From: Myxococcota bacterium
Lineage (GTDB): Bacteria > Myxococcota_A > UBA9160 > SZUA-336
Assembly: GCA_046757685.1 (NCBI GenBank)
Contig: JBHHYV010000002.1
Location: forward strand, 8,598 to 72,597
DNA length: 64,000 nucleotides
Reading direction: 5' to 3'
In this document: positions 1-64,000 of the stretch, in pieces
How the letters are laid out: every line of letters starts with the position of its first letter
How positions within the stretch are numbered: position 1 is the first letter of the stretch
Program-made: the position numbers and the translations under genes
Notes under the pieces: model-generated
What the model was told of the DNA's origin: nothing
Database searches by the model: none
The model's input: the letters and a program-made list of their open reading frames with translations, nothing else

Positions 1-673
1 CCGCCGCGCGATCGACCGCTGCAACCTGACGGTGCTCCTCGAGCCGGGACAGGAGGACACCGCGGAGTTCCTGGCCGAGTGGCGGGTCGCGATCGTCGCC
101 TCGCTGCCCTGCTACTCTCGAGAGAACGTCGATCGCCAGCGGGGCCGCGACGTCTTCACCCGTAGCATCGCGGCGCTGCGCCGGCTCAACCGCCTCGGCT
201 ACGCGCGACCCGGATCCGGGTTGGATCTGGACCTGGTCTACAACCCGCAGGGGCCCGAGCTCCCTCCGAGCCAGGAGGCGCTCGAGGCCCGCTACCGCGA
301 CGAGCTCGCGAGCCGCTACGGCGTTCGCTTCGGTCGCCTCTTCGCACTGGCCAACTGCCCGCTCGGCCGCTTCGCCTCCGATCTCGACAGGCAGCATCGG
401 CTCGAGTCCTACCAGGGGCTCCTCCGGGAGAGCTTCAACGAGCGCGCCGTCGCGGGGTTGATGTGCCGCCAGCTCGTCTCGATCGCCTGGGATGGCCGCC
501 TCCACGACTGCGACTTCCACCAGATGTCCGGGCTTCCGCTCGGGCGGGAGCACCTGCGCGTGTGGGACCTGGAGTCGTTCACCAAGCTGGATGGACGGGC
601 GGTCGCCACGGCTGCACACTGCTTTGCCTGCACCGCGGGCGCCGGTTCGAGCTGCACTGGAGCTCTCGCATGA
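1..673 (+). CDS. Radical SAM / Cys-rich C-terminal domain protein (ArsS-like, rSAM_SeCys-type). 3' fragment only; the 5' end lies upstream of the window.
   Basis: ORF track frame 32..673 is open to the window edge. Cys-rich tail ...HCFACTAGAGSSCTGALA is typical of the rSAM/Cys-rich family. The stop overlaps the next start (ATGA at 670-673). Confidence 0.55.
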   Translation, partial: RRAIDRCNLTVLLEPGQEDTAEFLAEWRVAIVASLPCYSRENVDRQRGRDVFTRSIAALRRLNRLGYARPGSGLDLDLVYNPQGPELPPSQEALEARYRDELASRYGVRFGRLFALANCPLGRFASDLDRQHRLESYQGLLRESFNERAVAGLMCRQLVSIAWDGRLHDCDFHQMSGLPLGREHLRVWDLESFTKLDGRAVATAAHCFACTAGAGSSCTGALA

Positions 674-1362
674 AGCACCGCAAGAGCCTGCTGATCGCTG
701 CCCTGGCAATCGCCGCGATCTGGGGTCTCGGCAGGCTCGCCGGGGGCTACCTGCCGGGGTTCCGGGACTGGGTCGCGGACCTCGGGGCCTGGGGGCCGCT
801 GGTCTTCATCGTCGGCTACGCGCTCGCGACGCTGGCGCTGATCCCGGGATCGGTGCTGACGCTCTCCGCGGGCGCGATCTTCGGCCTTGCCGAGGGAGTC
901 GTCTACGTGTTCGTGGCGGCCACGCTCGGTGCTTGCGGCGCCTTCCTGATCGGCCGTCACCTGGCGCGCTCGATGGTGGAGAAGCGCGTCGCCGCGAACC
1001 CTCGCTTCGCCGCGGTGGATCGGGCGATCGCCCAGTCGGGAGGGCGGATCGTGTTCCTGCTGCGCCTCTCGCCGGTCTTCCCGTTCACGTTCCTGAACTA
1101 CGCCCTCGGCCTCACGCGCGTGCGCTTCCGCGACTACACGCTCGCCTGCGTGGGGATGCTCCCCGGAACCCTGCTCTACGTCTACCTGGGCAAGGTCGCG
1201 GCCGAGGCCGCCACGCTCGCCGGAGGCGGGGCGAGCCCCCAGGGAGCCCTGCGTACGCTCGTCTGGGCGGTCGGCCTGGCCGCGACTGCGGCCGTCACCG
1301 TCTACGTCACGGCCATCGCTCGGCGCGCACTGCGCTCCCGGGTCGGCGTCGAGGCCCCGTAG
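670..1362 (+). CDS. TVP38/TMEM64 (DedA/SNARE-associated) family membrane protein
   Basis: Internal ATG at 670 in ORF 463..1362 (MKHRKSLLIAALAIAAIWGL...). Several hydrophobic helices and the motifs GYALATLALIPGSVLTLSAGAIFG / FLLRLSPVFPF. 4-nt overlap with the upstream gene. Confidence 0.75.
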   Translation: MKHRKSLLIAALAIAAIWGLGRLAGGYLPGFRDWVADLGAWGPLVFIVGYALATLALIPGSVLTLSAGAIFGLAEGVVYVFVAATLGACGAFLIGRHLARSMVEKRVAANPRFAAVDRAIAQSGGRIVFLLRLSPVFPFTFLNYALGLTRVRFRDYTLACVGMLPGTLLYVYLGKVAAEAATLAGGGASPQGALRTLVWAVGLAATAAVTVYVTAIARRALRSRVGVEAP

Positions 1363-1370
1363 GAGATCCC

Positions 1371-2891
1371 ATGCCCGAGATCGAGCTTCGCCCGGCGGAC
1401 CCCCACAACCGCAGGCTCCTCGCCAACGTGCACCCGGCGGACTGGGTCAATCCCGAGCCCCGGGGCCGCTACAACTTGGTCGTTCTCGGAGCTGGAACCG
1501 CAGGACTGATCACCGCCGCGGTCGCCGCCGGCCTCGGAGCGCGCGTCGCCCTGGTCGAGCGTCACCTGATGGGCGGCGACTGCCTCAACGTCGGCTGCGT
1601 CCCCTCGAAGGCGTTGATTCGCGCGTCGCGTGCGGCGGCCGAGGTCAGGCGCGCGCGAGAGTTCGGGATCCGGGTCGACGGGAAGATCGAGGTCGACTTC
1701 GCCGCCGTCATGGAGCGGTTGCGGCGCGCGCGCGCCGAGATCAGCCGCGACGACTCGGCTGAACGCTACCGTGACGAGCTGGGCGTGGACGTGTTCCTCG
1801 GAGAGGGCCGCTTTGCGGGTCGCGACCGCCTGCAGGTGGGCGAGGCTCAGCTGCGCTTCGCGCGCGCCGTGATCGCCACCGGTGCGCGGGCCACCGCGCC
1901 GCCGATTCCCGGCCTGGACGAGGCGGGGTTCCTGACGAACGAGAGCGTCTTCTCGCTCACCACCTGCCCCCCGCGGCTGGCCGTCATCGGCGCGGGGCCG
2001 ATCGGTTGCGAGCTGGCCCAGGCCTTCCAGCGGCTCGGCGCGCAGGTCCAGCTGCTCGAGATGGCTCCGCAGGTGCTGATTCGCGAAGACCCCGATGCAG
2101 CCGCCCTCGTCCAGGCGGCCCTCGTGCGCGACGGCGTAGAGCTGGTGCTGGACGCGCGCCTGGAGCGGGTGCGCAAGACGCCCGGGGGCAAGACGATCGA
2201 GTACACGCGTGGGGGCAGCCGCCAGTCGGTCGAGGTGGACGAGATCCTGGTGGGAGCCGGGCGGGCTCCCAACGTCGAGGGGCTCGGCCTCGAGCAGGCG
2301 GGGGTCGCGTTCGACCCGCGGCTCGGCGTCCGCGTCTCGGAGACCCTGCGCACTCGGAACCCACGCATCTGGGCCGCGGGCGACGTCTGCATGGCGTGGA
2401 AGTTCACGCACGCGGCCGAGGCGGCGGCCAAGATCGTGGTCCAGAACGCGCTCTTCCATCGCCGGCTGAAGCTCTCCCAGCTGGTCATGCCGTGGTGCAC
2501 CTACACCGACCCCGAGATCGCTCACGTGGGTCTCTACGAGGCCGAGGCGCGCGAGCGCGGAATCGAGGTCGAGACCTACCAGGTGCCGCTCGAGCGGGTG
2601 AACCGGGCGCTGCTCGACGGCGAGACCGAGGGCTTCGTGAAGCTCCACGTCCGCAAGGGAGGGGGTCGCCTGATTGGAGGGACGATCGTCGCCTCCCACG
2701 CGGGCGAGCTGATCAGCGAGCTGACGCTGGCGATGGTCGGAAAGCTCGGGCTCGGGACCGTGGCGAATACCGTCCATCCCTATCCGACGCAGGCCGAGGG
2801 CCTGCGCGCGGCGGCCAATGGCTACCTGCGATCGCGTCTGACGCCCCACGTGGCACGACTCTTCCGGAGCTGGCTCTCCCTGACCCGGTAG
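1371..2891 (+). CDS. FAD-dependent pyridine nucleotide-disulfide oxidoreductase (mercuric reductase / dihydrolipoamide dehydrogenase-like)
   Basis: ATG at 1371 with AGGAG 6 nt upstream. GAGTAG dinucleotide fold, redox CxxxxC (GGDCLNVGCVPSK) and a C-terminal dimerisation domain. Lies in-frame inside track ORF 492..2891. Confidence 0.85.
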   Translation: MPEIELRPADPHNRRLLANVHPADWVNPEPRGRYNLVVLGAGTAGLITAAVAAGLGARVALVERHLMGGDCLNVGCVPSKALIRASRAAAEVRRAREFGIRVDGKIEVDFAAVMERLRRARAEISRDDSAERYRDELGVDVFLGEGRFAGRDRLQVGEAQLRFARAVIATGARATAPPIPGLDEAGFLTNESVFSLTTCPPRLAVIGAGPIGCELAQAFQRLGAQVQLLEMAPQVLIREDPDAAALVQAALVRDGVELVLDARLERVRKTPGGKTIEYTRGGSRQSVEVDEILVGAGRAPNVEGLGLEQAGVAFDPRLGVRVSETLRTRNPRIWAAGDVCMAWKFTHAAEAAAKIVVQNALFHRRLKLSQLVMPWCTYTDPEIAHVGLYEAEARERGIEVETYQVPLERVNRALLDGETEGFVKLHVRKGGGRLIGGTIVASHAGELISELTLAMVGKLGLGTVANTVHPYPTQAEGLRAAANGYLRSRLTPHVARLFRSWLSLTR

Positions 2892-2909
2892 GCGAGACTT
2901 CCAGGGCCA

Positions 2910-3857
2910 ATGAGGCCCCTCTGTCGACCCTTCCGCTTCCCGGTTGCGGGTCTCCCAGCTGCGGCCGTTCTCATCGGACTCAGCCTGGCGTGCGGCCCCG
3001 GAGGCGAGGGAGCTCTCCCCTGGGGCTTCGATCGCCATCCCCTCCAGCGCTTCCGACTCCAGTCGAACGCAGACGTGGTGGTGGATGGAGAGCCCGTCCG
3101 CGTGCAGCAGCTCGCCGAGGTTCACTTGGTCCTGCGCTCCGATCCCGACCCCGGGGGAGACCGGCCCGAGCTCGCGCTCTTCCTCGAGCGCTACTACTCC
3201 CACACGCAGGGAGGGCCCGGCGGCGAGAGCGAGCTGGCACTCTCGCACGACGGCCTCGTCAGTCGGATCCACCCCGATGCCGAGGTCGTGCTCGCCCCGG
3301 GCGACCCCGCACCCGGGGGGCAATCGGTGCTGGATCTGCTGGCACAGCCGCTGTCGGGCGTCTTTCTCTCCGGCGCGGAGCCGCGGGTGGGGACACCCTG
3401 GCACAGCCACAATCCCGTGCTGTCGCAGATCCGGCTGATCGACTGGCTGCTCTTTGCGCTGCCCCCGTCGGCCCCCGAGGGCGTCGGGAGCTGGGAGGTG
3501 CGGCGCTGGGTTCCCACGGTGGGTCGCTACGACCTGGGGATCGAGCTGGCCCTCCGCCAGCAGCGAACGGCCCTCGACAGCGAGGGGGCCGAGCTCGTGC
3601 GCTCCAGCGGACTCGCCCAACGTCGCGGCCTGCGCATCGCGCCCGGCCTTACGGGAGACCTGCGTCTGGACACGACCGGGGAGGCGAAGGTGGGGCCGGA
3701 CGGACGGGTCCGACAGGCGTTGCTCGAGCTGCGCATGCAGCTCCACGCGCCCGACGGACGCGAGGTCTCGGCCCGCTACCGGCTCGACGTGCAGTGTCTG
3801 GAGTGCGAGGAGGCGGTCAATCCCGCGGCGGAGACGCCCGATACGCTGATACAGTGA
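2910..3857 (+). CDS. Hypothetical lipoprotein
   Basis: ORF 2910..3857. N-terminus MRPLCRPFRFPVAGLPAAAVLIGLSLACG has a lipobox-like LSLAC. No recognisable family. Confidence 0.55.
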   Translation: MRPLCRPFRFPVAGLPAAAVLIGLSLACGPGGEGALPWGFDRHPLQRFRLQSNADVVVDGEPVRVQQLAEVHLVLRSDPDPGGDRPELALFLERYYSHTQGGPGGESELALSHDGLVSRIHPDAEVVLAPGDPAPGGQSVLDLLAQPLSGVFLSGAEPRVGTPWHSHNPVLSQIRLIDWLLFALPPSAPEGVGSWEVRRWVPTVGRYDLGIELALRQQRTALDSEGAELVRSSGLAQRRGLRIAPGLTGDLRLDTTGEAKVGPDGRVRQALLELRMQLHAPDGREVSARYRLDVQCLECEEAVNPAAETPDTLIQ

Positions 3858-3898
3858 GACCCCATCACAGCAAGGACACCTGGATCGTGTTCCGCATC

Positions 3899-4513
3899 AT
3901 GGCGGAGTTCGTCGAGGGGTTCGAGACGCTCTCGCCCGTGTGGCCGGCCGTCGCGGTCTTCGGCGGCGCTCGGGTCCTGCCGGGGAGCCCGGTATGGGAG
4001 CATGCCCAGGCGATCGGGGTCGAGCTGGGTCGGCGTGGGTTCGCGGTCATCACCGGGGGAGGACCGGGCGCCATGGAGGCCGCGAACCTGGGGGCGCGCA
4101 GCGCGGGAGCCCAGTCGATCGGTCTCAACATCAAGCTGCCCGACGAGCAGGCCGCCAACCCGCATGCGGATCCGGTGATCCACTTCGACTACTTCTTCGT
4201 GCGCAAGGTCATGTTCGTCAAGTACTCCTGTGCCTTCGTGGGGCTCCCGGGCGGATTCGGAACCCTCGACGAGATGTTCGAGTGCCTGACGCTGAAGCAG
4301 ACCGGCAAGATGAAGAACTTCCCGGTCATCCTCTTCGGCAGCGAGTACTGGGGCGGTCTGCTCGACTGGATGCGCTCGCGGCTCGTCGGCATGGGGCTGG
4401 TCTCGGAGAGTGATCTCGACCTCTTCCGGATCACCGATTCCCCCAGCGAGGTCGCCGACCTCGTCGAGGCGGGCCTGCACGACTCGGGCGAGGCTCCCGC
4501 CAATCGGATCTGA
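3899..4513 (+). CDS. LOG family protein (TIGR00730; cytokinin riboside 5'-monophosphate phosphoribohydrolase-like)
   Basis: In-frame ATG at 3899 within ORF 2006..4513. Motifs VFGGARV, GGGPGAMEA and PGGFGTLDE are typical of the LOG/YvdD family. Confidence 0.8.
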   Translation: MAEFVEGFETLSPVWPAVAVFGGARVLPGSPVWEHAQAIGVELGRRGFAVITGGGPGAMEAANLGARSAGAQSIGLNIKLPDEQAANPHADPVIHFDYFFVRKVMFVKYSCAFVGLPGGFGTLDEMFECLTLKQTGKMKNFPVILFGSEYWGGLLDWMRSRLVGMGLVSESDLDLFRITDSPSEVADLVEAGLHDSGEAPANRI

Positions 4514-4517
4514 CGCC

Positions 4518-4532
4518 CCCGCTCCCGGCGGG
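4518..4532. terminator. Short GC hairpin (CCCGC-tcccg-GCGGG) between the convergent LOG and emrB-like genes; possible bidirectional terminator
   Basis: Inverted repeat read directly at 4518-4532. No clear U-tract, so weak. Confidence 0.2.
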
Positions 4533-4533
4533 C

Positions 4534-6192
4534 TCAGGCGCTCTGGCTCCACTCTTCGATCTCCTCGTCGAGCGTGACCGGCGCCGCGGACTCCCCGCGG
4601 CGCTCGGCTTCTCGCGCCTGGAGCGCTTCGCGCGCGCCCCGGCCCAGGAAGAAGAGCAGGGGGCTCGCGACCAGGCAGACGGCACCGATGAAGACGTAGG
4701 CATCCTCGAACGCCAGAACCTGCGCCTGCAGGCCGAGCATTCCGTCGAGCGCCCGGTGCGCGGCGTGCAGGGCACTCGTCGGATCGAGCCCGCGGAGCTC
4801 GAAGAGCCCTCGGACCGCGCCCAGCCGTTGGCCGGCCATCGGATCGAGCAGGCCCACGTGCTCGCTCAGATACACCTTGTGCACGGTCGCGCGCTGGTCG
4901 AGAAGGGTGCCCAGGACCGCGATGCCCATGCTGCCCCCCAGCTGCCGGAACAGGTTGTAGAGCCCGGCCCCCTTGGTCACGTCCGTCGTCGGCAACGTCC
5001 GCAGGGTCGCGGTGGAGAGCGGCACGAACATCGCGCCCATCGCGATGCCGCGCATCACCTGCGGCCAGAAGATGTCGTCCCATCCCGACAGGTGATTCCA
5101 GTGCGCCATCCCGTAGAGGGCGACGCCAAAGACGCCGAGACCGAACGTGAACAGGGGTCGCGGCCCGAGCGGCCAGACCAGACGGCCCACGATCAGCATC
5201 GAGACCGCGGTCGCGATGCTCGAGGGCAGGATCGCCATGCCGGACTGCCAGGCCGTCCAGCCGAGCAGCGACTGGGAGTAGAGCGGAAACAGGAAGATGC
5301 TGCCGTAGAGACCGACTCCCATGACGAAGCCCAGCAGGCAGCCGACGGTCAGGCTGGGATGGCGCAGCACCCGCAGGTCGACGACCGGCTCGGGAGCCGT
5401 GAGCTCACGGACCACGAAGGCGACCCCTCCGAGCCCGGCCGTCACAGCGAGCACCCGGATGAAGCTGCTATCGAACCAGTCGAGTCGGTGGCCCCGCTCG
5501 AGCAGGATCTGCAGCGCACCCACCGAGACGATCAGCAGGGCGATCCCCGCGTAGTCGACGCGCATCTTCTTTCGACCCGAGAGATGGCGCGGGTTCTCGA
5601 TGAAGACCACGCACAGGAACGCTGCCAGCAGGCCGAGCGGGAGGTTGATGTAGAAGACCCAGGGCCACGAGAAGGTATCGGTGATCCAGCCTCCCAGCGT
5701 CGGACCCAGGCTGGGCCCGATCATCGCGCCGACCCCGAAGATCGCCTGACCCACACCCTGCCGCGAGGGCGGGAAGGTCTCGATCATCACCGACTGGGCC
5801 GTCGCGAGCAACGCTCCCCCCCCGCAGCCCTGGATCACGCGGAAGATCACCAGCTCTCCCAGGGACGTGCTGTTTCCGCACGCGACCGAGGCGGCAGTAA
5901 AGAGCAGGATCGATCCGGTCAGGTAGCGCTTGCGTCCGAAGCGGCTCGAGAGCCAGCTGGTCATCGGGATGACGATCACGTTCGAGACGATGTAGCCGGT
6001 CACGACCCAGCCGATCTCGTCGATCGTGGCGCCCAGGTTCCCCATCATGTCGGGAAGCGCCACGTTGACGATGCTCGAGTCGATGATCTCGAGGATCACG
6101 GCCAGCATGACCGCGAACACGATCATCAGGGTCCGAAAGTCGAGCCGGAACTCCTCGCCGCCGTCGGCGCTCGCCTCAGGGATGCTGGACAC
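4534..6192 (-). CDS. emrB: MFS transporter, DHA2 (EmrB/QacA) family efflux permease
   Basis: ORF 4534..6321 trimmed to GTG at 6192 (VSSIPEASADGGEEFRLDFRTLMIVFAVMLAVILE...), which aligns with the EmrB N-terminus. About 14 TM helices. Overlaps the emrA-like stop by 17 nt. Confidence 0.85.
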   Translation of the reverse strand: MSSIPEASADGGEEFRLDFRTLMIVFAVMLAVILEIIDSSIVNVALPDMMGNLGATIDEIGWVVTGYIVSNVIVIPMTSWLSSRFGRKRYLTGSILLFTAASVACGNSTSLGELVIFRVIQGCGGGALLATAQSVMIETFPPSRQGVGQAIFGVGAMIGPSLGPTLGGWITDTFSWPWVFYINLPLGLLAAFLCVVFIENPRHLSGRKKMRVDYAGIALLIVSVGALQILLERGHRLDWFDSSFIRVLAVTAGLGGVAFVVRELTAPEPVVDLRVLRHPSLTVGCLLGFVMGVGLYGSIFLFPLYSQSLLGWTAWQSGMAILPSSIATAVSMLIVGRLVWPLGPRPLFTFGLGVFGVALYGMAHWNHLSGWDDIFWPQVMRGIAMGAMFVPLSTATLRTLPTTDVTKGAGLYNLFRQLGGSMGIAVLGTLLDQRATVHKVYLSEHVGLLDPMAGQRLGAVRGLFELRGLDPTSALHAAHRALDGMLGLQAQVLAFEDAYVFIGAVCLVASPLLFFLGRGAREALQAREAERRGESAAPVTLDEEIEEWSQSA

Positions 6193-7210
6193 GGACCCGC
6201 ACTCCCACCGAGAGGCCGACGGCGAGCGCCGGCGGAGCGTTCGAAGTGTCCGGGGCCGGTGGGTCGAGGGCGATCCGTACCGGCACGCGCTGCACGACCT
6301 TCGTAAAGTTGCCCGTCGCATTGTCGGGCGGGATCAGGGCGTACTTGGCTCCGGTCGCGGGAGCGAGCGACTCGATGTGACCCCTCCAGACCCGGTCCGG
6401 GTACGCGTCGACGCGCACCTCGGCGGCATCCCCCACCGTCATGCGCCCGATCTGCGTCTCCTTGAAGTTCGCGACGACCCAGCGCGGCTCGTCCTGCGCG
6501 AGCGCCAGCAGGGGCTGGCCGGCCGCCACGTTCTGGCCGAGGCTCACGTTCTTGCGCCCGACGACTCCGTCGAAGGGCGCCACGAGCGTCGCATACGACA
6601 GGGCCAGCTCGGCCTCGTGGAGAGCGGCCTCGGCCAGGCGTACGGGCGCGCGATTTCCCAGCACCGCCCGCGCCGCCTCGGCGCGCTGCTCCGCCGCACG
6701 CTCGCGGGCCCGAGCCGCGTCACGCGCGGCCAGCGCATCGTCGAGCGCCACCGCGCTCGCCACGTCCCGGTCCTGCAGGGCGCGCACGCGCGCAACCTCT
6801 CGCTGCGCGTGCTCGCGCGCCACGCGCGCGGCGCTGCGGTCCGCCTCGGCCGCTGCTGCGGAGGCGGCGGCCGAGGCCAGCCTGTTGCGTGCCGCGTCCA
6901 GGTTGGCGCGCTCGCGCTCCACGCGCACCTCGAAGTCCCGAGGGTCGAGGCGAACGAGTACGTCCCCCCTGTGCACGTGCTGGTTCGTCTCCACGGGAAC
7001 CTCGAGCACGTGCCCTCCCACACGGGTGCTCAGCAGCACCAGCGTCGCCTCGACGTAGGCGTCATCCGTGCTCTCTCGCCAGCGCAGGTCGCGCATCCAG
7101 TGCACCGAGGCGAGGACCACGCCGACGAGCGTCACGACCCCCACCGTCGCGCCTGCGATCCGCACCCGAAAGCTGCGCTGCGCGTCCGCCTGGGGACCCG
7201 GCTCGCTCAT
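6176..7210 (-). CDS. emrA: HlyD/EmrA-family membrane fusion protein (efflux periplasmic adaptor)
   Basis: ORF 6176..7243 trimmed to ATG 7210 (MSEPGPQ...). N-terminal TM helix, coiled-coil region and C-terminal beta domain. ATGA overlap with the TetR gene. Confidence 0.8.
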   Translation of the reverse strand: MSEPGPQADAQRSFRVRIAGATVGVVTLVGVVLASVHWMRDLRWRESTDDAYVEATLVLLSTRVGGHVLEVPVETNQHVHRGDVLVRLDPRDFEVRVERERANLDAARNRLASAAASAAAAEADRSAARVAREHAQREVARVRALQDRDVASAVALDDALAARDAARARERAAEQRAEAARAVLGNRAPVRLAEAALHEAELALSYATLVAPFDGVVGRKNVSLGQNVAAGQPLLALAQDEPRWVVANFKETQIGRMTVGDAAEVRVDAYPDRVWRGHIESLAPATGAKYALIPPDNATGNFTKVVQRVPVRIALDPPAPDTSNAPPALAVGLSVGVRVRVQHP

Positions 7211-7875
7211 CGCACAGCCTCCGGGGGGCGGCGGACTCCGCACAGGAAGATCGAGACGAAGGTGTCGGTCACCACCTGGGAGGACTGCGGGTAGATCTGC
7301 CGCTGGCCGAAGATCTCGCGCACGATCAGGTGGTCGATGACCATCCCCAGGAAGGCGCGCGCCGCCAGCATGGGGTCGAGCTCACGGAAGGCCCCCTCTC
7401 GGGAGCGGCGCTCGATGTAGCCCGCCAGGAACCTCCGGAGTCTCTGGATGCGCGTCTCGAAGAAGGGTGCGGCGAGGGCGTGGCCCTCGAGCGCGGTGTA
7501 GAGCAGGATCCGGAGGAACGAGGGGTCCGCCTCGATGGTCTCGACGATCACCCGCGCCAGGCCCTCGAAGACGGCCCGGTCCTCGCCCGCCGCCGCCGCT
7601 GCCGCCACCCCCTCGAGCGGATCGGGCGCCTGGATCTTCTCGTGGATGATCGCGGAGTAGAGGGCCTCCTTGTTCTCGAAGTAGCGATAGAGCGCGGCCT
7701 CGGTGATTCCGACCCGGCGGGCGACCTCGCGGGTGGTCGTGCCGCGAAAGCCGCTGGTCGCGAAGCAGTGAAGGGCCTCACGCAGGATCTGGCGGCGACG
7801 CTCCGGCCCGCCGGGCCGGGATCCCTGGAGCCGGGCCGAGGGCTTGCGCGCGCTTCCTTCGGGGTGTTCTGGCAT
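7207..7875 (-). CDS. TetR/AcrR family transcriptional regulator
   Basis: ORF 7207..7875. HTH region ...GFRGTTTREVARRVGITEAALYRYFENKEAL. First gene of the tetR-emrA-emrB operon. Confidence 0.85.
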   Translation of the reverse strand: MPEHPEGSARKPSARLQGSRPGGPERRRQILREALHCFATSGFRGTTTREVARRVGITEAALYRYFENKEALYSAIIHEKIQAPDPLEGVAAAAAAGEDRAVFEGLARVIVETIEADPSFLRILLYTALEGHALAAPFFETRIQRLRRFLAGYIERRSREGAFRELDPMLAARAFLGMVIDHLIVREIFGQRQIYPQSSQVVTDTFVSIFLCGVRRPPEAVR

Positions 7876-7944
7876 CGGGTCCCCCAGACCGAGGGGCGGG
7901 CGAGAGCCCGTCGCCTGGACACTCGCAGCCCTCGAACGAGGGAA

Positions 7945-7961
7945 TAAGTAAACGCTTACTA
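7945..7961. promoter_or_regulatory. Imperfect palindrome TAAGTAAACGCTTACTA (core AGTAA-N4-TTACT) in an AT-rich patch about 70 nt upstream of the tetR start; candidate TetR operator or promoter
   Basis: Read directly from sequence. It is the only AT-rich stretch in the tetR upstream region of an otherwise GC-rich locus. Confidence 0.3.
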
Positions 7962-8003
7962 ACCTAGGTCGTCAAGCTGGGCCGCTCCAGCCGAGGACGC
8001 AGA

Positions 8004-8216
8004 TCAGGAGCGAGCCGCGGAGGGCGCCCGCCGCTGGTGCCGATACAGCTGCTCCAGCTCCTCCCAGGACTCGTCGCCCGAGAGGATCCGGTAGTGGCGG
8101 CCGTGCCTCTCGACGAGGGCATCGCCGACCAGGAAGCGCTCGAGCTCGGGCTCGAGGTCCTGGAGGGCGAGGGCGACCGGATCCTGGAGCGCGGAGCGGG
8201 GCTGGTAGATGTCCAT
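8004..8216 (-). CDS. Candidate small acidic protein (70 aa) in the tetR-FHA intergenic region
   Basis: ATG at 8216 (MDIYQPRSALQDPVALALQDLEPELERFLVGDALVERHGRHYRILSGDESWEELEQLYRHQRRAPSAARS). Third-codon-position G/C is near 90% in this frame and the composition is protein-like, not Arg/Pro/Ala junk. It is the 3' tail of an otherwise antisense track ORF (8004..9884). No SD sequence seen. Confidence 0.35.
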   Translation of the reverse strand: MDIYQPRSALQDPVALALQDLEPELERFLVGDALVERHGRHYRILSGDESWEELEQLYRHQRRAPSAARS

Positions 8217-8432
8217 GCCGGGAGGGGGGGAGCAACCTGCGTGCCGGCGTGCGAGGCGCGCGGGAGGCCCCACGGGCTGCGAGAGGGAGCTTTCCTCTCC
8301 AATCTGGGCCAGGCATCGCCCCCGATGGAGCGTCGGTCGAGTAGCGGCGGAGGGGGACCCAGGCGCGCGCCCTCTCAAGCGCACGCCGACCAGCGCCGAT
8401 CCCGGAGGGCCGACTCGCGGGGGAGGTGCGCG

Positions 8433-8729
8433 GTGCGCAGGGCGAGCCTGACCATCAAGAGCGGTGGCTTCTGCGGCAACCGCTTCGAGATCTCTCGACC
8501 CGAGGTACTGATCGGGCGCACCCCGACCTCGGACCTGACGCTCGTCGATGACGGCATCAGCCGGGAGCACGCGATGATCGTCTGGGAGGACGACCGCTTC
8601 TCGATCGAGGACCTGCAGAGCACGAACGGCACCCGCGTCAACGGCAAGCCCGTCCGCTCGGTCGAGCTGGCGGACGGAGACGAGATCCAGATCGGGAACA
8701 CCCTCTTCGTCCTCGAGATCGAGGGCTAG
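8433..8729 (+). CDS. Small FHA-domain protein
   Basis: GTG at 8433 preceded by GGGGGAGG (8419-8426). VRRASLTIKSGGFCGNRFEISRPEVLIGRTP...GTRVNGKPV...IGNTLFVLE is a classic FHA fold. An alternative in-frame ATG lies at 8325. Confidence 0.7.
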   Translation: MRRASLTIKSGGFCGNRFEISRPEVLIGRTPTSDLTLVDDGISREHAMIVWEDDRFSIEDLQSTNGTRVNGKPVRSVELADGDEIQIGNTLFVLEIEG

Positions 8730-9541
8730 CGAGGTCCCGAGCGGCCGAGCCTGCGGTGGTCCAGCGCCGGCAGGTTGCGCCGGATCTCCCACAGCCGATC
8801 TCGATCCAGCTCCGCGACCGCGATCCCCTCGTCTCGGGCGAGGCTCGCGAGCACCTCTCCCCAGGGATCGACGATCAGCGAGTGCCCGTACGACGCGCGG
8901 CCGGGCGCGTGCTCCCCGACCTGGGCGGCCGCGAGCACGTAGCACTGGCTCTCGATCGCCCGCGCCCGCAGCAGCACCTCCCAGTGATCGCGGCCCGTCG
9001 GGATGGTGAAGGCGGAGGGCACGAGGAGTAGCGTGGCGCCCTGCGCAACCAGCTCTCGATAGAGCTCCGGAAAGCGCAGGTCGTAGCAGATCGAGAGGCC
9101 GAGGACCCAGTCTCCCACCTGCGCGGTGAGCACCTCGCGACCCGGCGCCACGTGTGTCGACTCGCAGAGCGTCACGCCCGGAAGGTCGACATCGAAGAGG
9201 TGCAGCTTGCGATAGACCGCGAGGAGTCGACCCTCGGAGTCCACCACCACCGACGTGTTGTACACGCGCTCCTCCCCCGGAATCGCCTCCGCAAAGCTCC
9301 CGCCCGCCAGCACGACCCCGTGGCGCTTGGCATGGTCCCGCAGAAAGCCGACCACCGGCCCCTCCAGGGGCTGCGCGGAGGGGTTCGGACCCGCGCTCTC
9401 GCCGGCGAGATACGCAAAGCTCTCCGGCAGCGCGACCAGCTCGGCGCCGGCTTCGGCCGCCTCGCCGATCCAGTGCGAGGCACGCGCCAGGTTGTCCTCG
9501 ACACCGTCGCCCGACGTCAGCTGGACAACCGCGACCCGCAT
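8726..9541 (-). CDS. Carbon-nitrogen hydrolase (nitrilase superfamily, Nit/omega-amidase-like)
   Basis: ORF 8726..9736 trimmed to ATG 9541 (MRVAVVQLTSGDG...). Catalytic E/K/C triad context (LVALPESF; ICYDLRFPEL). Confidence 0.85.
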   Translation of the reverse strand: MRVAVVQLTSGDGVEDNLARASHWIGEAAEAGAELVALPESFAYLAGESAGPNPSAQPLEGPVVGFLRDHAKRHGVVLAGGSFAEAIPGEERVYNTSVVVDSEGRLLAVYRKLHLFDVDLPGVTLCESTHVAPGREVLTAQVGDWVLGLSICYDLRFPELYRELVAQGATLLLVPSAFTIPTGRDHWEVLLRARAIESQCYVLAAAQVGEHAPGRASYGHSLIVDPWGEVLASLARDEGIAVAELDRDRLWEIRRNLPALDHRRLGRSGPR

Positions 9542-9593
9542 GGGCGAAAGAGTAGCAGCCGCGGTGCTGGGACCGCGGGATGGAGTGCGCGCG

Positions 9594-10865
9594 ATGCCAT
9601 GCCTCGAGGTCGATGTCTCGCGGAGCCGGATCCCGGCGAGCGAGCTCCGGCGCCTGCAGCCGCGGCTGCGCCGGGCATGGCGGGCGCTCGAGTCCGATCC
9701 CGCGGCCGGCTTCCTCGAGCTGCCCTCGCGCGTCACGCCCCTGCGCCAGCTGCGCGCGGCGGCCCGCGACCTCGCCGGGTTTCGCGACGGAGTCCAGCTG
9801 GGAATCGGAGGCAGCTCGCTCGGCGCCCAGGCGATCTACCGCGCACTCTCGTCGAGTGCCTCGAGCCCCGGAGTGCGGCTGCACTTCGCCGACAACGTGG
9901 ACCCACAGAGCTTTGGCGCGCTGCTCGATTCACTCTCTCCGCGGCGCACGCTCGTGCACGTCGTGAGCAAGTCGGGCGGGACCCTCGAGACGCTGGCCCA
10001 GCTACGCGCGCTGCTCCGGAACTTCAGCGCTCGCGATCCCCACTTTCGGATCCGGCGTCGGGCGATCGTGACGACCGGGGCCAGCGGTCCCCTGCGCGAG
10101 TTCGCGAGGCGCGAGGGCCTGCGAACCCTCGACTTTCCCGAGGACGTGGGGGGACGCTTCTCGGCACTGACGCCCAGCGGCCTGCTGCTCCCGGTCCTCG
10201 TCGGAATCCCGGTCCAGCGCATCCTCCGCGGCGCGCGGGACATGCGAGCGCGCTGCGCCGACGCTCCCGGCGCCGGCCCGGCCGGAGCGCTCGCGGCGCT
10301 CGGCTGGCTTCACGACCAGCGCCACCACAGGCCCATTCACGTGCAGTGGATCTACTCCGATGCCCTGCTCCCGATGGGCGAGTGGTTCCGCCAGCTCTGG
10401 GCCGAGAGCTTGGGCAAGGGGGGCCGCGGACCCACACCCATCGTCGCGCGAGGCACCACCGACCAGCACTCCCAGCTGCAGCTGCATGCGCAGGGTCCCG
10501 ACGACAAGCTCTACACGGTCCTGCGCGTGGCGCGGCGCACCCGACGAGTCCCGCTCGGCCCCGACCCGGGACTGATGGACGTCGGGGTGCGGGACCTCGG
10601 AGAGATCTTCGACGCGGAGGCCGGCGGAACCGTCGAGGCGCTCGTGGGAGCCGGTCGCCCGGTGGTCCAGCTCTGGCTCGAGCGGGTCTCTCCGGAAGGG
10701 CTCGGAGAGCTCCTGATGCTGCAGCAGCTGCAGACGGCCCTGGCCGGCGCCCTCTACGAGGTGGATCCCTTCGACCAGCCGGGTGTCGAGCTGGGCAAGC
10801 GCGCCGCCCTGAAGATCCTGCGCAAGGGCGCGGGCCGAGGGGCTAGCGGAAGTCCTGGGGCTTGA
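9594..10865 (+). CDS. pgi: Glucose-6-phosphate isomerase (short bacterial/archaeal-type PGI)
   Basis: In-frame ATG 9594 in ORF 9255..10865. Motifs GIGGSSLG, VSKSGGTLET and FDQPGVELGK. Confidence 0.85.
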   Translation: MPCLEVDVSRSRIPASELRRLQPRLRRAWRALESDPAAGFLELPSRVTPLRQLRAAARDLAGFRDGVQLGIGGSSLGAQAIYRALSSSASSPGVRLHFADNVDPQSFGALLDSLSPRRTLVHVVSKSGGTLETLAQLRALLRNFSARDPHFRIRRRAIVTTGASGPLREFARREGLRTLDFPEDVGGRFSALTPSGLLLPVLVGIPVQRILRGARDMRARCADAPGAGPAGALAALGWLHDQRHHRPIHVQWIYSDALLPMGEWFRQLWAESLGKGGRGPTPIVARGTTDQHSQLQLHAQGPDDKLYTVLRVARRTRRVPLGPDPGLMDVGVRDLGEIFDAEAGGTVEALVGAGRPVVQLWLERVSPEGLGELLMLQQLQTALAGALYEVDPFDQPGVELGKRAALKILRKGAGRGASGSPGA

Positions 10866-11823
10866 TCGAGTTGCGCCGCATCACGTCGTAGAAGTCCTTG
10901 CGGTCCTTCCGGGCGATGCGAGCGGCGCGGCTGATGTTACCCCGACACAGCCGCAGAAGGCGCGTGACGTACTCCCTCTCGAACGCTCGCTTGGCATCGC
11001 GGAAGGGGGGAACGGACGCATCCGAGTCCCACCCGAGCACCAGGTCCTCGAGCGCGATCTCGTTGCCCTTGGCCAGGTGCAGCGCGGCGCGGATCTGCTC
11101 GCGCAGCTCGCGTTCGTTGCCCGGCCAGCCGTAGGTGACGAGCCGCTCGATGGCCGCCGGCGAGAAGCCCCGCACGTTCGAGACCTGACCGGGCTCGCGC
11201 TCGATCTCGGCGCGCGCCAGGGCGAGCGCCTCGGCCGCCAGCGGCACGATGTCCTCGGGACGCTCCCGGAGCGGGGGCAGGACGATCTCGAGCAGCCCGA
11301 AGCGCTCGGCGAGCGGGCCGATCAGGTTCGGATCGCCCGCCGCGGCCTCGAGCCGAGTGCGGCCGGAGCCGATCAAGCGGCACTCGAAGGGCAGGGAGTC
11401 CTCCGCGCCGATCGGCCGGAAGTGCCCCTCCCCCAGGGCGACCGCGATGGTCTGCTGGACATCCTTGGGAACCGACTTCAGGTCCTCGACCAGGACCGTT
11501 CCGCCCGCGCAGCGCTCGAAGGCACCCGTGTAGCTGGCCGGCAGGGCGGGAATGGCGCCCTCCGCCGCGCCGAGCAGCTCGCGCCCCACGAGGGCGGGGG
11601 GGATGACTCCGGCGTCGAGCGCGAAGAAGCGCCCTCGGCTCCAGTCGCTCTCGGCGTGGATTCGCTGGGCCACGCGCTCCCGATCTGCGCCATCCTCACC
11701 CTGGATCCAGATCGGAAAGCGGCCCCGAGCGGCCACCGCGATCTGCTCCCGGGCGGTCTGGATCGCTCGGCTGGCGCCGATCAGCCGGGCCGGCATTCCC
11801 GTACGCTCATCGAGATTGGACAC
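10843..11823 (-). CDS. Sigma-54 activator-like (bEBP-type AAA+ plus Fis-type HTH) regulator with degenerate ATPase motifs
   Basis: ORF 10843..11823. AAA+ sigma-54-interaction domain recognisable (GGTVLVEDL...LPPLRERPEDIVPLA), but Walker A is GEDGADRE instead of GESGTGKE and the GAFTGA loop is replaced. C-terminal HTH RLCRGNISRAARIARKDRKDFYDVM. Start GTG 11823 or ATG 11796. Confidence 0.7.
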   Translation of the reverse strand: MSNLDERTGMPARLIGASRAIQTAREQIAVAARGRFPIWIQGEDGADRERVAQRIHAESDWSRGRFFALDAGVIPPALVGRELLGAAEGAIPALPASYTGAFERCAGGTVLVEDLKSVPKDVQQTIAVALGEGHFRPIGAEDSLPFECRLIGSGRTRLEAAAGDPNLIGPLAERFGLLEIVLPPLRERPEDIVPLAAEALALARAEIEREPGQVSNVRGFSPAAIERLVTYGWPGNERELREQIRAALHLAKGNEIALEDLVLGWDSDASVPPFRDAKRAFEREYVTRLLRLCRGNISRAARIARKDRKDFYDVMRRNSIKPQDFR

Positions 11824-12035
11824 TTCTCCCTCCTCTGGAGTAGCGCCCCGACCCCCGGAGTTCCAGGACGTACGAATGAGGGTCGATCAACCCAGTGCGC
11901 CCCCCAGGCAAAAAGTGGCGCACCTGCTTGGAATGTCAATAGAAAAGGACTGGTCGGGCCGATTTCCGCTCCCCCGTGCTAGGCTCCGGTGTGCGGGCTC
12001 CTCCCCCGGGGTGCGCCTTCCTCCAGCGAGACCCG

Positions 12036-13802
12036 ATGCCCCGAATCCGAGTGCTCCCCGACGATCTCGTCAACCAGATCGCCGCGGGCGAGGTGGTCGA
12101 GCGACCTGCCTCGGTCGTCAAAGAGCTGGTGGAGAACTCCCTCGATGCGGGCGCCACCCGGATCGAGGTCGCGATCCGCGACGGCGGGATCCGCTCGATC
12201 CGCGTCGCCGACGACGGGATCGGCATGTCGGCACCCGACGCCGCGCTCGCCTTCGAGCGCCATGCCACCAGCAAGCTTCGAGGCGCCGAGGAGCTGGGCG
12301 CGATCTCGAGCCTCGGGTTTCGCGGTGAGGCGCTCCCCAGCATCGCCAGCGTGGCGCGCGTGCGGCTCCAGACGCGCGTCGCCACGGAGCCTCTCGGCGT
12401 CGAGATCGTGGGGGAGGGCAGGGGAGTCGGGCCGCCCCGCCCCCTCGCCACTCCGCCGGGGACGCGGATCGAGGTCGCCGAGCTCTTCGAGCGGGTCCCC
12501 GCGCGTCGGAAGTTCCTGCGCACGCGAGCCACCGAGGCTCGCCACGTCGCGCTGTGGCTCGAGCGCATGGCTCTCGCGCGGCCCGACGTTCACTTCCACT
12601 TCGAGCGAGACGGACGCTCGGTGCTGGCTCTCTACCCGACGGCCGATCCGCGCGAACGCACGATCGCGGTCCTGCCGCCCGGTATCGGAGAGACCCTGAT
12701 CCCGATCGAGGCGGCGGCCTCGGGCCTGCGCGTCTCGGGCTTCGCCTCGCCTCCCCACCTGACCCGCGGAAGCCCGGGCGAGATCCATCTCTACGTCAAC
12801 GGCCGCCCGGTACGCGATCGCCTGCTGCTGCACGCCGTGCGCGACGCCTACCGCAACGCGCTGCCCCCCGGGCGTCATCCCATCGTCGTGCTCTTTCTCG
12901 CGGCACCCCGCGGGGAGGTCGACGTCAACGTGCACCCGGCCAAGTGGGAGGTGCGCTTTCGCGACTTCAGCGTGGTGCGCGCGCTGGTGCGGGGCGCCCT
13001 TGGAGGCGCGTTGCAGCTCGGGCCCCCGGCACCGCGGCGCCCGCTGCCCGCGCCCGACGCCCTCCTTCCTTCGCGCGAGGGCCCAGGCGACTGGAGCCTT
13101 CTCGGGGAGCCTGGAGCTGCGGCTCGCATCGAGCGGCCGGCAGATCGGGGCGAGGGGAGGCCGCCGCTCGAGTTCGCGCGGCTGCGCTTCGTCGGACAGC
13201 TGCTCCACAGCTACCTGGTCTGCGAAGGCGAGCGCGCGCTCGTCATCCTCGATCTTCACGCCGCACACGAACGCGTGCTCTTCGAGCGGATGCGGCGGAG
13301 TGTTGTGTCCGACAAGCTCGAGCGCCAGGCCCTGCTGCTGCCTCTGCAGGTTCCCCTGGCTCCGCGCGGAGCCGAGGCGCTGATGTCGGCACGCGCCGCG
13401 CTGGATCGAGCGGGCTTCGAGCTGGAGGCCCGCCCCCCGGACGCACGCGGCCGGGTGCCCGTCGTGCTCCGTAGCGTGCCGACCCTGCTCTCCCGGGACA
13501 CGGGCTCTACCTCGGCGCGAGAGCCCGACTGGGGCGCCATGCTCGAGGAGACGGCCGCGGTCCTCGCCAGCCCGGAGCCCGACGAGTCGCGCGACGGGAT
13601 CGAGCGCGCGTTGCACCGAGCGCTCTCGACGGCCGCTTGCCACGCGGCGGCCCGGAGCGGCGACCGACTCGACCCACGTGCGGTGGCGGCGCTCCTCGAG
13701 TCGCTCGACCAGGAGATCTGGGTTCCGACCTGTCCCCACGGTCGGCCTCTCGTCTGCGTGCTCGATCGGGCCGAGCTTGGGCGACACTTCCTGCGCCGGT
13801 AG
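12036..13802 (+). CDS. mutL: DNA mismatch repair protein MutL
   Basis: ATG 12036 in ORF 11976..13802. GHKL ATPase motifs (ELVENSLDAGA; DDGIGM) and a C-terminal dimerisation domain. Confidence 0.9.
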   Translation: MPRIRVLPDDLVNQIAAGEVVERPASVVKELVENSLDAGATRIEVAIRDGGIRSIRVADDGIGMSAPDAALAFERHATSKLRGAEELGAISSLGFRGEALPSIASVARVRLQTRVATEPLGVEIVGEGRGVGPPRPLATPPGTRIEVAELFERVPARRKFLRTRATEARHVALWLERMALARPDVHFHFERDGRSVLALYPTADPRERTIAVLPPGIGETLIPIEAAASGLRVSGFASPPHLTRGSPGEIHLYVNGRPVRDRLLLHAVRDAYRNALPPGRHPIVVLFLAAPRGEVDVNVHPAKWEVRFRDFSVVRALVRGALGGALQLGPPAPRRPLPAPDALLPSREGPGDWSLLGEPGAAARIERPADRGEGRPPLEFARLRFVGQLLHSYLVCEGERALVILDLHAAHERVLFERMRRSVVSDKLERQALLLPLQVPLAPRGAEALMSARAALDRAGFELEARPPDARGRVPVVLRSVPTLLSRDTGSTSAREPDWGAMLEETAAVLASPEPDESRDGIERALHRALSTAACHAAARSGDRLDPRAVAALLESLDQEIWVPTCPHGRPLVCVLDRAELGRHFLRR

Positions 13803-13807
13803 CCGTC

Positions 13808-14728
13808 GTGCGTCCCCGCGTCCTGGCCCTGGTCGGCCTCACCGGCACCGGAAAGAGCGAGATCGCCTGCGAGATCGCACGGCGGGTGACGGGCGAGATC
13901 CTGAGCGCGGACTCGATGCAGGTCTACCGCGGGATGGACATCGGCACCGCAAAGCCCTCTCGCACCCTGCGGCGCGAGATTCCACACCACGGGATCGACC
14001 TGGTCGATCCAGACGAGGCCATGTCGGCCGGGGCCTGGGCCACCCATGCGCGCGCCGCGGCCCACTCGGCCCACGCGAGGGGGCACCCGGTGATCCTGTG
14101 CGGCGGAACGGGCCTCTACGCGCGGGCCTTCGCCGGGGGGCTGGTCCCCGGGGTCGAGGCCGACCCCCGGGTTCGCTCGGAGCTGGCCGGCCGGACCCTC
14201 GAGGACCTCCGCTCCGAGCTCGAGAAGATCGACCCCCTCGCAGCGCAGCGCATCCATCCGCACGACCGGGTGCGCACCGAGCGCGCGATCGAGGTCACGC
14301 GGCGAGTGGGAAGAGCCGTCTCTCGACAGCGCGCCGAGCACGCGTTCGGCGACTCTCCCTTCGAGGTGCGCTGGTGTGGGCTCGCTCTACCCCGCGAGCG
14401 GCTGTGGCCGCGCCTCCGGGCACGCGTCGACGAGATGTTCGGCCGCGGGTGGGTCGACGAGGTCCGTGCGCTCGCCGGCGCGGGATACGGGCCCGAGCTT
14501 CCCGCGCTCCGGTCGATCGGATACCGCGAGATCCACGAGCTGCTCGCGGGCCGGCGCTCCGAGGCAGAGACCCGCGAGGCCATCTGGGTTGCCACGCGTC
14601 GCTACGCCAAGCGCCAGCGCACCTGGTTTCGCGCGCAGCCGGGGCTTCGCTGGATCGATGCCGAGGACCCGGGTCCCCTGGTCGAGTGGGCGAGCCGCTG
14701 GCTCAGCGGCGAGGAGGGCCGGGGCTAG
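13808..14728 (+). CDS. miaA: tRNA dimethylallyltransferase MiaA
   Basis: GTG 13808, 5 nt after the mutL stop. P-loop GLTGTGKSE; DSMQVYRGMDIGTAKP. Conserved mutL-miaA synteny. Confidence 0.9.
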   Translation: MRPRVLALVGLTGTGKSEIACEIARRVTGEILSADSMQVYRGMDIGTAKPSRTLRREIPHHGIDLVDPDEAMSAGAWATHARAAAHSAHARGHPVILCGGTGLYARAFAGGLVPGVEADPRVRSELAGRTLEDLRSELEKIDPLAAQRIHPHDRVRTERAIEVTRRVGRAVSRQRAEHAFGDSPFEVRWCGLALPRERLWPRLRARVDEMFGRGWVDEVRALAGAGYGPELPALRSIGYREIHELLAGRRSEAETREAIWVATRRYAKRQRTWFRAQPGLRWIDAEDPGPLVEWASRWLSGEEGRG

Positions 14729-15186
14729 AAGTTGAGCGAGTTCCAGTGGGCCCCGATGCGAATCGGGCAGGGCCCCACGTCCTCGCTGTACTCGAGCCAG
14801 GTATCGTTGATCGTCGGGAAGAGCGGCTTGGGTGGCTCGTCTCGGAAGAAGGTGATCAGACCGGGCACGACCTCGAAGGTGCCCGAGATGAGCCGGAAGA
14901 GGGCGCCCCCGACCTGCATGCCGTGCAGGAAGAAGATCCCGGGCACGAACCCCGCCGAGAGGGCCAGCCAGTGGTCCTCGTAGTCCGTGAGCCCGATCCT
15001 CATGTCGCCATAGACGATGTAGGGCGCCAGGATGACATCGGTCGGGGCGAGCGCGACGGTACTGATCGCTCGGCAGAGTTGACCGCCGAAGGCGCGTGCG
15101 CGATCCGGTGTCAGGGCGACCAGAAGGGCAACCAGCAACGTGAGCACAAGCGCCCGTGAACCCAGACGCGCCATCCGTGGTGCCAT
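14725..15186 (-). CDS. Hypothetical secreted protein (153 aa)
   Basis: 3' tail of the antisense-dominated ORF 14725..16719. ATG 15186 with GGGAGG 8 nt upstream. Signal peptide MAPRMARLGSRALVLTLLVALLVALTPDRARA. Converges on miaA with a 4-nt overlap. Confidence 0.55.
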   Translation of the reverse strand: MAPRMARLGSRALVLTLLVALLVALTPDRARAFGGQLCRAISTVALAPTDVILAPYIVYGDMRIGLTDYEDHWLALSAGFVPGIFFLHGMQVGGALFRLISGTFEVVPGLITFFRDEPPKPLFPTINDTWLEYSEDVGPCPIRIGAHWNSLNF

Positions 15187-15279
15187 CGACGAGACCTCCC
15201 CGTGAACTCCTGCAAAGGGAGTGGCAGCGTGAACGAAAAGGGTAACGCTGTCAACCGGTTGGACCGCTCGGAGGGGGCC

Positions 15280-16641
15280 ATGCCCGAGGTCGCATTGGTG
15301 GGGCGTGCAAACGTCGGCAAGTCCACCCTCTTCAATCGCCTGTTGCGCATGCGGCGCGCCCTGGTCGAAGATCGGCCGGGCGTCACGCGCGATCGCGTCG
15401 CCGTGACCTGCGAGATCGAGGGTCGCCCGGTCCGCCTGGTCGACACGGGGGGCCTCGACCCGCGCGCGAAGGCCGGGATTCCCGCGGCGGTGGCGGCCCA
15501 GGCGCGCCGCGCGGTGCACTCGGCGCGCGTGATCCTGCTCGTGGTCGACGCCCGGGAGGGGCTGCTGCCACTCGACTCGGAGATCGCCGACGAGCTGCGG
15601 CGCTCGGCCTCGCGCGTGATCGTGGTCGCCAACAAGGCCGACCGGCCCTCGCTCGAGATCGATGCCGGCGAGTTCCACGCCCTCGGCTTCGAGACCGTGG
15701 TCCCGGTCTCGGCGGAGCACCGGCGGGGGATCGTGGATCTCGAGATCGAGATCGCCGAGCGCCTGCCCCCCCGGGGGGCCTCGACACGGGACGAGGGCTC
15801 CGCGGAGACCGATTCCGGCCGCGCTCCCACACCCCGGCTCGCGATCATCGGGCGGCCCAACGTCGGCAAGTCGTCCCTCGTCAACCGTCTGCTGGGGACC
15901 GAGGACGCGGTGGTCTCCAGCCAGCCGGGCACGACGCGCGACGCCACCGACCGCAAGCTGCAGGTCGGAGGCCGGGAGGTCTGGCTCGTCGATACGGCGG
16001 GTCTGCGCCGGCAGGGGCGCCGCGAGGACCGCGTGGAGCGGGGCAGCGCGCTCTATGCGCTGCGCGCCATCGAGCGCTGCGATGTCGCGATCCTGCTGCT
16101 CGATGCGGCGGAGGGAGTCACGGATCAAGACGCCAAGATCGCCCGCCTGGCACTCGATTGCGGGAGACCGCTCGTGCTTGGCTTGAACAAATGGGACCTG
16201 CTCGACCCCTCGGAGGTCGCGCGTGTGAGCGGGCAGCTCGAGCGCCGCCTGCGCTTCGTCCGCGACCCGAGGGTGGTGCGCATGAGCGCGAGGACGGGCC
16301 TGGGGACACGCCGCCTGCTCCGCGCGGCGCTCGAGGTCCACGACTCCCAGCGCCGCCAGGTTGCGACGGCGGAGCTCAATCGCGTGATCCAGCAGGCCAT
16401 GGAGCGCAACGCGCCGCCGAGCCGAGGGCACCGGCGCGGGCGGCTGCTCTATGCGACCCAGGTCTCGGATCGACCCTTCACCGTGCTGTGCTTCGTGAAC
16501 GATCCCGAGCTCTTCTCCCGGGAGTATCGACGCTATCTCGAGTCTCGACTGCGGGAGGCCTTTGGACTGGGAGTGGCGCCCGCGCGCGTGCGTCTGCGAC
16601 GGCGCACGGCTCGCGATCGCGACGCCGCGGAGACTCGTTAG
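15280..16641 (+). CDS. der: Ribosome biogenesis GTPase Der (EngA), tandem GTPase domains
   Basis: ATG 15280 after GGAGGGGG. Two G-domains (GRANVGKST / GRPNVGKSS; DTGG / DTAG; NKAD / NKWD) and a KH-like C-terminus. Confidence 0.9.
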   Translation: MPEVALVGRANVGKSTLFNRLLRMRRALVEDRPGVTRDRVAVTCEIEGRPVRLVDTGGLDPRAKAGIPAAVAAQARRAVHSARVILLVVDAREGLLPLDSEIADELRRSASRVIVVANKADRPSLEIDAGEFHALGFETVVPVSAEHRRGIVDLEIEIAERLPPRGASTRDEGSAETDSGRAPTPRLAIIGRPNVGKSSLVNRLLGTEDAVVSSQPGTTRDATDRKLQVGGREVWLVDTAGLRRQGRREDRVERGSALYALRAIERCDVAILLLDAAEGVTDQDAKIARLALDCGRPLVLGLNKWDLLDPSEVARVSGQLERRLRFVRDPRVVRMSARTGLGTRRLLRAALEVHDSQRRQVATAELNRVIQQAMERNAPPSRGHRRGRLLYATQVSDRPFTVLCFVNDPELFSREYRRYLESRLREAFGLGVAPARVRLRRRTARDRDAAETR

Positions 16642-16709
16642 AATCGCGCAGCCCGGCGCCTTGGGCGCGGGACGGGCTCGTGGCCCCGCGGGCGCGGAAG
16701 GGGAGACAG

Positions 16710-17489
16710 ATGACGGCATCGCGTCGCGACTCGTCGGAGGGCACGCTCGACCGGATCGAGTCGGCCGCGGAGCAGGTCTTCAGCTGGATCGACGACCACC
16801 GTCGCGAGGTCCTCGGAGCGATCGTGGTCTTCATCGTGGTCGGCCTTGCGACGGCGGGCGCCTTCGAGTGGATGCAGCGGCGCGAGGACGCGGCCCAGCT
16901 GGCGCTGAGCCAGGTCGAGCGGACCTTCGCCCGCAGCATGGGCGGTGACCCGGCCCTGGTAGCGCCCCCCGAGCCCGCGAATGCCGCCCAGGCGCGCCGC
17001 GCCCGCGAGACGGCGCTCGCGGGCTACCAGAAGGTCATCCAGGAGCATGCCGGCTCCCGAGCCTCCCAGGTCGCGGGGCTTCGGGCGGCCGCCGTCGAGG
17101 CGGACCTGGGGCAGCGCGACGCCGCGGCGACCCGGCTTCGGGCGCTGGTCGAGCAGCTCGACCCGGACGATGCCCTGCGGGCTCTGGCGCTCACCGAGCT
17201 GGGCTGGGTCGAGGAGCTCCGCGAAGATCCGCGGGCTGCGGCGGAGAGCTATGCGGAGGCCGCTCGCGTTCCGGGCAATCCCGACCCGGCATCCGACTGG
17301 CTGCGCGCCGGCCGCTCCTACGAGCGCGCGGGCGCCAGGGACCAGGCCGTCCTGGCGTACCAGGAGCTGCTCTCCGCCGATCCCGAGCTCGGAGAGCGCG
17401 AGCGGGTGAGCGATCGGATCTCGGCGCTCGAGGCGACCTCCCCGACCCCGCCCGCAAAAACTTCCGATAAGAAGCATTCTGTTAAATAG
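16710..17489 (+). CDS. Membrane-anchored TPR-like protein (YfgM/UPF0070-like)
   Basis: ATG 16710 in ORF 16158..17489. Short cytoplasmic N-terminus, one TM helix (VLGAIVVFIVVGLATAGAF), then an Ala/Leu-rich helical-repeat periplasmic domain. Lies immediately downstream of der. Confidence 0.55.
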   Translation: MTASRRDSSEGTLDRIESAAEQVFSWIDDHRREVLGAIVVFIVVGLATAGAFEWMQRREDAAQLALSQVERTFARSMGGDPALVAPPEPANAAQARRARETALAGYQKVIQEHAGSRASQVAGLRAAAVEADLGQRDAAATRLRALVEQLDPDDALRALALTELGWVEELREDPRAAAESYAEAARVPGNPDPASDWLRAGRSYERAGARDQAVLAYQELLSADPELGERERVSDRISALEATSPTPPAKTSDKKHSVK

Positions 17490-17549
17490 AATGCCTCTTC
17501 GTCCGGGTCCGCTCCCGCCCCCCCTCCGGCGACCCGGGGCGAAGCGACC

Positions 17550-17972
17550 CTACAGGCGAAGGGCTCGCCGCAGGATTCGTTGCCACTCGCGGTCGAGCCC
17601 GGCGCGACGGATCTCGAGCTCCTTCTCGAGACCCTCGATCCGGGCCTGCTCCTCGAGCGCCTCTCCATGCTGGGCGCGCCACCTCGAGTGGGCGTGCTGG
17701 AAGCGGTCGAAGGCGCGCGCCTTGCCCCCCAGGTCGGACGGGTCCTCCCGCGAGAGGAGCGCCACTCCATCGGGAACCGACGCCGAGCTTCGCTGCAGCC
17801 GGGCCGCCTCTCCGCGGCGCGCCTGGAGGAGCAGCTCGATCTGCTCCACGGAGTAGCTCGCGAAGGGCCGGAACTCGAGATCCCGGTCCAGGTAGGCGTT
17901 CCTCTGGTAGTTCCAGTAGCCGCCCGCGCCCAGGCAGGCCGCGAGGAGCGCCACGAGCTTGAGGCTCCGCAT
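17550..17972 (-). CDS. Hypothetical lipoprotein
   Basis: ORF 17550..17972. Signal peptide and lipobox MRSLKLVALLAACLG. Directly downstream of, and co-directional with, slt. Confidence 0.5.
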   Translation of the reverse strand: MRSLKLVALLAACLGAGGYWNYQRNAYLDRDLEFRPFASYSVEQIELLLQARRGEAARLQRSSASVPDGVALLSREDPSDLGGKARAFDRFQHAHSRWRAQHGEALEEQARIEGLEKELEIRRAGLDREWQRILRRALRL

Positions 17973-17980
17973 CGCTGCCT

Positions 17981-20128
17981 CTATCGGGTCACGGCGCGGA
18001 CCGGTTGAGAGCGGCTCTCCCGCTGTGGCGACGCATCCGGATAGAGCAGCCGATACATCTTCATGCTACGAACGACTCTTCTGACGTAACGCCTCGTCTC
18101 CCCATAAGGAATCGAATCGACGAACGTATCCGAGTCGAGCCGGGAGGCATCCTCGACCCAGCGCACCACGGCTTCCGGCCCGGCGTTGTAGGCCGCAATC
18201 GCGTGGGGTCGATCGCGGGCGAAGCGGCGCAGCAGGCTCTCGAGGTACCAGGTGCCGAAGCGCACGTTGGTGCCGGCATCGAAGAGGCGGCCCGGCTCGA
18301 AGGGCGTCGCCCCGAGGGCCTTCGCGATCCTGCGCCCCGTCGGCGGGATGATCTGCATCAGCCCGCGGGCACCCACCGGTGACTCGATCAGCGGACGGAA
18401 GGTGCTCTCCTCGCGCATCACCGCATAGACCAGCGAGGGATCCCCGTTGAACTCGCTCACGGCGGCCTCGACCTTGTCGCTGTACGGGCGCGGCCAGGCG
18501 AGCTCCCAGGCGTCGCGCCAGCGGCGGTCGATGCCCTCCTCCAGGGTGTCCCCGAAGCCATCGACGACCAGGCGCACGGCGCGGTAGTGTTCTCCGACCC
18601 GTCGCAGCAGGCCGGCGAGCCGCAGCCGAGCCTCGCGGTCGAGCCGACCGGCCTGGAGCCGGCTCTCGAGCTCGAGGCGCGCGAGGGCGGGAAAGCCCCC
18701 TTCGATCAGCTCGCGCGCGCGCTCGAGGGCGGGGTCGGGGGCGGCGGGGGTGCGCTCGCTCAGCAGCGGCCGCTCCACGACCGGGGGGTCGCCGAGCTGC
18801 TCCGCGGCGAGCAGCCCGTAGTACGACAACGGCACCTCCTCCACCAGGGTCCGGAGGTCCCGTCGGCCCAGCTCCCGCTTTCCCGCCGCCAGACGGACCC
18901 GCGCCAGCCAGTAGCGCGCGCGCTGAACCTCGATGTCGGAGGGGTGTCCGACGGCCAGCTCTCGCAGCCGCTTCTCTGCGGCGGCGCTCCGATCTGCCCT
19001 TACGTCGGACCAGGCGAGCCGCCAGCGGGCGAGAGCCGGGTAGCCGCCGGCTCGCCGTTCCCGCTCCACCCGCTCCAGGAGGGCCCGCGCGCGCTTGGAG
19101 TCGAAGTCCTCGAGATAGAGCGCTGCCAGGTAGCGCGCCCGTGCACGCGTGCGCCCGCGAGAGTGCCGGGCGATCCCGAGCAGCGACTTCACGGCCTCCG
19201 CGCGATGGCCGGCGCGGCCGACCGAGCGCGCCAGGGCGATCTGCAGGTCTCGAGCGTGCGGGCTCTCTCGCAGCAGCTCGCGATAGATCTTCTCGGCCTC
19301 TCGGAACTCCCTCTGCGCCATCAAGCAGGTCGCGAGCCCGCGCTGGACCCGGGCGCGGGTCTCGGGCGCCAGGTCGTCGCGCGCGGAGAGCAGGCCGTAG
19401 ACCTCGACGGCCAGCGGGCAGCGATGTGTGCCGCGCAGGGCATCCGCGAACAGGCGCTGAGCGCGGGGAGAAGCCGGCGCAGCGCTCGTCGCGTCCTCCA
19501 GGAAGCGAGAGCGCTGGAACGCCCGAACCGAGGCTCGCGAGCGAGGCCAGCGCTGCCAGGTCCGTCGGTAGGCAGCCAGCGCGTCGCCCGGCAGCCGCTG
19601 CGCCTCGAGCCACTCGGCGAGCTCGAGGGAGAGCGTCGCCGCCCGCTCCCGGTCCAACGACACCTCGGTCGCCCGCCGAAAGTGCCCCAGACCTTCGGCC
19701 AGCCGGCTCTCCGCGAGCGCCAGCCGGCCGCGTGCCGCCTCGAGCTCGGCCTGGACCTCGCCCGGGGGATCCCGCTCCAGGGCCGCATCCAGGAGCTCCC
19801 GCGCCGCCTGGGCCCGGTCGCGCATGACCTCGATGCGCGCGCGAGGGAGCGCGACGATGGCTGCCAGCGGCGAATCCACGAGGCGGGCGAGCGCCGCCGC
19901 GGCGCCGTCCTCGTCCGAGCGGTCGAGCGCCGCACGGGCTTCGCGCAGCAGGCAGACCTGGCTCGCCATCGGGGCAGCGAGGGCACAGTCGTCGCCCCGT
20001 GCGCCCGAGAGAGGGCTTCCGACGGTCACTCCGAGCAGGGCCAGCGCCGATGCAAGGCCCCACGATCGGCCGGCGGCGCGAGCGTGATGAGCCTGGCTCT
20101 CGTTGCGCATCGCAGCGAACGTAGCCAT
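17981..20128 (-). CDS. slt: Soluble lytic murein transglycosylase (Slt family; superhelical N-domain plus SLT catalytic domain)
   Basis: ORF 17981..20128. Catalytic ES motif region ESTFRPLIESPVGARGLMQIIPPTG ... AYNAGPEAV. N-terminal signal peptide. Confidence 0.85.
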   Translation of the reverse strand: MATFAAMRNESQAHHARAAGRSWGLASALALLGVTVGSPLSGARGDDCALAAPMASQVCLLREARAALDRSDEDGAAAALARLVDSPLAAIVALPRARIEVMRDRAQAARELLDAALERDPPGEVQAELEAARGRLALAESRLAEGLGHFRRATEVSLDRERAATLSLELAEWLEAQRLPGDALAAYRRTWQRWPRSRASVRAFQRSRFLEDATSAAPASPRAQRLFADALRGTHRCPLAVEVYGLLSARDDLAPETRARVQRGLATCLMAQREFREAEKIYRELLRESPHARDLQIALARSVGRAGHRAEAVKSLLGIARHSRGRTRARARYLAALYLEDFDSKRARALLERVERERRAGGYPALARWRLAWSDVRADRSAAAEKRLRELAVGHPSDIEVQRARYWLARVRLAAGKRELGRRDLRTLVEEVPLSYYGLLAAEQLGDPPVVERPLLSERTPAAPDPALERARELIEGGFPALARLELESRLQAGRLDREARLRLAGLLRRVGEHYRAVRLVVDGFGDTLEEGIDRRWRDAWELAWPRPYSDKVEAAVSEFNGDPSLVYAVMREESTFRPLIESPVGARGLMQIIPPTGRRIAKALGATPFEPGRLFDAGTNVRFGTWYLESLLRRFARDRPHAIAAYNAGPEAVVRWVEDASRLDSDTFVDSIPYGETRRYVRRVVRSMKMYRLLYPDASPQRESRSQPVRAVTR

Positions 20129-20184
20129 GCCGCCGCCCGACCTGCAAACGGGCTCGCGTCAGACTTCGCAGCTATCGTTCACGC

Positions 20185-21426
20185 GTGCGCAGGAGGTGGC
20201 TGGGAGGTCTGCTCGGGCTGCTCCTGGCCTGCCCGGGAGCGAAGCCGGGGTCCGGGCCCGAGGTCTCGCCCGACGCTGTCGAGAGCGGCCGATCGCAAGC
20301 CGTCGCACCCTCCCCTCCCCCGCGCCGCGCACTCTGGGTCCTGGCCGAAGGATCCTACCGGGCCCTCGAGTCGCGGGATCGGATCGAGCGACTGGTCGAG
20401 GCCGCGCGCTCCGCGGGCACGAGCGATCTCTTCGTGCAGGTCTATCGCGCGGGCCGGAGCTGGTTCGCCTCTTCGCACGCAGACGACCGCCCCCACGACC
20501 GCGCCCGGGCAGCGGTCGGAGAGGACTCCCTGCGGCTCCTCGTGCGGCGAGCCCACGCGCGCGGCTTGCGCGTTCACGCCTGGTTCAACGTCCTCAGCCT
20601 GGCGAACAATCGCGACGCTCCGCTGCTGCGCGAGCTCGGATCCGGGGCGGTGCTCGTCGACCAGCGCGGCCGCAGCCTGCTGGACTATCCCGGCGGGAAG
20701 GTCCCGCGGCCCGACCGCGAGTGGCTGCGAATGGGAACCCCGGGGATCTGGCTCGATCCCACGCAGCCCGAGGTCGCTCGAGCCCTCGGCCAGCTGGTGG
20801 ACGACCTGGCGCGCGCCGCACCCGATCTCGATGGGCTCCACCTCGACTTCATTCGCTACCCGATCGCCCTGCCGATCGCCCCGGGCTCGCGCTTCGGGGT
20901 CGGACTCGACTTCGGCTATGGCGCGGCCTCGCGTGCCGCCTTCGAGCGCGAGAGCGGCCGGAGCTTCGCCCCGGGGGACGCCTGGGACGACTTCCGGCGC
21001 CGCCGCGTCACCCAGCTGGTGAGACACCTGCGCCAGCATCTGCCCGCCGGCTGGGAGCTCTCGGCGGCGGTCCTGCCCTGGGCGGATCGCGCCTACCAGA
21101 TCGGAATGCAGGACTGGCGACGCTGGCTCGAGGAGGGGCTGCTCGACTTCGCCGTCGCCATGGCCTACTCGCGCGACGACCGACAGCTTCGCTACCTGGC
21201 GCACGAGCTGGTCGGCGGCGTGGGCGGGGAGCGCACCTGGCTGGGTCTGGGCGCCTGGCTGTTCGCCAAGGCTCCCGAACGGCTCGCCGAGCAGACCCGG
21301 ATCGCGGCGGCGGCGAGCCCCTCGGGCCTGGCGTTCTTCTCGTGGGACGCCCTGGCCGACCAACCGGAGAGCCTGCGCGCGCTCGAGAGCGGGGCCGGCG
21401 GCGCGCGCAGGGCGGCGGCGCGCTGA
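20185..21426 (+). CDS. Glycoside-hydrolase-like family 10 (GHL10/YngK-like) lipoprotein
   Basis: GTG 20185. Lipobox LLGLLLAC. TIM-barrel-like motifs HAWFNV and LHLDFIRYP. Stop overlaps the queA start. Confidence 0.75.
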   Translation: MRRRWLGGLLGLLLACPGAKPGSGPEVSPDAVESGRSQAVAPSPPPRRALWVLAEGSYRALESRDRIERLVEAARSAGTSDLFVQVYRAGRSWFASSHADDRPHDRARAAVGEDSLRLLVRRAHARGLRVHAWFNVLSLANNRDAPLLRELGSGAVLVDQRGRSLLDYPGGKVPRPDREWLRMGTPGIWLDPTQPEVARALGQLVDDLARAAPDLDGLHLDFIRYPIALPIAPGSRFGVGLDFGYGAASRAAFERESGRSFAPGDAWDDFRRRRVTQLVRHLRQHLPAGWELSAAVLPWADRAYQIGMQDWRRWLEEGLLDFAVAMAYSRDDRQLRYLAHELVGGVGGERTWLGLGAWLFAKAPERLAEQTRIAAAASPSGLAFFSWDALADQPESLRALESGAGGARRAAAR

Positions 21427-22412
21427 TGGAGCCGAGCGACCTCGACTACGAGCTGCCGCGCGACCGCATCGCCCAGCAGCCACTCCCGGCGCGCGACGCT
21501 GCGCGCCTGCTCCTGGTCGAGCGTTCGGGCGCCTCGCTCGAGGAGATCCGCTTCGGCGACCTCGGCGAACGGCTCGGCGCCGACGATCTGCTGGTCGTCA
21601 ACGACACCCGGGTGATTCCGGCGCGTCTTCGGGGGCGCAAGAAGACCGGCGGCGCCGCGGAGGCGCTGCTCTGGACGCGATTTCCCGATGGCAGCTGGCG
21701 CGCCCTGGTTCGAGCGCGGGGACGCCTTCGAGCGGGACTCGAGCTCTGCTTCGGAGACGCGTGCGCCCAGGTCACTCGCGTCCACCCCGACGGGAGCTGC
21801 ACGATGCGCTTCGAGCCCCCTGACCTGGACCCCCTGCGTCTCGGCGAAGCTCCCCTGCCTCCCTACATTCGTCGCGACGAGCCGCTCGAGGCGGACCTGG
21901 AGAGCTACCAGAGCGTCTTCGCGCGCGTCTCGGGCGCGGTCGCCGCCCCCACGGCGTCCCTGCACTTCTCACGGGAAATGGCTGCGAGGCTGCGCATCGC
22001 GCGGGTGACCCTCCACGTGGGCCCGGGGACCTTTCGCCCGCTCTCGAGCGCGCCACTCGAGGAGCAGCGCCTCGAGCCGGAGCTCTTCCGGGTGCCGGCC
22101 GAGACCGCGCGGGCGATCCGCGAGGCCAAGGCTCGCGGAGGGCAGCTGATCGCGACCGGGACCACCGTCGTGCGCGCCCTGGAGACGACGGGCGGAGAGG
22201 CCGGCGGAGGACGCACGCGGCTCTTCATCCTGCCCGGCTACCGCTTCCGCGTCGTCGACTCGCTGATCACCAACTTCCACCTGCCGCGCTCGAGCCTCCT
22301 GGCTCTCACGATGGCCTTCGCGGGCCGGGACGTGATTCGCGAGGCCTACCGGCATGCGATCGAGAGCGGCTTTCGCTTCTACTCCTACGGGGACGCGATG
22401 TGGATCCGCTGA
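21426..22412 (+). CDS. queA: S-adenosylmethionine:tRNA ribosyltransferase-isomerase QueA
   Basis: ATG 21426 (MEPSDLDYELPRDRIAQQP...). C-terminal ...LITNFHLPRSSLLAL... Confidence 0.9.
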   Translation: MEPSDLDYELPRDRIAQQPLPARDAARLLLVERSGASLEEIRFGDLGERLGADDLLVVNDTRVIPARLRGRKKTGGAAEALLWTRFPDGSWRALVRARGRLRAGLELCFGDACAQVTRVHPDGSCTMRFEPPDLDPLRLGEAPLPPYIRRDEPLEADLESYQSVFARVSGAVAAPTASLHFSREMAARLRIARVTLHVGPGTFRPLSSAPLEEQRLEPELFRVPAETARAIREAKARGGQLIATGTTVVRALETTGGEAGGGRTRLFILPGYRFRVVDSLITNFHLPRSSLLALTMAFAGRDVIREAYRHAIESGFRFYSYGDAMWIR

Positions 22413-23551
22413 GCCCGCGCTTCGAGATCGTCGCCGGCTCCGCGTCTCAGGGTCCGCGAACTGGACGCCTGCATACCGCGCACGGGACGCTCGACACTCC
22501 CGCCTTCCTGCCCGTCGGTACGCACGGCGCGGTACGTGGCCTGGCGCCGCGGGACCTGGTCGAGGTGGGTGTCCAGGGTCTGCTGGCGAACACCTATCAC
22601 CTGCACCTGCGCCCGGGAGAGGCGCTGATCGCCAAGCTCGGGGGCCTGCACCGCTTCATGGGCTGGGACGGGCCGATCCTGACCGACTCGGGCGGCTTCC
22701 AGATCCACTCCCTCGATCCCCTGTGCGAGCGAAGCGAGGCGGGTGTCCGCTTCACGAGCCCCCTCGACGGACGCCGGATCATCCTGGACCCGGAGTCCTC
22801 GATTCGCATCCAGGAGGCGCTGGGTGCAGACCTGATCGTCACACTCGACGAGTTCGATCCGATCGGAGACGACCGTGGGCCCGGCGTTCGCGAGCGGGTA
22901 CGGGCGCAGATGGAGCGGACGGTCCGCTGGTCGGAGCGCTGTCTTCGGGCGCGCACGCATCCCGGCCCGCTGCTCTTCGGCATCGTGCAGGGCGGTGGCT
23001 TCCCGGAGCTCCGACGCGAGAGCGCCGAGCGAACGGCACGGCTGGGATTCGAGGCGTTCGCGATCGGCGGCCTCGGCGTCGGAGAGTCGCGTGCCGAGCG
23101 AGCGCTCCTCGTCGAGACGGTCGTGTCCGCCCTGCCGAGCGATCGCCCGCGCTACCTGATGGGCCTCGGCACGCCCGAGGACCTGATCCAGGCCGTGGCT
23201 CGTGGCATCGACCTCTTCGATTGCGTGGTACCGACGCGGCACGCTCGACACGGCTCGGTCTTCACGCGGCGCGGACCCCTCCACCTGCGCAATGCGCGCT
23301 TTCGCGACGACCCCGAGCCGCTCGATCCCGACGACGAGCGCTCGCCGGTCCGAGCGTGGTCTCGCGCCTACCTGCGTCACCTGCTGGTCTCGAACGAGAT
23401 GCTCGGGGCGCGGCTGCTCTCCTGGCACAACCTGGGCTTCTACACGGCGCTGCTCTCGGAGGCGCGAGCGGCGATCGCGGCGGGTCGCTTCGAGCGCTGG
23501 CAGAGCCGCTGGCTCGAGCGCTACCACTCCGGCGCGAGAGCGGTCTCCTGA
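22400..23551 (+). CDS. tgt: Queuine tRNA-ribosyltransferase Tgt
   Basis: GTG 22400 overlapping the queA end by 13 nt. PAFLPVGT, LTDSGGFQ and zinc site CxCxxC...H. Confidence 0.9.
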   Translation: MDPLSPRFEIVAGSASQGPRTGRLHTAHGTLDTPAFLPVGTHGAVRGLAPRDLVEVGVQGLLANTYHLHLRPGEALIAKLGGLHRFMGWDGPILTDSGGFQIHSLDPLCERSEAGVRFTSPLDGRRIILDPESSIRIQEALGADLIVTLDEFDPIGDDRGPGVRERVRAQMERTVRWSERCLRARTHPGPLLFGIVQGGGFPELRRESAERTARLGFEAFAIGGLGVGESRAERALLVETVVSALPSDRPRYLMGLGTPEDLIQAVARGIDLFDCVVPTRHARHGSVFTRRGPLHLRNARFRDDPEPLDPDDERSPVRAWSRAYLRHLLVSNEMLGARLLSWHNLGFYTALLSEARAAIAAGRFERWQSRWLERYHSGARAVS

Positions 23552-24543
23552 TCCAGGTGTGGAAGCGCCGCGACGGCCAGCGCCGCGCGCGCGGGCAGGT
23601 CGCGACCCAGCGTCCCCGCTACGATCTCGACGTCGCGCAGGGGCTTCCAGACCCGCGCACGCGTGCGCTCCCGTAGCGGAGGCAGGAGCAGCGACGCGTT
23701 CTCGCGGACGAGGGTTCCCAGCACGATCCGCTCGGGATCGAGACCCATCACCACCGTGGCCAGACCCTGCGCCAGGGCGTCGAGAAACGCCTCGGCGATT
23801 CTCCAGGCGGTCGCGTCCCCGTCCTGGAGGGCCCGTGCCCAGAGCCGGGCGTCCAGCCGCGCGGGATCTCCCCCGGCGCGCTCCAGCAGCGTGGCGGCGC
23901 GGCCCGCCGCCGCCTCGCGGCGCAGCTCTTCGGCGAGGGCCCGGCCACCCGTGTACGCCTCGAGGCATCCGCGCAGCCCGCAGGCACAGGGCCGGCCTCC
24001 GGGAACGACGGCCATGTGTCCCAGCTCGCCCGCCAGACCGTGGGCGCCGCGGACGATCTCACCCTCCAGGATCAGCCCGCCCCCGACTCCGGTGCTCATG
24101 GTCAGGTACACCAGGCTGCGGGCTCCCTGCCCGGCCCCATGGCGCCACTCCGCGAGCGCCTGCGCATTGGCGTCATTCTCCAGGCGGGTCGGCCGGCCGA
24201 GCGAGTCCTCGAGGGCGGCCCGCAGCGCGACTCCGTCCCAGCCGCGCATGTTGGGCGCGTCGAAGACGACTCCCGTGCGCACGTCGAGGGGACCCGGCGC
24301 CGTGACTCCGATCGAGGTCACCTCGCTCGCTTCCAGGGAGGCCCGCTGGAAGGTCCGTCGCGCGAGCGCGACGATCTCGGCGAGGTCGGCCTCCACCTCG
24401 CCGTGCGTCCAGTCCTCGATCCGGCACTGCGCGAGCACGGCGCCATCGTCGCGACCGACCGCGGCTACACACTTGGTTCCGCCGATGTCGATTCCGAGGC
24501 GAAGAGGACTGGAGCCGTTCACGAGCGCAGGATAGCCCCGCAT
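23521..24543 (-). CDS. ROK family sugar kinase (glucokinase-like)
   Basis: ORF 23521..24543. LGIDIGGTK; zinc motif GHMAV...CACGLRGCLE. Confidence 0.85.
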   Translation of the reverse strand: MRGYPALVNGSSPLRLGIDIGGTKCVAAVGRDDGAVLAQCRIEDWTHGEVEADLAEIVALARRTFQRASLEASEVTSIGVTAPGPLDVRTGVVFDAPNMRGWDGVALRAALEDSLGRPTRLENDANAQALAEWRHGAGQGARSLVYLTMSTGVGGGLILEGEIVRGAHGLAGELGHMAVVPGGRPCACGLRGCLEAYTGGRALAEELRREAAAGRAATLLERAGGDPARLDARLWARALQDGDATAWRIAEAFLDALAQGLATVVMGLDPERIVLGTLVRENASLLLPPLRERTRARVWKPLRDVEIVAGTLGRDLPARAALAVAALPHLDQETALAPEW

Positions 24544-24633
24544 CGCGGCTGGCGAGCCTGTCCCTTTCGCATCGGGCCGCGAGAGGCCACCCTGGGAGCG
24601 CGCTCGTCAGACGGGTAGAGGGGGGAGGGAACG

Positions 24634-25089
24634 ATGGGACGGACGACCGCTGTGGCTCTGACCACGATCCTGCTGTCCGGCTGTGTCTACTGGATGGATC
24701 CCGGATGGATCTCGGAACGCGGGCGCCTGGACGCGGTGCGCGCTGCCGCGGATGGCTTCGGACACGACCTGCGCTGGGGTCGCGTGGCGGAGGCGGCAGG
24801 GGCCGTCGAGCCGGAGGTCCGTGCCGCCTTCGTCGAGGTGGCGACCGACCTGTACCGCGAGCTGCGCTTCAGCGACTTCGAGGTGCAGTCGATCCAGATG
24901 GGCCCCGACAAGGAGGAGGCGTCGGTCGACGCGTCCTTCGAGCTCTATCCGATCGCATCGATCCAGGAGACGAGCTTCCGCGTGCACCAGCAGTGGCGCT
25001 ACGACCGCGAGCTGCGACGCTGGCTGCTCACGCCGAACCTGGGCATCTACCGGGCCCAGCTCGCGAGCGCCAAGGCGATCCAACCCTGA
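24634..25089 (+). CDS. Hypothetical lipoprotein
   Basis: ORF 24634..25089. MGRTTAVALTTILLSGC lipobox. Confidence 0.55.
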   Translation: MGRTTAVALTTILLSGCVYWMDPGWISERGRLDAVRAAADGFGHDLRWGRVAEAAGAVEPEVRAAFVEVATDLYRELRFSDFEVQSIQMGPDKEEASVDASFELYPIASIQETSFRVHQQWRYDRELRRWLLTPNLGIYRAQLASAKAIQP

Positions 25090-25105
25090 GCGCGGCGCGC
25101 GGGGC

Positions 25106-25591
25106 TCAGTTCGGCTCGATCTCTGCCAGCGTTCGGCCTCCCTGCTCGATCACCGTGAAGGCCTTCCAGTAGCTGAGCCCCTCCCGCTCGACCCTGCGCC
25201 ACTGGAGCCGGCGAACTCTCACCGGCTCGTCGGAGGCGAGCGGAAGCTCGAGCGCCGTCTGTCCGCCCAGCCCGTACTGGAAGAAGCGCGGGGTGCGGCC
25301 CGCAGCTGCGTGCGCGGCGCTCGGCGCTTCGCGACTCGGCACCGCTGCAAGCCCGATCGCCGGCGCCGAGGTGGCGCCGCGCGGCACGACGGTCAGCCGA
25401 TCGTAGCCGGCGAGCGTCGGCATCGAGAGCCGCTCCAGCGTGGCCCGGTAGCGAGCGGGAACCTGGCGGGGATTGTCGGTGAACGAGAGGGTCCCGCCCT
25501 CGGTCTCGTAACGAAAGAGATCCTTGGCGGCGGACTCGGCAGGCGAGAAGAAGAGACCGGTCACGAGCGCGATCAACAGCAGCTGCAGCAT
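25106..25591 (-). CDS. Hypothetical secreted protein
   Basis: ORF 25106..25738 trimmed to ATG 25591 (MLQLLLIALVTGLFFSPAESAAKD...). Confidence 0.5.
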   Translation of the reverse strand: MLQLLLIALVTGLFFSPAESAAKDLFRYETEGGTLSFTDNPRQVPARYRATLERLSMPTLAGYDRLTVVPRGATSAPAIGLAAVPSREAPSAAHAAAGRTPRFFQYGLGGQTALELPLASDEPVRVRRLQWRRVEREGLSYWKAFTVIEQGGRTLAEIEPN

Positions 25592-25781
25592 GGGATCCCT
25601 CCGGGCACGCGAAGCGAGGGCCCCGCGGTGCACTGGACCCCTCACCCCTCGTCCGTGAGTGGTCTCGGGGCCCGGCCGGGTGACGAGCTGCACCGGAGCT
25701 GCCGACGCCGCTCGGGAAAGAAGCCGCCGCAGCGGCATGTTGACAGCGGAGCGCTCGCGTTCCTATCCTCCCGCCCCTTGA

Positions 25782-25859
<78 letters not shown>

Positions 25860-25926
25860 CTCGACCCCCCGGAGCCTCCCAGAGCCCGCCCGGCTCTCGA
25901 GGGGGTCCGGGGGTCCCTGGTCTTCG

Positions 25927-26373
25927 TCACTCCGGCGCTCCGGCGCCCGGCACGTCCCCCCGGGCGCGAGCCGCCGCCGCCAGGAGCGCCGCGCGCATCG
26001 GGGAGACGTCGACCAGGGGATGCCTGCGAGCCCGCGCGACCTCGCTCTCGGAGTAGGGCCGGAAGTCCGGTGGAAGCGGCTCATCCGCGAACTCCTCGAG
26101 CAGCCAGTTCAGGAGCGCCGCGAGCCGACGGTCGCTTATGGCCGACTGGGCCGATCCCGGCACGCGGACCAGGTAGGCGCGCCCACCCGGGGCCCACAGG
26201 AAGCGGCCGATGGAGTGGACCAGCGACGGCACCCGCCCCGACATTCCGCTGCCATCCGCCTGGTGGCAGCCCATGCAGTGAAGCGCGTAGTCGAGTCGCG
26301 GCGAGGCGACACCCGAGGCGGGGACGGCCAGGCTGAGCGCCGCGACCCCGAACCGCATGACGCGACGGCGCAT
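25927..26373 (-). CDS. Monoheme c-type cytochrome (single CxxCH), putative electron acceptor of the amine dehydrogenase
   Basis: ORF 25927..26373. Signal peptide, then CMGCH. The start lies 1 nt after the mauA-like stop. Confidence 0.7.
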   Translation of the reverse strand: MRRRVMRFGVAALSLAVPASGVASPRLDYALHCMGCHQADGSGMSGRVPSLVHSIGRFLWAPGGRAYLVRVPGSAQSAISDRRLAALLNWLLEEFADEPLPPDFRPYSESEVARARRHPLVDVSPMRAALLAAAARARGDVPGAGAPE

Positions 26374-26374
26374 G

Positions 26375-26944
26375 CTAGCGCTCGGTCGCGACCCCGAGGA
26401 CGCGGGCCGTCGAGCAGTGGTAGGCCTGGCTCGCGGCCCCGACGCACCAGTTGATGTCGTTGCTCTTCGGGGCCACGTAGACCGGTCGGTCTCCCTCGTT
26501 GCGATTGCACAGGCAGCGTCCGCAGTAGCCCTTGCCGCAGCAGTCGTTGTACGAGATCACGTAGTCCCTGCCGTCCGCGGGGTTGCGACAGGTCCCGATC
26601 CAGGTGATCGGCGACATCTCGGTGCCCGGCGGGCAGCGGTCTGCACTTCCCCCGCAGCAGCCGCACAGGAACCCATCGATCGCGCAGTGCCTCCAGTAGT
26701 CGCAGCTCGTGGGGTCGGCCTGCGCGCCTCGGAGCCCGGACTCGTCGGGCGCCGGCTCCCTCGCGGCCCCGTGGGATGCCCCCTCTGCAGCCGCTCCGCG
26801 CGCGACGGGCAGGAGGGGGATCGTCGCCCCTCCAAGCAGGAGCGTCGCGGCCCGACCCAGAAAGCCCCGGCGCGAGGTGCGCTTCGCCAGGCTGCGCGAG
26901 GCCCCCTCGACCCAGCGATCGACCCGGCCGCGAAGTGTCGTCAT
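26375..26944 (-). CDS. mauA: TTQ-dependent amine dehydrogenase light (beta) subunit, MauA/AauA family
   Basis: ORF 26375..26944. Twin-arginine signal RRGFLGRAATLLLGGA. Signature CDYWRHCAIDG (Paracoccus MauA has CDYWRHCSIDG). Both TTQ-forming Trp conserved (ITWIGTC, DINWCVG). 12 Cys in the mature part. Confidence 0.85.
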   Translation of the reverse strand: MTTLRGRVDRWVEGASRSLAKRTSRRGFLGRAATLLLGGATIPLLPVARGAAAEGASHGAAREPAPDESGLRGAQADPTSCDYWRHCAIDGFLCGCCGGSADRCPPGTEMSPITWIGTCRNPADGRDYVISYNDCCGKGYCGRCLCNRNEGDRPVYVAPKSNDINWCVGAASQAYHCSTARVLGVATER

Positions 26945-27579
26945 CTGGCACCTCCCATCCGCAGACCCTCTCCCGGCGCTCGATCCGCCTTCCCCTGCAG
27001 GTACTCCTGAAGCGAGGCGAAGCCGCTCGCGCGCGCCTCGAGCAGGCTCTCGAGGTGCTCCCGAGAGTTCACGAGTCCCTGGGCGCGCAGGACGCCCTCG
27101 TCATCGATCAAAACCGCGTGCGGAAGCCGCGCCACGGAGTAGGCCAGGCCGAGATCGGTCGAGACCAGGTAGGGGAACTCCTCGAGGCGCTCGCGGCGCA
27201 CGAGCGCCTCGTGCTCGTCGCGGGGACCGTCGCTGGCCAGCCACACGCGCAGCCCGGCACGCTCGGATCGCGCGAGCGATCGCAGCACGGGCAGCAGCGA
27301 CTCGCAGACCGGACAGCTCGGCGAGAGAAAGAAGAGCAGCAGGTCGCGACCCGAGGGATCGCGGCCCCCCACCCGGCGAGCGACGCCGCCGAGGTCCTCG
27401 ACCGTGACCGTCGGTGCAGGCTCACCGGCGACCGGAGCGGCCCGAAGCGTCAGTGCGCCCGCGGGCGCGACGCGCTCGTGCAGCACCCCGACCTGACGCA
27501 CCAGCGCGAGGACCACTCCCGCGAGCACGACGACGGCGCCCCAGAGCAGGAGATTGGAGACGAGGAGAGCCCCGCTCAC
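26941..27579 (-). CDS. mauD: Methylamine-utilisation protein MauD-like (TlpA-type membrane-anchored thioredoxin, CPVC)
   Basis: GTG 27579 within ORF 26941..28071. TM helix LLVSNLLLWGAVVVLAGVVLALV, then LLFFLSPSCPVCESLLP. GTGA overlap with mauE and ATGA overlap with mauA. Confidence 0.75.
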   Translation of the reverse strand: MSGALLVSNLLLWGAVVVLAGVVLALVRQVGVLHERVAPAGALTLRAAPVAGEPAPTVTVEDLGGVARRVGGRDPSGRDLLLFFLSPSCPVCESLLPVLRSLARSERAGLRVWLASDGPRDEHEALVRRERLEEFPYLVSTDLGLAYSVARLPHAVLIDDEGVLRAQGLVNSREHLESLLEARASGFASLQEYLQGKADRAPGEGLRMGGAR

Positions 27580-28115
27580 GCCGGCCTCGCGCTCCGGGCA
27601 AGGGACCCCGCGTTCGCGGCCAGGCCGTGGATCGCGCTCCAGCTCGCGACCAGGACACACGCCGACCCGAGAACGCTCAGCACGTCGAGCCAGACGAGCG
27701 GGCGCGGATCCTGGGGAAGCCGGCAGGCGAGCGCGGCGGCGATCAGCGCGGCGTTGCGCCAGAGCAGCCAGCCGGCGAGGGTCGCGCGGGCCTGCGGGCC
27801 CGCACAGCCGCAGTCGATGTCGCGCCGGCCCCGAGCGAGGTTGAGCGCGATCGCCGCGGAGTAGAGGGAGAGCAGGCCCGCGACTCCGAGCAGCGCGATG
27901 GGGCGTCCCGCGGGCCACAGCAGGCCCGCGCCCAGCCCGAGCTCGGCCAGCGCGACCAGGGGTGCGAAGGCTCGGCTGAGCAGCGTCGGGAGCAGCCGAT
28001 AGTCCGCGAAGATTCGCCGGAAGCGCGGCAGGTCTCGCAGCTTCTCGACTCCGCTCGCGATCCACACCCACGCGAGCGCGCCACAGACCGAGAGCTGGAC
28101 CACCGGGTCGATCAC
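27576..28115 (-). CDS. mauE: Methylamine-utilisation protein MauE-like integral membrane protein
   Basis: ORF 27576..28115 (GTG start). Four predicted TM helices of about 180 aa. Position between the mauB and mauD homologues. Confidence 0.75.
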   Translation of the reverse strand: MIDPVVQLSVCGALAWVWIASGVEKLRDLPRFRRIFADYRLLPTLLSRAFAPLVALAELGLGAGLLWPAGRPIALLGVAGLLSLYSAAIALNLARGRRDIDCGCAGPQARATLAGWLLWRNAALIAAALACRLPQDPRPLVWLDVLSVLGSACVLVASWSAIHGLAANAGSLARSARPA

Positions 28116-29338
28116 GGCACCCTCAGCTGTCCGCCGGCGATTCCGATCTCGGGCACGTCCCGAAGGAACTCCCCGCTACGCGCGTCGAGCACCGCGAGCG
28201 TGGCGGGAAAGCTCGACTCCAGGAGCAGCAGCGGCTCGGGATCCTGGGTCACCACGATTCGGTCCGCGCCCGGGTTGGGCAGGAGCGCGCCCAGCAGCCA
28301 GCGGAGCAGTCCGTCTCTCCACCCCTCTGAGTCCATCCCCATCGCCCGTCCCAGGAACAGAACGGTCGGGTTCGGAGCCGCGATCCGCAGCTGGCGCCGG
28401 CGCGTCGCGAGGTCGTAGCCCCAGACCTCGGTCCCGGCCTGCTTGTGCGTGTCGGGACCTCCGCGATGGACCAGCACGAAGAGGCGCCCGGAGGGGCCGT
28501 GCACGGCCAGGTGCTGGGCTCCCCCGATCCTCCAGCCCGCGGGCCCGCCGGCCGCCTCCATCAGCGACCAGGGAGCGTCGAAGCGAAGGGAGTCCCCGGA
28601 GACGTCGACCCCGTGGATCACCCCCTCGAACGACACGAAGAGCCAGCGGCTCCCCCAGCGCGCGGCCTTCTCGGTCACGGGATCCCCGATGGGGTCGAAG
28701 AAGGGCGCGGATCGTCGCTTCGAGACCACCTGTCCGTGGGCGTCGAGAGAGACCGTCAGGGCGGCGCCGTCGCCACACAGCATCAGGAAGCGCCGGGGAC
28801 CCGCGGCGTAGACCAGGCTGCAGCCTGGAGTCTCGACGCGTCCCACGAACCTGCGCTCGCGCACGTCGACGATGCTGAGCGAGGTGGCCGGAGTCAGGTT
28901 GAAGACCGCCACGAACCGGCCGTCGTCCGAGAGGGCCGCTGTCGCGACACCCGAGGCGTGCTCGGCTCGCTCGGCGGGGATCCCGATCTCGGCGAGTGGG
29001 GCGAGGGTCGTGGAGTCGTAGATCGTCACGACGTCCGTTCGGGTGCCGCGTGTCCCACGGGCGTAGTAGGTCTCGGGCAGGTAGATCTCGCCGCGCTCCG
29101 CCGAGAAGAGCGGCACGATGTTCCCGAGACCCGAGCTCAGCATTCCCAGGAAACGGGGGCGGTCGGGATCCACGAGTGCCGTGCGATGGAGGATCACGTC
29201 CTCCACCCAGACCCAGTGCGCTCCCGGGGTGCGCGGCAGCACCTCCACCCGCTGCGGCGAGAGCGAGCCGGGCTGCGCCAGCGCGCCGCTCGTCCATCCG
29301 CTCACGACGAGCGCGCACCCCACGAGCCATCGCCGCAT
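28112..29338 (-). CDS. mauB: TTQ-dependent amine dehydrogenase heavy (alpha) subunit, MauB/AauB family (7-bladed propeller)
   Basis: ORF 28112..29338. Signal peptide. Overall collinearity with MADH heavy chain (VFNLTPATS, CGDGAALTV, and GW/AYH blocks). Confidence 0.8.
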   Translation of the reverse strand: MRRWLVGCALVVSGWTSGALAQPGSLSPQRVEVLPRTPGAHWVWVEDVILHRTALVDPDRPRFLGMLSSGLGNIVPLFSAERGEIYLPETYYARGTRGTRTDVVTIYDSTTLAPLAEIGIPAERAEHASGVATAALSDDGRFVAVFNLTPATSLSIVDVRERRFVGRVETPGCSLVYAAGPRRFLMLCGDGAALTVSLDAHGQVVSKRRSAPFFDPIGDPVTEKAARWGSRWLFVSFEGVIHGVDVSGDSLRFDAPWSLMEAAGGPAGWRIGGAQHLAVHGPSGRLFVLVHRGGPDTHKQAGTEVWGYDLATRRRQLRIAAPNPTVLFLGRAMGMDSEGWRDGLLRWLLGALLPNPGADRIVVTQDPEPLLLLESSFPATLAVLDARSGEFLRDVPEIGIAGGQLRVP

Positions 29339-29440
29339 GACGCCTTCCGTCCCCCCCAGGCGACGCGATCATAGCCCGAGCGGGGGCCCGCTCGCAGGCG
29401 GGGCGCGAGCGGGGAGATGGGAGAGAGGCGACCTCCGGGA

Positions 29441-31798
29441 TCAGCGGAGCTGGCGGCGGACGGCCTCGATCAGCTCGGCGCAGGAGAAGGGCTTGCGGAG
29501 ATGGTCGTCATAGCCCGCCTCGAGGCAGCGCTCGCGCACGCCGGCCAGCGTCTCGGCCGTGAGCGCGACGAGGGGACCCGCGTAGCCGCTCTCGCGCAGC
29601 TTCCGGGCCGCGGTCCAGCCGTCCATCGAGGGCATCTTCAGGTCCATCAGCAGCAGGTCCCAGGGACGCCCGGAGGGCGTACCGGAGCGCGCCCGCTCGA
29701 GCCCCTCCGCGCCGTCCGAGGCGACGCCGACCTCGAGCCCCGCCTTCTCGAGAAAGGTCTGGATGAGCTTCTGGCACAGCGGATCGTCCTCGACGACCAG
29801 CACGCGGCCGCCGAGGCGACCGAGCGTGGCCGGCTGGCACCGGTTCGCGTGCAGCGAGCGCGCGAGATCCTCCGGACTCTCGAGCCGCTCCACCCCCTCG
29901 AGCGAGCCCGTGGCAACCGTGACCCGGAAGATGCTGCCGCGGCCCGGCACGCTCGAGACCCTGATGCCGCCTCCCAGCAGATCCGCGAGCAGGACCGAGA
30001 TGGCGAGCCCCAGCCCCTCGCCCCCGGAGTCCGACCTGGAGGCCTGTGCGAGGTCGACGGGACGGAAGAGCCGATCGAGATGGTCGGGCTCGATTCCGAT
30101 CCCGGTGTCGGAGACCTCGACCCGCAGCAGCGACGGTCGGCCCTTCTCTTCCTCGAGCTGCGCAGAGACCGTCACGCCCCCACGTCGAGTGAACTTGATG
30201 GCGTTGTCGATCAGGTTCACCAGGATCTGGCGCAGGCGCAGCGGATCGGACTCGATCCTCGCGGGGAGAGGGCCGTGGAGCCGGGCCTCGAGGGCCAGGC
30301 CCTTCCGCTCGGCGATCCCGCACATCACCTCGACGACCTCCCCGATCACTGCGCAGGGCGAGAAGCACTTTCGCTCGATCGTCAGTCGATTGGACTCGAG
30401 GCTCGAGAGGTCGATCACGTTGTCGACCAGCGCGATCAGCTGGCGGGTGCTCCGGCGGATGGTCCGGGCGTGCTCGAGCCGCTCCGCGGAGCCCGCGGCG
30501 GGATCGAGGATCAGCTCGGCATGGCCCATGGCCACGCTCAGGGGGGCTCGGATCTCGTGGCTCAGGTGGGCGATGAAGCGCTGCCTGGCGAGATCCGCCG
30601 CGCGCGCCTCCTCGACGGCTCTCTTCAGCTCTCCGGCCATCGCGTTGAAGGACTCTCCGAGGTCGCGAATCTCGTCCCGCCCGCGTAGGGTCACGCGCGC
30701 CTCCAGCTGGCCCCGCTCTACCTGGCCCATGGCGTCGCGCAGGTTCCCGATCCGGCGCGAGACGTTGCGAAACAGGCCGAGCCCCAGGAGCACGGCGATC
30801 CCCAAGGCCGCTCCCGCCCCGACGATGAGCTCGCGCGTGACGCGCTCGATCGGAGCGAACGCCCGCTCGACCGGGCTCTGCCGCAGAACCAGCCATCCCA
30901 GGCCGCCCATCCGGGCCCACGCCGTGAACACCGGGACCCGTCCGTCCCCTCCCCCGCCGCAGACGAAGCCCCCCGAGGAGGCCGACGCCGCGATTCGATC
31001 CAGACAGCCGGGCAGCGTGACCTTGATGGGCGCTCCAGATCCGTCCGGCGGATCATCGATGACCCCGCCGCTGCGCCCGGCGAGGCGGAGCGTCCACCCC
31101 GACTCCGCCGCACCCTCGCGGTCGGCGAGCGTGCGGCGGGCGAACCCGATGTCGAGGACCGCCTTGAGGACCCCCAGGAAGCGGCCCTGGTCGTCGTCGA
31201 CCCGGATGCACAGCTCGGTCGACAGCGACCGGGCGCTCTCGTCCCAGCTGATGTCGCCGATGAAGATCCCCTGCTCACGAGCGCGCTGCCACCAACGTTC
31301 GTCGTCCTGGCGAAAGTCTGTCGTCATTCCCGTCTGCCCGACGTTGATCCCGAAGCGGTTGGTCACGAAGACCTCGCCGTAGACGCGGTAGCCCTCCTGT
31401 CGCTCGAGGGCGTCCGTCTCAGCGCGCAGGAGCTTCGAGAGGGGAGCCTCGGAGATTCGGCGAGCCAGGGATGGCGGATGCAGGGGGTCGGCGCTTCGCC
31501 ACTCGCGATCCGCCGCGTCGATCCAGGATCGAAGCTGCGGGCGGCGCTCGGTCTCCTCGTTCGAGGCGACGAGGGCCTTCTGGAACTCCGGAGAGCGCGC
31601 GAGCAGCCGCCAACCCTGCTCCCGATCGTGCAGGACCCGTTCGATCTCGGCGATCGCCTCGCTCGCGACCCGCTCGGCGTTGGCCTCGATCGAGGCCCGC
31701 AGAGCCCGGCGCGCCAGGTGGATGGAGTAGCCGGCGACCCCCGCGACCAGCAGAGCGGTCAGCGAGATGGCGAGTGCCAGCTTGTGTCCGATCGTCAC
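29441..31798 (-). CDS. Hybrid sensor histidine kinase (periplasmic sensor domain-HAMP-HisKA-HATPase-REC)
   Basis: ORF 29441..31798. Two TM segments flank a periplasmic domain of about 280 aa. H-box HLSHEIRAPLS. N/G-boxes LIDNAIKFT, SDTGIGI, GGEGLGLAI. C-terminal receiver (VLVVEDDP...DLLLMDLKMP). Confidence 0.85.
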   Translation of the reverse strand: MTIGHKLALAISLTALLVAGVAGYSIHLARRALRASIEANAERVASEAIAEIERVLHDREQGWRLLARSPEFQKALVASNEETERRPQLRSWIDAADREWRSADPLHPPSLARRISEAPLSKLLRAETDALERQEGYRVYGEVFVTNRFGINVGQTGMTTDFRQDDERWWQRAREQGIFIGDISWDESARSLSTELCIRVDDDQGRFLGVLKAVLDIGFARRTLADREGAAESGWTLRLAGRSGGVIDDPPDGSGAPIKVTLPGCLDRIAASASSGGFVCGGGGDGRVPVFTAWARMGGLGWLVLRQSPVERAFAPIERVTRELIVGAGAALGIAVLLGLGLFRNVSRRIGNLRDAMGQVERGQLEARVTLRGRDEIRDLGESFNAMAGELKRAVEEARAADLARQRFIAHLSHEIRAPLSVAMGHAELILDPAAGSAERLEHARTIRRSTRQLIALVDNVIDLSSLESNRLTIERKCFSPCAVIGEVVEVMCGIAERKGLALEARLHGPLPARIESDPLRLRQILVNLIDNAIKFTRRGGVTVSAQLEEEKGRPSLLRVEVSDTGIGIEPDHLDRLFRPVDLAQASRSDSGGEGLGLAISVLLADLLGGGIRVSSVPGRGSIFRVTVATGSLEGVERLESPEDLARSLHANRCQPATLGRLGGRVLVVEDDPLCQKLIQTFLEKAGLEVGVASDGAEGLERARSGTPSGRPWDLLLMDLKMPSMDGWTAARKLRESGYAGPLVALTAETLAGVRERCLEAGYDDHLRKPFSCAELIEAVRRQLR

Positions 31799-31966
31799 GT
31801 CGGCGTCTCCAGAGGGGTCCGAGCTTCCGCCCGGAAGCCAGGACGCGCGGGCCCTTCCCGCTGGGTTCGGCGGGGCCCGCAGCGACCTTGAGAGACGCGG
31901 TGCACACGAGCGCCAGCGGCACCCGACCCCGCGAAGAGCGGATCCGGCGCCTCTCGCTCGGGACGC

Positions 31967-32419
31967 TCAGTCGCGAGCGGGATCGCGTGGATCGAGGCGC
32001 ATGATGAAGGGCCCTCCCATCCATCCGCGGAAGGGCGCGAGCAGCCGATCGGGGAGTCCGTACTTGGCGCGCAGAGTCGAGACGACGCGCGCCACCTGCG
32101 CCGGGTCGGTCACATCGGTGGCCCGCATCGGATACCACTGCCCTGCGATCTGCACCGTGATGTCGCGGTTCCGGACGATGTTCGCCCTCCAGCGCGTGCT
32201 GCCGGTCCGGATGTAGCCGTTCCCATCGACGACGGCGAGCCAGATCGTGGTCTCGCGAAGCGGGCCGTCCGGATCGTGCGTCCGCAGCTGGATGGTCTGC
32301 TGATCCGCCACGCGACCCCACTCGCCGATGCCGGCCGGGGCCGCCCCGATCGAGAGCGCGGCGAGCCCCGCGAGCCAGCACCCGAGAGCCGCAGCCCGTC
32401 CTGTCCGTTCGTGGACCAT
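31967..32419 (-). CDS. Secreted DUF385/nitroreductase-fold-like small protein
   Basis: ORF 31967..32419. Signal peptide. Similarity to the deazaflavin-dependent nitroreductase/DUF385 split-barrel (TTIWLAVVDGNGYIRTGS...VTDPAQVARVVSTLRAKY). Family assignment tentative. Confidence 0.45.
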   Translation of the reverse strand: MVHERTGRAAALGCWLAGLAALSIGAAPAGIGEWGRVADQQTIQLRTHDPDGPLRETTIWLAVVDGNGYIRTGSTRWRANIVRNRDITVQIAGQWYPMRATDVTDPAQVARVVSTLRAKYGLPDRLLAPFRGWMGGPFIMRLDPRDPARD

Positions 32420-32476
32420 CCCGGCAGTCTACCCTCACGCAGCCCCGGGCGGAGGCAGTGGAGATTCCGCCCCAAG

Positions 32477-32947
32477 CTAGCGAGAGCGCGAGGCGAGCTG
32501 GTGAGCCACGATGGTCCCCGCGACGATCAGCGCCAACGCCCCCGGTGGAACCAGCAGGATCGCGGGATTCGGATCTCCGCCGAAGACGACGACCCCCCCG
32601 AGCAGGAACCCGGCAGGCATCAGGACCGTCGCAGCGATCAGGGCGCCGGAGGCCAAGCTCCGCGCGGCGGCCGAGAAGCGGCTGCCCTCGGCCCGGAGCG
32701 TCGCCGCGAAGGCGAGGTTGACCAGCCCGAGCAGGACCCCGTGGGCGTGCGCGAGGGTCCAGAGCTCCCTGCGCGTGGCGTTCGCGAGATCGAGGTACCA
32801 GCCGACCTTGAACCCGTTCAGGGTCTCGAGGGTCAGACCGAGCCCGGCGAAGAGGGACAGCGCGACCCAGCCCACCAGCAGGTGGCGCCCGACGACGCCG
32901 TCCGGCCTCGCTCCCGTCTGCGTGCGCCCCGGAGCCCGAGCCGCCAT
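32477..32947 (-). CDS. Hypothetical integral membrane protein (4 TM)
   Basis: ORF 32477..32947. The ATG overlaps the stop of the upstream octaheme cytochrome gene (ATGA). Confidence 0.55.
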   Translation of the reverse strand: MAARAPGRTQTGARPDGVVGRHLLVGWVALSLFAGLGLTLETLNGFKVGWYLDLANATRRELWTLAHAHGVLLGLVNLAFAATLRAEGSRFSAAARSLASGALIAATVLMPAGFLLGGVVVFGGDPNPAILLVPPGALALIVAGTIVAHQLASRSR

Positions 32948-34794
32948 CAGTCCGGGTACCAGATGGGCCGCTCATCGCGATCGCGGACCAGCTGCGCGGC
33001 CGCGGCGTGATCGAAGCGGCCCTCCGGATCGATCAGCAGCCGGGATCCCACGCTGTGGCGCTTGGGATCGGCGGACCAGCGCCGCAGCACCGCCCTCGCC
33101 GCATCCTCACGCGCCGGGACCGGTCCCGCGAAGTCGTAGCGCAGGCCCGCGTAGCCGGGAATCTGACGCAGCGAGTGAAAGGCCACCGACCGATCGACGT
33201 CGTAGGGGTCGACGAGTCCCTGCGCCAGGATCGGCGGCATCCAGTCCCGACCCGAGGCCTGCTGTGCCGGCCGCCAGCCCATCGCCCAGGTCGCGATGCC
33301 GCGCTGGCCGGCCTCGCCGGAGAGCGCCCAGACGATGGACGCCGCCACCTGGCGATCGCGCTCGGCGAGCGGCGGCGGAGCCGTCCCGTACCACTGCTCG
33401 AGCCAGCGGGCCGTCCAGCTCAAGCTCCGGTCGAGATGGCACAGGTTGCACGCGTTGGGGCGACCGAGATCCACGCTCTCCTGCACCGTCGGGCTCGAGA
33501 CGCGATGGCTGCGCGTGGCCTTGTGGAGCCCGAACGAGGTGAAGGGCATGTGGCAGTGGGTGCAGGCCGATCCCGGCGATGGGGCCGGATGATGGGAGTG
33601 CCGGGCGCGCGCGCGCGCATCCGCGAAGCGAGCGTGGCAGGCCAGACAGGCGCGTCCCGTGCGCGCCCCGGGCCGGAGCTGATCGTCGGCCCAGACGTCG
33701 AGGGGCCGCGCATCGTCGGACCCGCGGTGCATGCGGTGGCAGGTCGTGCACGTGAACTCGCCGCTCGCAAAGCAGGGGGATGCGAGCACGTCCTGGTACT
33801 CCCGTCCACCGACCCGCAGCGCGCCATCCGGCCAGAAGCGCGTGACCTCGGCAAGCTGGTTGTGATCGAGCAGACGCACGCGATCGAAGAAGCTCGGGTC
33901 ACCCGGCCGATAGCTGGAGCCGCGCTCGAGCCAGCGCCGCTTGTCCTCGGGTCCCAGGAAGGTCCAGGGGCTGTGACACTGGGCACAGACCTGCATCTGC
34001 GCCTCGGGATCGAGTCGCCCCGGATTGACGATCGTGGGATCCGGGCGGTCCCGCACCTCGAGCCCGATGCGGCGCAAGGGGTTGCGATTGACCCGGACAT
34101 GCTCGCCGCCGGGACCGTGGCAGGCCTCGCATGCGATCCCGAACTCGGCCGCTCGCGTATCCACCCGATCGCCCATCGCCCGGGGCTGCCCCCGCACGGC
34201 GTGACAGCCCACACAGATGGTGTTCCACTCGCTTCCGCGCCCGTGCACCCGGGTTCCCGGGGGCACCAGCACGACCGAGTCGAAGGGCACCCAGCGCCGC
34301 TCGGCGACCTGCCAGGCGTGCGCGAAGAGGTCGATGCGTCGGCTCTCGCCCGACTCGAGCCAGTACGCCTGGAAGTGGTGCGAGCCGGTCGTCATCACCA
34401 CCCGTCGCTCGACGGCGGGAGTGTCCGCGGAGGACGACGTGGACCTTCGGACGACCCAGTACTGGTCTCCCCTTCGCTCGACGCGCACGCGCTCCCCTGC
34501 GTATGCGAGCTCTCGCCCATCGAAGCGGGCGAGGACCGAGTCCGGGGAGGCCTCCTGGGTCATGCGGCGGTGATAGGAGGCGCGCCAGGTCGCGTACTCG
34601 CGCGGATGACACGCCTGGCAGGCGCTCGAAGAGACGTAGCCATCGGAGTGGACCTCGAGGGGACGCGTCCGGACCTCGGGCTCGGAGAGGCGCAGGGGCC
34701 AGCGGTAACCCAGCGCGAGCAGGCTGCCGGTCGCCAGCAGGGCCGCGACCAGCACGAGGATCCCGACCCGGCGAGGTGTGGGATCAGCTGCCAC
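32947..34794 (-). CDS. Membrane-anchored octaheme c-type cytochrome
   Basis: ORF 32947..34794. N-terminal TM anchor. Eight CxxCH motifs: CQACH, CVGCH, CEACH, CAQCH, CTTCH, CLACH, CTHCH, CNLCH. Confidence 0.8.
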   Translation of the reverse strand: MAADPTPRRVGILVLVAALLATGSLLALGYRWPLRLSEPEVRTRPLEVHSDGYVSSSACQACHPREYATWRASYHRRMTQEASPDSVLARFDGRELAYAGERVRVERRGDQYWVVRRSTSSSADTPAVERRVVMTTGSHHFQAYWLESGESRRIDLFAHAWQVAERRWVPFDSVVLVPPGTRVHGRGSEWNTICVGCHAVRGQPRAMGDRVDTRAAEFGIACEACHGPGGEHVRVNRNPLRRIGLEVRDRPDPTIVNPGRLDPEAQMQVCAQCHSPWTFLGPEDKRRWLERGSSYRPGDPSFFDRVRLLDHNQLAEVTRFWPDGALRVGGREYQDVLASPCFASGEFTCTTCHRMHRGSDDARPLDVWADDQLRPGARTGRACLACHARFADARARARHSHHPAPSPGSACTHCHMPFTSFGLHKATRSHRVSSPTVQESVDLGRPNACNLCHLDRSLSWTARWLEQWYGTAPPPLAERDRQVAASIVWALSGEAGQRGIATWAMGWRPAQQASGRDWMPPILAQGLVDPYDVDRSVAFHSLRQIPGYAGLRYDFAGPVPAREDAARAVLRRWSADPKRHSVGSRLLIDPEGRFDHAAAAQLVRDRDERPIWYPD

Positions 34795-34929
34795 CGCGCC
34801 GCGAGAGACGGCCCGACGTTCGGTGCGGGCGAGGAAGCAGATCGCGCATCGCCCGAGACTCTATCGTATGTCCTGGGGCAGCGTCGCAGCGCGCTCGGCG
34901 GCGTCACCGGTGTGCGATGATCGGGCCTC

Positions 34930-36243
34930 ATGCACCCGGCGCTTCCCTCGCAGCCGATCCCGAGCCAGGTCGAGCACCTGACTCCGGAGTGGGTGACCTC
35001 GGCATTGCGAGCCGGCGGCTTCCTGGACACGGCGCGCGTCGCACGGATCGAGCGCGAGATCCTGGGACAGGGGGAGGGCTTCATCGGCACCATCGTGCGC
35101 CTTCGCATCACTCTCGACCGGCCGGAGCGGGCCGCACCGAAGACCCTGATCGCGAAGCTCCCGATCTCGATCGCCCAGAACCGGACACTGGGCGAGATGG
35201 GCGGGACCTACGAGCGCGAGATTCGCTTCTACCAGGCCCTCGCGCGTGACGTCGGGATCCGCACGCCCCGCTGCTACTACGCGGCGATGGATCCCAACCC
35301 GGCGGAGGGACACGAGCGGCAGATCGTGAGCTTCCTGGAGCGCCTTCCGCTCTGGCTGTGTCGACTGCTGATGAGCTTCTTCTTCTGGATCTCGCGCCGC
35401 AGCCCGCGGCGCTACATCCTGCTTCTCGAGGACCTGGCCCCTGCGAGGGTCGGAAACCAGGTCGAGGGCTGCTCAGCGCGCGAGGCGGAGTGTGCCGTGC
35501 GCGCCCTCGCCCGGATGCATGCCCGCCAGTGGAACAACCCCGCCCTCGAAGACCTGCACTGGGTGGCCCCGATCGACACGCTATCGCGCTTCTTCCACGC
35601 CATGTTCCTGCGCGCGCACGGGCGCTTCCTGGAGCAGTTCGGGCCCGTCTTCTCGCCCACACTTCCGGATCTCGCGGCCTGGCTCGAGCGGCACGCCCTC
35701 TCCCTGGTGCGCTCCCTGGCATCCCTGCCGCGAACGCTCCTGCACGGCGACTATCGCCTCGACAACCTCTTCTTTCACGAGGGCCCGGAGGGGCCCGAGG
35801 TGATCGCCCTGGACTGGCAGGTCGTCGCGCTCGGTCCGGGAGAGCTCGACCTGGCCTACTTCATCACCGGCAACGTCCGCGTGCACGAGGCTGCAGGCTG
35901 TGAGCGGGACCTGGTCCGCGCCTACTACGAGGAGCTCCGCACCCACGGCGTCGAGCGCCACGACTGGGCCGCGTGCGAGCGCGCGTACGCACTCTCGAAG
36001 GTCTTCGTGCTCTATCGAATGATGTCGGGACTCGATCTACTCGACTTCTACGACGCGCGAGGCCAGGCGCTGGTCGAGGGCTGGATCGCTCGCCTCTCGA
36101 AGCTGCTGCCTCACGACTGGGCGGCGCTCCTGGCGGACGCCCCCGGCCGACCCGATGCCCTCTCCACGCGCGGACGGGTCTCGCAGGGCTCCGCATGCCG
36201 CCCTCCGCTCTCGAGCGGGAGCGACGGCGGCGCGGGACGCTAG
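34930..36243 (+). CDS. Phosphotransferase enzyme family protein (APH/CHK kinase-like)
   Basis: ATG 34930. Brenner and catalytic loop LHGDYRLDN; D-L-D motif (ELDLAYF). Confidence 0.75.
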   Translation: MHPALPSQPIPSQVEHLTPEWVTSALRAGGFLDTARVARIEREILGQGEGFIGTIVRLRITLDRPERAAPKTLIAKLPISIAQNRTLGEMGGTYEREIRFYQALARDVGIRTPRCYYAAMDPNPAEGHERQIVSFLERLPLWLCRLLMSFFFWISRRSPRRYILLLEDLAPARVGNQVEGCSAREAECAVRALARMHARQWNNPALEDLHWVAPIDTLSRFFHAMFLRAHGRFLEQFGPVFSPTLPDLAAWLERHALSLVRSLASLPRTLLHGDYRLDNLFFHEGPEGPEVIALDWQVVALGPGELDLAYFITGNVRVHEAAGCERDLVRAYYEELRTHGVERHDWAACERAYALSKVFVLYRMMSGLDLLDFYDARGQALVEGWIARLSKLLPHDWAALLADAPGRPDALSTRGRVSQGSACRPPLSSGSDGGAGR

Positions 36244-36845
36244 GTTCGAAGTCTCGCCAGCGCCGGACGACCGCTGCACGCCTGCAGCCAGGTCTTGACC
36301 CGCGGATACGGGGAGAGATCCTGGCCGCCGAAGAGCGGCCCCCACGAGAGGATCGAGGCGACGTTCAGATCGGCCACCGTGAACGAGGCACCGACGAGCT
36401 GGTCGCGCCCCTCGAGCGCACGCTCGAGCGCGGCGAGCGGCCGTTCGAGCCTCTCTTCGCTCGCCGCCGCGACGGTCGCATCGCGCTGATCCTCGGGTAG
36501 GAAGGCCCGGTTCATCAGGATGTCCATGAGCGGGGGCTCGATCTCGGTCATCCCCCAGAAGCTCCACTGGACCGCCAGGGCCTGGTCCCTGTCGCTGGCG
36601 GGCCAGAGGCCCCCTCCGTAGCGGCGGGCCAGGTAGAGATTGATCGCCATCGACTCCCAGATCACGAACCCCTCGTCGTCCAGCGTCGGGATGCGGCCGT
36701 TGGGATTCAGCGCGAGGTACTCCGGCTTCTGGGTCTCGCCCGTTGCAAAGTGCACCGGGACGTTCTCGTACTCGAGCCCGAGCTCCTCGAGCATCCACAG
36801 ACAGCGCGCCGCTCGCGAGCCCGGCACTCCGTAGAGCTTGATCAC
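36240..36845 (-). CDS. Glutathione S-transferase
   Basis: ORF 36240..36845. Thioredoxin-like N-domain (IKLYGVPGSRAARCLWML) and helical C-domain. Confidence 0.85.
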   Translation of the reverse strand: MIKLYGVPGSRAARCLWMLEELGLEYENVPVHFATGETQKPEYLALNPNGRIPTLDDEGFVIWESMAINLYLARRYGGGLWPASDRDQALAVQWSFWGMTEIEPPLMDILMNRAFLPEDQRDATVAAASEERLERPLAALERALEGRDQLVGASFTVADLNVASILSWGPLFGGQDLSPYPRVKTWLQACSGRPALARLRT

Positions 36846-36950
36846 CGTTCCTCTCCTTCGGGGCCGCTGCCAGGATACACCGAATCCATGGACTCGGGCC
36901 TGCCGAGGGACGGCAGAGGGGCGGGCGCGCCGCTATACTCGGCCCCTCGC

Positions 36951-37027
36951 GGACGATTAGCTCAGCTGGCTAGAGCGCTGCGTTGACATCGCAGAGGTCA
37001 CTGGTTCAAGTCCAGTATCGTCCACCA
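36951..37027 (+). tRNA. tRNA-Val (GAC)
   Basis: GGACGATTAGCTCAGCTGGCTAGAGCGCTGCGTTGACATCGCAGAGGTCACTGGTTCAAGTCCAGTATCGTCCACCA. Anticodon loop TTGACAT. TATACT -10-like hexamer at 36934-36939 upstream. Confidence 0.85.
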
Positions 37028-37052
37028 GCCTCCGTCCCGAAGCGCGCGAAGC

Positions 37053-38087
37053 TCAGCGCTCGCGTCCCTGGACCAGGAGCCGGTTGTGGGTCTCGTCCGC
37101 GAAGCGGACCTGGATCTTCTTGGGACCCATCACGCGCTGGACCACGCCGCGGCCCAGCGTCGCGTGCTGGATCGAGTCGCCGATCGAGTAGACCTCCTCC
37201 AGCGAGTAGACGCGGGTCGGGCGGTTCGGATCCGCCTCGATCACCTCGTCGACCGGCACGGGTCGCCCCGCGCGCGGCCGCGGCTTGAGCTGGCCTGCGC
37301 CCTTCTCCCAGGCGGGTCGAAGCTCGGGCTGACTGGTCGGCAGCGGCTGGCGGTCGGGGTACTCCCACCCGGGATCGCCTTCGAGTGCGACGCCCGCGTA
37401 GCGCGCCTCGCGGCCGCAGGCCGCCTGGAACTCCTCGGCCAGCCGCTCGAGCTCGCAGATCCAGGCGGCGCCCTTCTGGGCCTCTCGCTTGCGGCAGAGC
37501 TCCCAGTAGCGCGAGTTTCCCAGGACGATCGCGAGCGGCGGCTCCTTGGATACCGGCCTTCCGATGCGCTCCGCCACCTCCGCTCGAAGAGGCTCCAGCC
37601 GGGCCTCGACGATCGCGGCCCACGCCAGCGACTGCAGCAGGGCGCGCAGCGGTGTCTCTCCGGTCGCGCCCCGGCTGGCGCTCGGCGGAATGAACTTCAG
37701 CTCAGCCACCACCAGCCGGTCGCCGGGGCCGACTCCAAGCAGGTCGAGCGGCCCGATCCCGCTCCGGGTGCCCTCTGGCTCGAGGGCGACGCGGGCGTCG
37801 AGCCAGCAGACCGGATCCCCCCCGGGGAGCTCGAGCGCACGCAGCTCGACCCCACACCAGTTGACGAGCGCGAGGGCCAGGTGCTCCTCGCGAGGAGCCT
37901 TGGGTACCGACCGAACCGCGTGCGGCGGGGTGCCCAGGTAGTGCTCGCGCTCGGGGGCGGATTGCCGCTGGGCCTCGTAGAGCTCCGCGAGCCGCTCGCC
38001 CTTGAGCTCGGCAGCCATCTTGCGAAAGCCAGAGGCCTGGCGGACCTGACGATCCTCGGCCAGCTCTAGAAGAGAGTGATGGGTCAA
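37053..38087 (-). CDS. Hypothetical protein with PD-(D/E)xK nuclease-like core and C-terminal UvrD/PcrA-type Tudor-like (DUF3553-like) domain
   Basis: ORF 37053..38087. TTG start with strong SD (GGGGAGGG then 4 nt). Motif GPLDLLGV...RLVVAELKF (D...E-x-K). C-terminus YSIGDSIQHATLGRGVVQRVMGPKKIQVRFADETHNRLLV resembles the PcrA/UvrD C-terminal Tudor fold. Confidence 0.55.
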   Translation of the reverse strand: MTHHSLLELAEDRQVRQASGFRKMAAELKGERLAELYEAQRQSAPEREHYLGTPPHAVRSVPKAPREEHLALALVNWCGVELRALELPGGDPVCWLDARVALEPEGTRSGIGPLDLLGVGPGDRLVVAELKFIPPSASRGATGETPLRALLQSLAWAAIVEARLEPLRAEVAERIGRPVSKEPPLAIVLGNSRYWELCRKREAQKGAAWICELERLAEEFQAACGREARYAGVALEGDPGWEYPDRQPLPTSQPELRPAWEKGAGQLKPRPRAGRPVPVDEVIEADPNRPTRVYSLEEVYSIGDSIQHATLGRGVVQRVMGPKKIQVRFADETHNRLLVQGRER

Positions 38088-38305
38088 TCGGCCCTCCCCT
38101 GAATTCTCGGGGCGGCAGTGTAGCTCAGCCCCTCACGAGTCTCCCGCCCGGGGCCGATGCAGGGCTCGATGCTGGAGTGGATCGCCGCCCTCGCCCTCTC
38201 GCCCCTCGTGGTGGTGTGGGGAGCTCACGGCGCGGTCGCCTACGTCGGGATCCTGATCTGGCTGGTCGTCGCGCGCGCCCCGCGGAAGGGGTAGAAACAG
38301 GCGCG

Positions 38306-39061
38306 ATGTCGGGGTTCAGGGAGTGGCTTCGCGCGCGCCCGCTCCTGGGCCCGCTCGCTCGAAGCCTGCGCCGGTTCCCCTGGGCCAGCCGCAACGCCCT
38401 GCGGCGGCTCCGCTTTCAGGGCTCCGCGAGGCACTGGGAGCGCCATTACGCCGGGGGGGGCAGCTCGGGCTCGGGCTCGTTCGGAAGACTCGCCGAGTTC
38501 AAGGCCGAGATCCTGAACGGCTTCGTGCGGGACCAGGGCGTGCACAGTGTGGTGGAGCTGGGCTGCGGCGACGGCCGCCAGCTCGCCCTGGCGCAGTACC
38601 CTGCGTACCTGGGCCTCGATGTCTCCGCGCGCGCCATCGAGCTCTGCCGGGAGCGCTTTCGGGGCGACGCGAGCAAGCGCTTCCAGCTCTACGATCCGCG
38701 GAGCTTTCGGGCGGACGACTCGCTGCGCGCGGAGCTGGCGCTCTCCCTCGACGTGATCTTCCACCTCGTGGAGGATGACGTCTTCGAGCGTTACATGACG
38801 CACCTCTTCGAGCTGGGCCGGCGCTACGTGATCATCTTCTCGAGCGATCACGAGCACAACCCTCTCCTGCGCGCCCCGCACATCCGTCACCGCCGCTTCA
38901 GCCAGTGGGTGCGGGAGCGACGGCCCGGGTTTCGGCTCCTGCGCGTCATTCCCAACCGCTACCCCTACCAGGGCGACGCGCGCTCGGGCTCGTACTGCGA
39001 CTTCCATCTCTACGAGCGCGCGTCCGACGAGGGGAGCTCGGTTCAGGCGCGCTCGACGTAG
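38306..39061 (+). CDS. Class I SAM-dependent methyltransferase
   Basis: ATG 38306 in ORF 38177..39061. Motif I VVELGCGDGRQL. Acidic post-I residue (LGLDVS). Confidence 0.75.
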   Translation: MSGFREWLRARPLLGPLARSLRRFPWASRNALRRLRFQGSARHWERHYAGGGSSGSGSFGRLAEFKAEILNGFVRDQGVHSVVELGCGDGRQLALAQYPAYLGLDVSARAIELCRERFRGDASKRFQLYDPRSFRADDSLRAELALSLDVIFHLVEDDVFERYMTHLFELGRRYVIIFSSDHEHNPLLRAPHIRHRRFSQWVRERRPGFRLLRVIPNRYPYQGDARSGSYCDFHLYERASDEGSSVQARST

Positions 39062-39594
39062 CTCCGGTCGCGGGTATCGATCTTGAGCCGCTCTCCCCGA
39101 TCGATGAAGCTCGGGACCTGGATCACGGCTCCCGTCGTGAGCCTCGCCGGCTTGAGCCGAGAGCCCTTCTGGGGCGGATCGGTCTCGGCCACCTCGAGGA
39201 CGACGAAGTTTGGCAGGCGCACACCGATGGGTGCATCGTCGTGCAGCAGCACCTCCACCTCGCAGCTCTCGGGGATCAGGTCCCGGTTCTCGATCGTGGC
39301 CTCCGGGACCTCGAGCTGCTCGTAGGATTGCTGGTCCATGAAGACGAGCTGCTCGCCCTCGCGGTAGAGGTACTGCATGCTGCGGGTCTCGACGTTGGCG
39401 AGCGGCAGCGACTCGCCGCCCTTCAGGGTGCGGTCGATGACCGAACCCGAGACCAGGCTCTTCAGCTTGAGGCGGACGAATGCGCCCCCTTTGCCGGGCT
39501 TGACGTGCTGGTACTGGGTGATGAGCCAGGGCTCTCCGCCGTCGAGCTCGACGCGCATCCCCGGCCGCATCTTCGAGGTGTCCACGTTGGCCAT
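39043..39594 (-). CDS. efp: Elongation factor P
   Basis: ORF 39043..39708 trimmed to ATG 39594 (MANVDTSKMRPGMRVELDGGEPW...). KPGKGGAF loop with the conserved modifiable Lys. Three OB/KOW-like domains. Confidence 0.9.
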   Translation of the reverse strand: MANVDTSKMRPGMRVELDGGEPWLITQYQHVKPGKGGAFVRLKLKSLVSGSVIDRTLKGGESLPLANVETRSMQYLYREGEQLVFMDQQSYEQLEVPEATIENRDLIPESCEVEVLLHDDAPIGVRLPNFVVLEVAETDPPQKGSRLKPARLTTGAVIQVPSFIDRGERLKIDTRDRSYVERA

Positions 39595-39777
39595 CGCGGC
39601 GCCACGATAGCCTCGGCCCCGGCCTCGCGCACCCGTCCGCCGGCAGCGTTCCGCTTCAAAACGCAGCCCCTCCGGTGTAGACTGGCGGAACCCAGTGCAC
39701 TCGAGCATCGCCGCCCTTGCGCATCGCCGCGGGGGCGGCGATCTCGTGGTGGGGGCCTCTCGCAGCTCTCCCCTCCA

Positions 39778-41625
39778 CTAGGGGGCGAAGCTCGGCCCGG
39801 AGAGGGCCTGACCCTGCCGGTACCGGGCCAGGCGCTGCTCGATCGCGGCGATGAGGTCGTCGTCCCCCTGTGTGCGGGCCCGTTCGAGGGCCTGCGTCGC
39901 ACTCTCTCGCGCCGCCGGAAGGTCGCCGGCGGCGGCCTGGGCGGCGGCGAGCACGTCCAGGTCGACCGCGCTCGGAGCGCTCTGGAGGGCGCAGGCGCGG
40001 CGTGCGAGCTGCACTGCCTCGGCCGGATCGCGAATCTTCGGCTCGATCGCCAGCAGCACCGCGAGCCGGCGCAGGGCGGCGTGGTTCGAGGGATCGCGGT
40101 CGAGCTCGGCGCGGTAGTGTGCGGCGGCCTCGGCGGGTCGGCCGAGGCGCTCGAGCGCCAGACCCATGTGCAGATTCAGGCGTGCCAGACGGGGATCGGC
40201 GCGCCACGCTCGCTCGAACTCGCGTAGCGCGGCGCGGGTCTCGCCCGAGGTCAACAGCACGTAGCCCAGGTTGGCGCGGGCCCACGTGTACCCCGGGCGG
40301 ATCTCGAGCGCCTGCCGAAAGTGCTCGCCCGCCTCGCTCGGCCGATCCACCATGAGCAGACCGACCCCATACGCGGTGTGCGCGAAGTAGTTTCGGTCGG
40401 TGACGGCCAGCGCTCGCGCGAAGAGCGTGCGCTGGTCGTGCCAGTAGCCGACCTGGGTGTGCGCCACGAGAGCCGAGGCCGCGAGCGCCGCGACGGCCAC
40501 GCCAGCGATCCACAGGCGTCTCCCCGGGATACGCAGCTCGAACGACGGCACACCCAGTGCCACGGCGATCGAGAGACCGATCAGCGGCGAGTAGAGGTAG
40601 CGGTCGGCATGCGCCTGGAGGCCCACCTGGACCAGGCCGATCACCGGAACGAGCATTCCCAGGAACCAGAGCCAGCCCACGAGCAGGAAGGGCCGGCGCC
40701 TCGCCTGCCAGAGTGCGCCCGCCGAGAGCGCTGCGAGCAGCGCGCTGGCTGCGACCAGCCCCGCGACCGGGAGCGTAGGGTCGTAGAGGTACATCGGTCC
40801 CAGGTCGCTGGGCCAGGCACTCTGCCGGAGATAGGTGGCGACCGCGAGGACCGCATTTCCGATGCGGGTTCCCAGCGGCAGGCGGCCGGCGATCCCCTCG
40901 GACTGCGCGAGCAGGGTCGTGAGGCTCACCCCCACCGAGAGTGCGAAGAAGGGCCACTTCTCGGCGGCCAGCGATCGCCAGCGGCTCCCGCCTCCCGCGC
41001 CCGAGCCGCCGACGCGCCCCAGGGGCCAGAGGTCGAGGAGCAGCAGCAGACAGGGCAGCGTCACCCACATCGACTTCGAGGCGAGCGAGAGCGCGTAGAG
41101 GCCCAGTGACCCCCACCAGGCTCTCCGTCTCCGGCGCCTCGCCCAGCCGAGCCACGCGGCGATCGCCGCCAGCCCGAAGAAGGTCGACAGCAGGTCCTTG
41201 CGCTCGGCGATCCAGGCCACGGACTCCACGTGGGTCGGGTGCAGCAGCAGGACCCCCGCGACGAAGAGCGCCGGGGCACGCGCACCGGAGAGCGAGACGA
41301 CCAGAGCGTAGAGCAGCGCTCCGTTCGCCAGGTGGATCGCGAGGTTCACCGCCTTGTGGGCGCCTGCATCGAGCCCGAAGAGCTGCACGTCGAGCATGTG
41401 CGAGAGCCAGGTCACCGGGTGCCAGTTGCCGATCAGGGTGGCGGTGAGCGCCCAGCGCAGACCCTCGAGTGTGAGCCCCCGGTTCACGTGGGGGTTCTCG
41501 AGCAGATAGGTCTGGTCGTCGTAGGAGAGGAACTCCTGGTCGAGCACGCTCCAGTAGACCGCCAGCGTGGCCACCAGGAGCAGCCCGAGCCCGAAGAGTC
41601 CGGCGCTCCGCGAGAGCCCCGCCAC
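39778..41625 (-). CDS. Integral membrane protein with N-terminal PMT/TMTC-like (GT-C fold-like) domain and C-terminal TPR repeats
   Basis: In-frame GTG 41625 inside track ORF 39778..42873; the upstream part of that ORF overlaps the cyclase gene. About 11 TM helices (YWSVLDQEFLSYDDQTYLLENPHV), then TPR repeats. Confidence 0.65.
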   Translation of the reverse strand: MAGLSRSAGLFGLGLLLVATLAVYWSVLDQEFLSYDDQTYLLENPHVNRGLTLEGLRWALTATLIGNWHPVTWLSHMLDVQLFGLDAGAHKAVNLAIHLANGALLYALVVSLSGARAPALFVAGVLLLHPTHVESVAWIAERKDLLSTFFGLAAIAAWLGWARRRRRRAWWGSLGLYALSLASKSMWVTLPCLLLLLDLWPLGRVGGSGAGGGSRWRSLAAEKWPFFALSVGVSLTTLLAQSEGIAGRLPLGTRIGNAVLAVATYLRQSAWPSDLGPMYLYDPTLPVAGLVAASALLAALSAGALWQARRRPFLLVGWLWFLGMLVPVIGLVQVGLQAHADRYLYSPLIGLSIAVALGVPSFELRIPGRRLWIAGVAVAALAASALVAHTQVGYWHDQRTLFARALAVTDRNYFAHTAYGVGLLMVDRPSEAGEHFRQALEIRPGYTWARANLGYVLLTSGETRAALREFERAWRADPRLARLNLHMGLALERLGRPAEAAAHYRAELDRDPSNHAALRRLAVLLAIEPKIRDPAEAVQLARRACALQSAPSAVDLDVLAAAQAAAGDLPAARESATQALERARTQGDDDLIAAIEQRLARYRQGQALSGPSFAP

Positions 41626-41678
41626 CGGAGCCGACGCCGCGGGAGCGGGCGCCGCCCGTCGAGGGACGCCCGCTCGGC

Positions 41679-44600
41679 TCAGTGGAGATCCTGGCGCTGG
41701 CGCCGCGCGTCGAGTCGAGCGAGCAGCTGTGTGGCGAGGCGCCCGATCCGGGACAGCGCACCCCCCTTCGCCACCTCGAGGGCGAGCGCGGCCTGGCGGG
41801 CTGCGGAGGCGGAGTCCCCCGCCCGCTCGGAGGCGACGCCGGCATCGACCCAGGCTGCCGCAGAGATCCTCCGCAGCCCCTGGGCCTGGGCGCGCTCCGC
41901 GCAGCGCTCGAAGCGCGGGGGAGCGGCCATCGGATCGGCGCCCGGCTCCGCGGCGGCGGCGCGCGCCTCGGCCAGCTCCGTCAGGGTCTCGCGCAGCTGC
42001 CCCGCCGCCCACTCTCGCGCCACCTCGACCGCCCGGGCCGCCTCGGCCGGGCGACCCACCGCGAGCAGCGCCTCGACGACCAGGTCCGCCTCGAAGGCGA
42101 TGTCGCTCCCGCGGGAGATCTCTTCGCACAGCCCGTCGAGGTGCCGGGTGTCCGCCGGAAGGCCCCGCGCAGCGTCCGCGAGCAACGCGATGGCGTTCGC
42201 CGTGCGCCGCGTCGGAAGCAGGTCGTACTCGCGAGCGATCGCCAGGGCCTGCTCCGCCAGCACAGCCGCGCGCTCGGGATCGTCCCCCTCGAGGGCGAGC
42301 CGCGCCAGGCGCGCCAGCGACGTGGCCTGGACCGAGCGGTTCGGTGCCTGCTCGGCGCAGCGAAGGGTCTCGCGGGTCTCGCTCTCCGCGCTCGCGAGCT
42401 CTCCCGCGAGCGAGAGCGCGCGATCGCGATAGGCCCTCGCCGTGACGTAGAGATCGGTCTGGGCATCGCGCTCGCCCAGCGCCGCGAGACCGTCGACCAC
42501 CTCGCCGAGCAGGCGCCGGGCCTCGTCGATGCGGGAGTCGAGCAGGTACGCCCATCCCAGCTGCCGGCCCATCCGCAGAGCCGGGAGTGCGGAGTCCTCC
42601 GCCTGCGCAATCTGGCTCGCTCTCTCGATCAGACCCAGTCCCTCGCTGAAGCTCCCCGGCAGGTTGCACAGCTCCGTGCCCCGTTGCGCCAGGAGCTCCG
42701 CCAGCGAGACCGGGTCCCGGAGCTCCTCGGCCAGCGCGACGCCGCGCTCGAAGGCATCGTCGCTCTCGGGTCCCGAGCCCCGGGTGAGGGCGCGCGCCCT
42801 CGAGACGCCGATCGCCGCCTCGAGCGCGGCGCGGCGGTCCGCCTCGGACTGGACTCCGCCCGCGAGCAGCCACTCCCGCGCGAGCGTCCAGGCCTGGGTC
42901 CGAAAGCGAAAGGCGGTGGTGAACGCCGGGATCGCCTCGGCCTCGAGCGCGGCCACGAGCAACGCGCGAACCGCGCGCGGACGGTCGTCGCTGCGCGACC
43001 AGTGGTGGGCCAGCAGCGCGGCGCGCTCGGGTGTCTTGCCCGCCGGGTCCCCCTCCACGAAGCGCGCCAGCTGCGCATGCAAGCGCCGGCGCTCGCGAAG
43101 CAGCAGGCTCTCGTAGGCCACCTCCTGGGTCAGGCTCTCGCCGAAGCGATAGACCCCCTCCCCCAGCTCGCGGCGCGGATAGACGATTCCCCGGCCCTCG
43201 AGCAGCGAGAGCTGCTGCGACACGTCGACCCCGCTGCCCATGAGAAGATGCTCGAGCTCCTGGGTGCGAAACTGTCGGCCCGCCACGGCCGCCGTCTGCG
43301 CCAGGCGCTTCGCCGTCGCCGGCAGCCGGTCGAGGCGCGCCCCGAGGAGCTCGTGGACGCTGCTCGGGATGGGGATCTCGTCGACCGGCCGCGCGGTGCG
43401 CATCCGCCCGTCCTCCACGACCAGGTCACCGGCCTCCAGGACCGCCCGGGTCAGCTCTTCGGCGTAGAAGGGATTGCCCTCCGCCTTGGCGACGAGGCGG
43501 GCCCGAAGCTCGGCCGGGACCTCGGCTCCCGCAACCGCGTCGACGATCTCTCCGATGTGGGCGTCCGCGAGCGCACCCAGGTTCAGCTGCGTGAACGCCG
43601 AGCGGGTCTCCCACCGCGGCCGGTAGTCGGGACGGTGCGACACGACCAGGAGGATCCGCCCCCCCTCGATCCTCGCGGCCGCCATCTCCAGGTCGTGGCG
43701 GGAGTCCTCATCGATCCAGTGCAGGTCCTCGAGCACCAGGACCACGGGTCCGCGGTCGGCCAGCCCGGTGATCAGGCGCTCGACCGCGCGAAAGCTCGCC
43801 CGCCGCAGCTCGTCTCTCGAGCCCTCCGGCGGCTCCCCGCGATCGATCGAGAGCATGCGGCACAGGTAGGGGGCGATCTCGGTGCCATCCGGATCCCACT
43901 CCGAGACGCCGTCCCGGACGCGTTGCTCGCGAGCCTCGGCGGAGTCGTCGGGCTGGATTCCGAAGTGATTCTCGAGCATCCGGATCCACACGTAGTCCGG
44001 AACCGAGCTCGCGAGCGAGGAGCAGCGCGCCTCCAGGATCGTCGCTCCGCGGGACGCGGTCCGTCGCTTGAACTCGTGGACCAGGCGGGACTTGCCGCTT
44101 CCCGCCTCACCGACGATGGCCACCATCTGTGTCAGGCCGGCACCGACGCGGGTGAAGCTGTCCTCGAGCTGGCCCAGGTACGCCTCGCGACCGATGAAGG
44201 GAGTGAGCGCCTGACCGGAGGCGGCATCCGGCTCCCTCTGGCCCAGCACCCGATAGGCCCGCACCCGCTCGCTGCGGCCCTTGAGCCGGACCGGCCCTAC
44301 GAGCTCGAGCGAGAAGCGCCCGCCGAGCAGCCGCTGCGTGCTCTCGCTGATCCAGATCGTCCCCGGGTCCGCCAGCGACTCCAGGCGCGAGGCGAGATTC
44401 GTCGTGTCTCCGATCGCGGTGTAGTCCGTCTTGGCCTCGCTCCCGACGGTGCCCACGACGGCGAGGCCGGTATGGATGCCGATCCGCGCCTCGAGCGGAT
44501 GCTCCCCCGTCGCGCCCGCCAGGAGGCGACGCTGGATCGCGAGCGCCGCCGACACCGCCCGCGCAGGCGAGTCCTCGCGCGCGATCGGTGCGCCGAAGAG

Positions 44601-44996
44601 CGCCATGACCCCGTCCCCCGTCAGCTGGTTGACGACCCCCCCGGCCGCTTCGATCTCGCTCATCACGCTCTCGAGGTAGCGCCCGAGCAGCTCGCGGTAC
44701 TCCTCGGGGTCGAGGGGCTCCGCGATCCCGGTCGAGTTCGCGAGATCGCAGAAGAGGACCGTGACCTGCTTGCGCTCCCCCGCCGCAGGCTCGCCCGGAG
44801 AGCGCCGCGCGGCCCGCGCCTGCGGCCCGGCCGGGCCCGCGTCCGTCGAAGCCCGCGACCCGCACTCCGGACAGAACCGGAAGTGCGCTTCGAGAGCCGC
44901 GCCGCACTGTGCGCAGCGGCGGCCCACCGGCTCGCCACAGCTGGGGCAGAAGCGCATGCTCCGAAGCAGGGGGGCGCCGCAGCTCGGGCAGTCCAT
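41679..44996 (-). CDS. Multidomain signalling protein: double zinc ribbon, class III adenylate/guanylate cyclase, AAA/STAND NTPase, TPR array
   Basis: ORF 41679..45005. ATG at 44996 (MDCPSCGAPLL...CPSCGEP...CAQCGA...CPECGS). Cyclase motifs FCDLANSTG and GDGVMALFG. P-loop GEAGSGKS. Long TPR/helical C-terminus. Confidence 0.85.
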   Translation of the reverse strand: MDCPSCGAPLLRSMRFCPSCGEPVGRRCAQCGAALEAHFRFCPECGSRASTDAGPAGPQARAARRSPGEPAAGERKQVTVLFCDLANSTGIAEPLDPEEYRELLGRYLESVMSEIEAAGGVVNQLTGDGVMALFGAPIAREDSPARAVSAALAIQRRLLAGATGEHPLEARIGIHTGLAVVGTVGSEAKTDYTAIGDTTNLASRLESLADPGTIWISESTQRLLGGRFSLELVGPVRLKGRSERVRAYRVLGQREPDAASGQALTPFIGREAYLGQLEDSFTRVGAGLTQMVAIVGEAGSGKSRLVHEFKRRTASRGATILEARCSSLASSVPDYVWIRMLENHFGIQPDDSAEAREQRVRDGVSEWDPDGTEIAPYLCRMLSIDRGEPPEGSRDELRRASFRAVERLITGLADRGPVVLVLEDLHWIDEDSRHDLEMAAARIEGGRILLVVSHRPDYRPRWETRSAFTQLNLGALADAHIGEIVDAVAGAEVPAELRARLVAKAEGNPFYAEELTRAVLEAGDLVVEDGRMRTARPVDEIPIPSSVHELLGARLDRLPATAKRLAQTAAVAGRQFRTQELEHLLMGSGVDVSQQLSLLEGRGIVYPRRELGEGVYRFGESLTQEVAYESLLLRERRRLHAQLARFVEGDPAGKTPERAALLAHHWSRSDDRPRAVRALLVAALEAEAIPAFTTAFRFRTQAWTLAREWLLAGGVQSEADRRAALEAAIGVSRARALTRGSGPESDDAFERGVALAEELRDPVSLAELLAQRGTELCNLPGSFSEGLGLIERASQIAQAEDSALPALRMGRQLGWAYLLDSRIDEARRLLGEVVDGLAALGERDAQTDLYVTARAYRDRALSLAGELASAESETRETLRCAEQAPNRSVQATSLARLARLALEGDDPERAAVLAEQALAIAREYDLLPTRRTANAIALLADAARGLPADTRHLDGLCEEISRGSDIAFEADLVVEALLAVGRPAEAARAVEVAREWAAGQLRETLTELAEARAAAAEPGADPMAAPPRFERCAERAQAQGLRRISAAAWVDAGVASERAGDSASAARQAALALEVAKGGALSRIGRLATQLLARLDARRQRQDLH

Positions 44997-45079
44997 CGAG
45001 CCCAAAGACTCGCCACGCGAGGGCTCGCGTCAAGCTCGGCGCGGCTCACACAGGCCCCGTCGCGAAGAGGCGACGGCCC

Positions 45080-45322
45080 CTAGAGCACCTCGTCCTCGTC
45101 CACCGGCTTCAGGACCACGGGATGCGGAGCGTGTGCCGGGCCCTCGTCCCAGCCGGGAATCCGGGCCGCGGCAGTGATCCACGACTCCGCCACGCTCCGC
45201 TCCAGCAGCACGCTCGAGACGTCGAACCCCTCCGCGGCGCCCTCCCAGAGCTCGCGGCCGCCGCTGTCCCACCAGCGCCTCGAGGCGTGCTCGAAGTCCA
45301 CGGCCAGGCGCACCAGGGTCAC
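45080..45322 (-). CDS. Possible small hypothetical protein translationally coupled to the SPFH gene
   Basis: ORF 45080..45322. GTG overlaps the SPFH stop (GTGA). No recognisable family; weak. Confidence 0.3.
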   Translation of the reverse strand: MTLVRLAVDFEHASRRWWDSGGRELWEGAAEGFDVSSVLLERSVAESWITAAARIPGWDEGPAHAPHPVVLKPVDEDEVL

Positions 45323-46116
45323 GGGCCAGTGTCGCCTCTGCGACTCTTGATCGGCTTGAAGATCGGAAGGTTCGCCTCGGTGGCCACGTAGATCACGTTG
45401 GGATTCTGGCTGAGCGTCTGGATCCAGAGGTACTGGAGGTAGGAGTCGGAGAGCGTCGCGCGGATGATTCGCTGGGCCTTGGCAGCGCCCTCGGCGCGCG
45501 CCACCTCGATCTCGGCATCGCGGTGCGCCTGGTCGAGCTCGAACTTCTTCTGCTCCGCCTTCTGCTCTGCGGTGAGCTTCCGCTCGATGCTCTCCTTGAA
45601 CTTCTGGGGAAGAACCACGTCACGGAGCAGCACATCGACGATCGCGATGCCTCTCGGCTCGAGGTTCTCCTCGAGGTAGGTCTTGATCTGCTGGGCGATC
45701 TCCTTGCGGCCCGTCTCGCTGTAGATGTTCTTGACCTGGTACCCGCTCACGACGTCCCGGACCGCGTTGCGGAAGTAGGGAACGATCAGCTTCTGCTGGA
45801 AGTTCCGGCCGATGGTCTTGCGCAGCGCCGGAGCCATCTCCGGCAGCACCTGGTAGAGCAGCGAGGTATCGAGACTGACGATCAAGCCCTCGGACGAGGG
45901 AACCGGAGCCTGCTCCTTGAGCTCGCGAAGCTTGACGTCCCAGGTCTCGATCTCGCGAACGACCGGGAGCACGAACGCGACGCCCTGGCCCACGGGCTCG
46001 TCCCGGATGGCTCCGAAGCTCTTGGCCACTCCCACCTCGCCGTCCTCGATCACCACGCAGGCCGCAGTGGAGAGCGCGAGAGTGGCGAAGAGTGCGAGGC
46101 GAATGAAACTCTGCAT
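45319..46116 (-). CDS. SPFH/band-7 (prohibitin/HflC-like) domain lipoprotein
   Basis: ORF 45319..46341 trimmed to ATG 46116 with GGGGG SD. Lipobox LALSTAAC. SPFH core and a coiled-coil tail (EQKAEQKKFELDQAHRDAEIEVARAEGAAKAQRI). Confidence 0.8.
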   Translation of the reverse strand: MQSFIRLALFATLALSTAACVVIEDGEVGVAKSFGAIRDEPVGQGVAFVLPVVREIETWDVKLRELKEQAPVPSSEGLIVSLDTSLLYQVLPEMAPALRKTIGRNFQQKLIVPYFRNAVRDVVSGYQVKNIYSETGRKEIAQQIKTYLEENLEPRGIAIVDVLLRDVVLPQKFKESIERKLTAEQKAEQKKFELDQAHRDAEIEVARAEGAAKAQRIIRATLSDSYLQYLWIQTLSQNPNVIYVATEANLPIFKPIKSRRGDTGP

Positions 46117-46339
46117 GGGACCCCCTGTGTGCGGGGACTCGAGGTCCCCAACGGGACCATGCCTCGAAATCGCTCGGCCGTCACGCCCGGAACGCATCCA
46201 CGACTCGCCGCAGAGGGCCGCCGAAGCCCCCGGCAGGCCGTCCGATCGCTCCGTCTGCTGCCGCCGGCAGCGAGCGCGCACCTCGACACACCCGCGGCCC
46301 GCACCCCCACTCTCCCAGCGCAAGAGTGGGGGTAAAGCC

Positions 46340-47707
46340 ATGCAGACTTCATGGGGCGCGTGCTGCGCGCTGATTCTCTCGATCGCGGGCGCGCTACCGG
46401 CGAGGACCGCGGCGGCGGCCGAGCCCGGCGCGACCTCCGTGCGGCGGCCGCTCCGCGCGCTGCTGCGAGCGCTCGACGATGCCTCGCCGGAGAGCCTTCC
46501 GGGCGTGTCCGCGGCGCCGGGCGAGGCGCGACCGACTGCCCTGGCTCTCTGGCGCCAGCGCGATGCGGAGAGCTTCGACCGAAGCGACTTCCTGGAGCAT
46601 CCCCTCCGCTACGCCGAGAGCTTCGAGCGCCTGACCGAGGCGCCCGACCCCGATCCCTGGACGCAGCACGGAATGGAGGGCTCCCTGCGTACACGCCCCG
46701 GGCGCCGCAACCTCTTTCTGGCCCGGGCTCGCCGGGGAAGGCTCGAGGTGGCGCTGGGTGACCTGGGTGCCACGCGCTGGCTCGACTCGGTCTTCGGGGC
46801 GCGCGCCGATGACGACGGATGCTGGCAGACGCCCGAGGGCGCCCGAGCGATGTTGCTCTACTGCCCCGCGCTGGACGTCGCGATGGTGCAGGTCCCCGAC
46901 GGCTACGAGGTGGCGCTCTCGGCGGGCGGCGATACTCCCGAGACGCGCGAGCGGGTCCACCTGTCGGGGACCGTCCTCGACAACGTGAACCTCTACGTGC
47001 GCGAGGTCTACCCGCGCCACCCCTCAGCCCGGGCCACCGGATCGGTCTGGGGCAACATCCGGGCGGGCCTCTCCGACGCGAGAAGGGACGGGGTCGATGC
47101 CGTCCGTCACCTCGCCCTCGGAACGAGCGAGGTCCACATGCACACCGGCGTGCGCCGCCCGCGTCCCTCGGTGCTCGCGGGGCTGCCGAGGACGCTCGCG
47201 ATGGCGATGACGGGGGACGTCTTCGCCGCACTCTCCGAGGCGCGCCAGACGGGAGAGGGAGCGGTGCAGGTGGCCGCTGACCTCGTGAGCGCGGTCGACA
47301 ACGCCCTGCTCACACCGATCCTGCAGCTCGCCCTGGCAACGGATCCCGGAGCCCGGTCCGCCGACACGATCGGCGATTGGCTGGGTGCCCTGATGCAGTC
47401 CGCGGTCAAGAACCTCCCGCTCGGCGAACGCTCGAACGGAGTCATCGACCTGCGCGACAGCTGGTTCCACGACCGCGGCTGGGAGCCGGCCCGCTATACG
47501 CGCACCGACACCCAGCTCTTCATCGATCGCGCGATGACCGTGCTCGAGTTCGGAGCCGTGCGCACTGCCTTCGCCCTCAACCGCCAGGCGGGGGGCGCGC
47601 AGGGGGGTGGCGGTGGGCTTCCCACCCCGCTCGGGGACTTCCCCGGGGATGGCGTCTTCGAGGCGCCCTTTCCTGCGGGCGGCTGCGGCCTCTACTGCCT
47701 GGAGTAG
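46340..47707 (+). CDS. Hypothetical secreted protein (455 aa)
   Basis: ATG 46340 after GGGGG. Signal peptide MQTSWGACCALILSIAGALPARTAAAA. No family recognised. Confidence 0.6.
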   Translation: MQTSWGACCALILSIAGALPARTAAAAEPGATSVRRPLRALLRALDDASPESLPGVSAAPGEARPTALALWRQRDAESFDRSDFLEHPLRYAESFERLTEAPDPDPWTQHGMEGSLRTRPGRRNLFLARARRGRLEVALGDLGATRWLDSVFGARADDDGCWQTPEGARAMLLYCPALDVAMVQVPDGYEVALSAGGDTPETRERVHLSGTVLDNVNLYVREVYPRHPSARATGSVWGNIRAGLSDARRDGVDAVRHLALGTSEVHMHTGVRRPRPSVLAGLPRTLAMAMTGDVFAALSEARQTGEGAVQVAADLVSAVDNALLTPILQLALATDPGARSADTIGDWLGALMQSAVKNLPLGERSNGVIDLRDSWFHDRGWEPARYTRTDTQLFIDRAMTVLEFGAVRTAFALNRQAGGAQGGGGGLPTPLGDFPGDGVFEAPFPAGGCGLYCLE

Positions 47708-47898
47708 CGGCGCACGCGACCCCCGGGGAAAGGACGAGCCGGGGGTAGTCAAGGGCGCCCCTCCTGGCTTATGCTCTCGCGGCAGTTACGCGGGACCCGA
47801 GGGGGCGGCTGCGCCACTCTCCGCGGGCTTTCGCCACTATCAGTTCAGGCTCTGCGCCGGGGCGCCTCCCGCTCCTGCGCCGCAATGGGAGGATCTTG

Positions 47899-49248
47899 AT
47901 GCGCGCCTTCGCCGCCATGCTGGCCTTGACCCTGGCCGTGCCGACCCTGGCACGGGCCCAGGAGTCCGCCGAGGACGTCGTTCCGGGAGTGCCCTTCAAG
48001 GAGGGCGACGTCATCTCGTTCGACCAGGTCGACAAGATGAAGAACTACCTGCCGCCGGAGTTCTGGGCGAATCGCGAGTACTTCTTCTACGAGGGCATGG
48101 AGCTCAAGATCGGTCCCTTCTTCCGCAAGTACGGCGAGGCCGACGCCTACCGCAAGGCGACCCAGGAGTACGCGGGCACCGTCAAGATCGGCAAGGACGG
48201 GGCGCTCGTGAACTACCAGGCGGGCCAGCCCTTCCCGACCGACTCGATCGACTGCAAGGGTGATCCGCAGGCGGGCGTCAAGATCATCTGGAACTTCAAC
48301 AAGGCCTGGAATGGCGATGGCTCCCACTCGACCTGGTCGTACACGTACTGGGACCGCGGGGAGCAGCTGCCGCTCTACTACGAGGGAACGGCGCGTGCGA
48401 TCGCGCTCAAGCACCGGGTAGAGCCCAAGTACCTGCCGAAAGACCGCAACATCTTCAAGAACGAGAAGCGGAGCAGCGCCTTCGGAATCGAGGTGACCGC
48501 CCCCTTCGACGCCCGCGGCATCCTGCTCATGACCTACCGCTACGCGTCTGCCGATGGGCCCCTCGACGAGGCCAAGAACGACGACACCTGGGTCTACCTG
48601 CCCGACCTGCGCCGCGTGCGGCGCATCTCGACCGCCCAGCGCACCGACTCGGTCCAGGGCACCGACTTCACGATGGACGACCTGCGAAGCTTCTCCGGAA
48701 TTCCGCCGCAGTACTCGTGGGACTGCCTCGGCGAGGCCGACGTGCTGTCGCCCTTCAACACCAGCCATCTCGCGTATCCCTACCGGGATGACTACAACTT
48801 CGGCCCCTATGGCTTCTCGTTCGCGAACGACTCGTGGGAGCTGCGACACGCCTGGATCATCCGCTTCGACCCGAAGAACGAGGACCATCCCTACCACCAC
48901 AAGGACATCTACGTAGACAAGGAGACCTACGAGCCGCTCTACAGCTTTGCCTACGACCGCAAGAAGGAGCTGTGGAAGGTCATCTGGCACAACCACCGCT
49001 ACTCCGACGACTGGCAGGCCCAGGACAAGGAGCATACCGATCCGCTCGCGAAGAACGGCGTCTGGTACCCGGGCTGGGACGGGGTCGAGGACCCCAAGGA
49101 CCTGCGGATCGTGAGCGACATCATCGTGAACGTGCAGACCGGGACCGGCAACCGGATCGAGTTCTGGAACAACGCGGGAACGCCCCTGCCCTCGAAGGGC
49201 AAGATCCGTCGCTACATCGACATCGGCCGCCTGAACAAGGGACGCTGA
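47899..49248 (+). CDS. Secreted protein, DUF1329-like (tentative)
   Basis: ATG 47899 (TTG at 47896) after GGGAGGA. Signal peptide MRAFAAMLALTLAVPTLARA. W/Y/N/K-rich beta-type composition unlike its neighbours. Confidence 0.7.
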   Translation: MRAFAAMLALTLAVPTLARAQESAEDVVPGVPFKEGDVISFDQVDKMKNYLPPEFWANREYFFYEGMELKIGPFFRKYGEADAYRKATQEYAGTVKIGKDGALVNYQAGQPFPTDSIDCKGDPQAGVKIIWNFNKAWNGDGSHSTWSYTYWDRGEQLPLYYEGTARAIALKHRVEPKYLPKDRNIFKNEKRSSAFGIEVTAPFDARGILLMTYRYASADGPLDEAKNDDTWVYLPDLRRVRRISTAQRTDSVQGTDFTMDDLRSFSGIPPQYSWDCLGEADVLSPFNTSHLAYPYRDDYNFGPYGFSFANDSWELRHAWIIRFDPKNEDHPYHHKDIYVDKETYEPLYSFAYDRKKELWKVIWHNHRYSDDWQAQDKEHTDPLAKNGVWYPGWDGVEDPKDLRIVSDIIVNVQTGTGNRIEFWNNAGTPLPSKGKIRRYIDIGRLNKGR

Positions 49249-49483
49249 GTCGAACACCGGCGGCTCCCGGCCGCCTGGATCGAGAGGGGCTCGCGGCCAC
49301 CCGGTCGCGGGCCCCCCGCACGTGAGGGCGGCAACCCGGGAGAGGGAACGCGGATGGAAGCCGTGTTCCTGGATCGGGAACTCGACTGCACACCGGGTCG
49401 GCAGAGCGGAGGCAGCTCCCGATCCAAGTCCCGCCGATGCGGCGGGCCGGATCCGAGGCGCGGGACTTGCAGCTCCCGAGGCC

Positions 49484-50653
49484 ATGCGGACCGTCGTATG
49501 GGTCGCGCTCGCGCTGCTCCTCGGCGCCTGCGGCCTCAACCATTCCAACTCCGCCGTCGAGGACCACCCGGACATCGACATCGGGGCCGGTGCGACGGTC
49601 GTCTATCCGGGAGAGACCACACCCGCCCTGCCCCGCCGGTCCGGGGCCTCTGGCGGCGCCGGAGCGGCGGGGACGGAGCGCTCGGATGCGGCACGTCGCG
49701 AGCCCACCATGCTCGGCGGAATGAGTGGCTCCCTCTCGAAGACCCAGCGCAACCGCCAGACCCCCTTCGGTCCCATCACCACGATCTTCGGCTACCCGTT
49801 CTGGATCTTCGGCAAGTCGATCCACCGGCAGGCCGAGGAGGCGGTCCAGAGCCGGCAGTCCGAGCCCGAGGCCGAGGCCCCGGAGCCCTCGCGCACGACG
49901 GTATCGGGCCCCGACCGGCTGGAGCGCGAGCGGGTGATGCGAGAGAACCGCGAGATGCAGCAGCAGCTCGAGCGAGAGAGCGCGCGCCCCGCACCCCGCG
50001 CGCCCGAGACCACGATCGCCGAAGAGCTCGCCGCACTCGAGCGTTCGCTCCGCCGGCCCGAGGCCCGGCCCACCCGGCCCCCGGCGCCGCGAGCGACCGA
50101 TGCGGTCGATCGCAACGGAGATGGCAACCCCGACCTCTGGGTGTTCGACGAGGCGAGGGGACGCCGCGAGCTGCTCGACGAGAATCACGACGGTCGGGCG
50201 GACCGGGAGCTTCGCTACGACGCACAGGGCCAGCTCACCCGTAGCGCAGAGGACGGCGACGGGGACGGACGCATGGAGTCCGTCACCGTCTACGCGAACG
50301 GGGAGCCTGCGCGGCGCCGCTCCGACAGCGATGGAGACGGCCAGGTCGATAGCTGGAGCTTCTTCGCACAGGGCGAGCTGGTGCGCCGAGAGGTGGACCG
50401 GGACGGGGATGGCTTTCGTGATCTCGTCTTCTACTACTCGGCCGGATCGCTGCTGCGCGAGGAGGCCGACCGCAACGGCGACGGCCGACCCGACGTGGTG
50501 ACCCGCTACCGGAACGGCGAGAAGTCCGAGGTCGACGAGGACCTGGACTTCGACGGGACGACCGATGTGAAGTCGTACTTCCAGGCGGGCAAGCTGATCC
50601 GCAAGGAGGTGCGCTCCGAGGATCTGCTCGAGCAGACCTCGAAGGGATCCTGA
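49484..50653 (+). CDS. Lipoprotein with seven tandem Dx[DN]GDGxxD (calcium-binding/FG-GAP-like) repeats
   Basis: ATG 49484 in ORF 49322..50653. Lipobox LLLGAC. Repeats of about 24 aa: DRNGDGNPD, DENHDGRAD, DGDGDGRME, DSDGDGQVD, DRDGDGFRD, DRNGDGRPD, DFDGTTD. Confidence 0.7.
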   Translation: MRTVVWVALALLLGACGLNHSNSAVEDHPDIDIGAGATVVYPGETTPALPRRSGASGGAGAAGTERSDAARREPTMLGGMSGSLSKTQRNRQTPFGPITTIFGYPFWIFGKSIHRQAEEAVQSRQSEPEAEAPEPSRTTVSGPDRLERERVMRENREMQQQLERESARPAPRAPETTIAEELAALERSLRRPEARPTRPPAPRATDAVDRNGDGNPDLWVFDEARGRRELLDENHDGRADRELRYDAQGQLTRSAEDGDGDGRMESVTVYANGEPARRRSDSDGDGQVDSWSFFAQGELVRREVDRDGDGFRDLVFYYSAGSLLREEADRNGDGRPDVVTRYRNGEKSEVDEDLDFDGTTDVKSYFQAGKLIRKEVRSEDLLEQTSKGS

Positions 50654-50661
50654 GCCTCCGG

Positions 50662-51159
50662 GTGCCGGAGCCGCGCGTTCGGACCGTCGCGGCGCTGCTT
50701 GCCGGCCTGGCGATCTCGCTCTGGTGCACGGCGGACCCGCTGGCGGCCCTCGCGCAGTCGCGCTCGGAGCGCGCCGTCCTGGAGCGCGTGAACGCGCTGC
50801 GCATCGAGCACCACCTTCAGGCGCTCCGCAGCGACGCCGAGCTCGCCCGGGTGGCGCTGGCGCATGCGAGAGAGATGGCCGACGAAGGCTACCTCGATCA
50901 CATCGACCGCGCCGGGCGCAACCCGCTCCAGCGTGCGCAGGCGGCAGGCATCGGCGACGTGGTGCTGCTCGCAGAGAACATCGCCGCCTCGAATGTCGCC
51001 CAGAGCCGCCTCGATGCGGTGCTCCGCAGCTGGCTCCAGTCCCACTCCCATCGCGAGAACCTGCTCAACCCCGCCTTCGACGAGACCGGGATCGGGATCG
51101 CCGATGCCCCCGACGGCACCCGGATCTACGTCGAGCTATTCGCGACGCGGGAGCGCTGA
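50662..51159 (+). CDS. CAP/SCP/PR-1 (YkwD-like) domain secreted protein
   Basis: GTG 50662. Signal peptide. CAP motifs (HNxxR-like EHHLQAL; GHYTQ-like EGYLDHI; ENI). Confidence 0.8.
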   Translation: MPEPRVRTVAALLAGLAISLWCTADPLAALAQSRSERAVLERVNALRIEHHLQALRSDAELARVALAHAREMADEGYLDHIDRAGRNPLQRAQAAGIGDVVLLAENIAASNVAQSRLDAVLRSWLQSHSHRENLLNPAFDETGIGIADAPDGTRIYVELFATRER

Positions 51160-52026
51160 GGGGGAGCCCACCGGCGCCGCGAGGGTGGCGTCGATGTGGC
51201 GATCGTTCCACCAGATCTCCATGGGACGGGCGGGATCGAAGCGCTCGGGGACTCGCAGATAGCCGAGCGCCAGGGACCCCGCCGGGAGGCGACCCGGTCT
51301 CCCAACGAGGAAGAGGATCTCCCCGGGGACCGCGGGATCCGGCCGGAAGCTGGCGCCGCCCTGGGTGACCAGGAAGTTCGGGTAGAACTCCACCGGCTGC
51401 GAGGCGCGCGCCGTGAACAGGAGCAGGTGCCCCGGGGAATCCGCCGGAAGCGCACGACCTGCGCGCTGCTCGAAGGCCGGCGACCAGGCGATCTGGAGAC
51501 TCAGCCTGGGCTCCCCGCTCGCGGTCTCCACGACCATCTCGGCGGGCGTGATGCGTTGCCGGAGCGCGATCAACCGAACCAGGTCCCGCAGCTCTCTCTC
51601 ACCGATCGAGAGCTCCGCCGAGAGCCCACCCGCTCCGGCCCCGCCCGCCGGGGGAGCCTGCGCCGGCTCCGATCGGCCCTGGGCCAGTCTCCCGGGCGCG
51701 CGACCGGGACCGGGTGGAGCCGCACCGGCCTCGCCGCGCCGCAGCGCGCGAATGCGACGCGCCTCGTCGACCAGGTTGTAGGGATTGTTGGGGTTGCGCG
51801 CTTCCTGATCCACGATCCACTTGTAGGGTCGCGGCATCAGCTGCGGGCGCAGGGGCGGAATCTCGGAAGGATCCATCAGCTTCGCGTGCGCGCAGGGCAC
51901 GTCCGCCGCGCTTCCGACGATGAAGGCGCTTCCGTCGGGGCAGACTCCGGCCACCGAGCCCGCGACCGCAGCGGCGGGAAGGCTCGCGAGCAGCAGCAGG
52001 AGGAGCGGCGATCCAAGGAGCCTCAC
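51136..52026 (-). CDS. Hypothetical secreted protein
   Basis: ORF 51136..52083 trimmed to GTG 52026 (VRLLGSPLLLLLLASLPAAAVA...). The upstream part of the ORF runs into an AT-rich non-coding island. Confidence 0.5.
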   Translation of the reverse strand: MRLLGSPLLLLLLASLPAAAVAGSVAGVCPDGSAFIVGSAADVPCAHAKLMDPSEIPPLRPQLMPRPYKWIVDQEARNPNNPYNLVDEARRIRALRRGEAGAAPPGPGRAPGRLAQGRSEPAQAPPAGGAGAGGLSAELSIGERELRDLVRLIALRQRITPAEMVVETASGEPRLSLQIAWSPAFEQRAGRALPADSPGHLLLFTARASQPVEFYPNFLVTQGGASFRPDPAVPGEILFLVGRPGRLPAGSLALGYLRVPERFDPARPMEIWWNDRHIDATLAAPVGSPSALPRRE

Positions 52027-52062
52027 GATCTCGATTCTACTCGATGGAAATTCTCTAAGCGA

Positions 52063-52074
52063 CTGATTAATCAG
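52063..52074. promoter_or_regulatory. Perfect 12-bp palindrome CTGATTAATCAG within an AT-rich island (about 52030-52120); candidate regulator-binding site or promoter
   Basis: Read directly. Lies 37-48 nt upstream of the 52026 start, between two co-directional genes. Confidence 0.3.
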
Positions 52075-52122
52075 ATAAATCAAAGATCCAGGGACTTGTC
52101 ATCCAAGCTGCCGGCGGACCGA

Positions 52123-52905
52123 TCAGCGGCTCGCCCCCTCGATCATGCGCGCCAGCGCATGGCGCTCCCGCGGAGACAGCGGTCGAGAGCCGCCGGGCCG
52201 CAGGCCCGAGAGAACGAGGGGTCCGAAGCGGATCCGCACGAGACGCCGCACCGGATGCCCGAGCGCGGAGAGCAGGCGGCGGATCTGGTGGCGGCGGCCT
52301 TCTGCAAGCGTCAGCTCGACGACACTGCGCTCCTCGGAGCTCTCGAGGAGTCGAGCGTCGGCGACCCGGAGCCGCTCTCCCTCGAGCTCGATCCCCGCGG
52401 TCATCTGGCGCAGCGCCTCGGCGCGCAGGCGTCCCTCGACGCTGACGCGGTACACGCGCGGAACCTCGAAGGCGGGATGGAGCAGGGCATGAGCCGCCTC
52501 CCCGTCGTTGGTCAGGAGCATCAGCCCCTCGCTGGCAGCGTCGAGCCGCCCGACTGGAAAGAGCCGCTCGCGCGGGTCTCTCCGGGGCACGAGATCGAGC
52601 ACCGTCCGGCGGGAGTGCGGATCCCGTGTCGTCGATACGACGCCCCGTGGCTTGTAGACCAGGTAGCTCCGCAGCGCCGGTGGGCGCCCCAGCCTCCGAC
52701 CGTCGACCTCGATCCGGTCACGCTCCGGGTGTGCGCGGGTCCCGAGCTCTCGAATGACCCGGCCGTTCAGCGACACCCGGCCGGAGAGGATCAGCTGCTC
52801 CGCGCGCCGTCGCGACGCGATTCCGGCCTGTGCGATCAGCTTCTGCAGGCGGACACCGGAGGCCTGGGAGTCAGGCGTCGGCCGGCGCGGGCCTTGCGGA
52901 CACAT
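52123..52905 (-). CDS. rluB: 23S rRNA pseudouridine synthase (RluB/RsuA family; S4 domain plus PseudoU_synth)
   Basis: ORF 52123..52905. S4 motif (VRLQKLIAQAGIASRRRAEQLI). Catalytic VGRLDAASEGLMLLTND. Confidence 0.85.
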   Translation of the reverse strand: MCPQGPRRPTPDSQASGVRLQKLIAQAGIASRRRAEQLILSGRVSLNGRVIRELGTRAHPERDRIEVDGRRLGRPPALRSYLVYKPRGVVSTTRDPHSRRTVLDLVPRRDPRERLFPVGRLDAASEGLMLLTNDGEAAHALLHPAFEVPRVYRVSVEGRLRAEALRQMTAGIELEGERLRVADARLLESSEERSVVELTLAEGRRHQIRRLLSALGHPVRRLVRIRFGPLVLSGLRPGGSRPLSPRERHALARMIEGASR

Positions 52906-53494
52906 CTGGGGGCGCGGTCGGCGACTCCGAAGCGGACGTCGGCCGCGGGGGCCGGGCCTCTTCGAGCGCCGCGAGATCGCGAAGGGTAGGTAGATCGCTC
53001 AGCGACCCGAGCCCGAAGGTCTCCAGGAAGCGGCTTGCGGTTCCGTAGAGTGCCGGCCGTCCCGGCGCATCGCGACGCCCGACCACCCGGATCAGGTTGC
53101 GCTCCAGCAGGCTCTTGAGAACCGCGCCACAGTCGACGCAGCGGAGGTCCTCGAGCTCTGGACGCGTGACGGGCTGGCGGTAGGCGATCACGGCGAGCGT
53201 CTCGAGCGCGGGCCGGGACAGTCGCAAGCGGCGCTCCGGCTGTGCGGCGCGCAGCACCTCGGCGTAGCGGGGCCGGGTCTGGAAGCGGTAGCCGCCCGCC
53301 ACGTGGACGATCTCGTAGGGTCGACCCTGAGCCGAGAGCTCCTCGTTGATCTCGGCCACCAGGTCCGGAATGCGCGAGGGCGTCAGGGTCGGGAGGGCGC
53401 GGCGGATGAGCGCGGCGGTGGCCGGCGCGTCGCAGCTGAAGATCAGCGCCTCGAGCGCGCGCCGGGGGCTCTCTGGGCTTGCCATCTCAGGCAC
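52871..53494 (-). CDS. scpB: Segregation and condensation protein B
   Basis: ORF 52871..53494 (GTG; alternative ATG 53485). Two winged-helix repeats (ALEALIFS...; LETLAVIAYRQPVTRPELEDL). Confidence 0.85.
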   Translation of the reverse strand: MPEMASPESPRRALEALIFSCDAPATAALIRRALPTLTPSRIPDLVAEINEELSAQGRPYEIVHVAGGYRFQTRPRYAEVLRAAQPERRLRLSRPALETLAVIAYRQPVTRPELEDLRCVDCGAVLKSLLERNLIRVVGRRDAPGRPALYGTASRFLETFGLGSLSDLPTLRDLAALEEARPPRPTSASESPTAPPDVSARPAPADA

Positions 53495-54314
53495 TCTCCG
53501 GCGACGGCAAGGGAGCAGCCACGCAGATCGGGCCGGGCGCCTCGATCCGGTCGACGCCGGGCTCGGGCGTCAGGTGAACCCGGATCGGGCCCGACGGAGC
53601 TCCGCCCTCGTCCTCGTTCTGGAAGATCCGCAGCACCTGGAGCCTGGCCAGCTCGAGGATCGCAAGGAACGTGAGCACGATGCGCTCACGGCTCGGAACG
53701 CCATCCTCGAGCAGAGCCGCGAGACGCACCTCGCGTTCGGCGCTCCGCTCGAGCCGGTCCATGACGTATCGAATCCGGTCTCGCAGCGTGAAGCGCTCGC
53801 GCCCGATCGCGTGGGGAGCTGGCTCGGGGGGGACGCGCGCGAGCACTCCCCGGAGCGCCTCGAGCAGGGCCACGACGCTGACGGGCTGCGTCGCCTCGCG
53901 CTCGGGAATGCTCGCGGGATCGACCGCCCCGGAGAAGACGTCCCGACCCAGGAGGGGGCGGGCGCCGAGCTCGCGAGCGACCTCTTGAAAGCGCGCATAC
54001 TCGGCGAGCCGCTGCGCCAGCTCCGCGCGAGGATCGTGCGCGTCGGGCTCCGCGAGCTCGTCGGGATCCGGAGGAAGCAGCATCCGGGACTTCAGATGGG
54101 CGAGCGTCGCGGCCATGAGCAGGTAGTCCGCGGCGACATCGATGTCGAGGCTTCGCCACAGCTCGAGGTAGTCCAGGTACTGAGCGGAGATCTGCGCGAT
54201 CGGGATGTCGGAGAGGTCGACCTCGTTGGCCCGGATCAGGTGGAGCAGCAGGTCGAGCGGACCTTCGAACGCCTCGAGCTTGACCGCGTAGGCGCGGCCC
54301 GCGGTCTCGCCCAC
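53487..54314 (-). CDS. scpA: Segregation and condensation protein A
   Basis: ORF 53487..54557 trimmed to GTG 54314, because ScpA proteins begin shortly before ...YAVKLEAFEGPLDLLLHLIR. Start is uncertain; in-frame ATGs also occur at 54479 and 54497. Confidence 0.75.
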   Translation of the reverse strand: MGETAGRAYAVKLEAFEGPLDLLLHLIRANEVDLSDIPIAQISAQYLDYLELWRSLDIDVAADYLLMAATLAHLKSRMLLPPDPDELAEPDAHDPRAELAQRLAEYARFQEVARELGARPLLGRDVFSGAVDPASIPEREATQPVSVVALLEALRGVLARVPPEPAPHAIGRERFTLRDRIRYVMDRLERSAEREVRLAALLEDGVPSRERIVLTFLAILELARLQVLRIFQNEDEGGAPSGPIRVHLTPEPGVDRIEAPGPICVAAPLPSPESA

Positions 54315-54436
54315 CGGGGAGTCCTCGGTCCGCTGCGGGGCGGAGGACGGCCGGGGGATCAGCGGTGCGCTCGCGGGTGGTGTGGATGCGATCAAGCGGT
54401 GGATTCCTGGAGCACTGGGGCGGCGCTCGGGGAAAG

Positions 54437-55707
54437 CTACCTCACGAATCCCTGGGGGCCAAGCGCCGCAGCCAGGCATCGTCGACGAGCCGCCCATCGA
54501 GCGAGCGGGCGCGGGCACGGCGCAGTGCGCGCCCGAGCGCGACCCCGCGAAAGCCAAGCGCTCGAAGCCGGCGCCCGTCGACCGGCGAGGCTCGCAGGCG
54601 CAGGTCGCACGCGTAGCGCCGGACCGCGCTGCGGGCGTTGCGATCCCCCGCGCAGAACAGGGCGAGCAGGGCGGGCTCGCCGAGGCCGTGCAGCAGCGCG
54701 TCGACGCGCCCGTCGCTGGGACGGCGAGCGAGCGCCCGAAGGAGCCCAGGCAGGGCGGCCAGATCGGCCTCGAGCCGCGCGCTGCGTCGGCCGCGATAGC
54801 CGAGCCGCCGCCAGGCCTCTCGCCGGACCGAAGGCGGCGCCGCGAGCCAGATCAGCCGCAGGCCGCAGGCCGCGCGGGTCTCGGCCTCGGCGGCCTGGGG
54901 CCAGGGGGGACGTGTACGAAGCCCCTCGAGCGCCCGCAGGGCGCGATGGGCGGCCGGGCGCAGGGCACTTCCCGGGCAGGTCGCGCCTAGGACGCCGGAG
55001 CGATCCGCCAGGGCCAGCGCAGCGGAGATCCGCGGCTCCTCCAGGGTGCGCCAGAGCTCCCGGGCCAGGCGATCTCCGCTCACGCGGTCCAGCACCCTCC
55101 GTGCCAGCGCTGCGCGTCGCGCCCGCAGCGTGGCCGGGGTCCATCGCAGCCGCAGCCGCGAGGCATAGCGAACCGCCCGCCAGAGGCGCGTGGGGTCGTC
55201 GTCGAAGCTCGCCGGATGCAGGATTCGCAGCCACCGCTCCCGCAGGTCGCGCGCACCCCCGAAGGGATCGAGGAGCTCGCCTCCGCTGGCTGGCTCGAGC
55301 GGCAGGGCCATGGCGTGGATGCTGAAGTCGCGGCGAGCGAAGTCGTCCTCGAGTGTGGCCGGCTCGACGCGTGGGAGGCTGCCGGGATGCGGATAGCGCT
55401 CGCGCCGCGCCCGGGCCAGGTCGAGCGAGAGCGGGCCCGCCTCGACGCGCGCGGTCAGGAAGCGAAGGTGGAGGCGAACGTGCCCACCCAGTGATCGGGC
55501 GCTCCCGCGCGCAACCGCCTCGAGGTTCCCGTCCAGCAGCACGTCGAGATCTCCGATGGGGGCGCCAGCCAGGAGGTCACGGACCGGCCCCCCGACCAGG
55601 AAGCTCGAGGTGCCGAGCCGGCGGGCCTCGTGCGCCACGACCTCGAGGCCGCGTGCGCGGGAACCCAGGCGCCTCCAGAGACGTCGCCGCAGCGGCTCGG
55701 CCCTCAC
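54437..55707 (-). CDS. cca: CCA-adding tRNA nucleotidyltransferase / poly(A) polymerase family
   Basis: ORF 54437..56046 trimmed to GTG 55707, which overlaps the xerD stop (GTGA). Pol-beta motif LVGGPVRDLLAGAPIGDLDVLLDG. Confidence 0.8.
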
Positions 55708-56564
55708 GAACCCCTTCCGCGGGGGTGCGCCGCGTCGACGAGATCCCGGAGCTGCTCGCGACTCACGTGGGTGTAGATCTCGGTGGTCCCGATGTCGGCG
55801 TGGCCGAGCATCTCCTGCAGCACGCGCAGGTCGGCTCCCCCCTCCAGCAGGTGGGTCGCGAACGAGTGGCGCAGGACGTGCGGGGTCAGCACGCGATCGA
55901 TCCCCGCGCGCTGCGCCCAGAAGCGCACCCGGTACCAGACCGCCTGCCGGGTCATGCCCTGCCCCCGGCGTGAGAGGAACACCTGCTGGACGCGTCCGTC
56001 TCGAGCCCACCTCGGCCGCACCTCGCGCACGTAGCGGTCGAGCCACTCGAGGGCGAGGTCACCGAGGGGTGCCAGCCGCTGCTTGTTGCCCTTCCCGAGC
56101 ACCCGGCAGACGCGCGCCTCCGCATCGACCTCGCCCAGCGAGAGACCCACGAGCTCCGAGACTCGCAGGCCGGCCGCGTAGAGCACCTCGAGGATCGCAC
56201 GGTCGCGAATCCCGATCGGAGCCGCGTCCGGTGCGCTGAGCAGGCGCTCGACGTCGCGATGCGAGAGCACCCTCGGAACGCGGACGCCTCGCTTCGGTCT
56301 CTCGAGCTCCGCCATCGGATCCGCCGCCAGCGCCCCCCGGACGCGGAGGAAGCGGAGCCACCCCGAGATCGCCGAGAGGGCGCGCGCACGCGTCGCCGGA
56401 CCGCGACCCGCTCGCTCGAGGCGCTCGAGATGCCCTCGCACGTCGCGGGCCCGGAGGGTCGCCGGCTCGCGGGCGTCGAGCGCCGAGGCGAACGCCGCCA
56501 GGTCGCGCGCGTAGGCCTCGACCGTCGATGCCGCCAGCCCTCGCTCGACCGAGAGATGGACCAC
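55704..56564 (-). CDS. xerD: Tyrosine site-specific recombinase XerD/XerC
   Basis: ORF 55704..56564. Catalytic R...HxxR...Y (LRHSFATHLL; TEIYTHV). The conserved N-terminus continues in-frame upstream of the annotated GTG (..LSLDASIDDYVVHLSVERGL..), so the true start is uncertain. Confidence 0.85.
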   Translation of the reverse strand: MVHLSVERGLAASTVEAYARDLAAFASALDAREPATLRARDVRGHLERLERAGRGPATRARALSAISGWLRFLRVRGALAADPMAELERPKRGVRVPRVLSHRDVERLLSAPDAAPIGIRDRAILEVLYAAGLRVSELVGLSLGEVDAEARVCRVLGKGNKQRLAPLGDLALEWLDRYVREVRPRWARDGRVQQVFLSRRGQGMTRQAVWYRVRFWAQRAGIDRVLTPHVLRHSFATHLLEGGADLRVLQEMLGHADIGTTEIYTHVSREQLRDLVDAAHPRGRGS

Positions 56565-56590
56565 GTAGTCATCGATGCTCGCGTCGAGGC

Positions 56591-59293
56591 TCAGGGCAGG
56601 CCTCGCTGCAGGGCGTCGAGCAGCTCTCGCTCCACGCGCTGGCGAAGCCCGGCGTCGGAGAGCTTGTGGCCGTCCACGGTCACGTAGAACGCATCGGTCA
56701 CGCGGCTCGCGCGCGTCGAGACGCGTGAGGCCACGATGTCGAGGCCGCAGCGCGACAGTACGCGCGTGATGTCGTGCAGAAGCCCCGGACGGTCGGTCGC
56801 GGCGACATCGATCACCGTATAGAACTCGGACTCCTCGTTCGAGAAGCGAATGCTCGGCGGACGGGTCCGGAAGACCCGAGGCAGCGGCGGCCGCACCGAG
56901 TCGAGCATGCTGGCCAGGTCCCGGTGTCCCTCGAGGACGCGCTCGAGCCGTTGCTCCAGCCGCTCCCGCTCCAGCGCCTGCTCCTCGGCCCCTCCCGCCG
57001 TAGGCGTCAGCTGATAGACGTCGACCGCCAGCCCTTCACGCGAGGTATAGGCCTGCGCGCCCAGGATGTTGCGCCCCGCCGCCACCAGGACTCCCGTCAT
57101 GGTCGAGAGCAGGCCCGGCCGGTCCAGGGTGACGACGACCACTCCCTGGAAGGCCTCGCCAGAGGACTCGGGATCGAAGAACGAGACCGACACCGGGTCC
57201 TGGGACTCCGAGAAGGCGAGAGCGGCCGCGATGTGCTGTGCGATCTCGTTGGGGCCATGCATGAGCAGGTAGCGGCGGGGCATCGTCTCGAGGAACTCGC
57301 GGGCGCGATCGGGATCCACGCCCCGCTCAGCCGCCGCGCGCAACGCGTGCTCCTGGGTCGACTCCGCCCGTCGCATCGACCGTTCGAGGAAGAACTCGTT
57401 CGCCTGCTCCGCTCCGGCTCCCGCTTCGATCCACTCGGTCGCGTTGCGGTAGAGCACCTCGAGCAGGCCCGCCTTCCAGGGGCTCCAGGCCTCGGTCGAT
57501 ACCGCGCGGATGTCCGCCACCGTGAGCAGGTAGAGGTTGCGCAGGCGTCGCCGCTGGTTCCCGACCAGGCTCGCGAGGTTCAGGATCACCCGCGCGTCGT
57601 TCACGTCGCGCCGCTCGGCCAGCGCCGAGAGGGTCAGGTGGTGGCGGATCAGGAACCGGACCTCTTCTGCGTCGTCCGGGGCCAGCCCGAGCCGCTCCGC
57701 GATCGCCCCGAGCAGCTTGGCGCCGCGAACCGGATGGTCTCCCCCCCGTCCCTTTCCGATGTCGTGCAGCAGCCCCCCCAGCATCAAGAGCTCGGGGCGA
57801 GCCACCTCCCGGATCAGCTCGGTCGGAAGCGACAGCTCGGCCTCGTAGCGACGCTTGACCAGGCGTCGCAGCTGCTCGATCAGGAAGAGCGAGTGCGCAT
57901 CGACGGTGTAGGTGTGATAGAGATCGTGGCGCCAGAGACCGACGACGTGCCCGAACTCCGTCAGGTAGGCGCCGAGGATGCCAAGGTCATTCATCAGCTC
58001 GAGGCTTCGATAGACGCGGTTCGGCGCGCGCAGGATGTCGAGAAAGAGCTGCGACGCCTCCGGGTCGCGCCGGAACCCCTCGTCGATCAGACCCACGTGC
58101 TCGCGCACCAGCAGGCGCGCCCGGAGCGAGAGGGACACGTCGTGGGCCTGTGCCACGGCGAAGGCCGCGAACAGCCGCACGGGGCGCTCGCGTAGCAGCG
58201 AGGCTGCGGGAATCTCCAGCCGGCCGCCCGAGATCGCGAACCCCTCCTCGACCATCTGCGGCGCTCTGGGAGCGCCCCCCCGGCCCCGGACGAGCAGTCG
58301 CCGTGCCTCGCGGATCACCTGGTCCCCGAGCCTGCGGATGCAGCGGGCCCTCCGGTAGTACGCGCTCATCAGCTCTTCGATCGGAAGCGTCGTCTCCGTG
58401 GCCTTGAAGCCGAGCCGGATCGCGACCCGCTCCTGCGCCGCAAAGTGCAGCCGGTCCTCCTTTCGCCCCTCGCGGTGGAGCTCGTTTCGGACCCGCCAGA
58501 GAAAGTCGAGGGCCTCCAGGAGCTCGCCCTGCTCGTGCGGCCGGAGGAAGCCCTGCACGGCGAGCTGGTCGGGACGGCGGACGTCCCAGCGAACCGCACG
58601 CGCGATCCACACCGCAGTCTGGGCGTCGCGCAGGCCGCCCATGCTCTCGCGAAGGTTGGGCTGCAGCAGGTTCGGCGACTCGCCGAAGCGCTCGTGTCTC
58701 TCGTGGCTCTCCTCGAGCTTTCTGTCGATGAAGCCGGACGGGTTCGAGCGGATCCAGCGCTCGACCGCGGTGTCGAGATCCGCGAAGAGCCCGACGTCGC
58801 CGACGATCAGCCTCGTGTCGAGGTAGGACGTCAGGGTGGGGAGGTCCGCTCGACCGATCCGCTCGCAGTCCTTCAGCGTCCGGGTCACCGCAGCGACTTG
58901 CAGACCCGCGTCCCAGAGCCGATGCGTGAGGGCCTCGGTGATGCTCTCGACGTAGGGGTTCAGCTTTCCGCGGAACAGGAAGAGCAGGTCGATGTCCGAC
59001 CCGAACGACAGCTCCCGGCGCCCGGTGCCCCCGGTGGCGACGATCGCCAGTCGGTAGCTCGCAAGCCGCGGAAAGTGCTCGAAGAACACCTCTTCCGCCG
59101 AGCGGAAGAGCCGGCGAAGCAGCCGGTCGATCAGGTCGGCGTGCTCCTCGTTGACCCTTCGGCCGGGCGCGCCCGAGTCGTGGAGCTCCAGCAGGTACTC
59201 GCGAGCGGCCTCGAGATAGGCCTTGGAGCAGGCGTTGATCTCTGCGGGCGTCGCGGGAGAGCCGCCGAAGAAGTCGTCGCAGAGAGGTTGCAC
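56591..59293 (-). CDS. glnD: [Protein-PII] uridylyltransferase / uridylyl-removing enzyme GlnD
   Basis: ORF 56591..59293 (GTG). Nucleotidyltransferase GSDIDLLF, an HD domain (HDIGKG) and two C-terminal ACT domains. Confidence 0.85.
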   Translation of the reverse strand: MQPLCDDFFGGSPATPAEINACSKAYLEAAREYLLELHDSGAPGRRVNEEHADLIDRLLRRLFRSAEEVFFEHFPRLASYRLAIVATGGTGRRELSFGSDIDLLFLFRGKLNPYVESITEALTHRLWDAGLQVAAVTRTLKDCERIGRADLPTLTSYLDTRLIVGDVGLFADLDTAVERWIRSNPSGFIDRKLEESHERHERFGESPNLLQPNLRESMGGLRDAQTAVWIARAVRWDVRRPDQLAVQGFLRPHEQGELLEALDFLWRVRNELHREGRKEDRLHFAAQERVAIRLGFKATETTLPIEELMSAYYRRARCIRRLGDQVIREARRLLVRGRGGAPRAPQMVEEGFAISGGRLEIPAASLLRERPVRLFAAFAVAQAHDVSLSLRARLLVREHVGLIDEGFRRDPEASQLFLDILRAPNRVYRSLELMNDLGILGAYLTEFGHVVGLWRHDLYHTYTVDAHSLFLIEQLRRLVKRRYEAELSLPTELIREVARPELLMLGGLLHDIGKGRGGDHPVRGAKLLGAIAERLGLAPDDAEEVRFLIRHHLTLSALAERRDVNDARVILNLASLVGNQRRRLRNLYLLTVADIRAVSTEAWSPWKAGLLEVLYRNATEWIEAGAGAEQANEFFLERSMRRAESTQEHALRAAAERGVDPDRAREFLETMPRRYLLMHGPNEIAQHIAAALAFSESQDPVSVSFFDPESSGEAFQGVVVVTLDRPGLLSTMTGVLVAAGRNILGAQAYTSREGLAVDVYQLTPTAGGAEEQALERERLEQRLERVLEGHRDLASMLDSVRPPLPRVFRTRPPSIRFSNEESEFYTVIDVAATDRPGLLHDITRVLSRCGLDIVASRVSTRASRVTDAFYVTVDGHKLSDAGLRQRVERELLDALQRGLP

Positions 59294-59302
59294 GTTCGGA
59301 GC

Positions 59303-60454
59303 CTACCGCTCTGCGAGAAGGCGCCGCGCATGCTCGTCGCGGTACGCCAGGATCCCCCTACGAATGCCATCGGCCGCACGTCGGGCGAACTCGCGAGTCC
59401 TCATCTGCTTCGCTTCACTTCGATTCGACACGAAGCCGACCTCGACCAGTACCGCCGGCATGTCGGCCATGAAGAGTACCAGGAAGGGCCCCCGCTTCAC
59501 GCCCAGGTCCTGCGTGGACGGCCGCAGCCGCCGCAGAGAGCGCACGAGACCCGCCTGGACGTGGTCCGCGAGCCGCGCCGCAAAGCGCTCGTTGTACCCG
59601 AGCCGAAGCGACGCCAGGATCAGCTGGAGATCGTTGACCTCGTCGACGCTGGTGCCGTTCTCGCGGGCGGCGACCCGCGCCGTCTGGTGGTCGTAGCGGG
59701 TGTCGAGCAGATAGGTCTCGGCCCCCCGCGTCGCCCGCCGGCGCGAGGCGTTGGCGTGGATCGACACGAAGAGGTCGGCCCCGAAGCGGGCGGCGCGCGC
59801 GGTCCGCTCCTCGAGCGGCAGGAAGCGATCGCCGTCGCGCGTCAGCATCACCTGGAAGCCGTCCCTGAGCAGGCGCTCCCGGAGCCGGCGAGCGATCGCC
59901 AGGACGACGCGCTTCTCGTAGAGACCTCCGACTCCGATGGCTCCGGGATCCTTGCCCCCATGGCCGGGATCGATGGCGATCCGCCGGACCTCGCGCCGGT
60001 CGAAGCTCTTGGGACCCTCCCCGTCCCGGGTCTCGGCCTCGTGCCGCCGCGGGGCCTCGTTGAATACGTCGACGACGACCCGGAAGGGAGCGCGCAGGCG
60101 AAATGTCCGGTGGCGGCCGCTCCCGGGAGCGAGCTCGAGCACCACCCTCGCGCGGTCGCGGCGATTCTGACCCCCGCGGATCACCCGCAGCGGCGCCGGC
60201 CCCGCCATCGTGCGAGGAGCCCGGTCGCGAGACTCGATCCAGGTATGCTCGAGATCTACGTAGAGTCGGGGCGGCCTCGCGAGGGTGTGGACCTCGTAGG
60301 GGGCCTCGCCGGAGAGCTCGATCACGACGCGCGTATAGCTGCCATGGTCGTAGCTGCGGATCTCGCGTACCTCGGTCAGCCCGTGCGGACGGGTCCAGCC
60401 ACCGACCAGCGAGAGGGCGCACAGCCCGAGCGCGCAAGCCAGGCGCGACCTCAC
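59303..60454 (-). CDS. amiC: N-acetylmuramoyl-L-alanine amidase (AmiC-like, with AMIN domain)
   Basis: ORF 59303..60790 trimmed to GTG 60454 (VRSRLACALGLCALSLVGG signal), which overlaps the mutS stop (GTGA). Amidase_3 motifs IDPGHGG, VSIHANA and the GFVSN region. Confidence 0.85.
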   Translation of the reverse strand: MRSRLACALGLCALSLVGGWTRPHGLTEVREIRSYDHGSYTRVVIELSGEAPYEVHTLARPPRLYVDLEHTWIESRDRAPRTMAGPAPLRVIRGGQNRRDRARVVLELAPGSGRHRTFRLRAPFRVVVDVFNEAPRRHEAETRDGEGPKSFDRREVRRIAIDPGHGGKDPGAIGVGGLYEKRVVLAIARRLRERLLRDGFQVMLTRDGDRFLPLEERTARAARFGADLFVSIHANASRRRATRGAETYLLDTRYDHQTARVAARENGTSVDEVNDLQLILASLRLGYNERFAARLADHVQAGLVRSLRRLRPSTQDLGVKRGPFLVLFMADMPAVLVEVGFVSNRSEAKQMRTREFARRAADGIRRGILAYRDEHARRLLAER

Positions 60455-63003
60455 GCCTCTTCCTCGTCCAGACGTCGGCGGATTCGTTCGAGCGCCACAA
60501 GCGCCTCGACGGGCGTCATTCGCTCCGGGTCGAGCGCGCGAAGCTCTGCCCGCAGCGGATCGCCGGCCGCCGCAAAGAGGGTGAGCTGCGCGGGCGCAGC
60601 ACGCGCCGCGCGCGGCACGCCGCGTGAATCGAACTCTCCCCGCTCCAGGTTCTGAAGCACCTCTCTCGCTCGCCGGATGACCTCGGGGGGGAGATCGGCG
60701 CGACGCGCCACTTCGATCCCGTAGCTGCGGCTGGCGGCTCCGGGCTCCATGCGGCGCAGGAAGAGCAGCTCTCCCTCTCGCTCCTCGCACGCAAAGTGGA
60801 AGTTGCGCACGTGCGAGCGGGTCCGCGCCAGATCCGACAGCTCATGGTAGTGAGTCGCGAACAACGTGCGGGGACGCAACCCAGGCGTGTCGTGCAGGTA
60901 CTCCGCGACGGCCCAGGCGATCGAAAGTCCATCGAAAGTCGAGGTCCCGCGACCGATCTCATCGAGCAGGACCAGGCTGCGGTCGGTCGCCTCCCGCAGG
61001 ATGGTGGAGGTCTCGCGCATCTCGACCAGGAAGGTGCTCTCGCCGGTCGCGAGCGAGTCCGACGCGCCGACCCGGGTGAAGATCCGGTCCGCCGCTCCGA
61101 TGCGCGCTCGCGCCGCCGGTACGTGCGATCCCGCCTGCGCCAGCAGGACGATCAGCGCGACCTGGCGCAGGAAGGTGGACTTGCCGGACATGTTCGGGCC
61201 GGTGACGAGGAGCAGCCGGGCCTCCTGCGGATCGATCTCGACATCGTTCGCCACGAACCCGTCGGGAACGCTGCGCTCCACCACCGGGTGGCGCCCGGCC
61301 TCGATCTCGATCCGCAGCGAGGAGTCCAGCTCTGGCCGGGTCCAGCCTTCCTCCCGCGCGACCGTCGCGAGCGACTGCGCCGCATCGAGCCTGCCCAGCT
61401 CGAAGGCCAGGGCGCGCACCCCCTCGTTCGCCTCGAGCACGCGCTGGCGAAGTGCCTCGACGGTGCGGGCCTCTGCCGCCGCTGCGAGCTCGCGCGCGCG
61501 GAGCACGACCGACTCCCACCGCTCGAGCTCATCGGTGGTGAAACGCTCCCGGCTGGCCAGGCTCTGGCGCCGCCGATACTCCGCCGGGAGATCCGAGGCA
61601 CGCGACCTCGGCACCTCGATCGAGTACCCCAGCGCCCGGTGGTACCGGACCTTCAGGCTCGCGATCCCGGTTCGCTCGCGCTCTTCGCCCTCGAACGCGG
61701 CCAGAAAGCGCTGGCCCTCGTCGGCCTGGGCCCGGATCCGATCGACCTCGGGATCGACGCCGTCGCGCACGACGCCGGTGTAGGGCTCGCCCCGGGGAGC
61801 CGCGGGCGGGACCTCGACGAGCGAGTCCGCGAGCTGGCGAGCCAGCGCGGCGGGCCCCGGATCGTCGGGGACACCCGGCGCGATCTCGCCGATCTTCCGA
61901 CTCGCCAGGAGCGCGTCGCGCAGCGCGGCCAGCGCGCGCGGACCCCCGGAGGGAAGCGCCGCGCGGGTCTGGATCCGCTCGAGATCCCCCACCTTGCGAA
62001 GGGCCGAGCGAAGGGCCTCGCGGCGCCGGTCGGGCTCGAGCCACTCGCCGACGCGCTGCTGGCGCTCGCGGGTCCGCCGGGGATCGATCGGGGGCTCGCC
62101 CAGCCACTGCTCGAGCCGACGGCGGCCCATCGCGGTACAGGTGCGATCCACGCGCTCGAGAAGGGTTCCCGAGCGGCTCCCGTCGCGCAGGTTCTGCGTG
62201 ATCTCCAGGTGCCGGCGGGTCGCGGGATCGAGCAGCAGGTGCTCTCGGGCCTGCCAGCGTCGCAGCGCACGGACCTGGGGGAGCGCCTGGGGCTGGAGGC
62301 GCGCGACGATGCCGAAGAGCGCGAGCGCCGCGAGGGACGCCAGGTCGGTCTCCTCGCCGGTCATGCCCGGGGGAGCCGACTCCAGGCGCCGCTGCACCGC
62401 CCCGGGATCGAAATCCGCGTCGCTGGCCGGGCGCAACCGGCGATCGGCGACGAGTCGCTTGTCCGCGTCTCGCGCCAACACCTCTCGCGGGTCCAGACGT
62501 TCGAGCTCCGCACGAAGGGCCTCCTCGTCCGCGGACTCGGTGGCGCGAAACTCGCCTGTGGACACGTCGATGCACGCCAACCCGAATCCCCGCTCCCCCC
62601 CGAGGACCGCGGCCAGGTAGTTGGCACGCGCGCTCTCCAGGCGATCCGGATTGGCGACCAGACCAGGCGACACGGTCTCCACGATCTCGCGCCGCACCAG
62701 GCCCCGGGCGAGGCGGGGATCTTCGACCTGCTCGGCGATCGCCACGCTGAAGCCCAGGGAGAGCAGGCGCCGCAGGTAGCCCTCGCAGGCATGTGCGGGA
62801 ATGCCACACATCGGCACCGGGTCGGGCGTATCGCGATCGCGCGTGGTCAGGACCAGGTCCAGCAGGGGCGCCGCGGTCTCGGCATCGTCGAGAAAGAGCT
62901 CGTAGAAGTCTCCGAGCCGAAAGAACAGGAGCGCATCGCCCGCCTGCCGCTTGAGCGCCAGGTACTGCCGCATCATCGGCGTGTCGGTCCTTCTGCGCTC
63001 CAC
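60451..63003 (-). CDS. mutS: DNA mismatch repair protein MutS
   Basis: ORF 60451..63003. PMMRQYLALK...LLFFRLGDFYELF. Walker A GPNMSGKST. STFLVEM...DEIGRGTST. Confidence 0.9.
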   Translation of the reverse strand: MERRRTDTPMMRQYLALKRQAGDALLFFRLGDFYELFLDDAETAAPLLDLVLTTRDRDTPDPVPMCGIPAHACEGYLRRLLSLGFSVAIAEQVEDPRLARGLVRREIVETVSPGLVANPDRLESARANYLAAVLGGERGFGLACIDVSTGEFRATESADEEALRAELERLDPREVLARDADKRLVADRRLRPASDADFDPGAVQRRLESAPPGMTGEETDLASLAALALFGIVARLQPQALPQVRALRRWQAREHLLLDPATRRHLEITQNLRDGSRSGTLLERVDRTCTAMGRRRLEQWLGEPPIDPRRTRERQQRVGEWLEPDRRREALRSALRKVGDLERIQTRAALPSGGPRALAALRDALLASRKIGEIAPGVPDDPGPAALARQLADSLVEVPPAAPRGEPYTGVVRDGVDPEVDRIRAQADEGQRFLAAFEGEERERTGIASLKVRYHRALGYSIEVPRSRASDLPAEYRRRQSLASRERFTTDELERWESVVLRARELAAAAEARTVEALRQRVLEANEGVRALAFELGRLDAAQSLATVAREEGWTRPELDSSLRIEIEAGRHPVVERSVPDGFVANDVEIDPQEARLLLVTGPNMSGKSTFLRQVALIVLLAQAGSHVPAARARIGAADRIFTRVGASDSLATGESTFLVEMRETSTILREATDRSLVLLDEIGRGTSTFDGLSIAWAVAEYLHDTPGLRPRTLFATHYHELSDLARTRSHVRNFHFACEEREGELLFLRRMEPGAASRSYGIEVARRADLPPEVIRRAREVLQNLERGEFDSRGVPRAARAAPAQLTLFAAAGDPLRAELRALDPERMTPVEALVALERIRRRLDEEEA

Positions 63004-63100
63004 GGCGGGGCAGTCTAGCAGTCCGCTCGCGGGAGCCCGCTCGCGAGCGCGAGAGCTCGACGCGAACTCGGCCGCGGCTCCCCCGGAGAGAAGACGCGCG

Positions 63101-64000
63101 TCAGGGAATCAGGCAGAGCGGAATGCCGCCTCCCGAGAGCACCGTCGCGAGCGCGATCGGATCCCCCAGATCACAGAGCTGGTTGCCGTTCGCATCGCAG
63201 GTCGGTCGGCAGGCTCCGAGCCCGGCGACGCAGAGCATCGCCTGCGTTCGGTCCCCCGCGTTCAGGATGCCGTCCCCGCTGGCATCGCCACACTGACAGG
63301 CGTCGCCGGTCCCGTCGGGCTGGGCCCCGAGGATTCCCCCGCGGTCGAGCTGATCGGGGTTGACCGTCAGCACGCAGTTGTCACATGCGTCGCCGCGGCC
63401 GTCGCCCTCGGCATCGGACTGCGTGGGGTTCGGTGTCGCGGGACACGAGTCGTCGCACCCGCTCGTCATGCCGGGCAGACACGGCGCGTCTCCGAGCACG
63501 CCGCTCTGATCGCCGTCACCCTCGATCCCGTCTCCATCGAGATCCCCGAGGAGCAGCGTGGTGTAGGCGTTCAGCCGCCCGCTCCCGTAGGTGTCGTTCC
63601 AGCCGTTGGCGTCGTAGGCGACGGAGCCCACCTTGTCGGCGCCGTCCCTCATGCGCTGGATCAGCTGCGCCCGGCTCAGGGCGGGATCGATCTCGAGGGC
63701 GAGTGCAGCGACGCCCGCCGCCGTAGGAATCGCCCAGCTCAGCGCGACGGTGGTCGCCCAGCCACGCTCGCCGGGAGCGGCGAAGCTCATGAAGGGCGAC
63801 GGGGGATCGATCGCGACATCGCTGGCGTTGGTCGGAGTCAGCGCCCCCGAGGACGGATCGCAGCCCGGGTACTCATCGGGGAAGCCCCAGATGACCAGCA
63901 CGTTCGACGCCGCCAGGATCTGTGCGCGGTCGATCGGACCCTGCTTGGCGGCGTTGGTGCACTGCGCCTGCGGACTGCCGATCCCCGAGAGCGGCAGCGC
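63101..64000 (-). CDS. Subtilisin-like (S8) serine peptidase, C-terminal part with thrombospondin-type-3-like Asp/Cys repeats. The 5' end lies beyond the window.
   Basis: Frame is open from 63101 to the window edge. S8 C-terminal motifs (..LSWAIPTAAGVAALAL..; TYGSGRLNAYTTL), then DxDGDGxxD...CDNC repeats and Cys-rich tail. Confidence 0.55.
   Translation of the reverse strand, partial: ALPLSGIGSPQAQCTNAAKQGPIDRAQILAASNVLVIWGFPDEYPGCDPSSGALTPTNASDVAIDPPSPFMSFAAPGERGWATTVALSWAIPTAAGVAALALEIDPALSRAQLIQRMRDGADKVGSVAYDANGWNDTYGSGRLNAYTTLLLGDLDGDGIEGDGDQSGVLGDAPCLPGMTSGCDDSCPATPNPTQSDAEGDGRGDACDNCVLTVNPDQLDRGGILGAQPDGTGDACQCGDASGDGILNAGDRTQAMLCVAGLGACRPTCDANGNQLCDLGDPIALATVLSGGGIPLCLIP

Follow-up and report, generated by a model that had tools for sequence, protein, structure and literature searches.

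What brings an ArsS-like radical SAM enzyme together with a DedA-family membrane protein and a flavoprotein resembling mercuric reductase? The question is raised by the window analysed here, a stretch of 64,000 nucleotides from a Myxococcota bacterium, which begins with an operon in the order arsS, dedA and merA-like reductase, followed by a lipoprotein gene. The original prediction read the three leading genes as one functional unit with a metalloid (As/Se/Hg) or redox-lipid theme. ArsS and arsenosugar synthesis are already known; the partnership of arsS with a DedA protein and a MerA-like flavoprotein appears to be undescribed.

The operon and its ArsS protein

All genes of the operon lie on the forward strand. 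Of arsS, whose full product is a radical SAM/Cys-rich (DUF3641) protein of 323 aa, the window contains the 3' part (positions 2 to 673), which codes for the last 223 aa. This open reading frame is in frame 2, is cut by the window edge at nt 2, stops with a TGA at 671-673 and ends in AAHCFACTAGAGSSCTGALA, and the 5' 300 nt of the gene, located upstream of the window, were recovered from the longer locus (L001, 2339-3310). The operon starts with arsS, and the genes 5' of it are divergent. The ATG of dedA (670-672) shares an ATGA with the arsS stop, and dedA (670 to 1362) ends with a TAG at 1360-1362. Only 8 nt (1363-1370) separate it from the reductase gene (1371 to 2891). As read from the sequence of this junction (1361 to 1370), the ribosome-binding site AGGAG (1361-1365) overlaps the dedA stop and precedes the reductase ATG at 1371 by 5 nt. 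The predicted overlap, the short gap and the CxxxxC centre of the flavoprotein are thus each present. A further 19 nt downstream of the reductase, a lineage-restricted gene (2910 to 3857) encodes a predicted lipoprotein of 315 aa with a lipobox-like LSLAC, and is probably the fourth operon gene in this Myxococcota lineage. A low-confidence model hints at a LolA-like or barrel fold for this lipoprotein. The neighbours of the reductase also include a LOG-family gene.

The first gene had been assigned to the radical SAM/Cys-rich, ArsS-like family from its C-terminus, and the complete protein (P0001, 100% identical to the window fragment) confirmed this assignment. It reached 415.2 bits against TIGR04167, over model positions 4-303 of 303, with a curated equivalog cutoff of 300 bits; the fragment alone scored 299 bits, and matched DUF3641 (PF12345) with E=1.4e-49. 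Completion of the gene also revealed the expected radical SAM motif CxxxCxxC (C36-NQA-C40-RH-C43), encoded upstream of the window in L001. The tail HCFACTAGAGSSC fits the conserved HC..CTAG.GSSC(U) motif. The selenocysteine of some family members was not found, as the position is occupied by Cys both here and in all 80 relatives examined, and there is no in-frame TGA. The protein is 50-61% identical to homologues of cyanobacteria and many other phyla. In the tree, ArsM-linked and DedA/reductase-linked ArsS are interspersed, which indicates one orthologous family. Judged by sequence, these results show that the first gene is an ArsS orthologue. In this genome, arsS carries a routine annotation.

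Characterised ArsS transfers 5'-deoxyadenosyl from SAM onto dimethylarsenite, DMAs(III), a reaction that yields DDMAA (5'-deoxy-5'-dimethylarsinoyl-adenosine) and is the first committed one on the way to arsenosugars (PMC13598754). By orthology, the ArsS of this operon would likewise adenosylate DMAs(III) to DDMAA. A phmmer search with family representatives found no arsM, TIGR04282/TIGR04283 transferase or MTAP gene in the 64-kb window, nor in the 2.3 kb upstream of it. The pathway here may therefore be incomplete, or encoded elsewhere in the genome.

The DedA protein and the MerA-like reductase

The call of a TVP38/DedA membrane protein for the second gene holds. Its 230-aa product, an inner-membrane protein of the DedA superfamily, matches the VTT domain (PF09335, VTT_dom; E=3.7e-29) at 102 bits, well above the Pfam cutoff of 33.9, in agreement with its NCBI name 'TVP38/TMEM64 family protein' (MFQ5696743.1), on which the assignment to COG0398 rests. 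An identity as the undecaprenyl-phosphate transporter UptA (COG0586) was rejected, with 19 bits against the NF052604 cutoff of 250. Across 73 partner DedA sequences, R96, R132, P135, P138 and N143 are conserved, and the re-entrant-loop pattern R132-L-x-P135-x-x-P138-F-x3-N143 is kept. None of these sequences share a conserved Cys, and both Cys of the window protein vary among them. DedA proteins of COG0398 have been discussed as possible phospholipid scramblases, homologous to eukaryotic scramblases, and their widespread fusion to PF07992/PF02852 oxidoreductases has been noted, with the function left open and a link only to aerobic metabolism and lifestyle (PMC10127716).

The third gene encodes a class-I pyridine-nucleotide-disulfide oxidoreductase of 506 aa, belonging to the NF004991 subfamily (800.8 bits, cutoff 620) and matching the domains PF07992 (Pyr_redox_2), PF00070 and PF02852 (Pyr_redox_dim). 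Its redox-active C71-L-N-V-G-C76 (positions 1581 to 1598) aligns with the active-site pair of MerA, and the surrounding G68-G-D-C-L-N-x-G-C-V-P-S-K80 is invariant in 16 aligned homologues, fused forms included. Equally invariant in the 16 homologues are Y471, P472 and T473 (2781 to 2789). Y471 aligns with the MerA Tyr in PYLTM[AV]EGLK (query hPYPTQAEGLraAA versus PYLTMAEGLKLAA and PYLTMVEGLKLAA), at the position of the catalytic His in glutathione reductase and lipoamide dehydrogenase. The motif reads Y-P-T-Q-A-E, as opposed to HPTxxE in disulfide reductases, and the preceding H469 is variable (H/L/F/Y). Having the MerA-type Tyr where disulfide reductases carry His is consistent with a substrate of the non-disulfide, metal(loid) type. 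A glutathione/lipoamide-type disulfide reductase was dismissed, as the catalytic His is absent and the glutathione reductase, LpdA and mycothione reductase models all scored below cutoff. Subfamily match, CLNVGC and Tyr together bear out the original description of a mercuric-reductase-like flavoprotein.

The protein bears the NCBI product name 'mercuric reductase', and its closest solved structures are MerA (5x1y, 282 bits; 1zk7, 251 bits). Against the MerA model TIGR02053 it scored 419.1 bits, under the cutoff of 454.45. The C-terminal Cys pair is absent from the reductase, which ends in LTPHVARLFRSWLSLTR, and from all 16 aligned homologues, a domain search found no NmerA/HMA match in it, and the operon contains no merR, merT or merP. 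MerA has additional Cys pairs for metal binding, of which the C-terminal Cys-Cys hands Hg(II) on to the catalytic centre, and RclA is an earlier case of a MerA homologue that has one Cys pair and acts on another substrate (PMC7527725). The reductase also carries a conserved N-terminal extension of ~30 aa and a C-terminal RxRLTPxV...W tail. After the second Rossmann strand it has an acidic residue, Glu, instead of the Ala-Arg of MerA, which may point to NADH rather than NADPH as its reductant. The name 'mercuric reductase' is probably wrong for this subfamily.

Neighbourhoods of arsS and of the DedA-reductase pair

The forward survey covered 80 ArsS-encoding, species-representative genomes. A DedA and/or reductase gene was located within 6 kb of arsS in 35 loci, and both were present in 21. 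This made DedA/reductase the commonest arsS neighbour of the 80-locus sample, above arsM (25 loci), glycosyltransferases (17) and MTAP (10). The DNA within 6 kb of the 80 ArsS genes (780 kb) contained 29 DedA and 29 reductase homologues, and the 391 kb of outer flanks of the same loci contained none of either; the adjacency is far above chance. In 12 arsS loci, DedA and reductase form one fused reading frame. The pair is fused in many Proteobacteria and split in our window. The conserved linkage that the original prediction had asked about is thus present, and with the overlapping and 8-nt junctions, the occurrence in 35 of 80 genomes from several phyla and the fusions, the reading of the trio as one functional unit is supported. 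Adjacency to ArsM and adjacency to DedA/reductase were negatively associated (OR 0.18-0.28, p 0.01-0.06, with kinship ignored), which may simply reflect taxonomy.

The reverse survey started from 80 metagenome loci of the reductase, 22 of which were flanked by 2.5 kb or more on each side. In these well-flanked loci, DedA lay beside the reductase in 17 and at least one arsenosugar gene was present in 12. In about half, the 6 kb around the reductase contained no arsenosugar gene, and the role of the pair may therefore be broader. It was also often found with glycosyltransferases, without a neighbouring arsS or arsM.

The clusters themselves place the pair amid arsenosugar genes, across many bacterial phyla. 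Examples are arsM-arsS-dedA-reductase-GT (L158), arsM-arsS-PiT-dedA-reductase-DUF547-GT (L132), MTAP-arsS-dedA-reductase-GT-GT in Microbulbifer (L061), and PiT-ArsM-ArsS-reductase-DedA-GT-GT-MTAP-rSAM-DUF547 on Cupriavidus sp. KK10 p1 (L167), in which the GTs are two arsenosugar glycosyltransferases. The pair is also present within arsenosugar clusters of Thiobacillus and Noviherbaspirillum. In several Myxococcota loci, including our window, the trio occurs without any glycosyltransferase. ECF sigma factors and zf-HC2 (RsrA-like) anti-sigma factors recurrently adjoin the pair, and exported proteins (DUF547, DUF3047, here the lipoprotein) are encoded 3' of the reductase. In Thiodictyon, a gene of the lipid-related sterol-desaturase family precedes arsS.

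DedA and reductase are therefore conserved partners of arsS, often fused, amid arsM/arsS and glycosyltransferase/MTAP genes. From the metalloid theme proposed at the outset, the arsenic part stands, given the position of the pair among arsS, arsM, TIGR04282/TIGR04283, MTAP and PiT, and the mercury part is made unlikely by the missing MerA C-terminal Cys pair. We found no description of a link between ArsS and the DedA-reductase pair in the literature. This agrees with the earlier statement that the trio is not a characterised operon, with only the DedA-reductase fusion noted and its function open (PMC10127716).

Proposed role, alternatives and known systems

Membership of the pair in the ArsS pathway is well supported, and it probably functions there; its specific chemistry we infer. 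Our main reading, with a probability of roughly 0.4, is that the pair assists the organoarsenical pathway of ArsS as an accessory module, coupling membrane passage to a reduction of pentavalent arsenic at the expense of NAD(P)H. DedA and reductase would act together at the inner membrane. DedA would bring an arsenical to the membrane or move it through, and the cytoplasmic flavoprotein would use NAD(P)H, FAD and Cys71/Cys76 for the two-electron reduction of pentavalent arsenic, with arsenate, methylarsonate MAs(V) and dimethylarsinate DMAs(V) as candidate substrates. The air-sensitive trivalent substrates of ArsM and ArsS would thereby be supplied or maintained, by a logic akin to the MerT-MerA uptake-plus-reduction of mercury resistance. 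That the reductase acts on an arsenical is a tentative proposal, drawn from guilt by association and active-site analogy. A point against arsenical transport by DedA is that the literature on this subfamily considers lipid scrambling and not the carriage of solutes (PMC10127716). ArsS needs DMAs(III), and its reaction is redox-neutral and requires no external reductant once primed (PMC13598754), which makes a dedicated reductase more plausible upstream of ArsS than in recycling it. With no arsM nearby in this genome, the trio may draw on methylated arsenic taken up from outside. It is a more doubtful proposition that the pair is a transport-coupled metalloid reductase and, as such, the first dedicated bacterial uptake and reduction system for pentavalent arsenic, feeding ArsM/ArsS.

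Other roles can be envisaged for the pair. As a scramblase or flippase, DedA might expose a lipid-linked arsenosugar on the outer leaflet or in the periplasm. This cargo could be a phospholipid bearing an arsenosugar, or else a polyprenyl-phosphate-linked intermediate produced by the GT2-type enzyme TIGR04283. The redox role of the reductase would then be auxiliary, such as setting how oxidised the lipid-bound arsenic or a thiol partner is. This lipid-linked route is unlikely, although the homology of COG0398 DedA proteins to eukaryotic scramblases (PMC10127716) favors it, as do the TIGR04282/TIGR04283 transferases often directly 3' of the pair, the weak similarity of TIGR04283 to polyprenyl-phosphate glycosyltransferases, the exported DUF547 and DUF3047 proteins and possibly LolA-like or barrel lipoprotein after the reductase, and the sterol-desaturase-family gene of Thiodictyon. 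It leaves the fusion of a cytoplasmic MerA-like reductase to DedA unexplained, the trios without glycosyltransferase in the window and several Myxococcota loci argue against it, and the lipoprotein fold comes from a low-confidence model. A general thiol or oxidant-stress module is rather unlikely as well. The pair would be a membrane redox defence (RclA/Har-like, or directed at a low-molecular-weight disulfide) under ECF sigma/anti-sigma control, brought next to arsS only by co-regulation, as arsenicals are thiol poisons. Such a role would account for the recurrent sigma and RsrA-like anti-sigma genes and for the reductase loci without arsenosugar genes, and is in line with the purely aerobic-lifestyle connection of the fusion (PMC10127716) and the action of one-Cys-pair MerA homologues on oxidants or Cu(II) (PMC7527725). 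However, the pair is tightly spaced inside co-directional operons, between arsS and glycosyltransferases/MTAP, and exceeds even arsM as an arsS neighbour in our sample.

The translational coupling with arsS could also point to electron supply or repair, with the flavoprotein reducing a disulfide in the Cys-rich domain of ArsS or in ArsM, or priming the [4Fe-4S] cluster. According to their NCBIfam family names, ArsS and ArsM bind As(III) via Cys (Sec in some species), and turnover by ArsM probably depends on a thiol reductant. We regard electron supply or repair as improbable, because the ArsS reaction is redox-neutral and needs no external reductant once primed (PMC13598754), reduction of protein disulfides is not typical of class-I enzymes in which Tyr replaces the acid-base His, the DedA fusion is left without a role, and the pair is frequent beside glycosyltransferases with no arsS or arsM close by. 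A genuine mercuric reductase, with DedA as Hg(II) importer, is very improbable: the product name, the nearest structures and the MerA-type Tyr speak for it, but the TIGR02053 score (419 versus 454), the lack of C-terminal Cys-Cys, NmerA and merR/T/P, and the Glu after the second Rossmann strand all speak against it.

To our knowledge, bacteria have no established enzyme dedicated to reducing methylated As(V) species, and the pair is a good candidate for a missing reduction/transport step of the arsenosugar pathway. It bears on how aerobic bacteria supply and protect oxidation-sensitive trivalent arsenicals for organoarsenical biosynthesis, and on the role of COG0398 DedA proteins and their common disulfide-oxidoreductase fusions, left open in the DedA literature. 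Both questions can be addressed directly in carriers that are in culture, among them Cupriavidus sp. KK10 and Microbulbifer okhotskensis. If the pair is a transport-coupled reductase, bacteria without a nearby arsM could make arsenosugar-type compounds from scavenged methylated arsenic, and the widespread COG0398 DedA-oxidoreductase fusions would gain their first concrete physiological role.

Compared with known systems, the operon resembles the ArsM-ArsS system of Synechocystis sp. PCC 6803 in its equivalog-level ArsS with CxxxCxxC and DUF3641 tail. In Synechocystis, however, arsS is co-transcribed with arsM, whereas here it heads a dedA and reductase operon with no arsM in 64 kb. The NCBIfam arsenosugar cluster (ArsM, ArsS, TIGR04282, TIGR04283, MTAP-type phosphorylase) holds the DedA-reductase pair in many genomes, yet neither protein has an arsenosugar name or model, and from this set the window has only arsS. 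The COG0398 DedA-oxidoreductase fusions of Todor et al. 2023 (PMC10127716) consist of the same two protein families, split in our window, but the link to arsS and arsenosugars is absent from that work. MerT/MerA is similar in outline, as a membrane protein with an NAD(P)H/FAD/CxxxxC reductase carrying the MerA-type Tyr; here DedA replaces MerT, the C-terminal Cys pair, NmerA and merR/T/P are lacking, and the proposed substrate is arsenic instead of mercury. RclA and Har, which reduce Cu(II) and HOSCN, share the MerA-like fold with a CxxxxC pair only and are a precedent for small non-disulfide substrates, but our reductase differs in scores (RclA 240 bits versus 740, Har 216 bits versus 650), gene context and N- and C-terminal extensions. 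Finally, Burkholderia plasmid arsS clusters and one further locus (L075) have no DedA-reductase pair and carry CcdA, an exported thioredoxin and an MFS transporter. The Burkholderia plasmid clusters share arsS, ECF sigma/anti-sigma, MTAP, TIGR04282/3 and DUF547 with the clusters described here, and likewise combine a membrane protein with thiol reduction. The families are unrelated, and CcdA passes electrons to the periplasm, whereas DedA has no conserved Cys. By analogy, CcdA/thioredoxin and the DedA-reductase pair could be functional equivalents.

ArsS and its operon in the window

The window opens inside arsS, whose 3' part (2-673, + strand, frame 2) runs to a TGA at 671-673 and encodes a 223-aa fragment ending in ...AAHCFACTAGAGSSCTGALA. 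On the same strand, dedA (230 aa) extends from an ATG at 670-672, overlapping the arsS stop as ATGA, to a TAG at 1360-1362, and after a gap of 8 nt the reductase gene (506 aa) runs from an ATG at 1371 to 2891, with an AGGAG at 1361-1365 ahead of its start. The coordinates and junctions of the original prediction were thus correct throughout. The missing 5' end of arsS came from L001, another assembly of this locus, in which arsS (2339-3310) heads the co-directional genes and is preceded by a 150-nt intergenic region and by divergent genes for an unknown 229-aa protein and a PilZ protein.

The ArsS fragment matched Pfam DUF3641 (E=1.4e-49) and NCBIfam TIGR04167 (299 bits over model positions 83-303). 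A protein search retrieved a complete ArsS of 323 aa (P0001) from a 78-kb contig, 100% identical to the fragment and named by NCBI 'MAG: arsenosugar biosynthesis radical SAM (seleno)protein ArsS [Myxococcota bacterium]'. It scored 415 bits against TIGR04167 (cutoff 300) and carries the radical SAM motif C36-NQA-C40-RH-C43, so that the proposed membership of the radical SAM/Cys-rich family, with its CxxxCxxC, held for the whole gene. The suggested check of the C-terminal motif for selenocysteine turned up no in-frame TGA. Where some family members have selenocysteine, the window gene and 80/80 relatives have Cys, and a selenoprotein reading is rejected. In a neighbor-joining tree of 80 ArsS sequences, members linked to arsM and members linked to DedA/reductase were intermixed. 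This rules out two paralogous subfamilies and indicates a single orthologous family whose operons vary in composition. The arsS gene of the window is ordinary, and its annotation is correct.

NCBI names the dedA product 'TVP38/TMEM64 family protein', the reductase 'mercuric reductase' and the fourth gene product 'hypothetical protein'. This fourth gene (2910-3857) encodes a predicted lipoprotein, lineage-restricted and without family assignment. All homologues found sit downstream of a MerA-like reductase, and a low-confidence structural model would make the protein all-beta, resembling LolA-like proteins or outer-membrane barrels. On the same strand, 41 nt past the lipoprotein gene, comes a SLOG gene (3899-4513; LOG/'lysine decarboxylase' family), which is absent from the recurrent neighbours in related loci. 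Rfam at gathering thresholds detected two tRNAs only, and no regulatory RNA, in the window and L001.

The window does not hold an arsenic island. Searches with phmmer, using representatives of ArsM, the arsenosugar glycosyltransferases (GT), MTAP, ECF sigma factor, PiT, DUF547 and DUF3047, gave no match in the 64 kb; a full arsenosugar cluster is therefore absent from this locus, with no arsM, GT or MTAP. The remainder is housekeeping (MutL, MutS, Der, GlnD, a PGI-like protein and the two tRNAs). Convergent on the arsS operon, the - strand at 4534-7875 carries overlapping or adjacent ORFs (222, 355 and 595 aa) that, judged by eye, resemble a TetR-type regulator, an HlyD/EmrA-type adaptor and an EmrB-type MFS efflux pump. 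Further along, a 1108-aa protein (41679-45005, - strand) combines N-terminal double zinc ribbons with an adenylate/guanylate cyclase domain and an AAA_16 (STAND-type) ATPase domain, and a DUF1329/LolA-like protein (47896-49248) has a codon-position composition that is odd for the genome (GC1 0.58, GC2 0.41, GC3 0.93).

Linkage of DedA and reductase to arsenosugar genes

We surveyed 80 ArsS loci (L002-L081) from species-representative genomes, fetched with an alignment of ArsS homologues as the best 80 of at least 594 matches, sharing 50-61% identity with the query and spanning Myxococcota, Bdellovibrionota, Acidobacteriota, Planctomycetota, Nitrospirota, Binatia, Cyanobacteria and Alpha-, Beta- and Gammaproteobacteria. 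Flanking ORFs were clustered, recurrent clusters were named by NCBIfam and Pfam, and each was scored by phmmer. DedA and/or the MerA-like reductase lay within 6 kb of arsS in 35/80 loci (31 within 3 kb), and both did in 21, which is a lower bound, since several contigs end inside the pair. Within the same distance we found an ArsM-like methyltransferase in 25 loci, TIGR04282/TIGR04283 'arsenosugar biosynthesis glycosyltransferases' in 17, an MTAP-type phosphorylase in ten and an ECF sigma factor in nine, while DUF547, DUF3047 and a PiT/PHO4 transporter each occurred near arsS in a few. DedA/reductase stood together with ArsM, GT or MTAP in 16 loci. As a background control, the 780 kb within 6 kb of arsS held 29 DedA and 29 reductase homologues, against none in 391 kb farther from arsS and none in the remaining 61 kb of the window. 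Furthermore, DedA and reductase form a single uninterrupted reading frame in 12 of the 80 loci, from Beta- and Gammaproteobacteria, Rhodospirillales, Bdellovibrionales and one Binatia; in one fused product of 710 aa, residues 236-709 best matched NF004991. The linkage of the three families is conserved beyond this genome, as the original prediction required.

A reverse survey covered 80 metagenome loci with close reductase relatives (46-65% identity). Upstream sequence reached at least 900 nt in 61 of them, and in 34 of these 61 DedA was directly upstream of the reductase. In 22 loci each flank extended for at least 2.5 kb; of these, 17 had DedA, 12 had at least one arsenosugar gene (ArsS, ArsM, GT or MTAP) and five had ArsS. 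Both surveys used the best 80 hits, simple stop-to-stop ORFs and single-sequence phmmer thresholds, and their taxa are non-independent. Adjacency to arsM and to DedA/reductase was negatively associated across the 80 ArsS loci (odds ratio 0.18-0.28, p 0.01-0.06, by statistics that ignore phylogeny). Taxonomy probably confounds this association: loci from Acidobacteriota, Nitrospirota and Planctomycetota were mostly arsM-linked, those from Betaproteobacteria mostly DedA::reductase-linked (fused ORF).

The pair also sits inside arsenosugar clusters. Gene orders include arsM-arsS-dedA-reductase-GT (L158), arsM-arsS-PiT-dedA-reductase-DUF547-GT (L132), MTAP-arsS-dedA-reductase-GT-GT in Microbulbifer okhotskensis (L061), MTAP-arsS-dedA::reductase-GT-GT-DUF3047 in Noviherbaspirillum (L073) and arsS-dedA::reductase-DUF547-GT-GT-arsM in Thiobacillus (L070). 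On plasmid p1 of the cultured isolate Cupriavidus sp. KK10 (L167, 6066-16663; NZ_CP073678.1, about 978.4-989.0 kb), ten genes on one strand read PiT-ArsM-ArsS-reductase-DedA-TIGR04283-TIGR04282-MTAP-second rSAM (about 460 aa)-DUF547; PLSDB lists no annotation for this cluster. A second rSAM and DUF547 also come after arsS in Burkholderia plasmids. Myxococcota relatives (L023, L031, L041, L082, L089) have arsS-dedA-reductase in the order of the window, followed by a convergent zf-HC2 anti-sigma/ECF sigma pair.

Not all arsS clusters carry the pair. It is missing from those on 49 Burkholderia plasmids, for example B. thailandensis p2002721643 (L164, 1-14307) and B. glumae pWSGX3 (L165), which also carry MTAP, TIGR04283 and TIGR04282. 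They have instead a CcdA-family protein, an exported thioredoxin, an ECF sigma factor, a zf-HC2 anti-sigma factor, an MFS transporter and DUF6969. Another arsS cluster without the pair (L075) has CcdA, an exported thioredoxin and an MFS transporter. In the Burkholderia plasmids, CcdA and thioredoxin may be a non-orthologous replacement of the pair. As a general replacement this was rejected, since it was seen only there, in L075 and, as CcdA only, in L024; it is an idea, not a result. On pTs417 of Candidatus Thiodictyon syntrophicum (L166, 7305-10605), GT2 and sterol-desaturase-family (lipid-modifying) genes precede arsS and TIGR04282 follows it, with thioredoxin-family and GST genes in the vicinity; this gene set hints that ArsS is linked to lipid chemistry.

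Anatomy of the two partners

The flavoprotein call for the third gene was borne out by matches to Pyr_redox_2, Pyr_redox and Pyr_redox_dim. Its best NCBIfam model is NF004991 'FAD-containing oxidoreductase' (800.8 bits, cutoff 620), followed by MerA TIGR02053 (419 bits, under the cutoff of 454). Among solved structures, mercuric reductases come closest (5x1y, 282 bits; 1zk7, 251 bits), then lipoamide dehydrogenases. The active site is of the MerA type: all 16 aligned homologues, split and fused, share G68-G-D-C71-L-N-x-G-C76-V-P-S-K80 without change, and likewise D128, S129, R132, C213 and Y471-P-T473. The segment hPYPTQAEGL, in which His469 is variable, aligns to MerA PYLTM[AV]EGLK, and thus an invariant Tyr stands in the position of the catalytic His (HPTxxE) of glutathione reductase and lipoamide dehydrogenase. 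The protein lacks the MerA-type C-terminal Cys pair, as do the 16 homologues, and has no NmerA domain. In MerA, the extra Cys pairs serve metal binding, and the one-pair homologue RclA has a different substrate (PMC7527725). The name 'mercuric reductase' is probably wrong. A Glu after the second Rossmann strand, where MerA has Ala-Arg, suggests NADH as cofactor. Split reductases have a conserved N-terminal extension of about 30 residues and a C-terminal R-x-R-L-T-P...W tail, which are missing or shorter in fused forms and plausibly provide a docking surface that fusion replaces.

The second gene product matched the VTT/DedA domain (E=3.7e-29), in line with its predicted TVP38/DedA family, and keeps the R/P/N loop residues. 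Its two Cys are not conserved, being Thr/Ser in most partners, which rules out a DsbD/CcdA-like thiol relay.

Possible role of the pair

That the pair functions in the ArsS pathway is, in our estimate, about 75% probable. The reaction of ArsS is a redox-neutral adenosylation of DMAs(III) that yields 5'-deoxy-5'-dimethylarsinoyl-adenosine (PMC13598754). It uses the products of ArsM and commits them to arsenosugar synthesis as its first dedicated step (bioRxiv 10.1101/2022.09.23.509062). ArsS would have no need for a stoichiometric reductant; it would need a trivalent, easily oxidised substrate. This need, the phosphate/arsenate-type transporter (PiT) with which arsenosugar clusters can begin, the absence of an ArsC-type arsenate reductase from the recurrent neighbour families clustered and named, and a presumed physical tie of the reductase to a membrane protein lead us to infer a DedA-coupled reduction. 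DedA might serve uptake or membrane handling, coupled to the reductase, and the flavoprotein could reduce As(V), MAs(V) or DMAs(V) by two electrons, to products that would feed ArsM and ArsS. An arsenical as the actual substrate is a tentative and rather doubtful assignment. The negative association between arsM and DedA/reductase is weakly consistent with uptake plus reduction, as are CcdA, thioredoxin and MFS in clusters without the pair, which would be another combination of thiol reduction and membrane passage.

Two alternatives stay in play beside such uptake and reduction. DedA could act as a flippase for lipid-linked arsenosugars, or the pair could be a general thiol-stress module under ECF sigma/anti-sigma control. 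An ECF sigma factor (TIGR02943-like) and a zf-HC2, RsrA-like anti-sigma factor recur beside arsS/reductase clusters in 23 loci in all, downstream of the reductase in L014, L021 and the five Myxococcota relatives, and suggest thiol-reactive-stress control; no such pair adjoins the operon in the window. Repair or priming of ArsS or ArsM by the reductase is disfavoured, as the chemistry of ArsS is redox-neutral and the fusion to DedA would be left without a role. True mercury reduction is essentially excluded by the TIGR02053 score and the missing cysteines and NmerA.

Among known systems, the domains most often fused to COG0398 DedA proteins are reported to be PF07992/PF02852; the function of this fusion was left open, and it was discussed only with regard to aerobic metabolism and possible scramblase activity (PMC10127716). 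In the literature searched, no paper linked these families or described the ArsS-DedA-reductase linkage, in agreement with the initial view that this is not a characterised operon. Neither the DedA protein nor the reductase has a functional name. What is new is that the DedA/MerA-like pair is the most frequent arsS neighbour in our sample (the best 80 of at least 594 matches) and belongs to complete arsenosugar clusters of cultured bacteria, of which the cluster of Cupriavidus sp. KK10 offers a ready experimental system for the pair.

Follow-up and report, generated by a model that had tools for sequence, protein, structure and literature searches.

The closest described systems are the aau cluster of Alcaligenes faecalis and Achromobacter and the mau cluster of Paracoccus and Methylobacterium (mauFBEDACJG). 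The A. faecalis cluster was reportedly described by Chistoserdov in 2001 as aauBEDA-orf2, without mauF or mauG. In both the aau cluster and the window, by which is meant the whole 64-kb stretch of DNA that was analysed, the genes run heavy chain, MauE, MauD, light chain, monoheme cytochrome, and the light chain of aromatic amine dehydrogenase (AADH) has 14 cysteines, the same number as the light chain in the window. The hosts of these described aau clusters are Betaproteobacteria, whereas the window host is an uncultured member of the Myxococcota, and the Achromobacter cluster comes with an AraC regulator and an outer-membrane channel gene, both missing from the operon described here. The B-E-D-A core, TTQ chemistry (predicted here), a Tat-exported light chain and MauE/MauD are shared with the mau cluster. 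The mau cluster has in addition mauF, amicyanin (mauC) and mauG, none of which was found in the 64 kb of the window, and has a cupredoxin after mauA where the window has a cytochrome.

The locus (25927-34794, ORF coordinates in the 64-kb window) comprises nine genes with short gaps, all on the minus strand. The nine co-directional minus-strand genes called in an earlier, sequence-only reading were all recovered as ORFs at their coordinates, as follows.

25927-26373, minus strand, monoheme cytochrome c, 148 aa
26375-26944, minus strand, light chain (MauA), 189 aa
26941-27579, minus strand, MauD (TIGR02661)
27576-28115, minus strand, MauE (PF07291)
28112-29338, minus strand, heavy chain (MauB), 408 aa
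29441-31798, minus strand, hybrid histidine kinase with HAMP, HisKA, HATPase and REC domains
31967-32419, minus strand, PNPOx/DUF2255-like protein, 150 aa, weak profile match
32477-32947, minus strand, multi-pass membrane protein, 156 aa
32947-34794, minus strand, octaheme cytochrome, 615 aa, eight CxxCH motifs

We consider it likely that the region consists of juxtaposed independent units, Unit 1 being an aau-type amine dehydrogenase operon (25927-29338) and Unit 2 an octaheme cytochrome pair (32477-34794), although the co-direction of all nine genes counts against this reading. The remainder of the window is housekeeping by Pfam scans (mutL, miaA, der, tgt, efp, mutS, glnD, scpAB). Junctions were read from the DNA. 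The overlaps previously proposed from mauB to mauA were confirmed (GTGA at mauB/mauE, GTGA at mauE/mauD, ATGA at mauD/mauA), as was the 1-nt gap before the cytochrome, where a single base separates the TAG stop of mauA from the cytochrome ATG. The octaheme cytochrome and membrane protein genes do overlap as proposed; the junction is TGATG, with a 1-nt overlap, and not ATGA. Wider gaps separate the membrane protein from the 150-aa gene (57 nt), the 150-aa gene from the kinase (168 nt) and the kinase from mauB (102 nt). The last of these spacers was searched and holds no recognisable terminator or sigma-70 promoter, so read-through transcription from the kinase into mauB may occur.

The heavy chain is a beta-propeller subunit with a Sec-type signal peptide. 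It scored 115 bits against PF06433 (cut-off 21) and 113 bits against TIGR02658, far under the 454-bit equivalog cut-off. Its PDB matches scored 157 bits for AADH and 107 bits for methylamine dehydrogenase (MADH), so that the heavy subunit is nearer AADH than MADH; it shares only 39% identity with the Achromobacter AADH orthologue, and its last ∼85 residues do not align. The signal sequence of the light chain is of the twin-arginine type (SRRGFLG), and the mature part contains 14 cysteines; the subunit scored 175 bits against PF02975 and 182.7 bits against TIGR02659, under the 196.85-bit equivalog cut-off. Neither subunit therefore reaches the cut-off of the methylamine dehydrogenase equivalogs TIGR02658 and TIGR02659, and among PDB entries the light chain, too, matches AADH with a higher score than MADH. 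The cofactor tryptophans (in ITWIGTC and DINWC) and the active-site aspartate motifs (YNDCCG and AIDGF) align with those of AADH and MADH chains.

MauE, a membrane protein, carries a CGC motif (95.5 bits against PF07291), and MauD has a membrane anchor, a thioredoxin fold and a CPVC motif (202.3 bits against TIGR02661, above the 188.6-bit cut-off). A CXC motif and a DsbB-like role have been described for MauE (bioRxiv 10.64898/2026.03.05.709764), and MauE is probably a DsbB-like oxidant driving disulfide formation in the light chain. The MauA, MauB, MauE and MauD assignments were thus upheld, and profile searches found a light subunit, a heavy subunit and MauE/MauD between them, the set expected of a TTQ amine dehydrogenase. 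The product is predicted to be a TTQ-dependent amine dehydrogenase of the MADH/AADH superfamily.

The five translationally coupled genes of Unit 1 would yield a periplasmic, aau-type TTQ-dependent primary-amine dehydrogenase. The light subunit would be exported by the Tat pathway, its disulfides would be built by MauE (DsbB-like) and MauD (thioredoxin-like), and TTQ would form from its two conserved tryptophans. With the beta-propeller heavy subunit the enzyme would be complete, oxidising a primary amine and releasing an aldehyde and ammonium. From there the electrons most probably pass to the respiratory chain through the co-transcribed c552-like cytochrome, a step that we infer.

Relatives of the small cytochrome were found in 439 species genomes. 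Neighbourhoods were compared for the best 80 of the loci from these cytochrome-positive genomes, retrieved via the cytochrome alone. Of these best 80 loci, 76 had a light-chain gene, which by the listed coordinates lies upstream of the cytochrome, and the gene order heavy-MauE-MauD-light-cytochrome was nearly universal among them. One of the 80 is from Achromobacter insolitus (L081), in which the heavy chain scored 433 bits against PDB 2h3x_A and is a true aromatic amine dehydrogenase orthologue; the cytochrome closing this AADH cluster is 54% identical to that in the window. Six more metagenome loci held the identical five genes in identical order with entirely different flanks. Heavy chain, MauE, MauD, light chain and monoheme cytochrome form the standard layout of an aau-type TTQ cluster. 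The cytochrome had been taken for a non-canonical substitute for amicyanin, a claim that this recurrence overturns, and a mau core with an unusual electron acceptor was rejected once the same order had turned up in almost all the best 80 loci.

Whole-window Pfam scans (64 kb) gave no CCP_MauG match, and among the ORFs in coding frames within the 64 kb, CxxCH motifs occurred only in the octaheme and monoheme cytochromes. No mauF was found in the window, and no cupredoxin by Pfam scans and a type-1 copper motif scan of the 64 kb, so that the 64-kb window is without mauG, amicyanin and azurin. No MauG-like diheme gene was found within 10 kb in the 80 related loci. The absence of MauG and of a cupredoxin is typical of aau-type clusters.

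The octaheme cytochrome contains exactly eight CxxCH motifs, in agreement with the previous count, and an N-terminal membrane anchor; 4319 homologues were found. Its AF2 model (pLDDT 87) has a beta-sandwich domain and a C-terminal helical-repeat domain. The nearest solved folds were OcwA of Thermincola (E = 6e-10) and MccA of Wolinella (E ∼1e-2), with TM values of 0.27-0.56 and identity of about 15%; there were further matches of the heme-motif regions to NrfA-type models. The anchor, the beta-sandwich, the helical-repeat domain and a dedicated membrane partner set it apart from OcwA and MccA. That partner, the 156-aa membrane protein, has conserved LAHAHG and GGDP motifs and aligns with genes downstream of octaheme homologues in two of the loci (L009, L010). 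A homologue of it was present in 62 of 80 metagenome octaheme loci and, of the 66 loci with room for it, 49 had it immediately downstream in the same orientation. Neither mau genes nor the kinase sensor occurred in any of the 80 loci found via the octaheme cytochrome, and the pair is spread over many phyla. The two genes are best described, from their conserved neighbourhood, as a separate, widespread two-gene module, and Unit 2 is an autonomous pair in which a small membrane protein accompanies a membrane-anchored octaheme cytochrome whose fold belongs to the OcwA/MccA/NrfA class.

Two genes lie between the units. The 150-aa protein has a hydrophobic segment at its N terminus and matches split-barrel families weakly. 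The DUF385-like label given to it previously was weakly supported, with 27.6 bits against DUF2255 (below the 29.8-bit cut-off), 27.9 bits against TIGR03666 and E = 0.023 against F420H2_quin_red, and the protein was absent from all related loci (80 cytochrome loci and 80 octaheme loci). The kinase was correctly identified as a hybrid kinase, with the architecture TM, ∼300-aa periplasmic sensor, TM, HAMP, HisKA, HATPase, REC. Its sensor gave only a partial, 11-bit match to dCache_1 (PF02743); in a scan of ten proteins, 8 of the 9 sensor relatives reached 21-42 bits against dCache_1, for which the cut-off is 45 bits. The sensor is accordingly described as a divergent, dCache-like domain, as judged by its relatives. 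That the kinase senses amines, or is linked to the octaheme cytochrome, is a guess.

The kinase alone may have been recruited as a lineage-specific regulator of the operon, the octaheme pair being unrelated, which we regard as unlikely. The kinase gene stops 102 nt before mauB, with which it shares its strand, its sensor is periplasmic and dCache-like, and regulators adjoin the operon in other lineages, namely an AraC-family gene in Achromobacter and, in four gammaproteobacterial loci, a two-component system (kinase and response regulator). The nearest heavy chain shares 64% identity and has different flanks, and the compared loci are without close relatives of this lineage; a lineage-specific functional link is therefore conceivable, and this, like the gammaproteobacterial two-component systems, weighs against the reading of independent units. 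However, a homologous sensor adjoins none of the related operons in the 80 loci, no response regulator or Hpt partner was found near the kinase in the window Pfam scans, and the sensor belongs to a large family coupled to many output types, its best relative being 39% identical. The kinase and the 150-aa protein are neighbours without a demonstrable tie to either unit.

The small cytochrome, the fifth conserved gene of the operon, is periplasmic with one CxxCH motif, again as previously counted. Its AF2 model (pLDDT 88.6) gave Thermus thermophilus c552 (1c52) as the best PDB fold match (E ∼5e-4, TM 0.56-0.63), and c552 was also the best sequence match of the family profile (E = 4e-20). Both proteins have CxGCH, GGREYL and the C-terminal helices. 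Residues 50-70 are present in c552, whereas the profile alignment has three residues in their place in the small-cytochrome family. This segment carries the Met69 heme ligand of c552. No conserved Met, His or Lys was found as a substitute ligand across 81 cytochrome sequences. The protein is a c552 homologue without the methionine-ligand loop. The missing methionine ligand is odd for a plain electron carrier and counts against that role, which is supported by the electron-carrier fold.

The deleted loop and the lack of a replacement ligand suggest an open heme face. A reactive, open-faced heme protein could take part in TTQ maturation, replacing MauG or acting alongside it in aau-type clusters, and would then not be, or not only be, the electron acceptor; the absence of MauG-like genes from the window and from within 10 kb in the 80 loci, and the adjacency of the cytochrome and light-chain genes in almost every one of those loci, point the same way. 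Against this, MauG works with two hemes, the protein is folded like an electron carrier, heme ligation is not revealed by sequence, and MauG-family genes are widespread and could sit elsewhere in the genomes (bioRxiv 10.64898/2026.03.05.709764). We consider a maturation role quite improbable, and electron transfer to the respiratory chain is preferred.

Least probable of all, and very doubtful, is a single respiratory module of all nine genes that senses and oxidises amines, in which the kinase senses the amine and the dehydrogenase hands its electrons to the monoheme cytochrome, which passes them to the octaheme cytochrome and its membrane partner: the shared strand, the short gaps, the want of any terminator-like site within the cluster and a dCache-like sensor, a small-molecule-binding domain type, speak for it, but co-directionality by itself is weak evidence, relatives of the four upstream genes (kinase sensor, 150-aa protein, membrane protein, octaheme cytochrome) occurred in 0 of the 80 best cytochrome loci by tblastn, the annotated gene lists of the six metagenome loci contain no histidine kinase or multiheme cytochrome, the reverse search from the octaheme cytochrome was equally empty, and the octaheme pair stands by itself across many phyla. 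From the sequence-only reading, the gene identities and the coupling of the last five genes are retained, and the amicyanin replacement and the conserved nine-gene super-cluster are abandoned.

The favoured interpretation is thus of independent units set side by side. The amine dehydrogenase operon is of a known, widespread type. Across aau-type TTQ clusters, this one included, a maturation role of the small cytochrome, if true, would explain both the absence of mauG and the adjacency of the cytochrome and light-chain genes.

Nine open reading frames were called on the minus strand at 25927-34794, which confirmed the co-directional array described by the sequence-only reading. The features of this region, with their profile matches, were as follows.

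Nine minus-strand genes and flanking tRNA genes
25782-25858, plus strand, tRNA-Met, 68 nt beyond the small cytochrome gene
25927-26373, minus strand, 148-aa cytochrome, one CxxCH motif
26375-26944, minus strand, light chain (MauA), PF02975, 175 bits
26941-27579, minus strand, MauD, TIGR02661, 202 bits (above cut-off)
27576-28115, minus strand, MauE, PF07291, 95 bits
28112-29338, minus strand, heavy chain (MauB), PF06433, 115 bits
29441-31798, minus strand, hybrid kinase with HAMP, HisKA, HATPase and REC domains
31967-32419, minus strand, 150-aa protein, DUF2255/PNPOx-like matches below threshold
32477-32947, minus strand, 156-aa membrane protein, no Pfam family
32947-34794, minus strand, 615-aa cytochrome, eight CxxCH motifs
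36951-37027, tRNA-Val, 11 kb from tRNA-Met

The MauA, MauB, MauE and MauD calls were thus upheld in profile searches. Junctions were read from the sequence as GTGA (heavy chain/MauE), GTGA (MauE/MauD), ATGA (MauD/light chain) and TAG-N-ATG, a 1-nt gap (light chain/small cytochrome), all as first described; the octaheme cytochrome/membrane protein junction is TGATG and not ATGA. The remaining gaps are 57 nt (membrane protein/150-aa gene), 168 nt (150-aa gene/kinase) and 102 nt (kinase/heavy chain).

Both subunits scored below the NCBIfam methylamine dehydrogenase (MADH) equivalog cut-offs, the heavy chain with 113 bits (cut-off 454) and the light chain with 182.7 bits (cut-off 196.85). Against solved structures the heavy chain scored 157 bits to the aromatic amine dehydrogenase (AADH) of Alcaligenes faecalis and 107 bits to MADH. 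The mature light chain scored 158.7 bits to AADH and about 130 bits to mature MADH light chains; a single precursor-length MADH entry, 3c75_L, gave 176 bits over the full length. Among solved structures the amine dehydrogenase is, as judged from these alignments, nearer to AADH than to MADH. The two cofactor tryptophans and the active-site aspartates of the light chain align with both enzymes. Behind a twin-arginine signal the light chain has 14 cysteines, the same number as AADH; cysteine count was rejected as an AADH marker, as 14 were found in 44 and 12 in 28 cytochrome-linked light chains. MauE contains a CXC motif and MauD a CPVC motif, which fits the proposal that the two form a DsbB/DsbA-like pair (bioRxiv 10.64898/2026.03.05.709764).

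Conservation of the core was assessed from both subunit and cytochrome queries. At least 1769 heavy-chain relatives were found at E <= 1e-10 among 8000 candidates scored, and the 120 listed show 54-64% identity and come mainly from metagenomes of Myxococcota, Binatia and 'Deltaproteobacteria'. The order heavy chain, MauE, MauD, light chain, 140-192-aa protein was present in 6/6 metagenome loci on annotated contigs; the 140-192-aa proteins align well and have a CxxCH motif in common. Flanks vary among these six loci, of which L002, L004 and L005 share one upstream neighbourhood. A genome scan (one genome per species), queried with the alignment of the small cytochrome alone, returned relatives in 439 species genomes. 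In the best 80 of these 439, the cytochrome match lay near position 10001 in most loci, 76 had a light-chain gene, placed upstream of the cytochrome by the listed coordinates, and the heavy chain-MauE-MauD-light chain-cytochrome set was complete in almost all sufficiently long loci. The B-E-D-A order is not universal among relatives; in L038, L039, L042, L053, L078 and L084 the MauE and MauD genes are absent from between the subunit genes or are located elsewhere in the locus.

Cultured Achromobacter, Phenylobacterium, Haliea and Arhodomonas were among the best 80 loci. The heavy chain of Achromobacter insolitus scored 433 bits to 2h3x_A and is a true AADH orthologue; its cluster closes with the same cytochrome (54% identical), placed after the light chain as in the window, followed by an AraC regulator. 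The A. faecalis aau (aromatic amine utilisation) cluster was reportedly described by Chistoserdov in 2001 as aauBEDA plus orf-2, a monoheme cytochrome, without mauF/G, and this layout is backed by the Achromobacter locus observed here. None of the 80 related loci had a MauG-like diheme ORF within 10 kb. With the same layout across loci and no MauG nearby, a cytochrome at the amicyanin position and the absence of mauG are the norm for an aau-type cluster, and the cytochrome is not the non-canonical amicyanin substitute it had been taken for. From sequence comparison, the core is best placed among the known aau-type TTQ amine dehydrogenase operons, as a putative new member from Myxococcota; its identity to AADH is about 39%.

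The small cytochrome family is covered by no Pfam model. The predicted structure (pLDDT 88.6) has Thermus thermophilus cytochrome c552 as its closest fold, followed by cytochrome subunits of membrane dehydrogenases, and the family profile matches c552 in two pieces (E = 4e-20). Residues 50-70 of c552, a loop of ~21 residues, are replaced in the family by three residues, an invariant Pro-Gly and one variable residue. In c552 this segment contains the Met69 axial heme ligand. Apart from the CxxCH histidine, the 81 family sequences compared show no conserved Met, His or Lys, and the heme may be open or unusually ligated. The likeliest role of the protein is that of electron acceptor, favoured by its fold and by where its gene lies in the operon; a part in TTQ cofactor maturation is a much less probable alternative.

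The sequence-only reading had joined all nine genes into one amine-sensing, amine-oxidising respiratory super-cluster. No promoter- or terminator-like site was found between the nine genes, and the kinase-mauB spacer has a hairpin whose stability does not exceed that in shuffled sequence (z = -0.19), so that co-transcription is formally possible. The sole promoter-like site, sigma-70-like (TTGACA, 18 nt, TATCCT), lies just upstream of tRNA-Met (25740-25858 region). By tblastn, 0/80 genome loci contained a match to the octaheme cytochrome, the membrane protein, the 150-aa protein or the kinase sensor; neither a histidine kinase nor a multiheme cytochrome was annotated in the six metagenome loci, and the metagenome contig scan returned no close relatives of the kinase sensor. 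A kinase or receiver domain of any kind lay within 10 kb in only 8/80 loci.

The kinase sensor (residues 1-345) belongs to a large family of 2692 representatives, with only paralogues found and a best identity of 39%; members are fused to kinases, PAS modules and other outputs. They match dCache_1 with scores under the Pfam threshold, which makes small-molecule sensing plausible; an amine as the ligand is a guess. The 150-aa split-barrel protein has an N-terminal hydrophobic segment, which suggests export or membrane anchoring. Such a location is atypical, the fold being mostly cytoplasmic.

With 4319 matches, the family of the octaheme cytochrome is very large, and its source names include Planctomycetota, Myxococcota, Phycisphaerae and Thermoanaerobaculia. 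In 80 loci returned by a metagenome contig scan with the octaheme alignment, the small membrane protein was present in 62; of the 66 loci with room for it, 49 had it immediately downstream in the same orientation. Mau genes, the small cytochrome, the kinase sensor and the 150-aa protein were found in 0/80 of these loci. OcwA and MccA are the closest folds to the predicted octaheme structure (pLDDT 87), which differs in having extra beta-sandwich and C-terminal helical-repeat domains beyond the shared heme core, and an N-terminal anchor. The ~150-aa membrane partner has conserved LAHAHG and GGDP motifs.

Other neighbours of the related operons are lineage-specific and fit amine catabolism and its control. 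The commonest were a TonB-dependent receptor (12/80 loci) and an aldehyde dehydrogenase (8/80); both lie upstream in gammaproteobacterial operons (L013, 3051-7103). In four related gammaproteobacterial loci of one clade (L050, L068, L072 and L079), an unrelated kinase and response regulator follow the cytochrome at about 10400-12500. The Achromobacter locus L081 carries a Phenol_MetA_deg outer-membrane channel and the AraC regulator (6045-6926 and 10542-11501).

No synteny was found between the window flanks and the related loci. Other genes of the window are housekeeping (mutL, miaA, der, tgt, ROK kinase, efp, mutS, glnD, xerC-like, scpAB), and GC is 70-73% throughout. A 1108-aa protein at 41679-45005 has an AAA_16 (STAND-like) ATPase domain together with double zinc ribbons and an adenylate/guanylate cyclase domain. 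No canonical mau parts were detected in the whole window, and no cupredoxin, MauG or further c-type cytochrome in the rest of it, when about 50 ORFs were searched with Pfam and the 64 kb were scanned for CxxCH and type-1 copper motifs. Signs of a genomic island were lacking: the 11 kb between the tRNA genes showed no att-like direct repeats and uniform GC, with no integrase nearby.

The original observation was thus confirmed and its interpretation only partly supported. On present evidence the kinase and the octaheme pair appear to be unrelated neighbours of the amine dehydrogenase operon, and a chance neighbourhood gives no basis for inferring a new amine-respiration pathway. The main value of the analysis is corrective. 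Together, the octaheme cytochrome and its membrane partner make up a two-gene module that is very common. The small cytochrome, the one unusual element here, represents a fifth-gene family lacking a Pfam model and the usual methionine ligand, and is a candidate acceptor or maturation factor. Aau-type TTQ operons reach far beyond the few cultured Betaproteobacteria of their first description: Myxococcota, Binatia and many Gammaproteobacteria carry them, and 439 species genomes have the marker cytochrome.

Follow-up and report, generated by a model that had tools for sequence, protein, structure and literature searches.

Positions 25927-29338 (minus strand) of the window, by which we mean the whole 64,000-nucleotide stretch of DNA analysed, most probably hold an aau-type (aromatic/aralkylamine-dehydrogenase-like) operon for a tryptophan tryptophylquinone (TTQ) quinoprotein amine dehydrogenase, with the gene order aauB-aauE-aauD-aauA-orf2. 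Its five ORFs are intact and translationally coupled, and code for a heavy subunit, MauE, MauD, a light subunit and a monohaem cytochrome c. The genes mauF, mauG, mauJ, mauM/N and that of amicyanin are absent, which is the normal state of the aau branch and no gap in the present genome. The locus is thus ordinary, and TTQ formation is taken to be independent of a linked MauG since the branch normally does without one. The absence of MauG is the usual condition of the branch and no sign of a novel biosynthetic route restricted to this genome. The host DNA has 72% G+C and comes from an uncultured bacterium; its nearest relatives, judged by the operon, are genomes of Myxococcota, Binatia and Gemmatimonadota obtained from metagenomes.

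Gene products and surroundings of the operon

The aauB-like gene (28112..29338, minus strand) encodes the heavy (alpha) subunit, a 408-residue protein with an N-terminal signal peptide that matches PF06433 (E 3e-33). The closest solved relatives are heavy chains of the aromatic amine dehydrogenase (AADH) of Alcaligenes faecalis (2hxc, E 3e-45), against E 6e-30 for methylamine dehydrogenase (MADH), and the score of 113 bits falls far short of the 454-bit cut-off of the NCBIfam MADH equivalog. The second gene, aauE/mauE (27576..28115, minus strand), codes for a 179-residue membrane protein with a CGC motif, homologous to PF07291 (E 4e-27) and to Paracoccus MauE (tblastn E 9e-15). MauE homologues substitute for DsbB in E. 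coli via a CXC motif (bioRxiv 10.64898/2026.03.05.709764). The aauD/mauD product (26941..27579, minus strand) is a periplasmic thioredoxin-like protein of 212 residues with a CPVC motif. It exceeds the cut-off of the NCBIfam MauD equivalog (202 against 188.6 bits) and is 44% identical over its full length to Paracoccus MauD. Read from the sequence, the GTG start of mauE overlaps the heavy-chain stop and that of mauD the mauE stop (GTGA in both cases), the light-subunit ATG overlaps the mauD stop (ATGA), and the ATG of the cytochrome gene lies one base past the mauA stop (TAG-C-ATG).

The aauA-like gene (26375..26944, minus strand) encodes the light (beta) subunit, 189 residues long, with a match to PF02975 (E 6e-52). 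The features on which the original prediction was built were all found in its translation: a Tat leader with RRGFLGRAA at residues 25-33 (RR at 25-26), the CDYWRHCAIDG signature at residues 81-91, and both TTQ tryptophans, W115 in ITWIGTC and W166 in DINWCVG. When the protein is aligned by MAFFT with Paracoccus MauA and two further light chains, W115 and W166 occupy the invariant columns of the Paracoccus ASW and IIW motifs. The 12 Cys and the active-site residues D90 and D134 are invariant in the same alignment, and HMMER comparisons with MADH and AADH light chains of solved structure align the two tryptophans as well. The Paracoccus counterparts are beta-Trp57 and beta-Trp108, which form TTQ, and the active-site aspartates Asp32 and Asp76. 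Because all sequence features defining the family are present, a TTQ-dependent enzyme is expected, as had been proposed. The mature light chain scores higher against AADH (2agl_D, 158.7 bits) than against MADH (3l4m_C, 129.9 bits). A neighbour-joining tree places it on the AADH side, with A. faecalis AauA and apart from three MADH sequences. On the NCBIfam MADH small-subunit model it reaches 182.7 bits, just under the cut-off of 196.85; the NCBI equivalog models for MADH are TIGR02658 and TIGR02659.

The fifth gene (25927..26373, minus strand) encodes an orf-2-type monohaem cytochrome c of 148 residues with a Sec signal peptide and a CMGCH motif. The region delimited in the original prediction ended at mauA and left out this conserved gene. 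A tRNA-Met gene found with ARAGORN (25782..25858, plus strand) is convergent with the operon and marks its downstream end. On the other side, the 102 nt 5' of the heavy-chain gene (29339..29440, minus strand), read directly, probably form the promoter region of the operon. They include a GC-rich 8-bp inverted repeat just past the stop codon of the neighbouring kinase gene, and no sigma-70-like site was found there on the operon strand. This kinase (29441..31798, minus strand), a hybrid sensor histidine kinase with HAMP, HisKA, HATPase and receiver domains in Pfam, adjoins the operon on the same strand and could possibly be its regulator. Related loci have TetR, AraC or LysR regulators instead, and a kinase nearby in only a few cases.

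From knowledge of the family, the light subunit with its Tat signal would be oxidatively folded, forming six disulfides, by the MauE/MauD pair. It would then assemble with the heavy subunit in the periplasm to convert a primary amine to aldehyde and ammonia. Comparative data suggest that reduced TTQ would deliver its electrons to the co-encoded orf-2 cytochrome, in place of the amicyanin of MADH, and from there to the respiratory chain, a route that in other genomes would be lengthened by conventional His/Met cytochromes of c552 or c4 type. Pfam scans of the window ORFs showed the operon to be accompanied by no gene for an aldehyde dehydrogenase, a transporter or another catabolic function, so any particular physiological substrate and role is unsupported.

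Absence of mauG and conservation of the five-gene module

The claim that mauG and mauF are missing from the window, which would contain no di-haem ORF, held in the CxxCH scan, in tblastn and in Pfam. The six-frame scan of the whole window finds CxxCH in just three stop-to-stop segments: the ORF of an octahaem cytochrome (8 motifs), which is the only one with several motifs, the small cytochrome after mauA (1) and a segment of non-coding appearance (1). Tblastn searches of the 64-kb window with Paracoccus MauF, MauG, MauJ, MauM, MauN and amicyanin, and with Pseudomonas azurin, returned nothing below E 0.1. PF03150 was not detected in Pfam scans of about 50 window ORFs. The cluster has no linked cupredoxin gene either in the window or at the other loci fetched, among them that of A. 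faecalis with 10 kb on each side of aauA; a gene for azurin or amicyanin could be unlinked.

The premise that mauG normally adjoins mauA did not stand as a general rule. It is true only of the methylamine dehydrogenase (mau) branch, where this arrangement is seen in Paracoccus, Methylobacterium and Indioceanicola; the aau branch is normally MauG-less. The B-E-D-A-cytochrome module is present in 76 of the 78 related loci that have enough downstream sequence (about 97%), and a MauG-like gene occurs within 10 kb in only one of the related loci. All-against-all clustering of the ORFs of 80 related loci shows that only the five operon genes are conserved (71-80 loci), the next family reaching 27. 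A homologue of the orf-2 cytochrome follows mauA in 79/84 loci. All 15 aau-type plasmid records listed carry the cytochrome and none a linked MauG, whereas the mau-type plasmid records examined have mauF and mauG and lack the orf-2 cytochrome.

These data bear on two further readings. The operon could be a decaying mau remnant that lost mauG and encodes an inactive enzyme, for which the absence of mauG itself speaks and nothing more. We find this extremely improbable: none of the five ORFs is broken, their junctions are coupled, no catalytic or cofactor residue has been lost, and 76 other species share the layout, as does A. faecalis, the enzyme of which has been crystallised with TTQ (PDB 2agl and others). 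The second reading concerns the octahaem cytochrome (32947-34794, 615 aa, 8 CxxCH motifs), which the original prediction put forward as a possible helper of the dehydrogenase, in maturation or as an electron outlet. It is encoded on the same strand as the operon, 3.6 kb upstream. A 721-residue homologue (25% identity over 450 aa, E 2e-26) is found 1.3 kb from the cluster of Photobacterium rosenbergii (L048), and multihaem ORFs lie near the cluster in L005 too. However, the homologue of P. rosenbergii is on the opposite strand and is the only one in 80 related loci, with none in A. faecalis or in any of the plasmid examples. In the window, three genes separate the octahaem gene from the operon, the gene is translationally coupled to another partner, a 156-residue membrane protein, and its product has no similarity to MauG. 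The octahaem cytochrome is outside the conserved module and its service to the dehydrogenase appears very unlikely.

The orf-2 cytochrome and the formation of TTQ

The window cytochrome is 44% identical to A. faecalis orf-2 (166 aa) and matches no Pfam or NCBIfam family above threshold. Phmmer relates it (E 7e-9) to Thermus thermophilus c552 (PDB 1c52), a class I His/Met electron carrier, with which it shares the CxxCH motif, a GGR-Y-L segment, an L-N helix and an EEV...R segment. Its AlphaFold model (pLDDT 88) has 1qyz and 1c52 as top Foldseek matches (TM-score 0.56-0.63). In contrast to c552, however, it is about 18 residues shorter: the alignment skips c552 residues 52-73, where the axial Met69 lies and for which the window protein has just four residues. 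The spot of the lost Met loop is taken by a Val-Pro-Gly that is invariant (79/79 homologues). Apart from the CxxCH motif, the 79 homologues have no conserved Met, His, Lys or Cys, and hence no other conserved candidate for an axial ligand. The haem site is apparently open, without a conserved sixth ligand. Three positions ahead of the former Met, 74/79 sequences have Arg or Gln, both of which, we infer, are residue types that occur in the distal pockets of peroxidases.

We read the orf-2 cytochrome as the dedicated electron acceptor of the enzyme, because ordinary electron-transfer cytochromes frequently accompany it and one genome has it fused to a c4-type dihaem domain; a role in maturation is less likely. 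A Met-bearing c552-type cytochrome is inserted before it in 10 loci and a c4-type dihaem cytochrome is added after it in 9 loci. The fusion, found in L061, is a single ORF with an orf-2 cytochrome domain (58-192) and a c4 domain (195-349); its genome was assembled from a metagenome, and an error of assembly or a frameshift could have produced the fusion. The lack of any conserved sixth ligand counts against the acceptor role: pure electron carriers seldom show it, whereas haems that bind ligands or carry out catalysis typically do. Purified A. faecalis AADH takes azurin as acceptor in vitro, and for this reason the cytochrome may not be the first acceptor.

As to the maturase, we rank an unlinked di-haem enzyme of the MauG/MbnH family as the likeliest, ahead of the orf-2 cytochrome, with self-processing or another factor after both. 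That TTQ is made by such an enzyme encoded elsewhere bears on maturation alone and does not conflict with the aau-operon reading; we hold it for a credible proposal that falls somewhat short of probable. When aauBEDA and orf-2 were placed in Paracoccus denitrificans, a MauG-bearing host, Hothi et al. in 2005 reportedly obtained a TTQ-bearing enzyme, which we count in favour of an unlinked MauG. Burkholderia replicons with an aau-type cluster also hold CCP/MauG-family genes, >1 Mb distant. MauG-family genes are reported to occur more widely than MauA (bioRxiv 10.64898/2026.03.05.709764).

The locus with the light chain most similar to that of the window (L014, 69%) has no orf-2 cytochrome and carries a gene for a MauG-like di-haem protein of 367 residues 6 kb upstream. 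The protein keeps the MauG positions W93, Q103, P107 and E113 and a Tyr at the Y294 position, and gives 249 bits on the TTQ_mauG model, below the 444-bit cut-off. Opposite-strand genes, however, lie between the di-haem gene and the operon. Across the 80 loci the CCP-family matches within 10 kb, one strong and one weak, are about what chance would give and show no linkage signal. The module also occurs on plasmids and in widely differing phyla while no other gene is conserved with it, which speaks against an unlinked MauG and argues for self-sufficiency.

The alternative places the maturase inside the module. The haem of the orf-2 cytochrome would lack a sixth ligand after loss of the Met loop, so that peroxide or oxygen could react with it and the two tryptophans of the light subunit be oxidised, which would make the protein a one-haem functional replacement for MauG. 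The gene is the sole accessory one besides mauE and mauD to be conserved with the enzyme. In plasmid records it is seen only beside aau-type light chains and is mutually exclusive with a linked MauG, and of the two informative loci that lack it, one has a MauG-like gene in its vicinity. The deleted Met loop with its invariant VPG and no conserved substitute ligand, the Arg/Gln position, and the separate presence of conventional His/Met cytochromes in some clusters are also consistent with such a role. On the other side, the conserved residues beyond VPG are common to Thermus c552 and look structural. The recurrent pairing with ordinary electron-transfer cytochromes, and the one fusion to them, point to electron transfer. 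Another locus, L054, lacks the orf-2 cytochrome and has no haem gene of any kind within 10 kb. In MauG, two haems hold the bis-Fe(IV) state (PMC6405878), and a single haem would require a different mechanism. We judge the proposal unlikely. Slightly more doubtful is its fuller form, in which the cytochrome would be the missing TTQ maturase of the aau branch as a whole, a single-haem oxidant that possibly also accepts electrons from the mature enzyme.

Relation to known clusters

We privilege the reading of the locus as an aau operon whose cytochrome is an electron acceptor. How the aau branch makes TTQ without a linked MauG is a small, long-standing question, and the comparative work narrows the in-module maturase candidates to one protein, the dedicated orf-2 cytochrome with its apparently open haem site.

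The A. faecalis aau cluster (L088: orf-1, aauB, aauE, aauD, aauA, orf-2, orf-3, orf-4, hemE) has the same B-E-D-A-orf2 core order as the window, and its orf-2 is likewise without the Met loop. The heavy chains are 31% identical and the light chains 49% (58.5% over the mature core). Both clusters lack mauF, G, J, M, N and a linked cupredoxin, and no MauG-family match is found within 10 kb of the A. faecalis cluster. The absence of mauG is said to have been reported already for A. faecalis, by Chistoserdov in 2001 and by Hothi et al. in 2005. In contrast, the window has no counterpart of the porin-like orf-1, the AraC-type orf-3, orf-4 or the adjacent aldehyde dehydrogenase of A. faecalis, and is flanked instead by the hybrid histidine kinase and tRNA-Met genes. 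Enzymes of the AADH type prefer aromatic primary amines such as phenylethylamine, tyramine and tryptamine. With a light-chain identity of about 50-58% to A. faecalis, the window enzyme could act on amines other than aromatic ones.

The mau clusters of Paracoccus denitrificans, Methylobacterium and Indioceanicola (mauF-B-E-D-A-(C)-J-G-(L)-M-N) share with the window the protein superfamily, the B-E-D-A order, the TTQ tryptophans, the disulfide cysteines, the active-site aspartates and the MauE/MauD pair. The window differs from them by the lack of mauF, amicyanin, mauJ, mauG and mauM/N, by the cytochrome c gene after mauA, by a heavy chain only 27% identical and by scores of both subunits under the NCBI MADH equivalog cut-offs. 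Nothing in the window is similar to MauG (two CxxCH, about 350-390 aa, PF03150), and its sole parallel with the orf-2 cytochrome is conceptual: a c-type haem that may be five-coordinate.

Anatomy of the operon and its surroundings

The minus-strand operon starts with the gene of the heavy subunit (28112-29338; 408 amino acids, PF06433), followed by mauE (27576-28115; PF07291), by mauD (26941-27579), whose thioredoxin-like product passes the NCBI MauD equivalog cut-off, and by the gene of the 189-long light subunit (26375-26944; PF02975, E 6e-52). These four genes lie within the span of the original prediction, 26375-29338 (-), while a fifth falls outside it (25927-26373, -) and encodes a 148-long monohaem cytochrome that bears a signal peptide and a single CMGCH. 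Translational coupling links all five genes, whose junctions read GTGA, GTGA, ATGA and TAG-C-ATG. A convergent tRNA-Met gene (25782-25858, +), starting about 70 bases beyond the stop codon of the cytochrome, closes the unit downstream; it is preceded by the sole sigma-70-like promoter match of the region (25740-25769). Base composition gives no signal of a foreign island. We read the whole as an intact aau-type (aromatic amine dehydrogenase, AADH) operon of an uncultured high-G+C bacterium, predicted to produce a tryptophan tryptophylquinone (TTQ) enzyme. A 102-nt spacer (29339-29440) separates it from an upstream hybrid histidine kinase. Between the kinase stop and the heavy-chain start lies an 8-bp GC-rich inverted repeat, CCGCTCGC ... 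GCGAGCGG, which may act as a regulator site or form a terminator-like hairpin.

As originally proposed, the light subunit keeps both TTQ tryptophans, W115 and W166 standing in invariant columns with those of Paracoccus MauA, and it carries a Tat signal (R25-R26 being the twin arginines) as well as the CDYWRHCAIDG signature. Twelve cysteines and two active-site aspartates are also invariant in the alignment. The only recorded source of the identical protein is a 4.4-kb Logan contig (SRR29324609), and the closest relative in the genome collection shares 69% identity. The stated absence of mauG and mauF was borne out by tblastn with Paracoccus MauF and MauG, which found no match in the window. 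Paracoccus MauJ, MauM, MauN and amicyanin, as well as azurin, likewise gave no tblastn match in the 64 kb. Pfam scans of about 50 window ORFs, including the housekeeping MutL, MiaA, Der, QueA, Tgt, EF-P, ScpA/B, GlnD and MutS, did not find PF03150. That the 64 kb hold no di-haem ORF is confirmed by a six-frame CxxCH scan, whose only carriers are an octahaem ORF, the small cytochrome after mauA and one non-coding-looking segment.

The octahaem cytochrome (32947-34794, -) is a 615-long protein with eight CxxCH and an N-terminal membrane anchor. Its family matches, of NrfA/c554 type, are weak and its closest solved relative is the uncharacterised protein 6i5b. The suggestion that it serves the dehydrogenase was not supported. 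Its gene is translationally coupled not to the operon but to that of a 156-long membrane protein matching no family (32477-32947, -), three genes separate it from aauB, and a homologue occurs near the cluster in 1 of 80 related loci. The exception, in Photobacterium rosenbergii, is a 721-long protein with a TPR-like tail encoded on the opposite strand beside an aau-type cluster (L048:11779-13944, -). The octahaem cytochrome was dropped from the system because it is not conserved with the cluster. A DUF2255/F420-dependent-oxidoreductase-like protein is encoded between the kinase and the octahaem unit (31967-32419, -), and an ecdysteroid-kinase-like/APH-family phosphotransferase divergently from the octahaem gene (34930-36243, +). 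Further away, a 1116-long product (41682-45029, -) combines an N-terminal double zinc ribbon with adenylate/guanylate cyclase and AAA_16 ATPase domains.

Spread of the layout without linked mauG

Scanning one genome per species yielded at least 589 light-chain relatives, of which the 80 closest (56-69% identity) were analysed. They are mostly metagenome-assembled genomes of Myxococcota (some labelled 'delta proteobacterium' in older records), Binatia, Gemmatimonadota and many Gammaproteobacteria. In 79 of 84 loci mauA is immediately followed by a homologue of the window cytochrome, termed here the orf-2 type. Two of the 80 scanned loci stop within 170 bases of mauA, and the orf-2 type is present in 76 of the 78 informative ones. 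ORF clustering found only the five operon genes conserved (71-80 loci). Next in frequency are TonB-dependent receptors (27 loci), TetR regulators (19) and aldehyde dehydrogenases (17). Among the 80 loci, MauG-family genes lie within 10 kb at L014 (convincing) and L069 (weak); neither a small MauG profile nor a count of ORFs with at least two CxxCH added any others. A mauG just beyond the locus L054 was suspected from its MauM/N-like genes and rejected, the upstream ORF being an Lrp/AsnC-type regulator; no fragment of MauG turned up.

The expectation that mauG accompanies mauA is true of the mau-type (methylamine dehydrogenase, MADH) records examined, from Paracoccus, Methylobacterium and Indioceanicola, which have linked mauF and mauG without the orf-2 cytochrome. 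It does not extend to the aau branch, where the cytochrome layout prevails. In aau-type plasmid records the cytochrome is found in 15 of the 15 listed and a linked MauG in none; the hosts are Novosphingobium, Burkholderia, Cupriavidus, Pseudomonas aeruginosa, Chimaeribacter, Sphaerotilus, Haematobacter and Paracoccus sp. SMMA_5. Since locus survey and plasmid records both point this way, a missing mauG is the norm, and its absence is a property of the whole aau branch. A search for an E. coli genome with an aau cluster gave no match. Clinical and environmental isolates of P. aeruginosa (L085), Chimaeribacter arupi (L086) and Paracoccus sp. SMMA_5 (L092) have large plasmids with aau-type modules in which a Met-bearing cytochrome precedes a Met-less one. 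A multicopper oxidase comes next in C. arupi, and a tyrosinase and more cytochromes lie near the Paracoccus module.

The orf-2-type cytochrome and TTQ maturation

No Pfam or NCBIfam model matches the orf-2-type cytochrome above threshold, and its annotations vary between hypothetical protein, cytochrome c and c-552 (e.g., loci L088, L002, L085 and L086). The best relative of the window protein in sequence and fold is Thermus cytochrome c552 (E 7e-9; AlphaFold model pLDDT 88, Foldseek TM-score 0.56-0.63). Missing from the alignment is the loop with the axial Met69 (c552 residues 52-73), in place of which Val-Pro-Gly is invariant in 79 of 79 homologues. Outside CxxCH these 79 homologues have no conserved Met, His, Lys or Cys column. 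Because the Met loop and any such column are missing, we infer that the haem would have no protein-derived sixth ligand. In the plasmid collection the orf-2 type occurs only beside aau-type light chains, with the exception of distant Met-bearing c552 genes of Thermus/Deinococcus and one weak unplaced match in Novosphingobium sp. RL4.

The orf-2 type follows mauA alone in 57 loci, after a Met-bearing c552-type cytochrome in 10, and before a c4-type dihaem cytochrome in 9. In a metagenome-derived Halieaceae genome (L061:10339-11391, +) orf-2-type and c4-type domains share one ORF, which has three CxxCH; they are adjoining separate genes in eight other loci, and an assembly artefact may explain the fusion. 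No linked cupredoxin was found in the window or in any fetched locus. Since the orf-2 type is the constant member among variable electron carriers and is fused once to a classical one, it would most simply be the dedicated electron acceptor of the enzyme. The MADH of bacterium W3A1, another TTQ enzyme, also donates electrons to a cytochrome c552.

An open haem, strict partnership with the enzyme and mutual exclusion with linked MauG could alternatively make the orf-2 type the TTQ maturase itself. We consider this unlikely, as the electron carriers that accompany it favour a role in electron transfer and L054 has no haem gene within 10 kb, neither orf-2 cytochrome nor MauG-like gene. In MADH, TTQ is completed by MauG (PMC6405878, PMC11951088). 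The literature searched gave no account of TTQ maturation in the aau branch, the reviews found treating TTQ biogenesis for MADH and MauG only. An unlinked enzyme of the MauG/MbnH family, whose genes are common across bacteria (bioRxiv 10.64898/2026.03.05.709764), is a serious candidate, though one we hold slightly improbable. L014, the closest locus by light chain (69%) and devoid of the orf-2 cytochrome, has a di-haem gene of this family (632-1735, +) 6 kb upstream of its operon (7370-10480), with a Tyr at the position of MauG Tyr294. However, this gene scores under the MauG equivalog cut-off and opposite-strand genes stand between it and the operon. Self-processing or an unknown factor remains an option. 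The interest left lies in this branch-wide maturation question and in the Met-less cytochrome, preferred here as electron acceptor, as a testable candidate.

Relation to the AADH and MADH systems

The heavy chain is closer to the solved AADH of Alcaligenes faecalis (E 3e-45) than to MADH (E 6e-30), and the bit score of the mature light chain is likewise higher against AADH (158.7) than against MADH (129.9). Neither subunit reaches its own NCBI MADH equivalog cut-off. Neighbour joining of 81 light-chain cores sets three MADH sequences apart from all others and places the window protein together with AauA of A. faecalis, two plasmid-borne aau clusters, Novosphingobium, Cupriavidus and 80 environmental genomes. 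The A. faecalis locus (L088) reads aldehyde dehydrogenase, orf-1, aauB, aauE, aauD, aauA, orf-2, AraC-type gene, orf-4 and hemE, without a MauG-family gene within 10 kb. Its 166-long orf-2 product (L088:10660-11160) shares 44% identity with the window cytochrome. We take this cluster to be the one described by Chistoserdov in 2001, which reportedly lacks mauF, G, L, M and N and has a monohaem cytochrome as orf-2; the absence of mauG from aau clusters has reportedly been published before. Hothi et al. are said to have obtained in 2005 a TTQ-bearing enzyme from aauBEDA and orf-2 in Paracoccus denitrificans.
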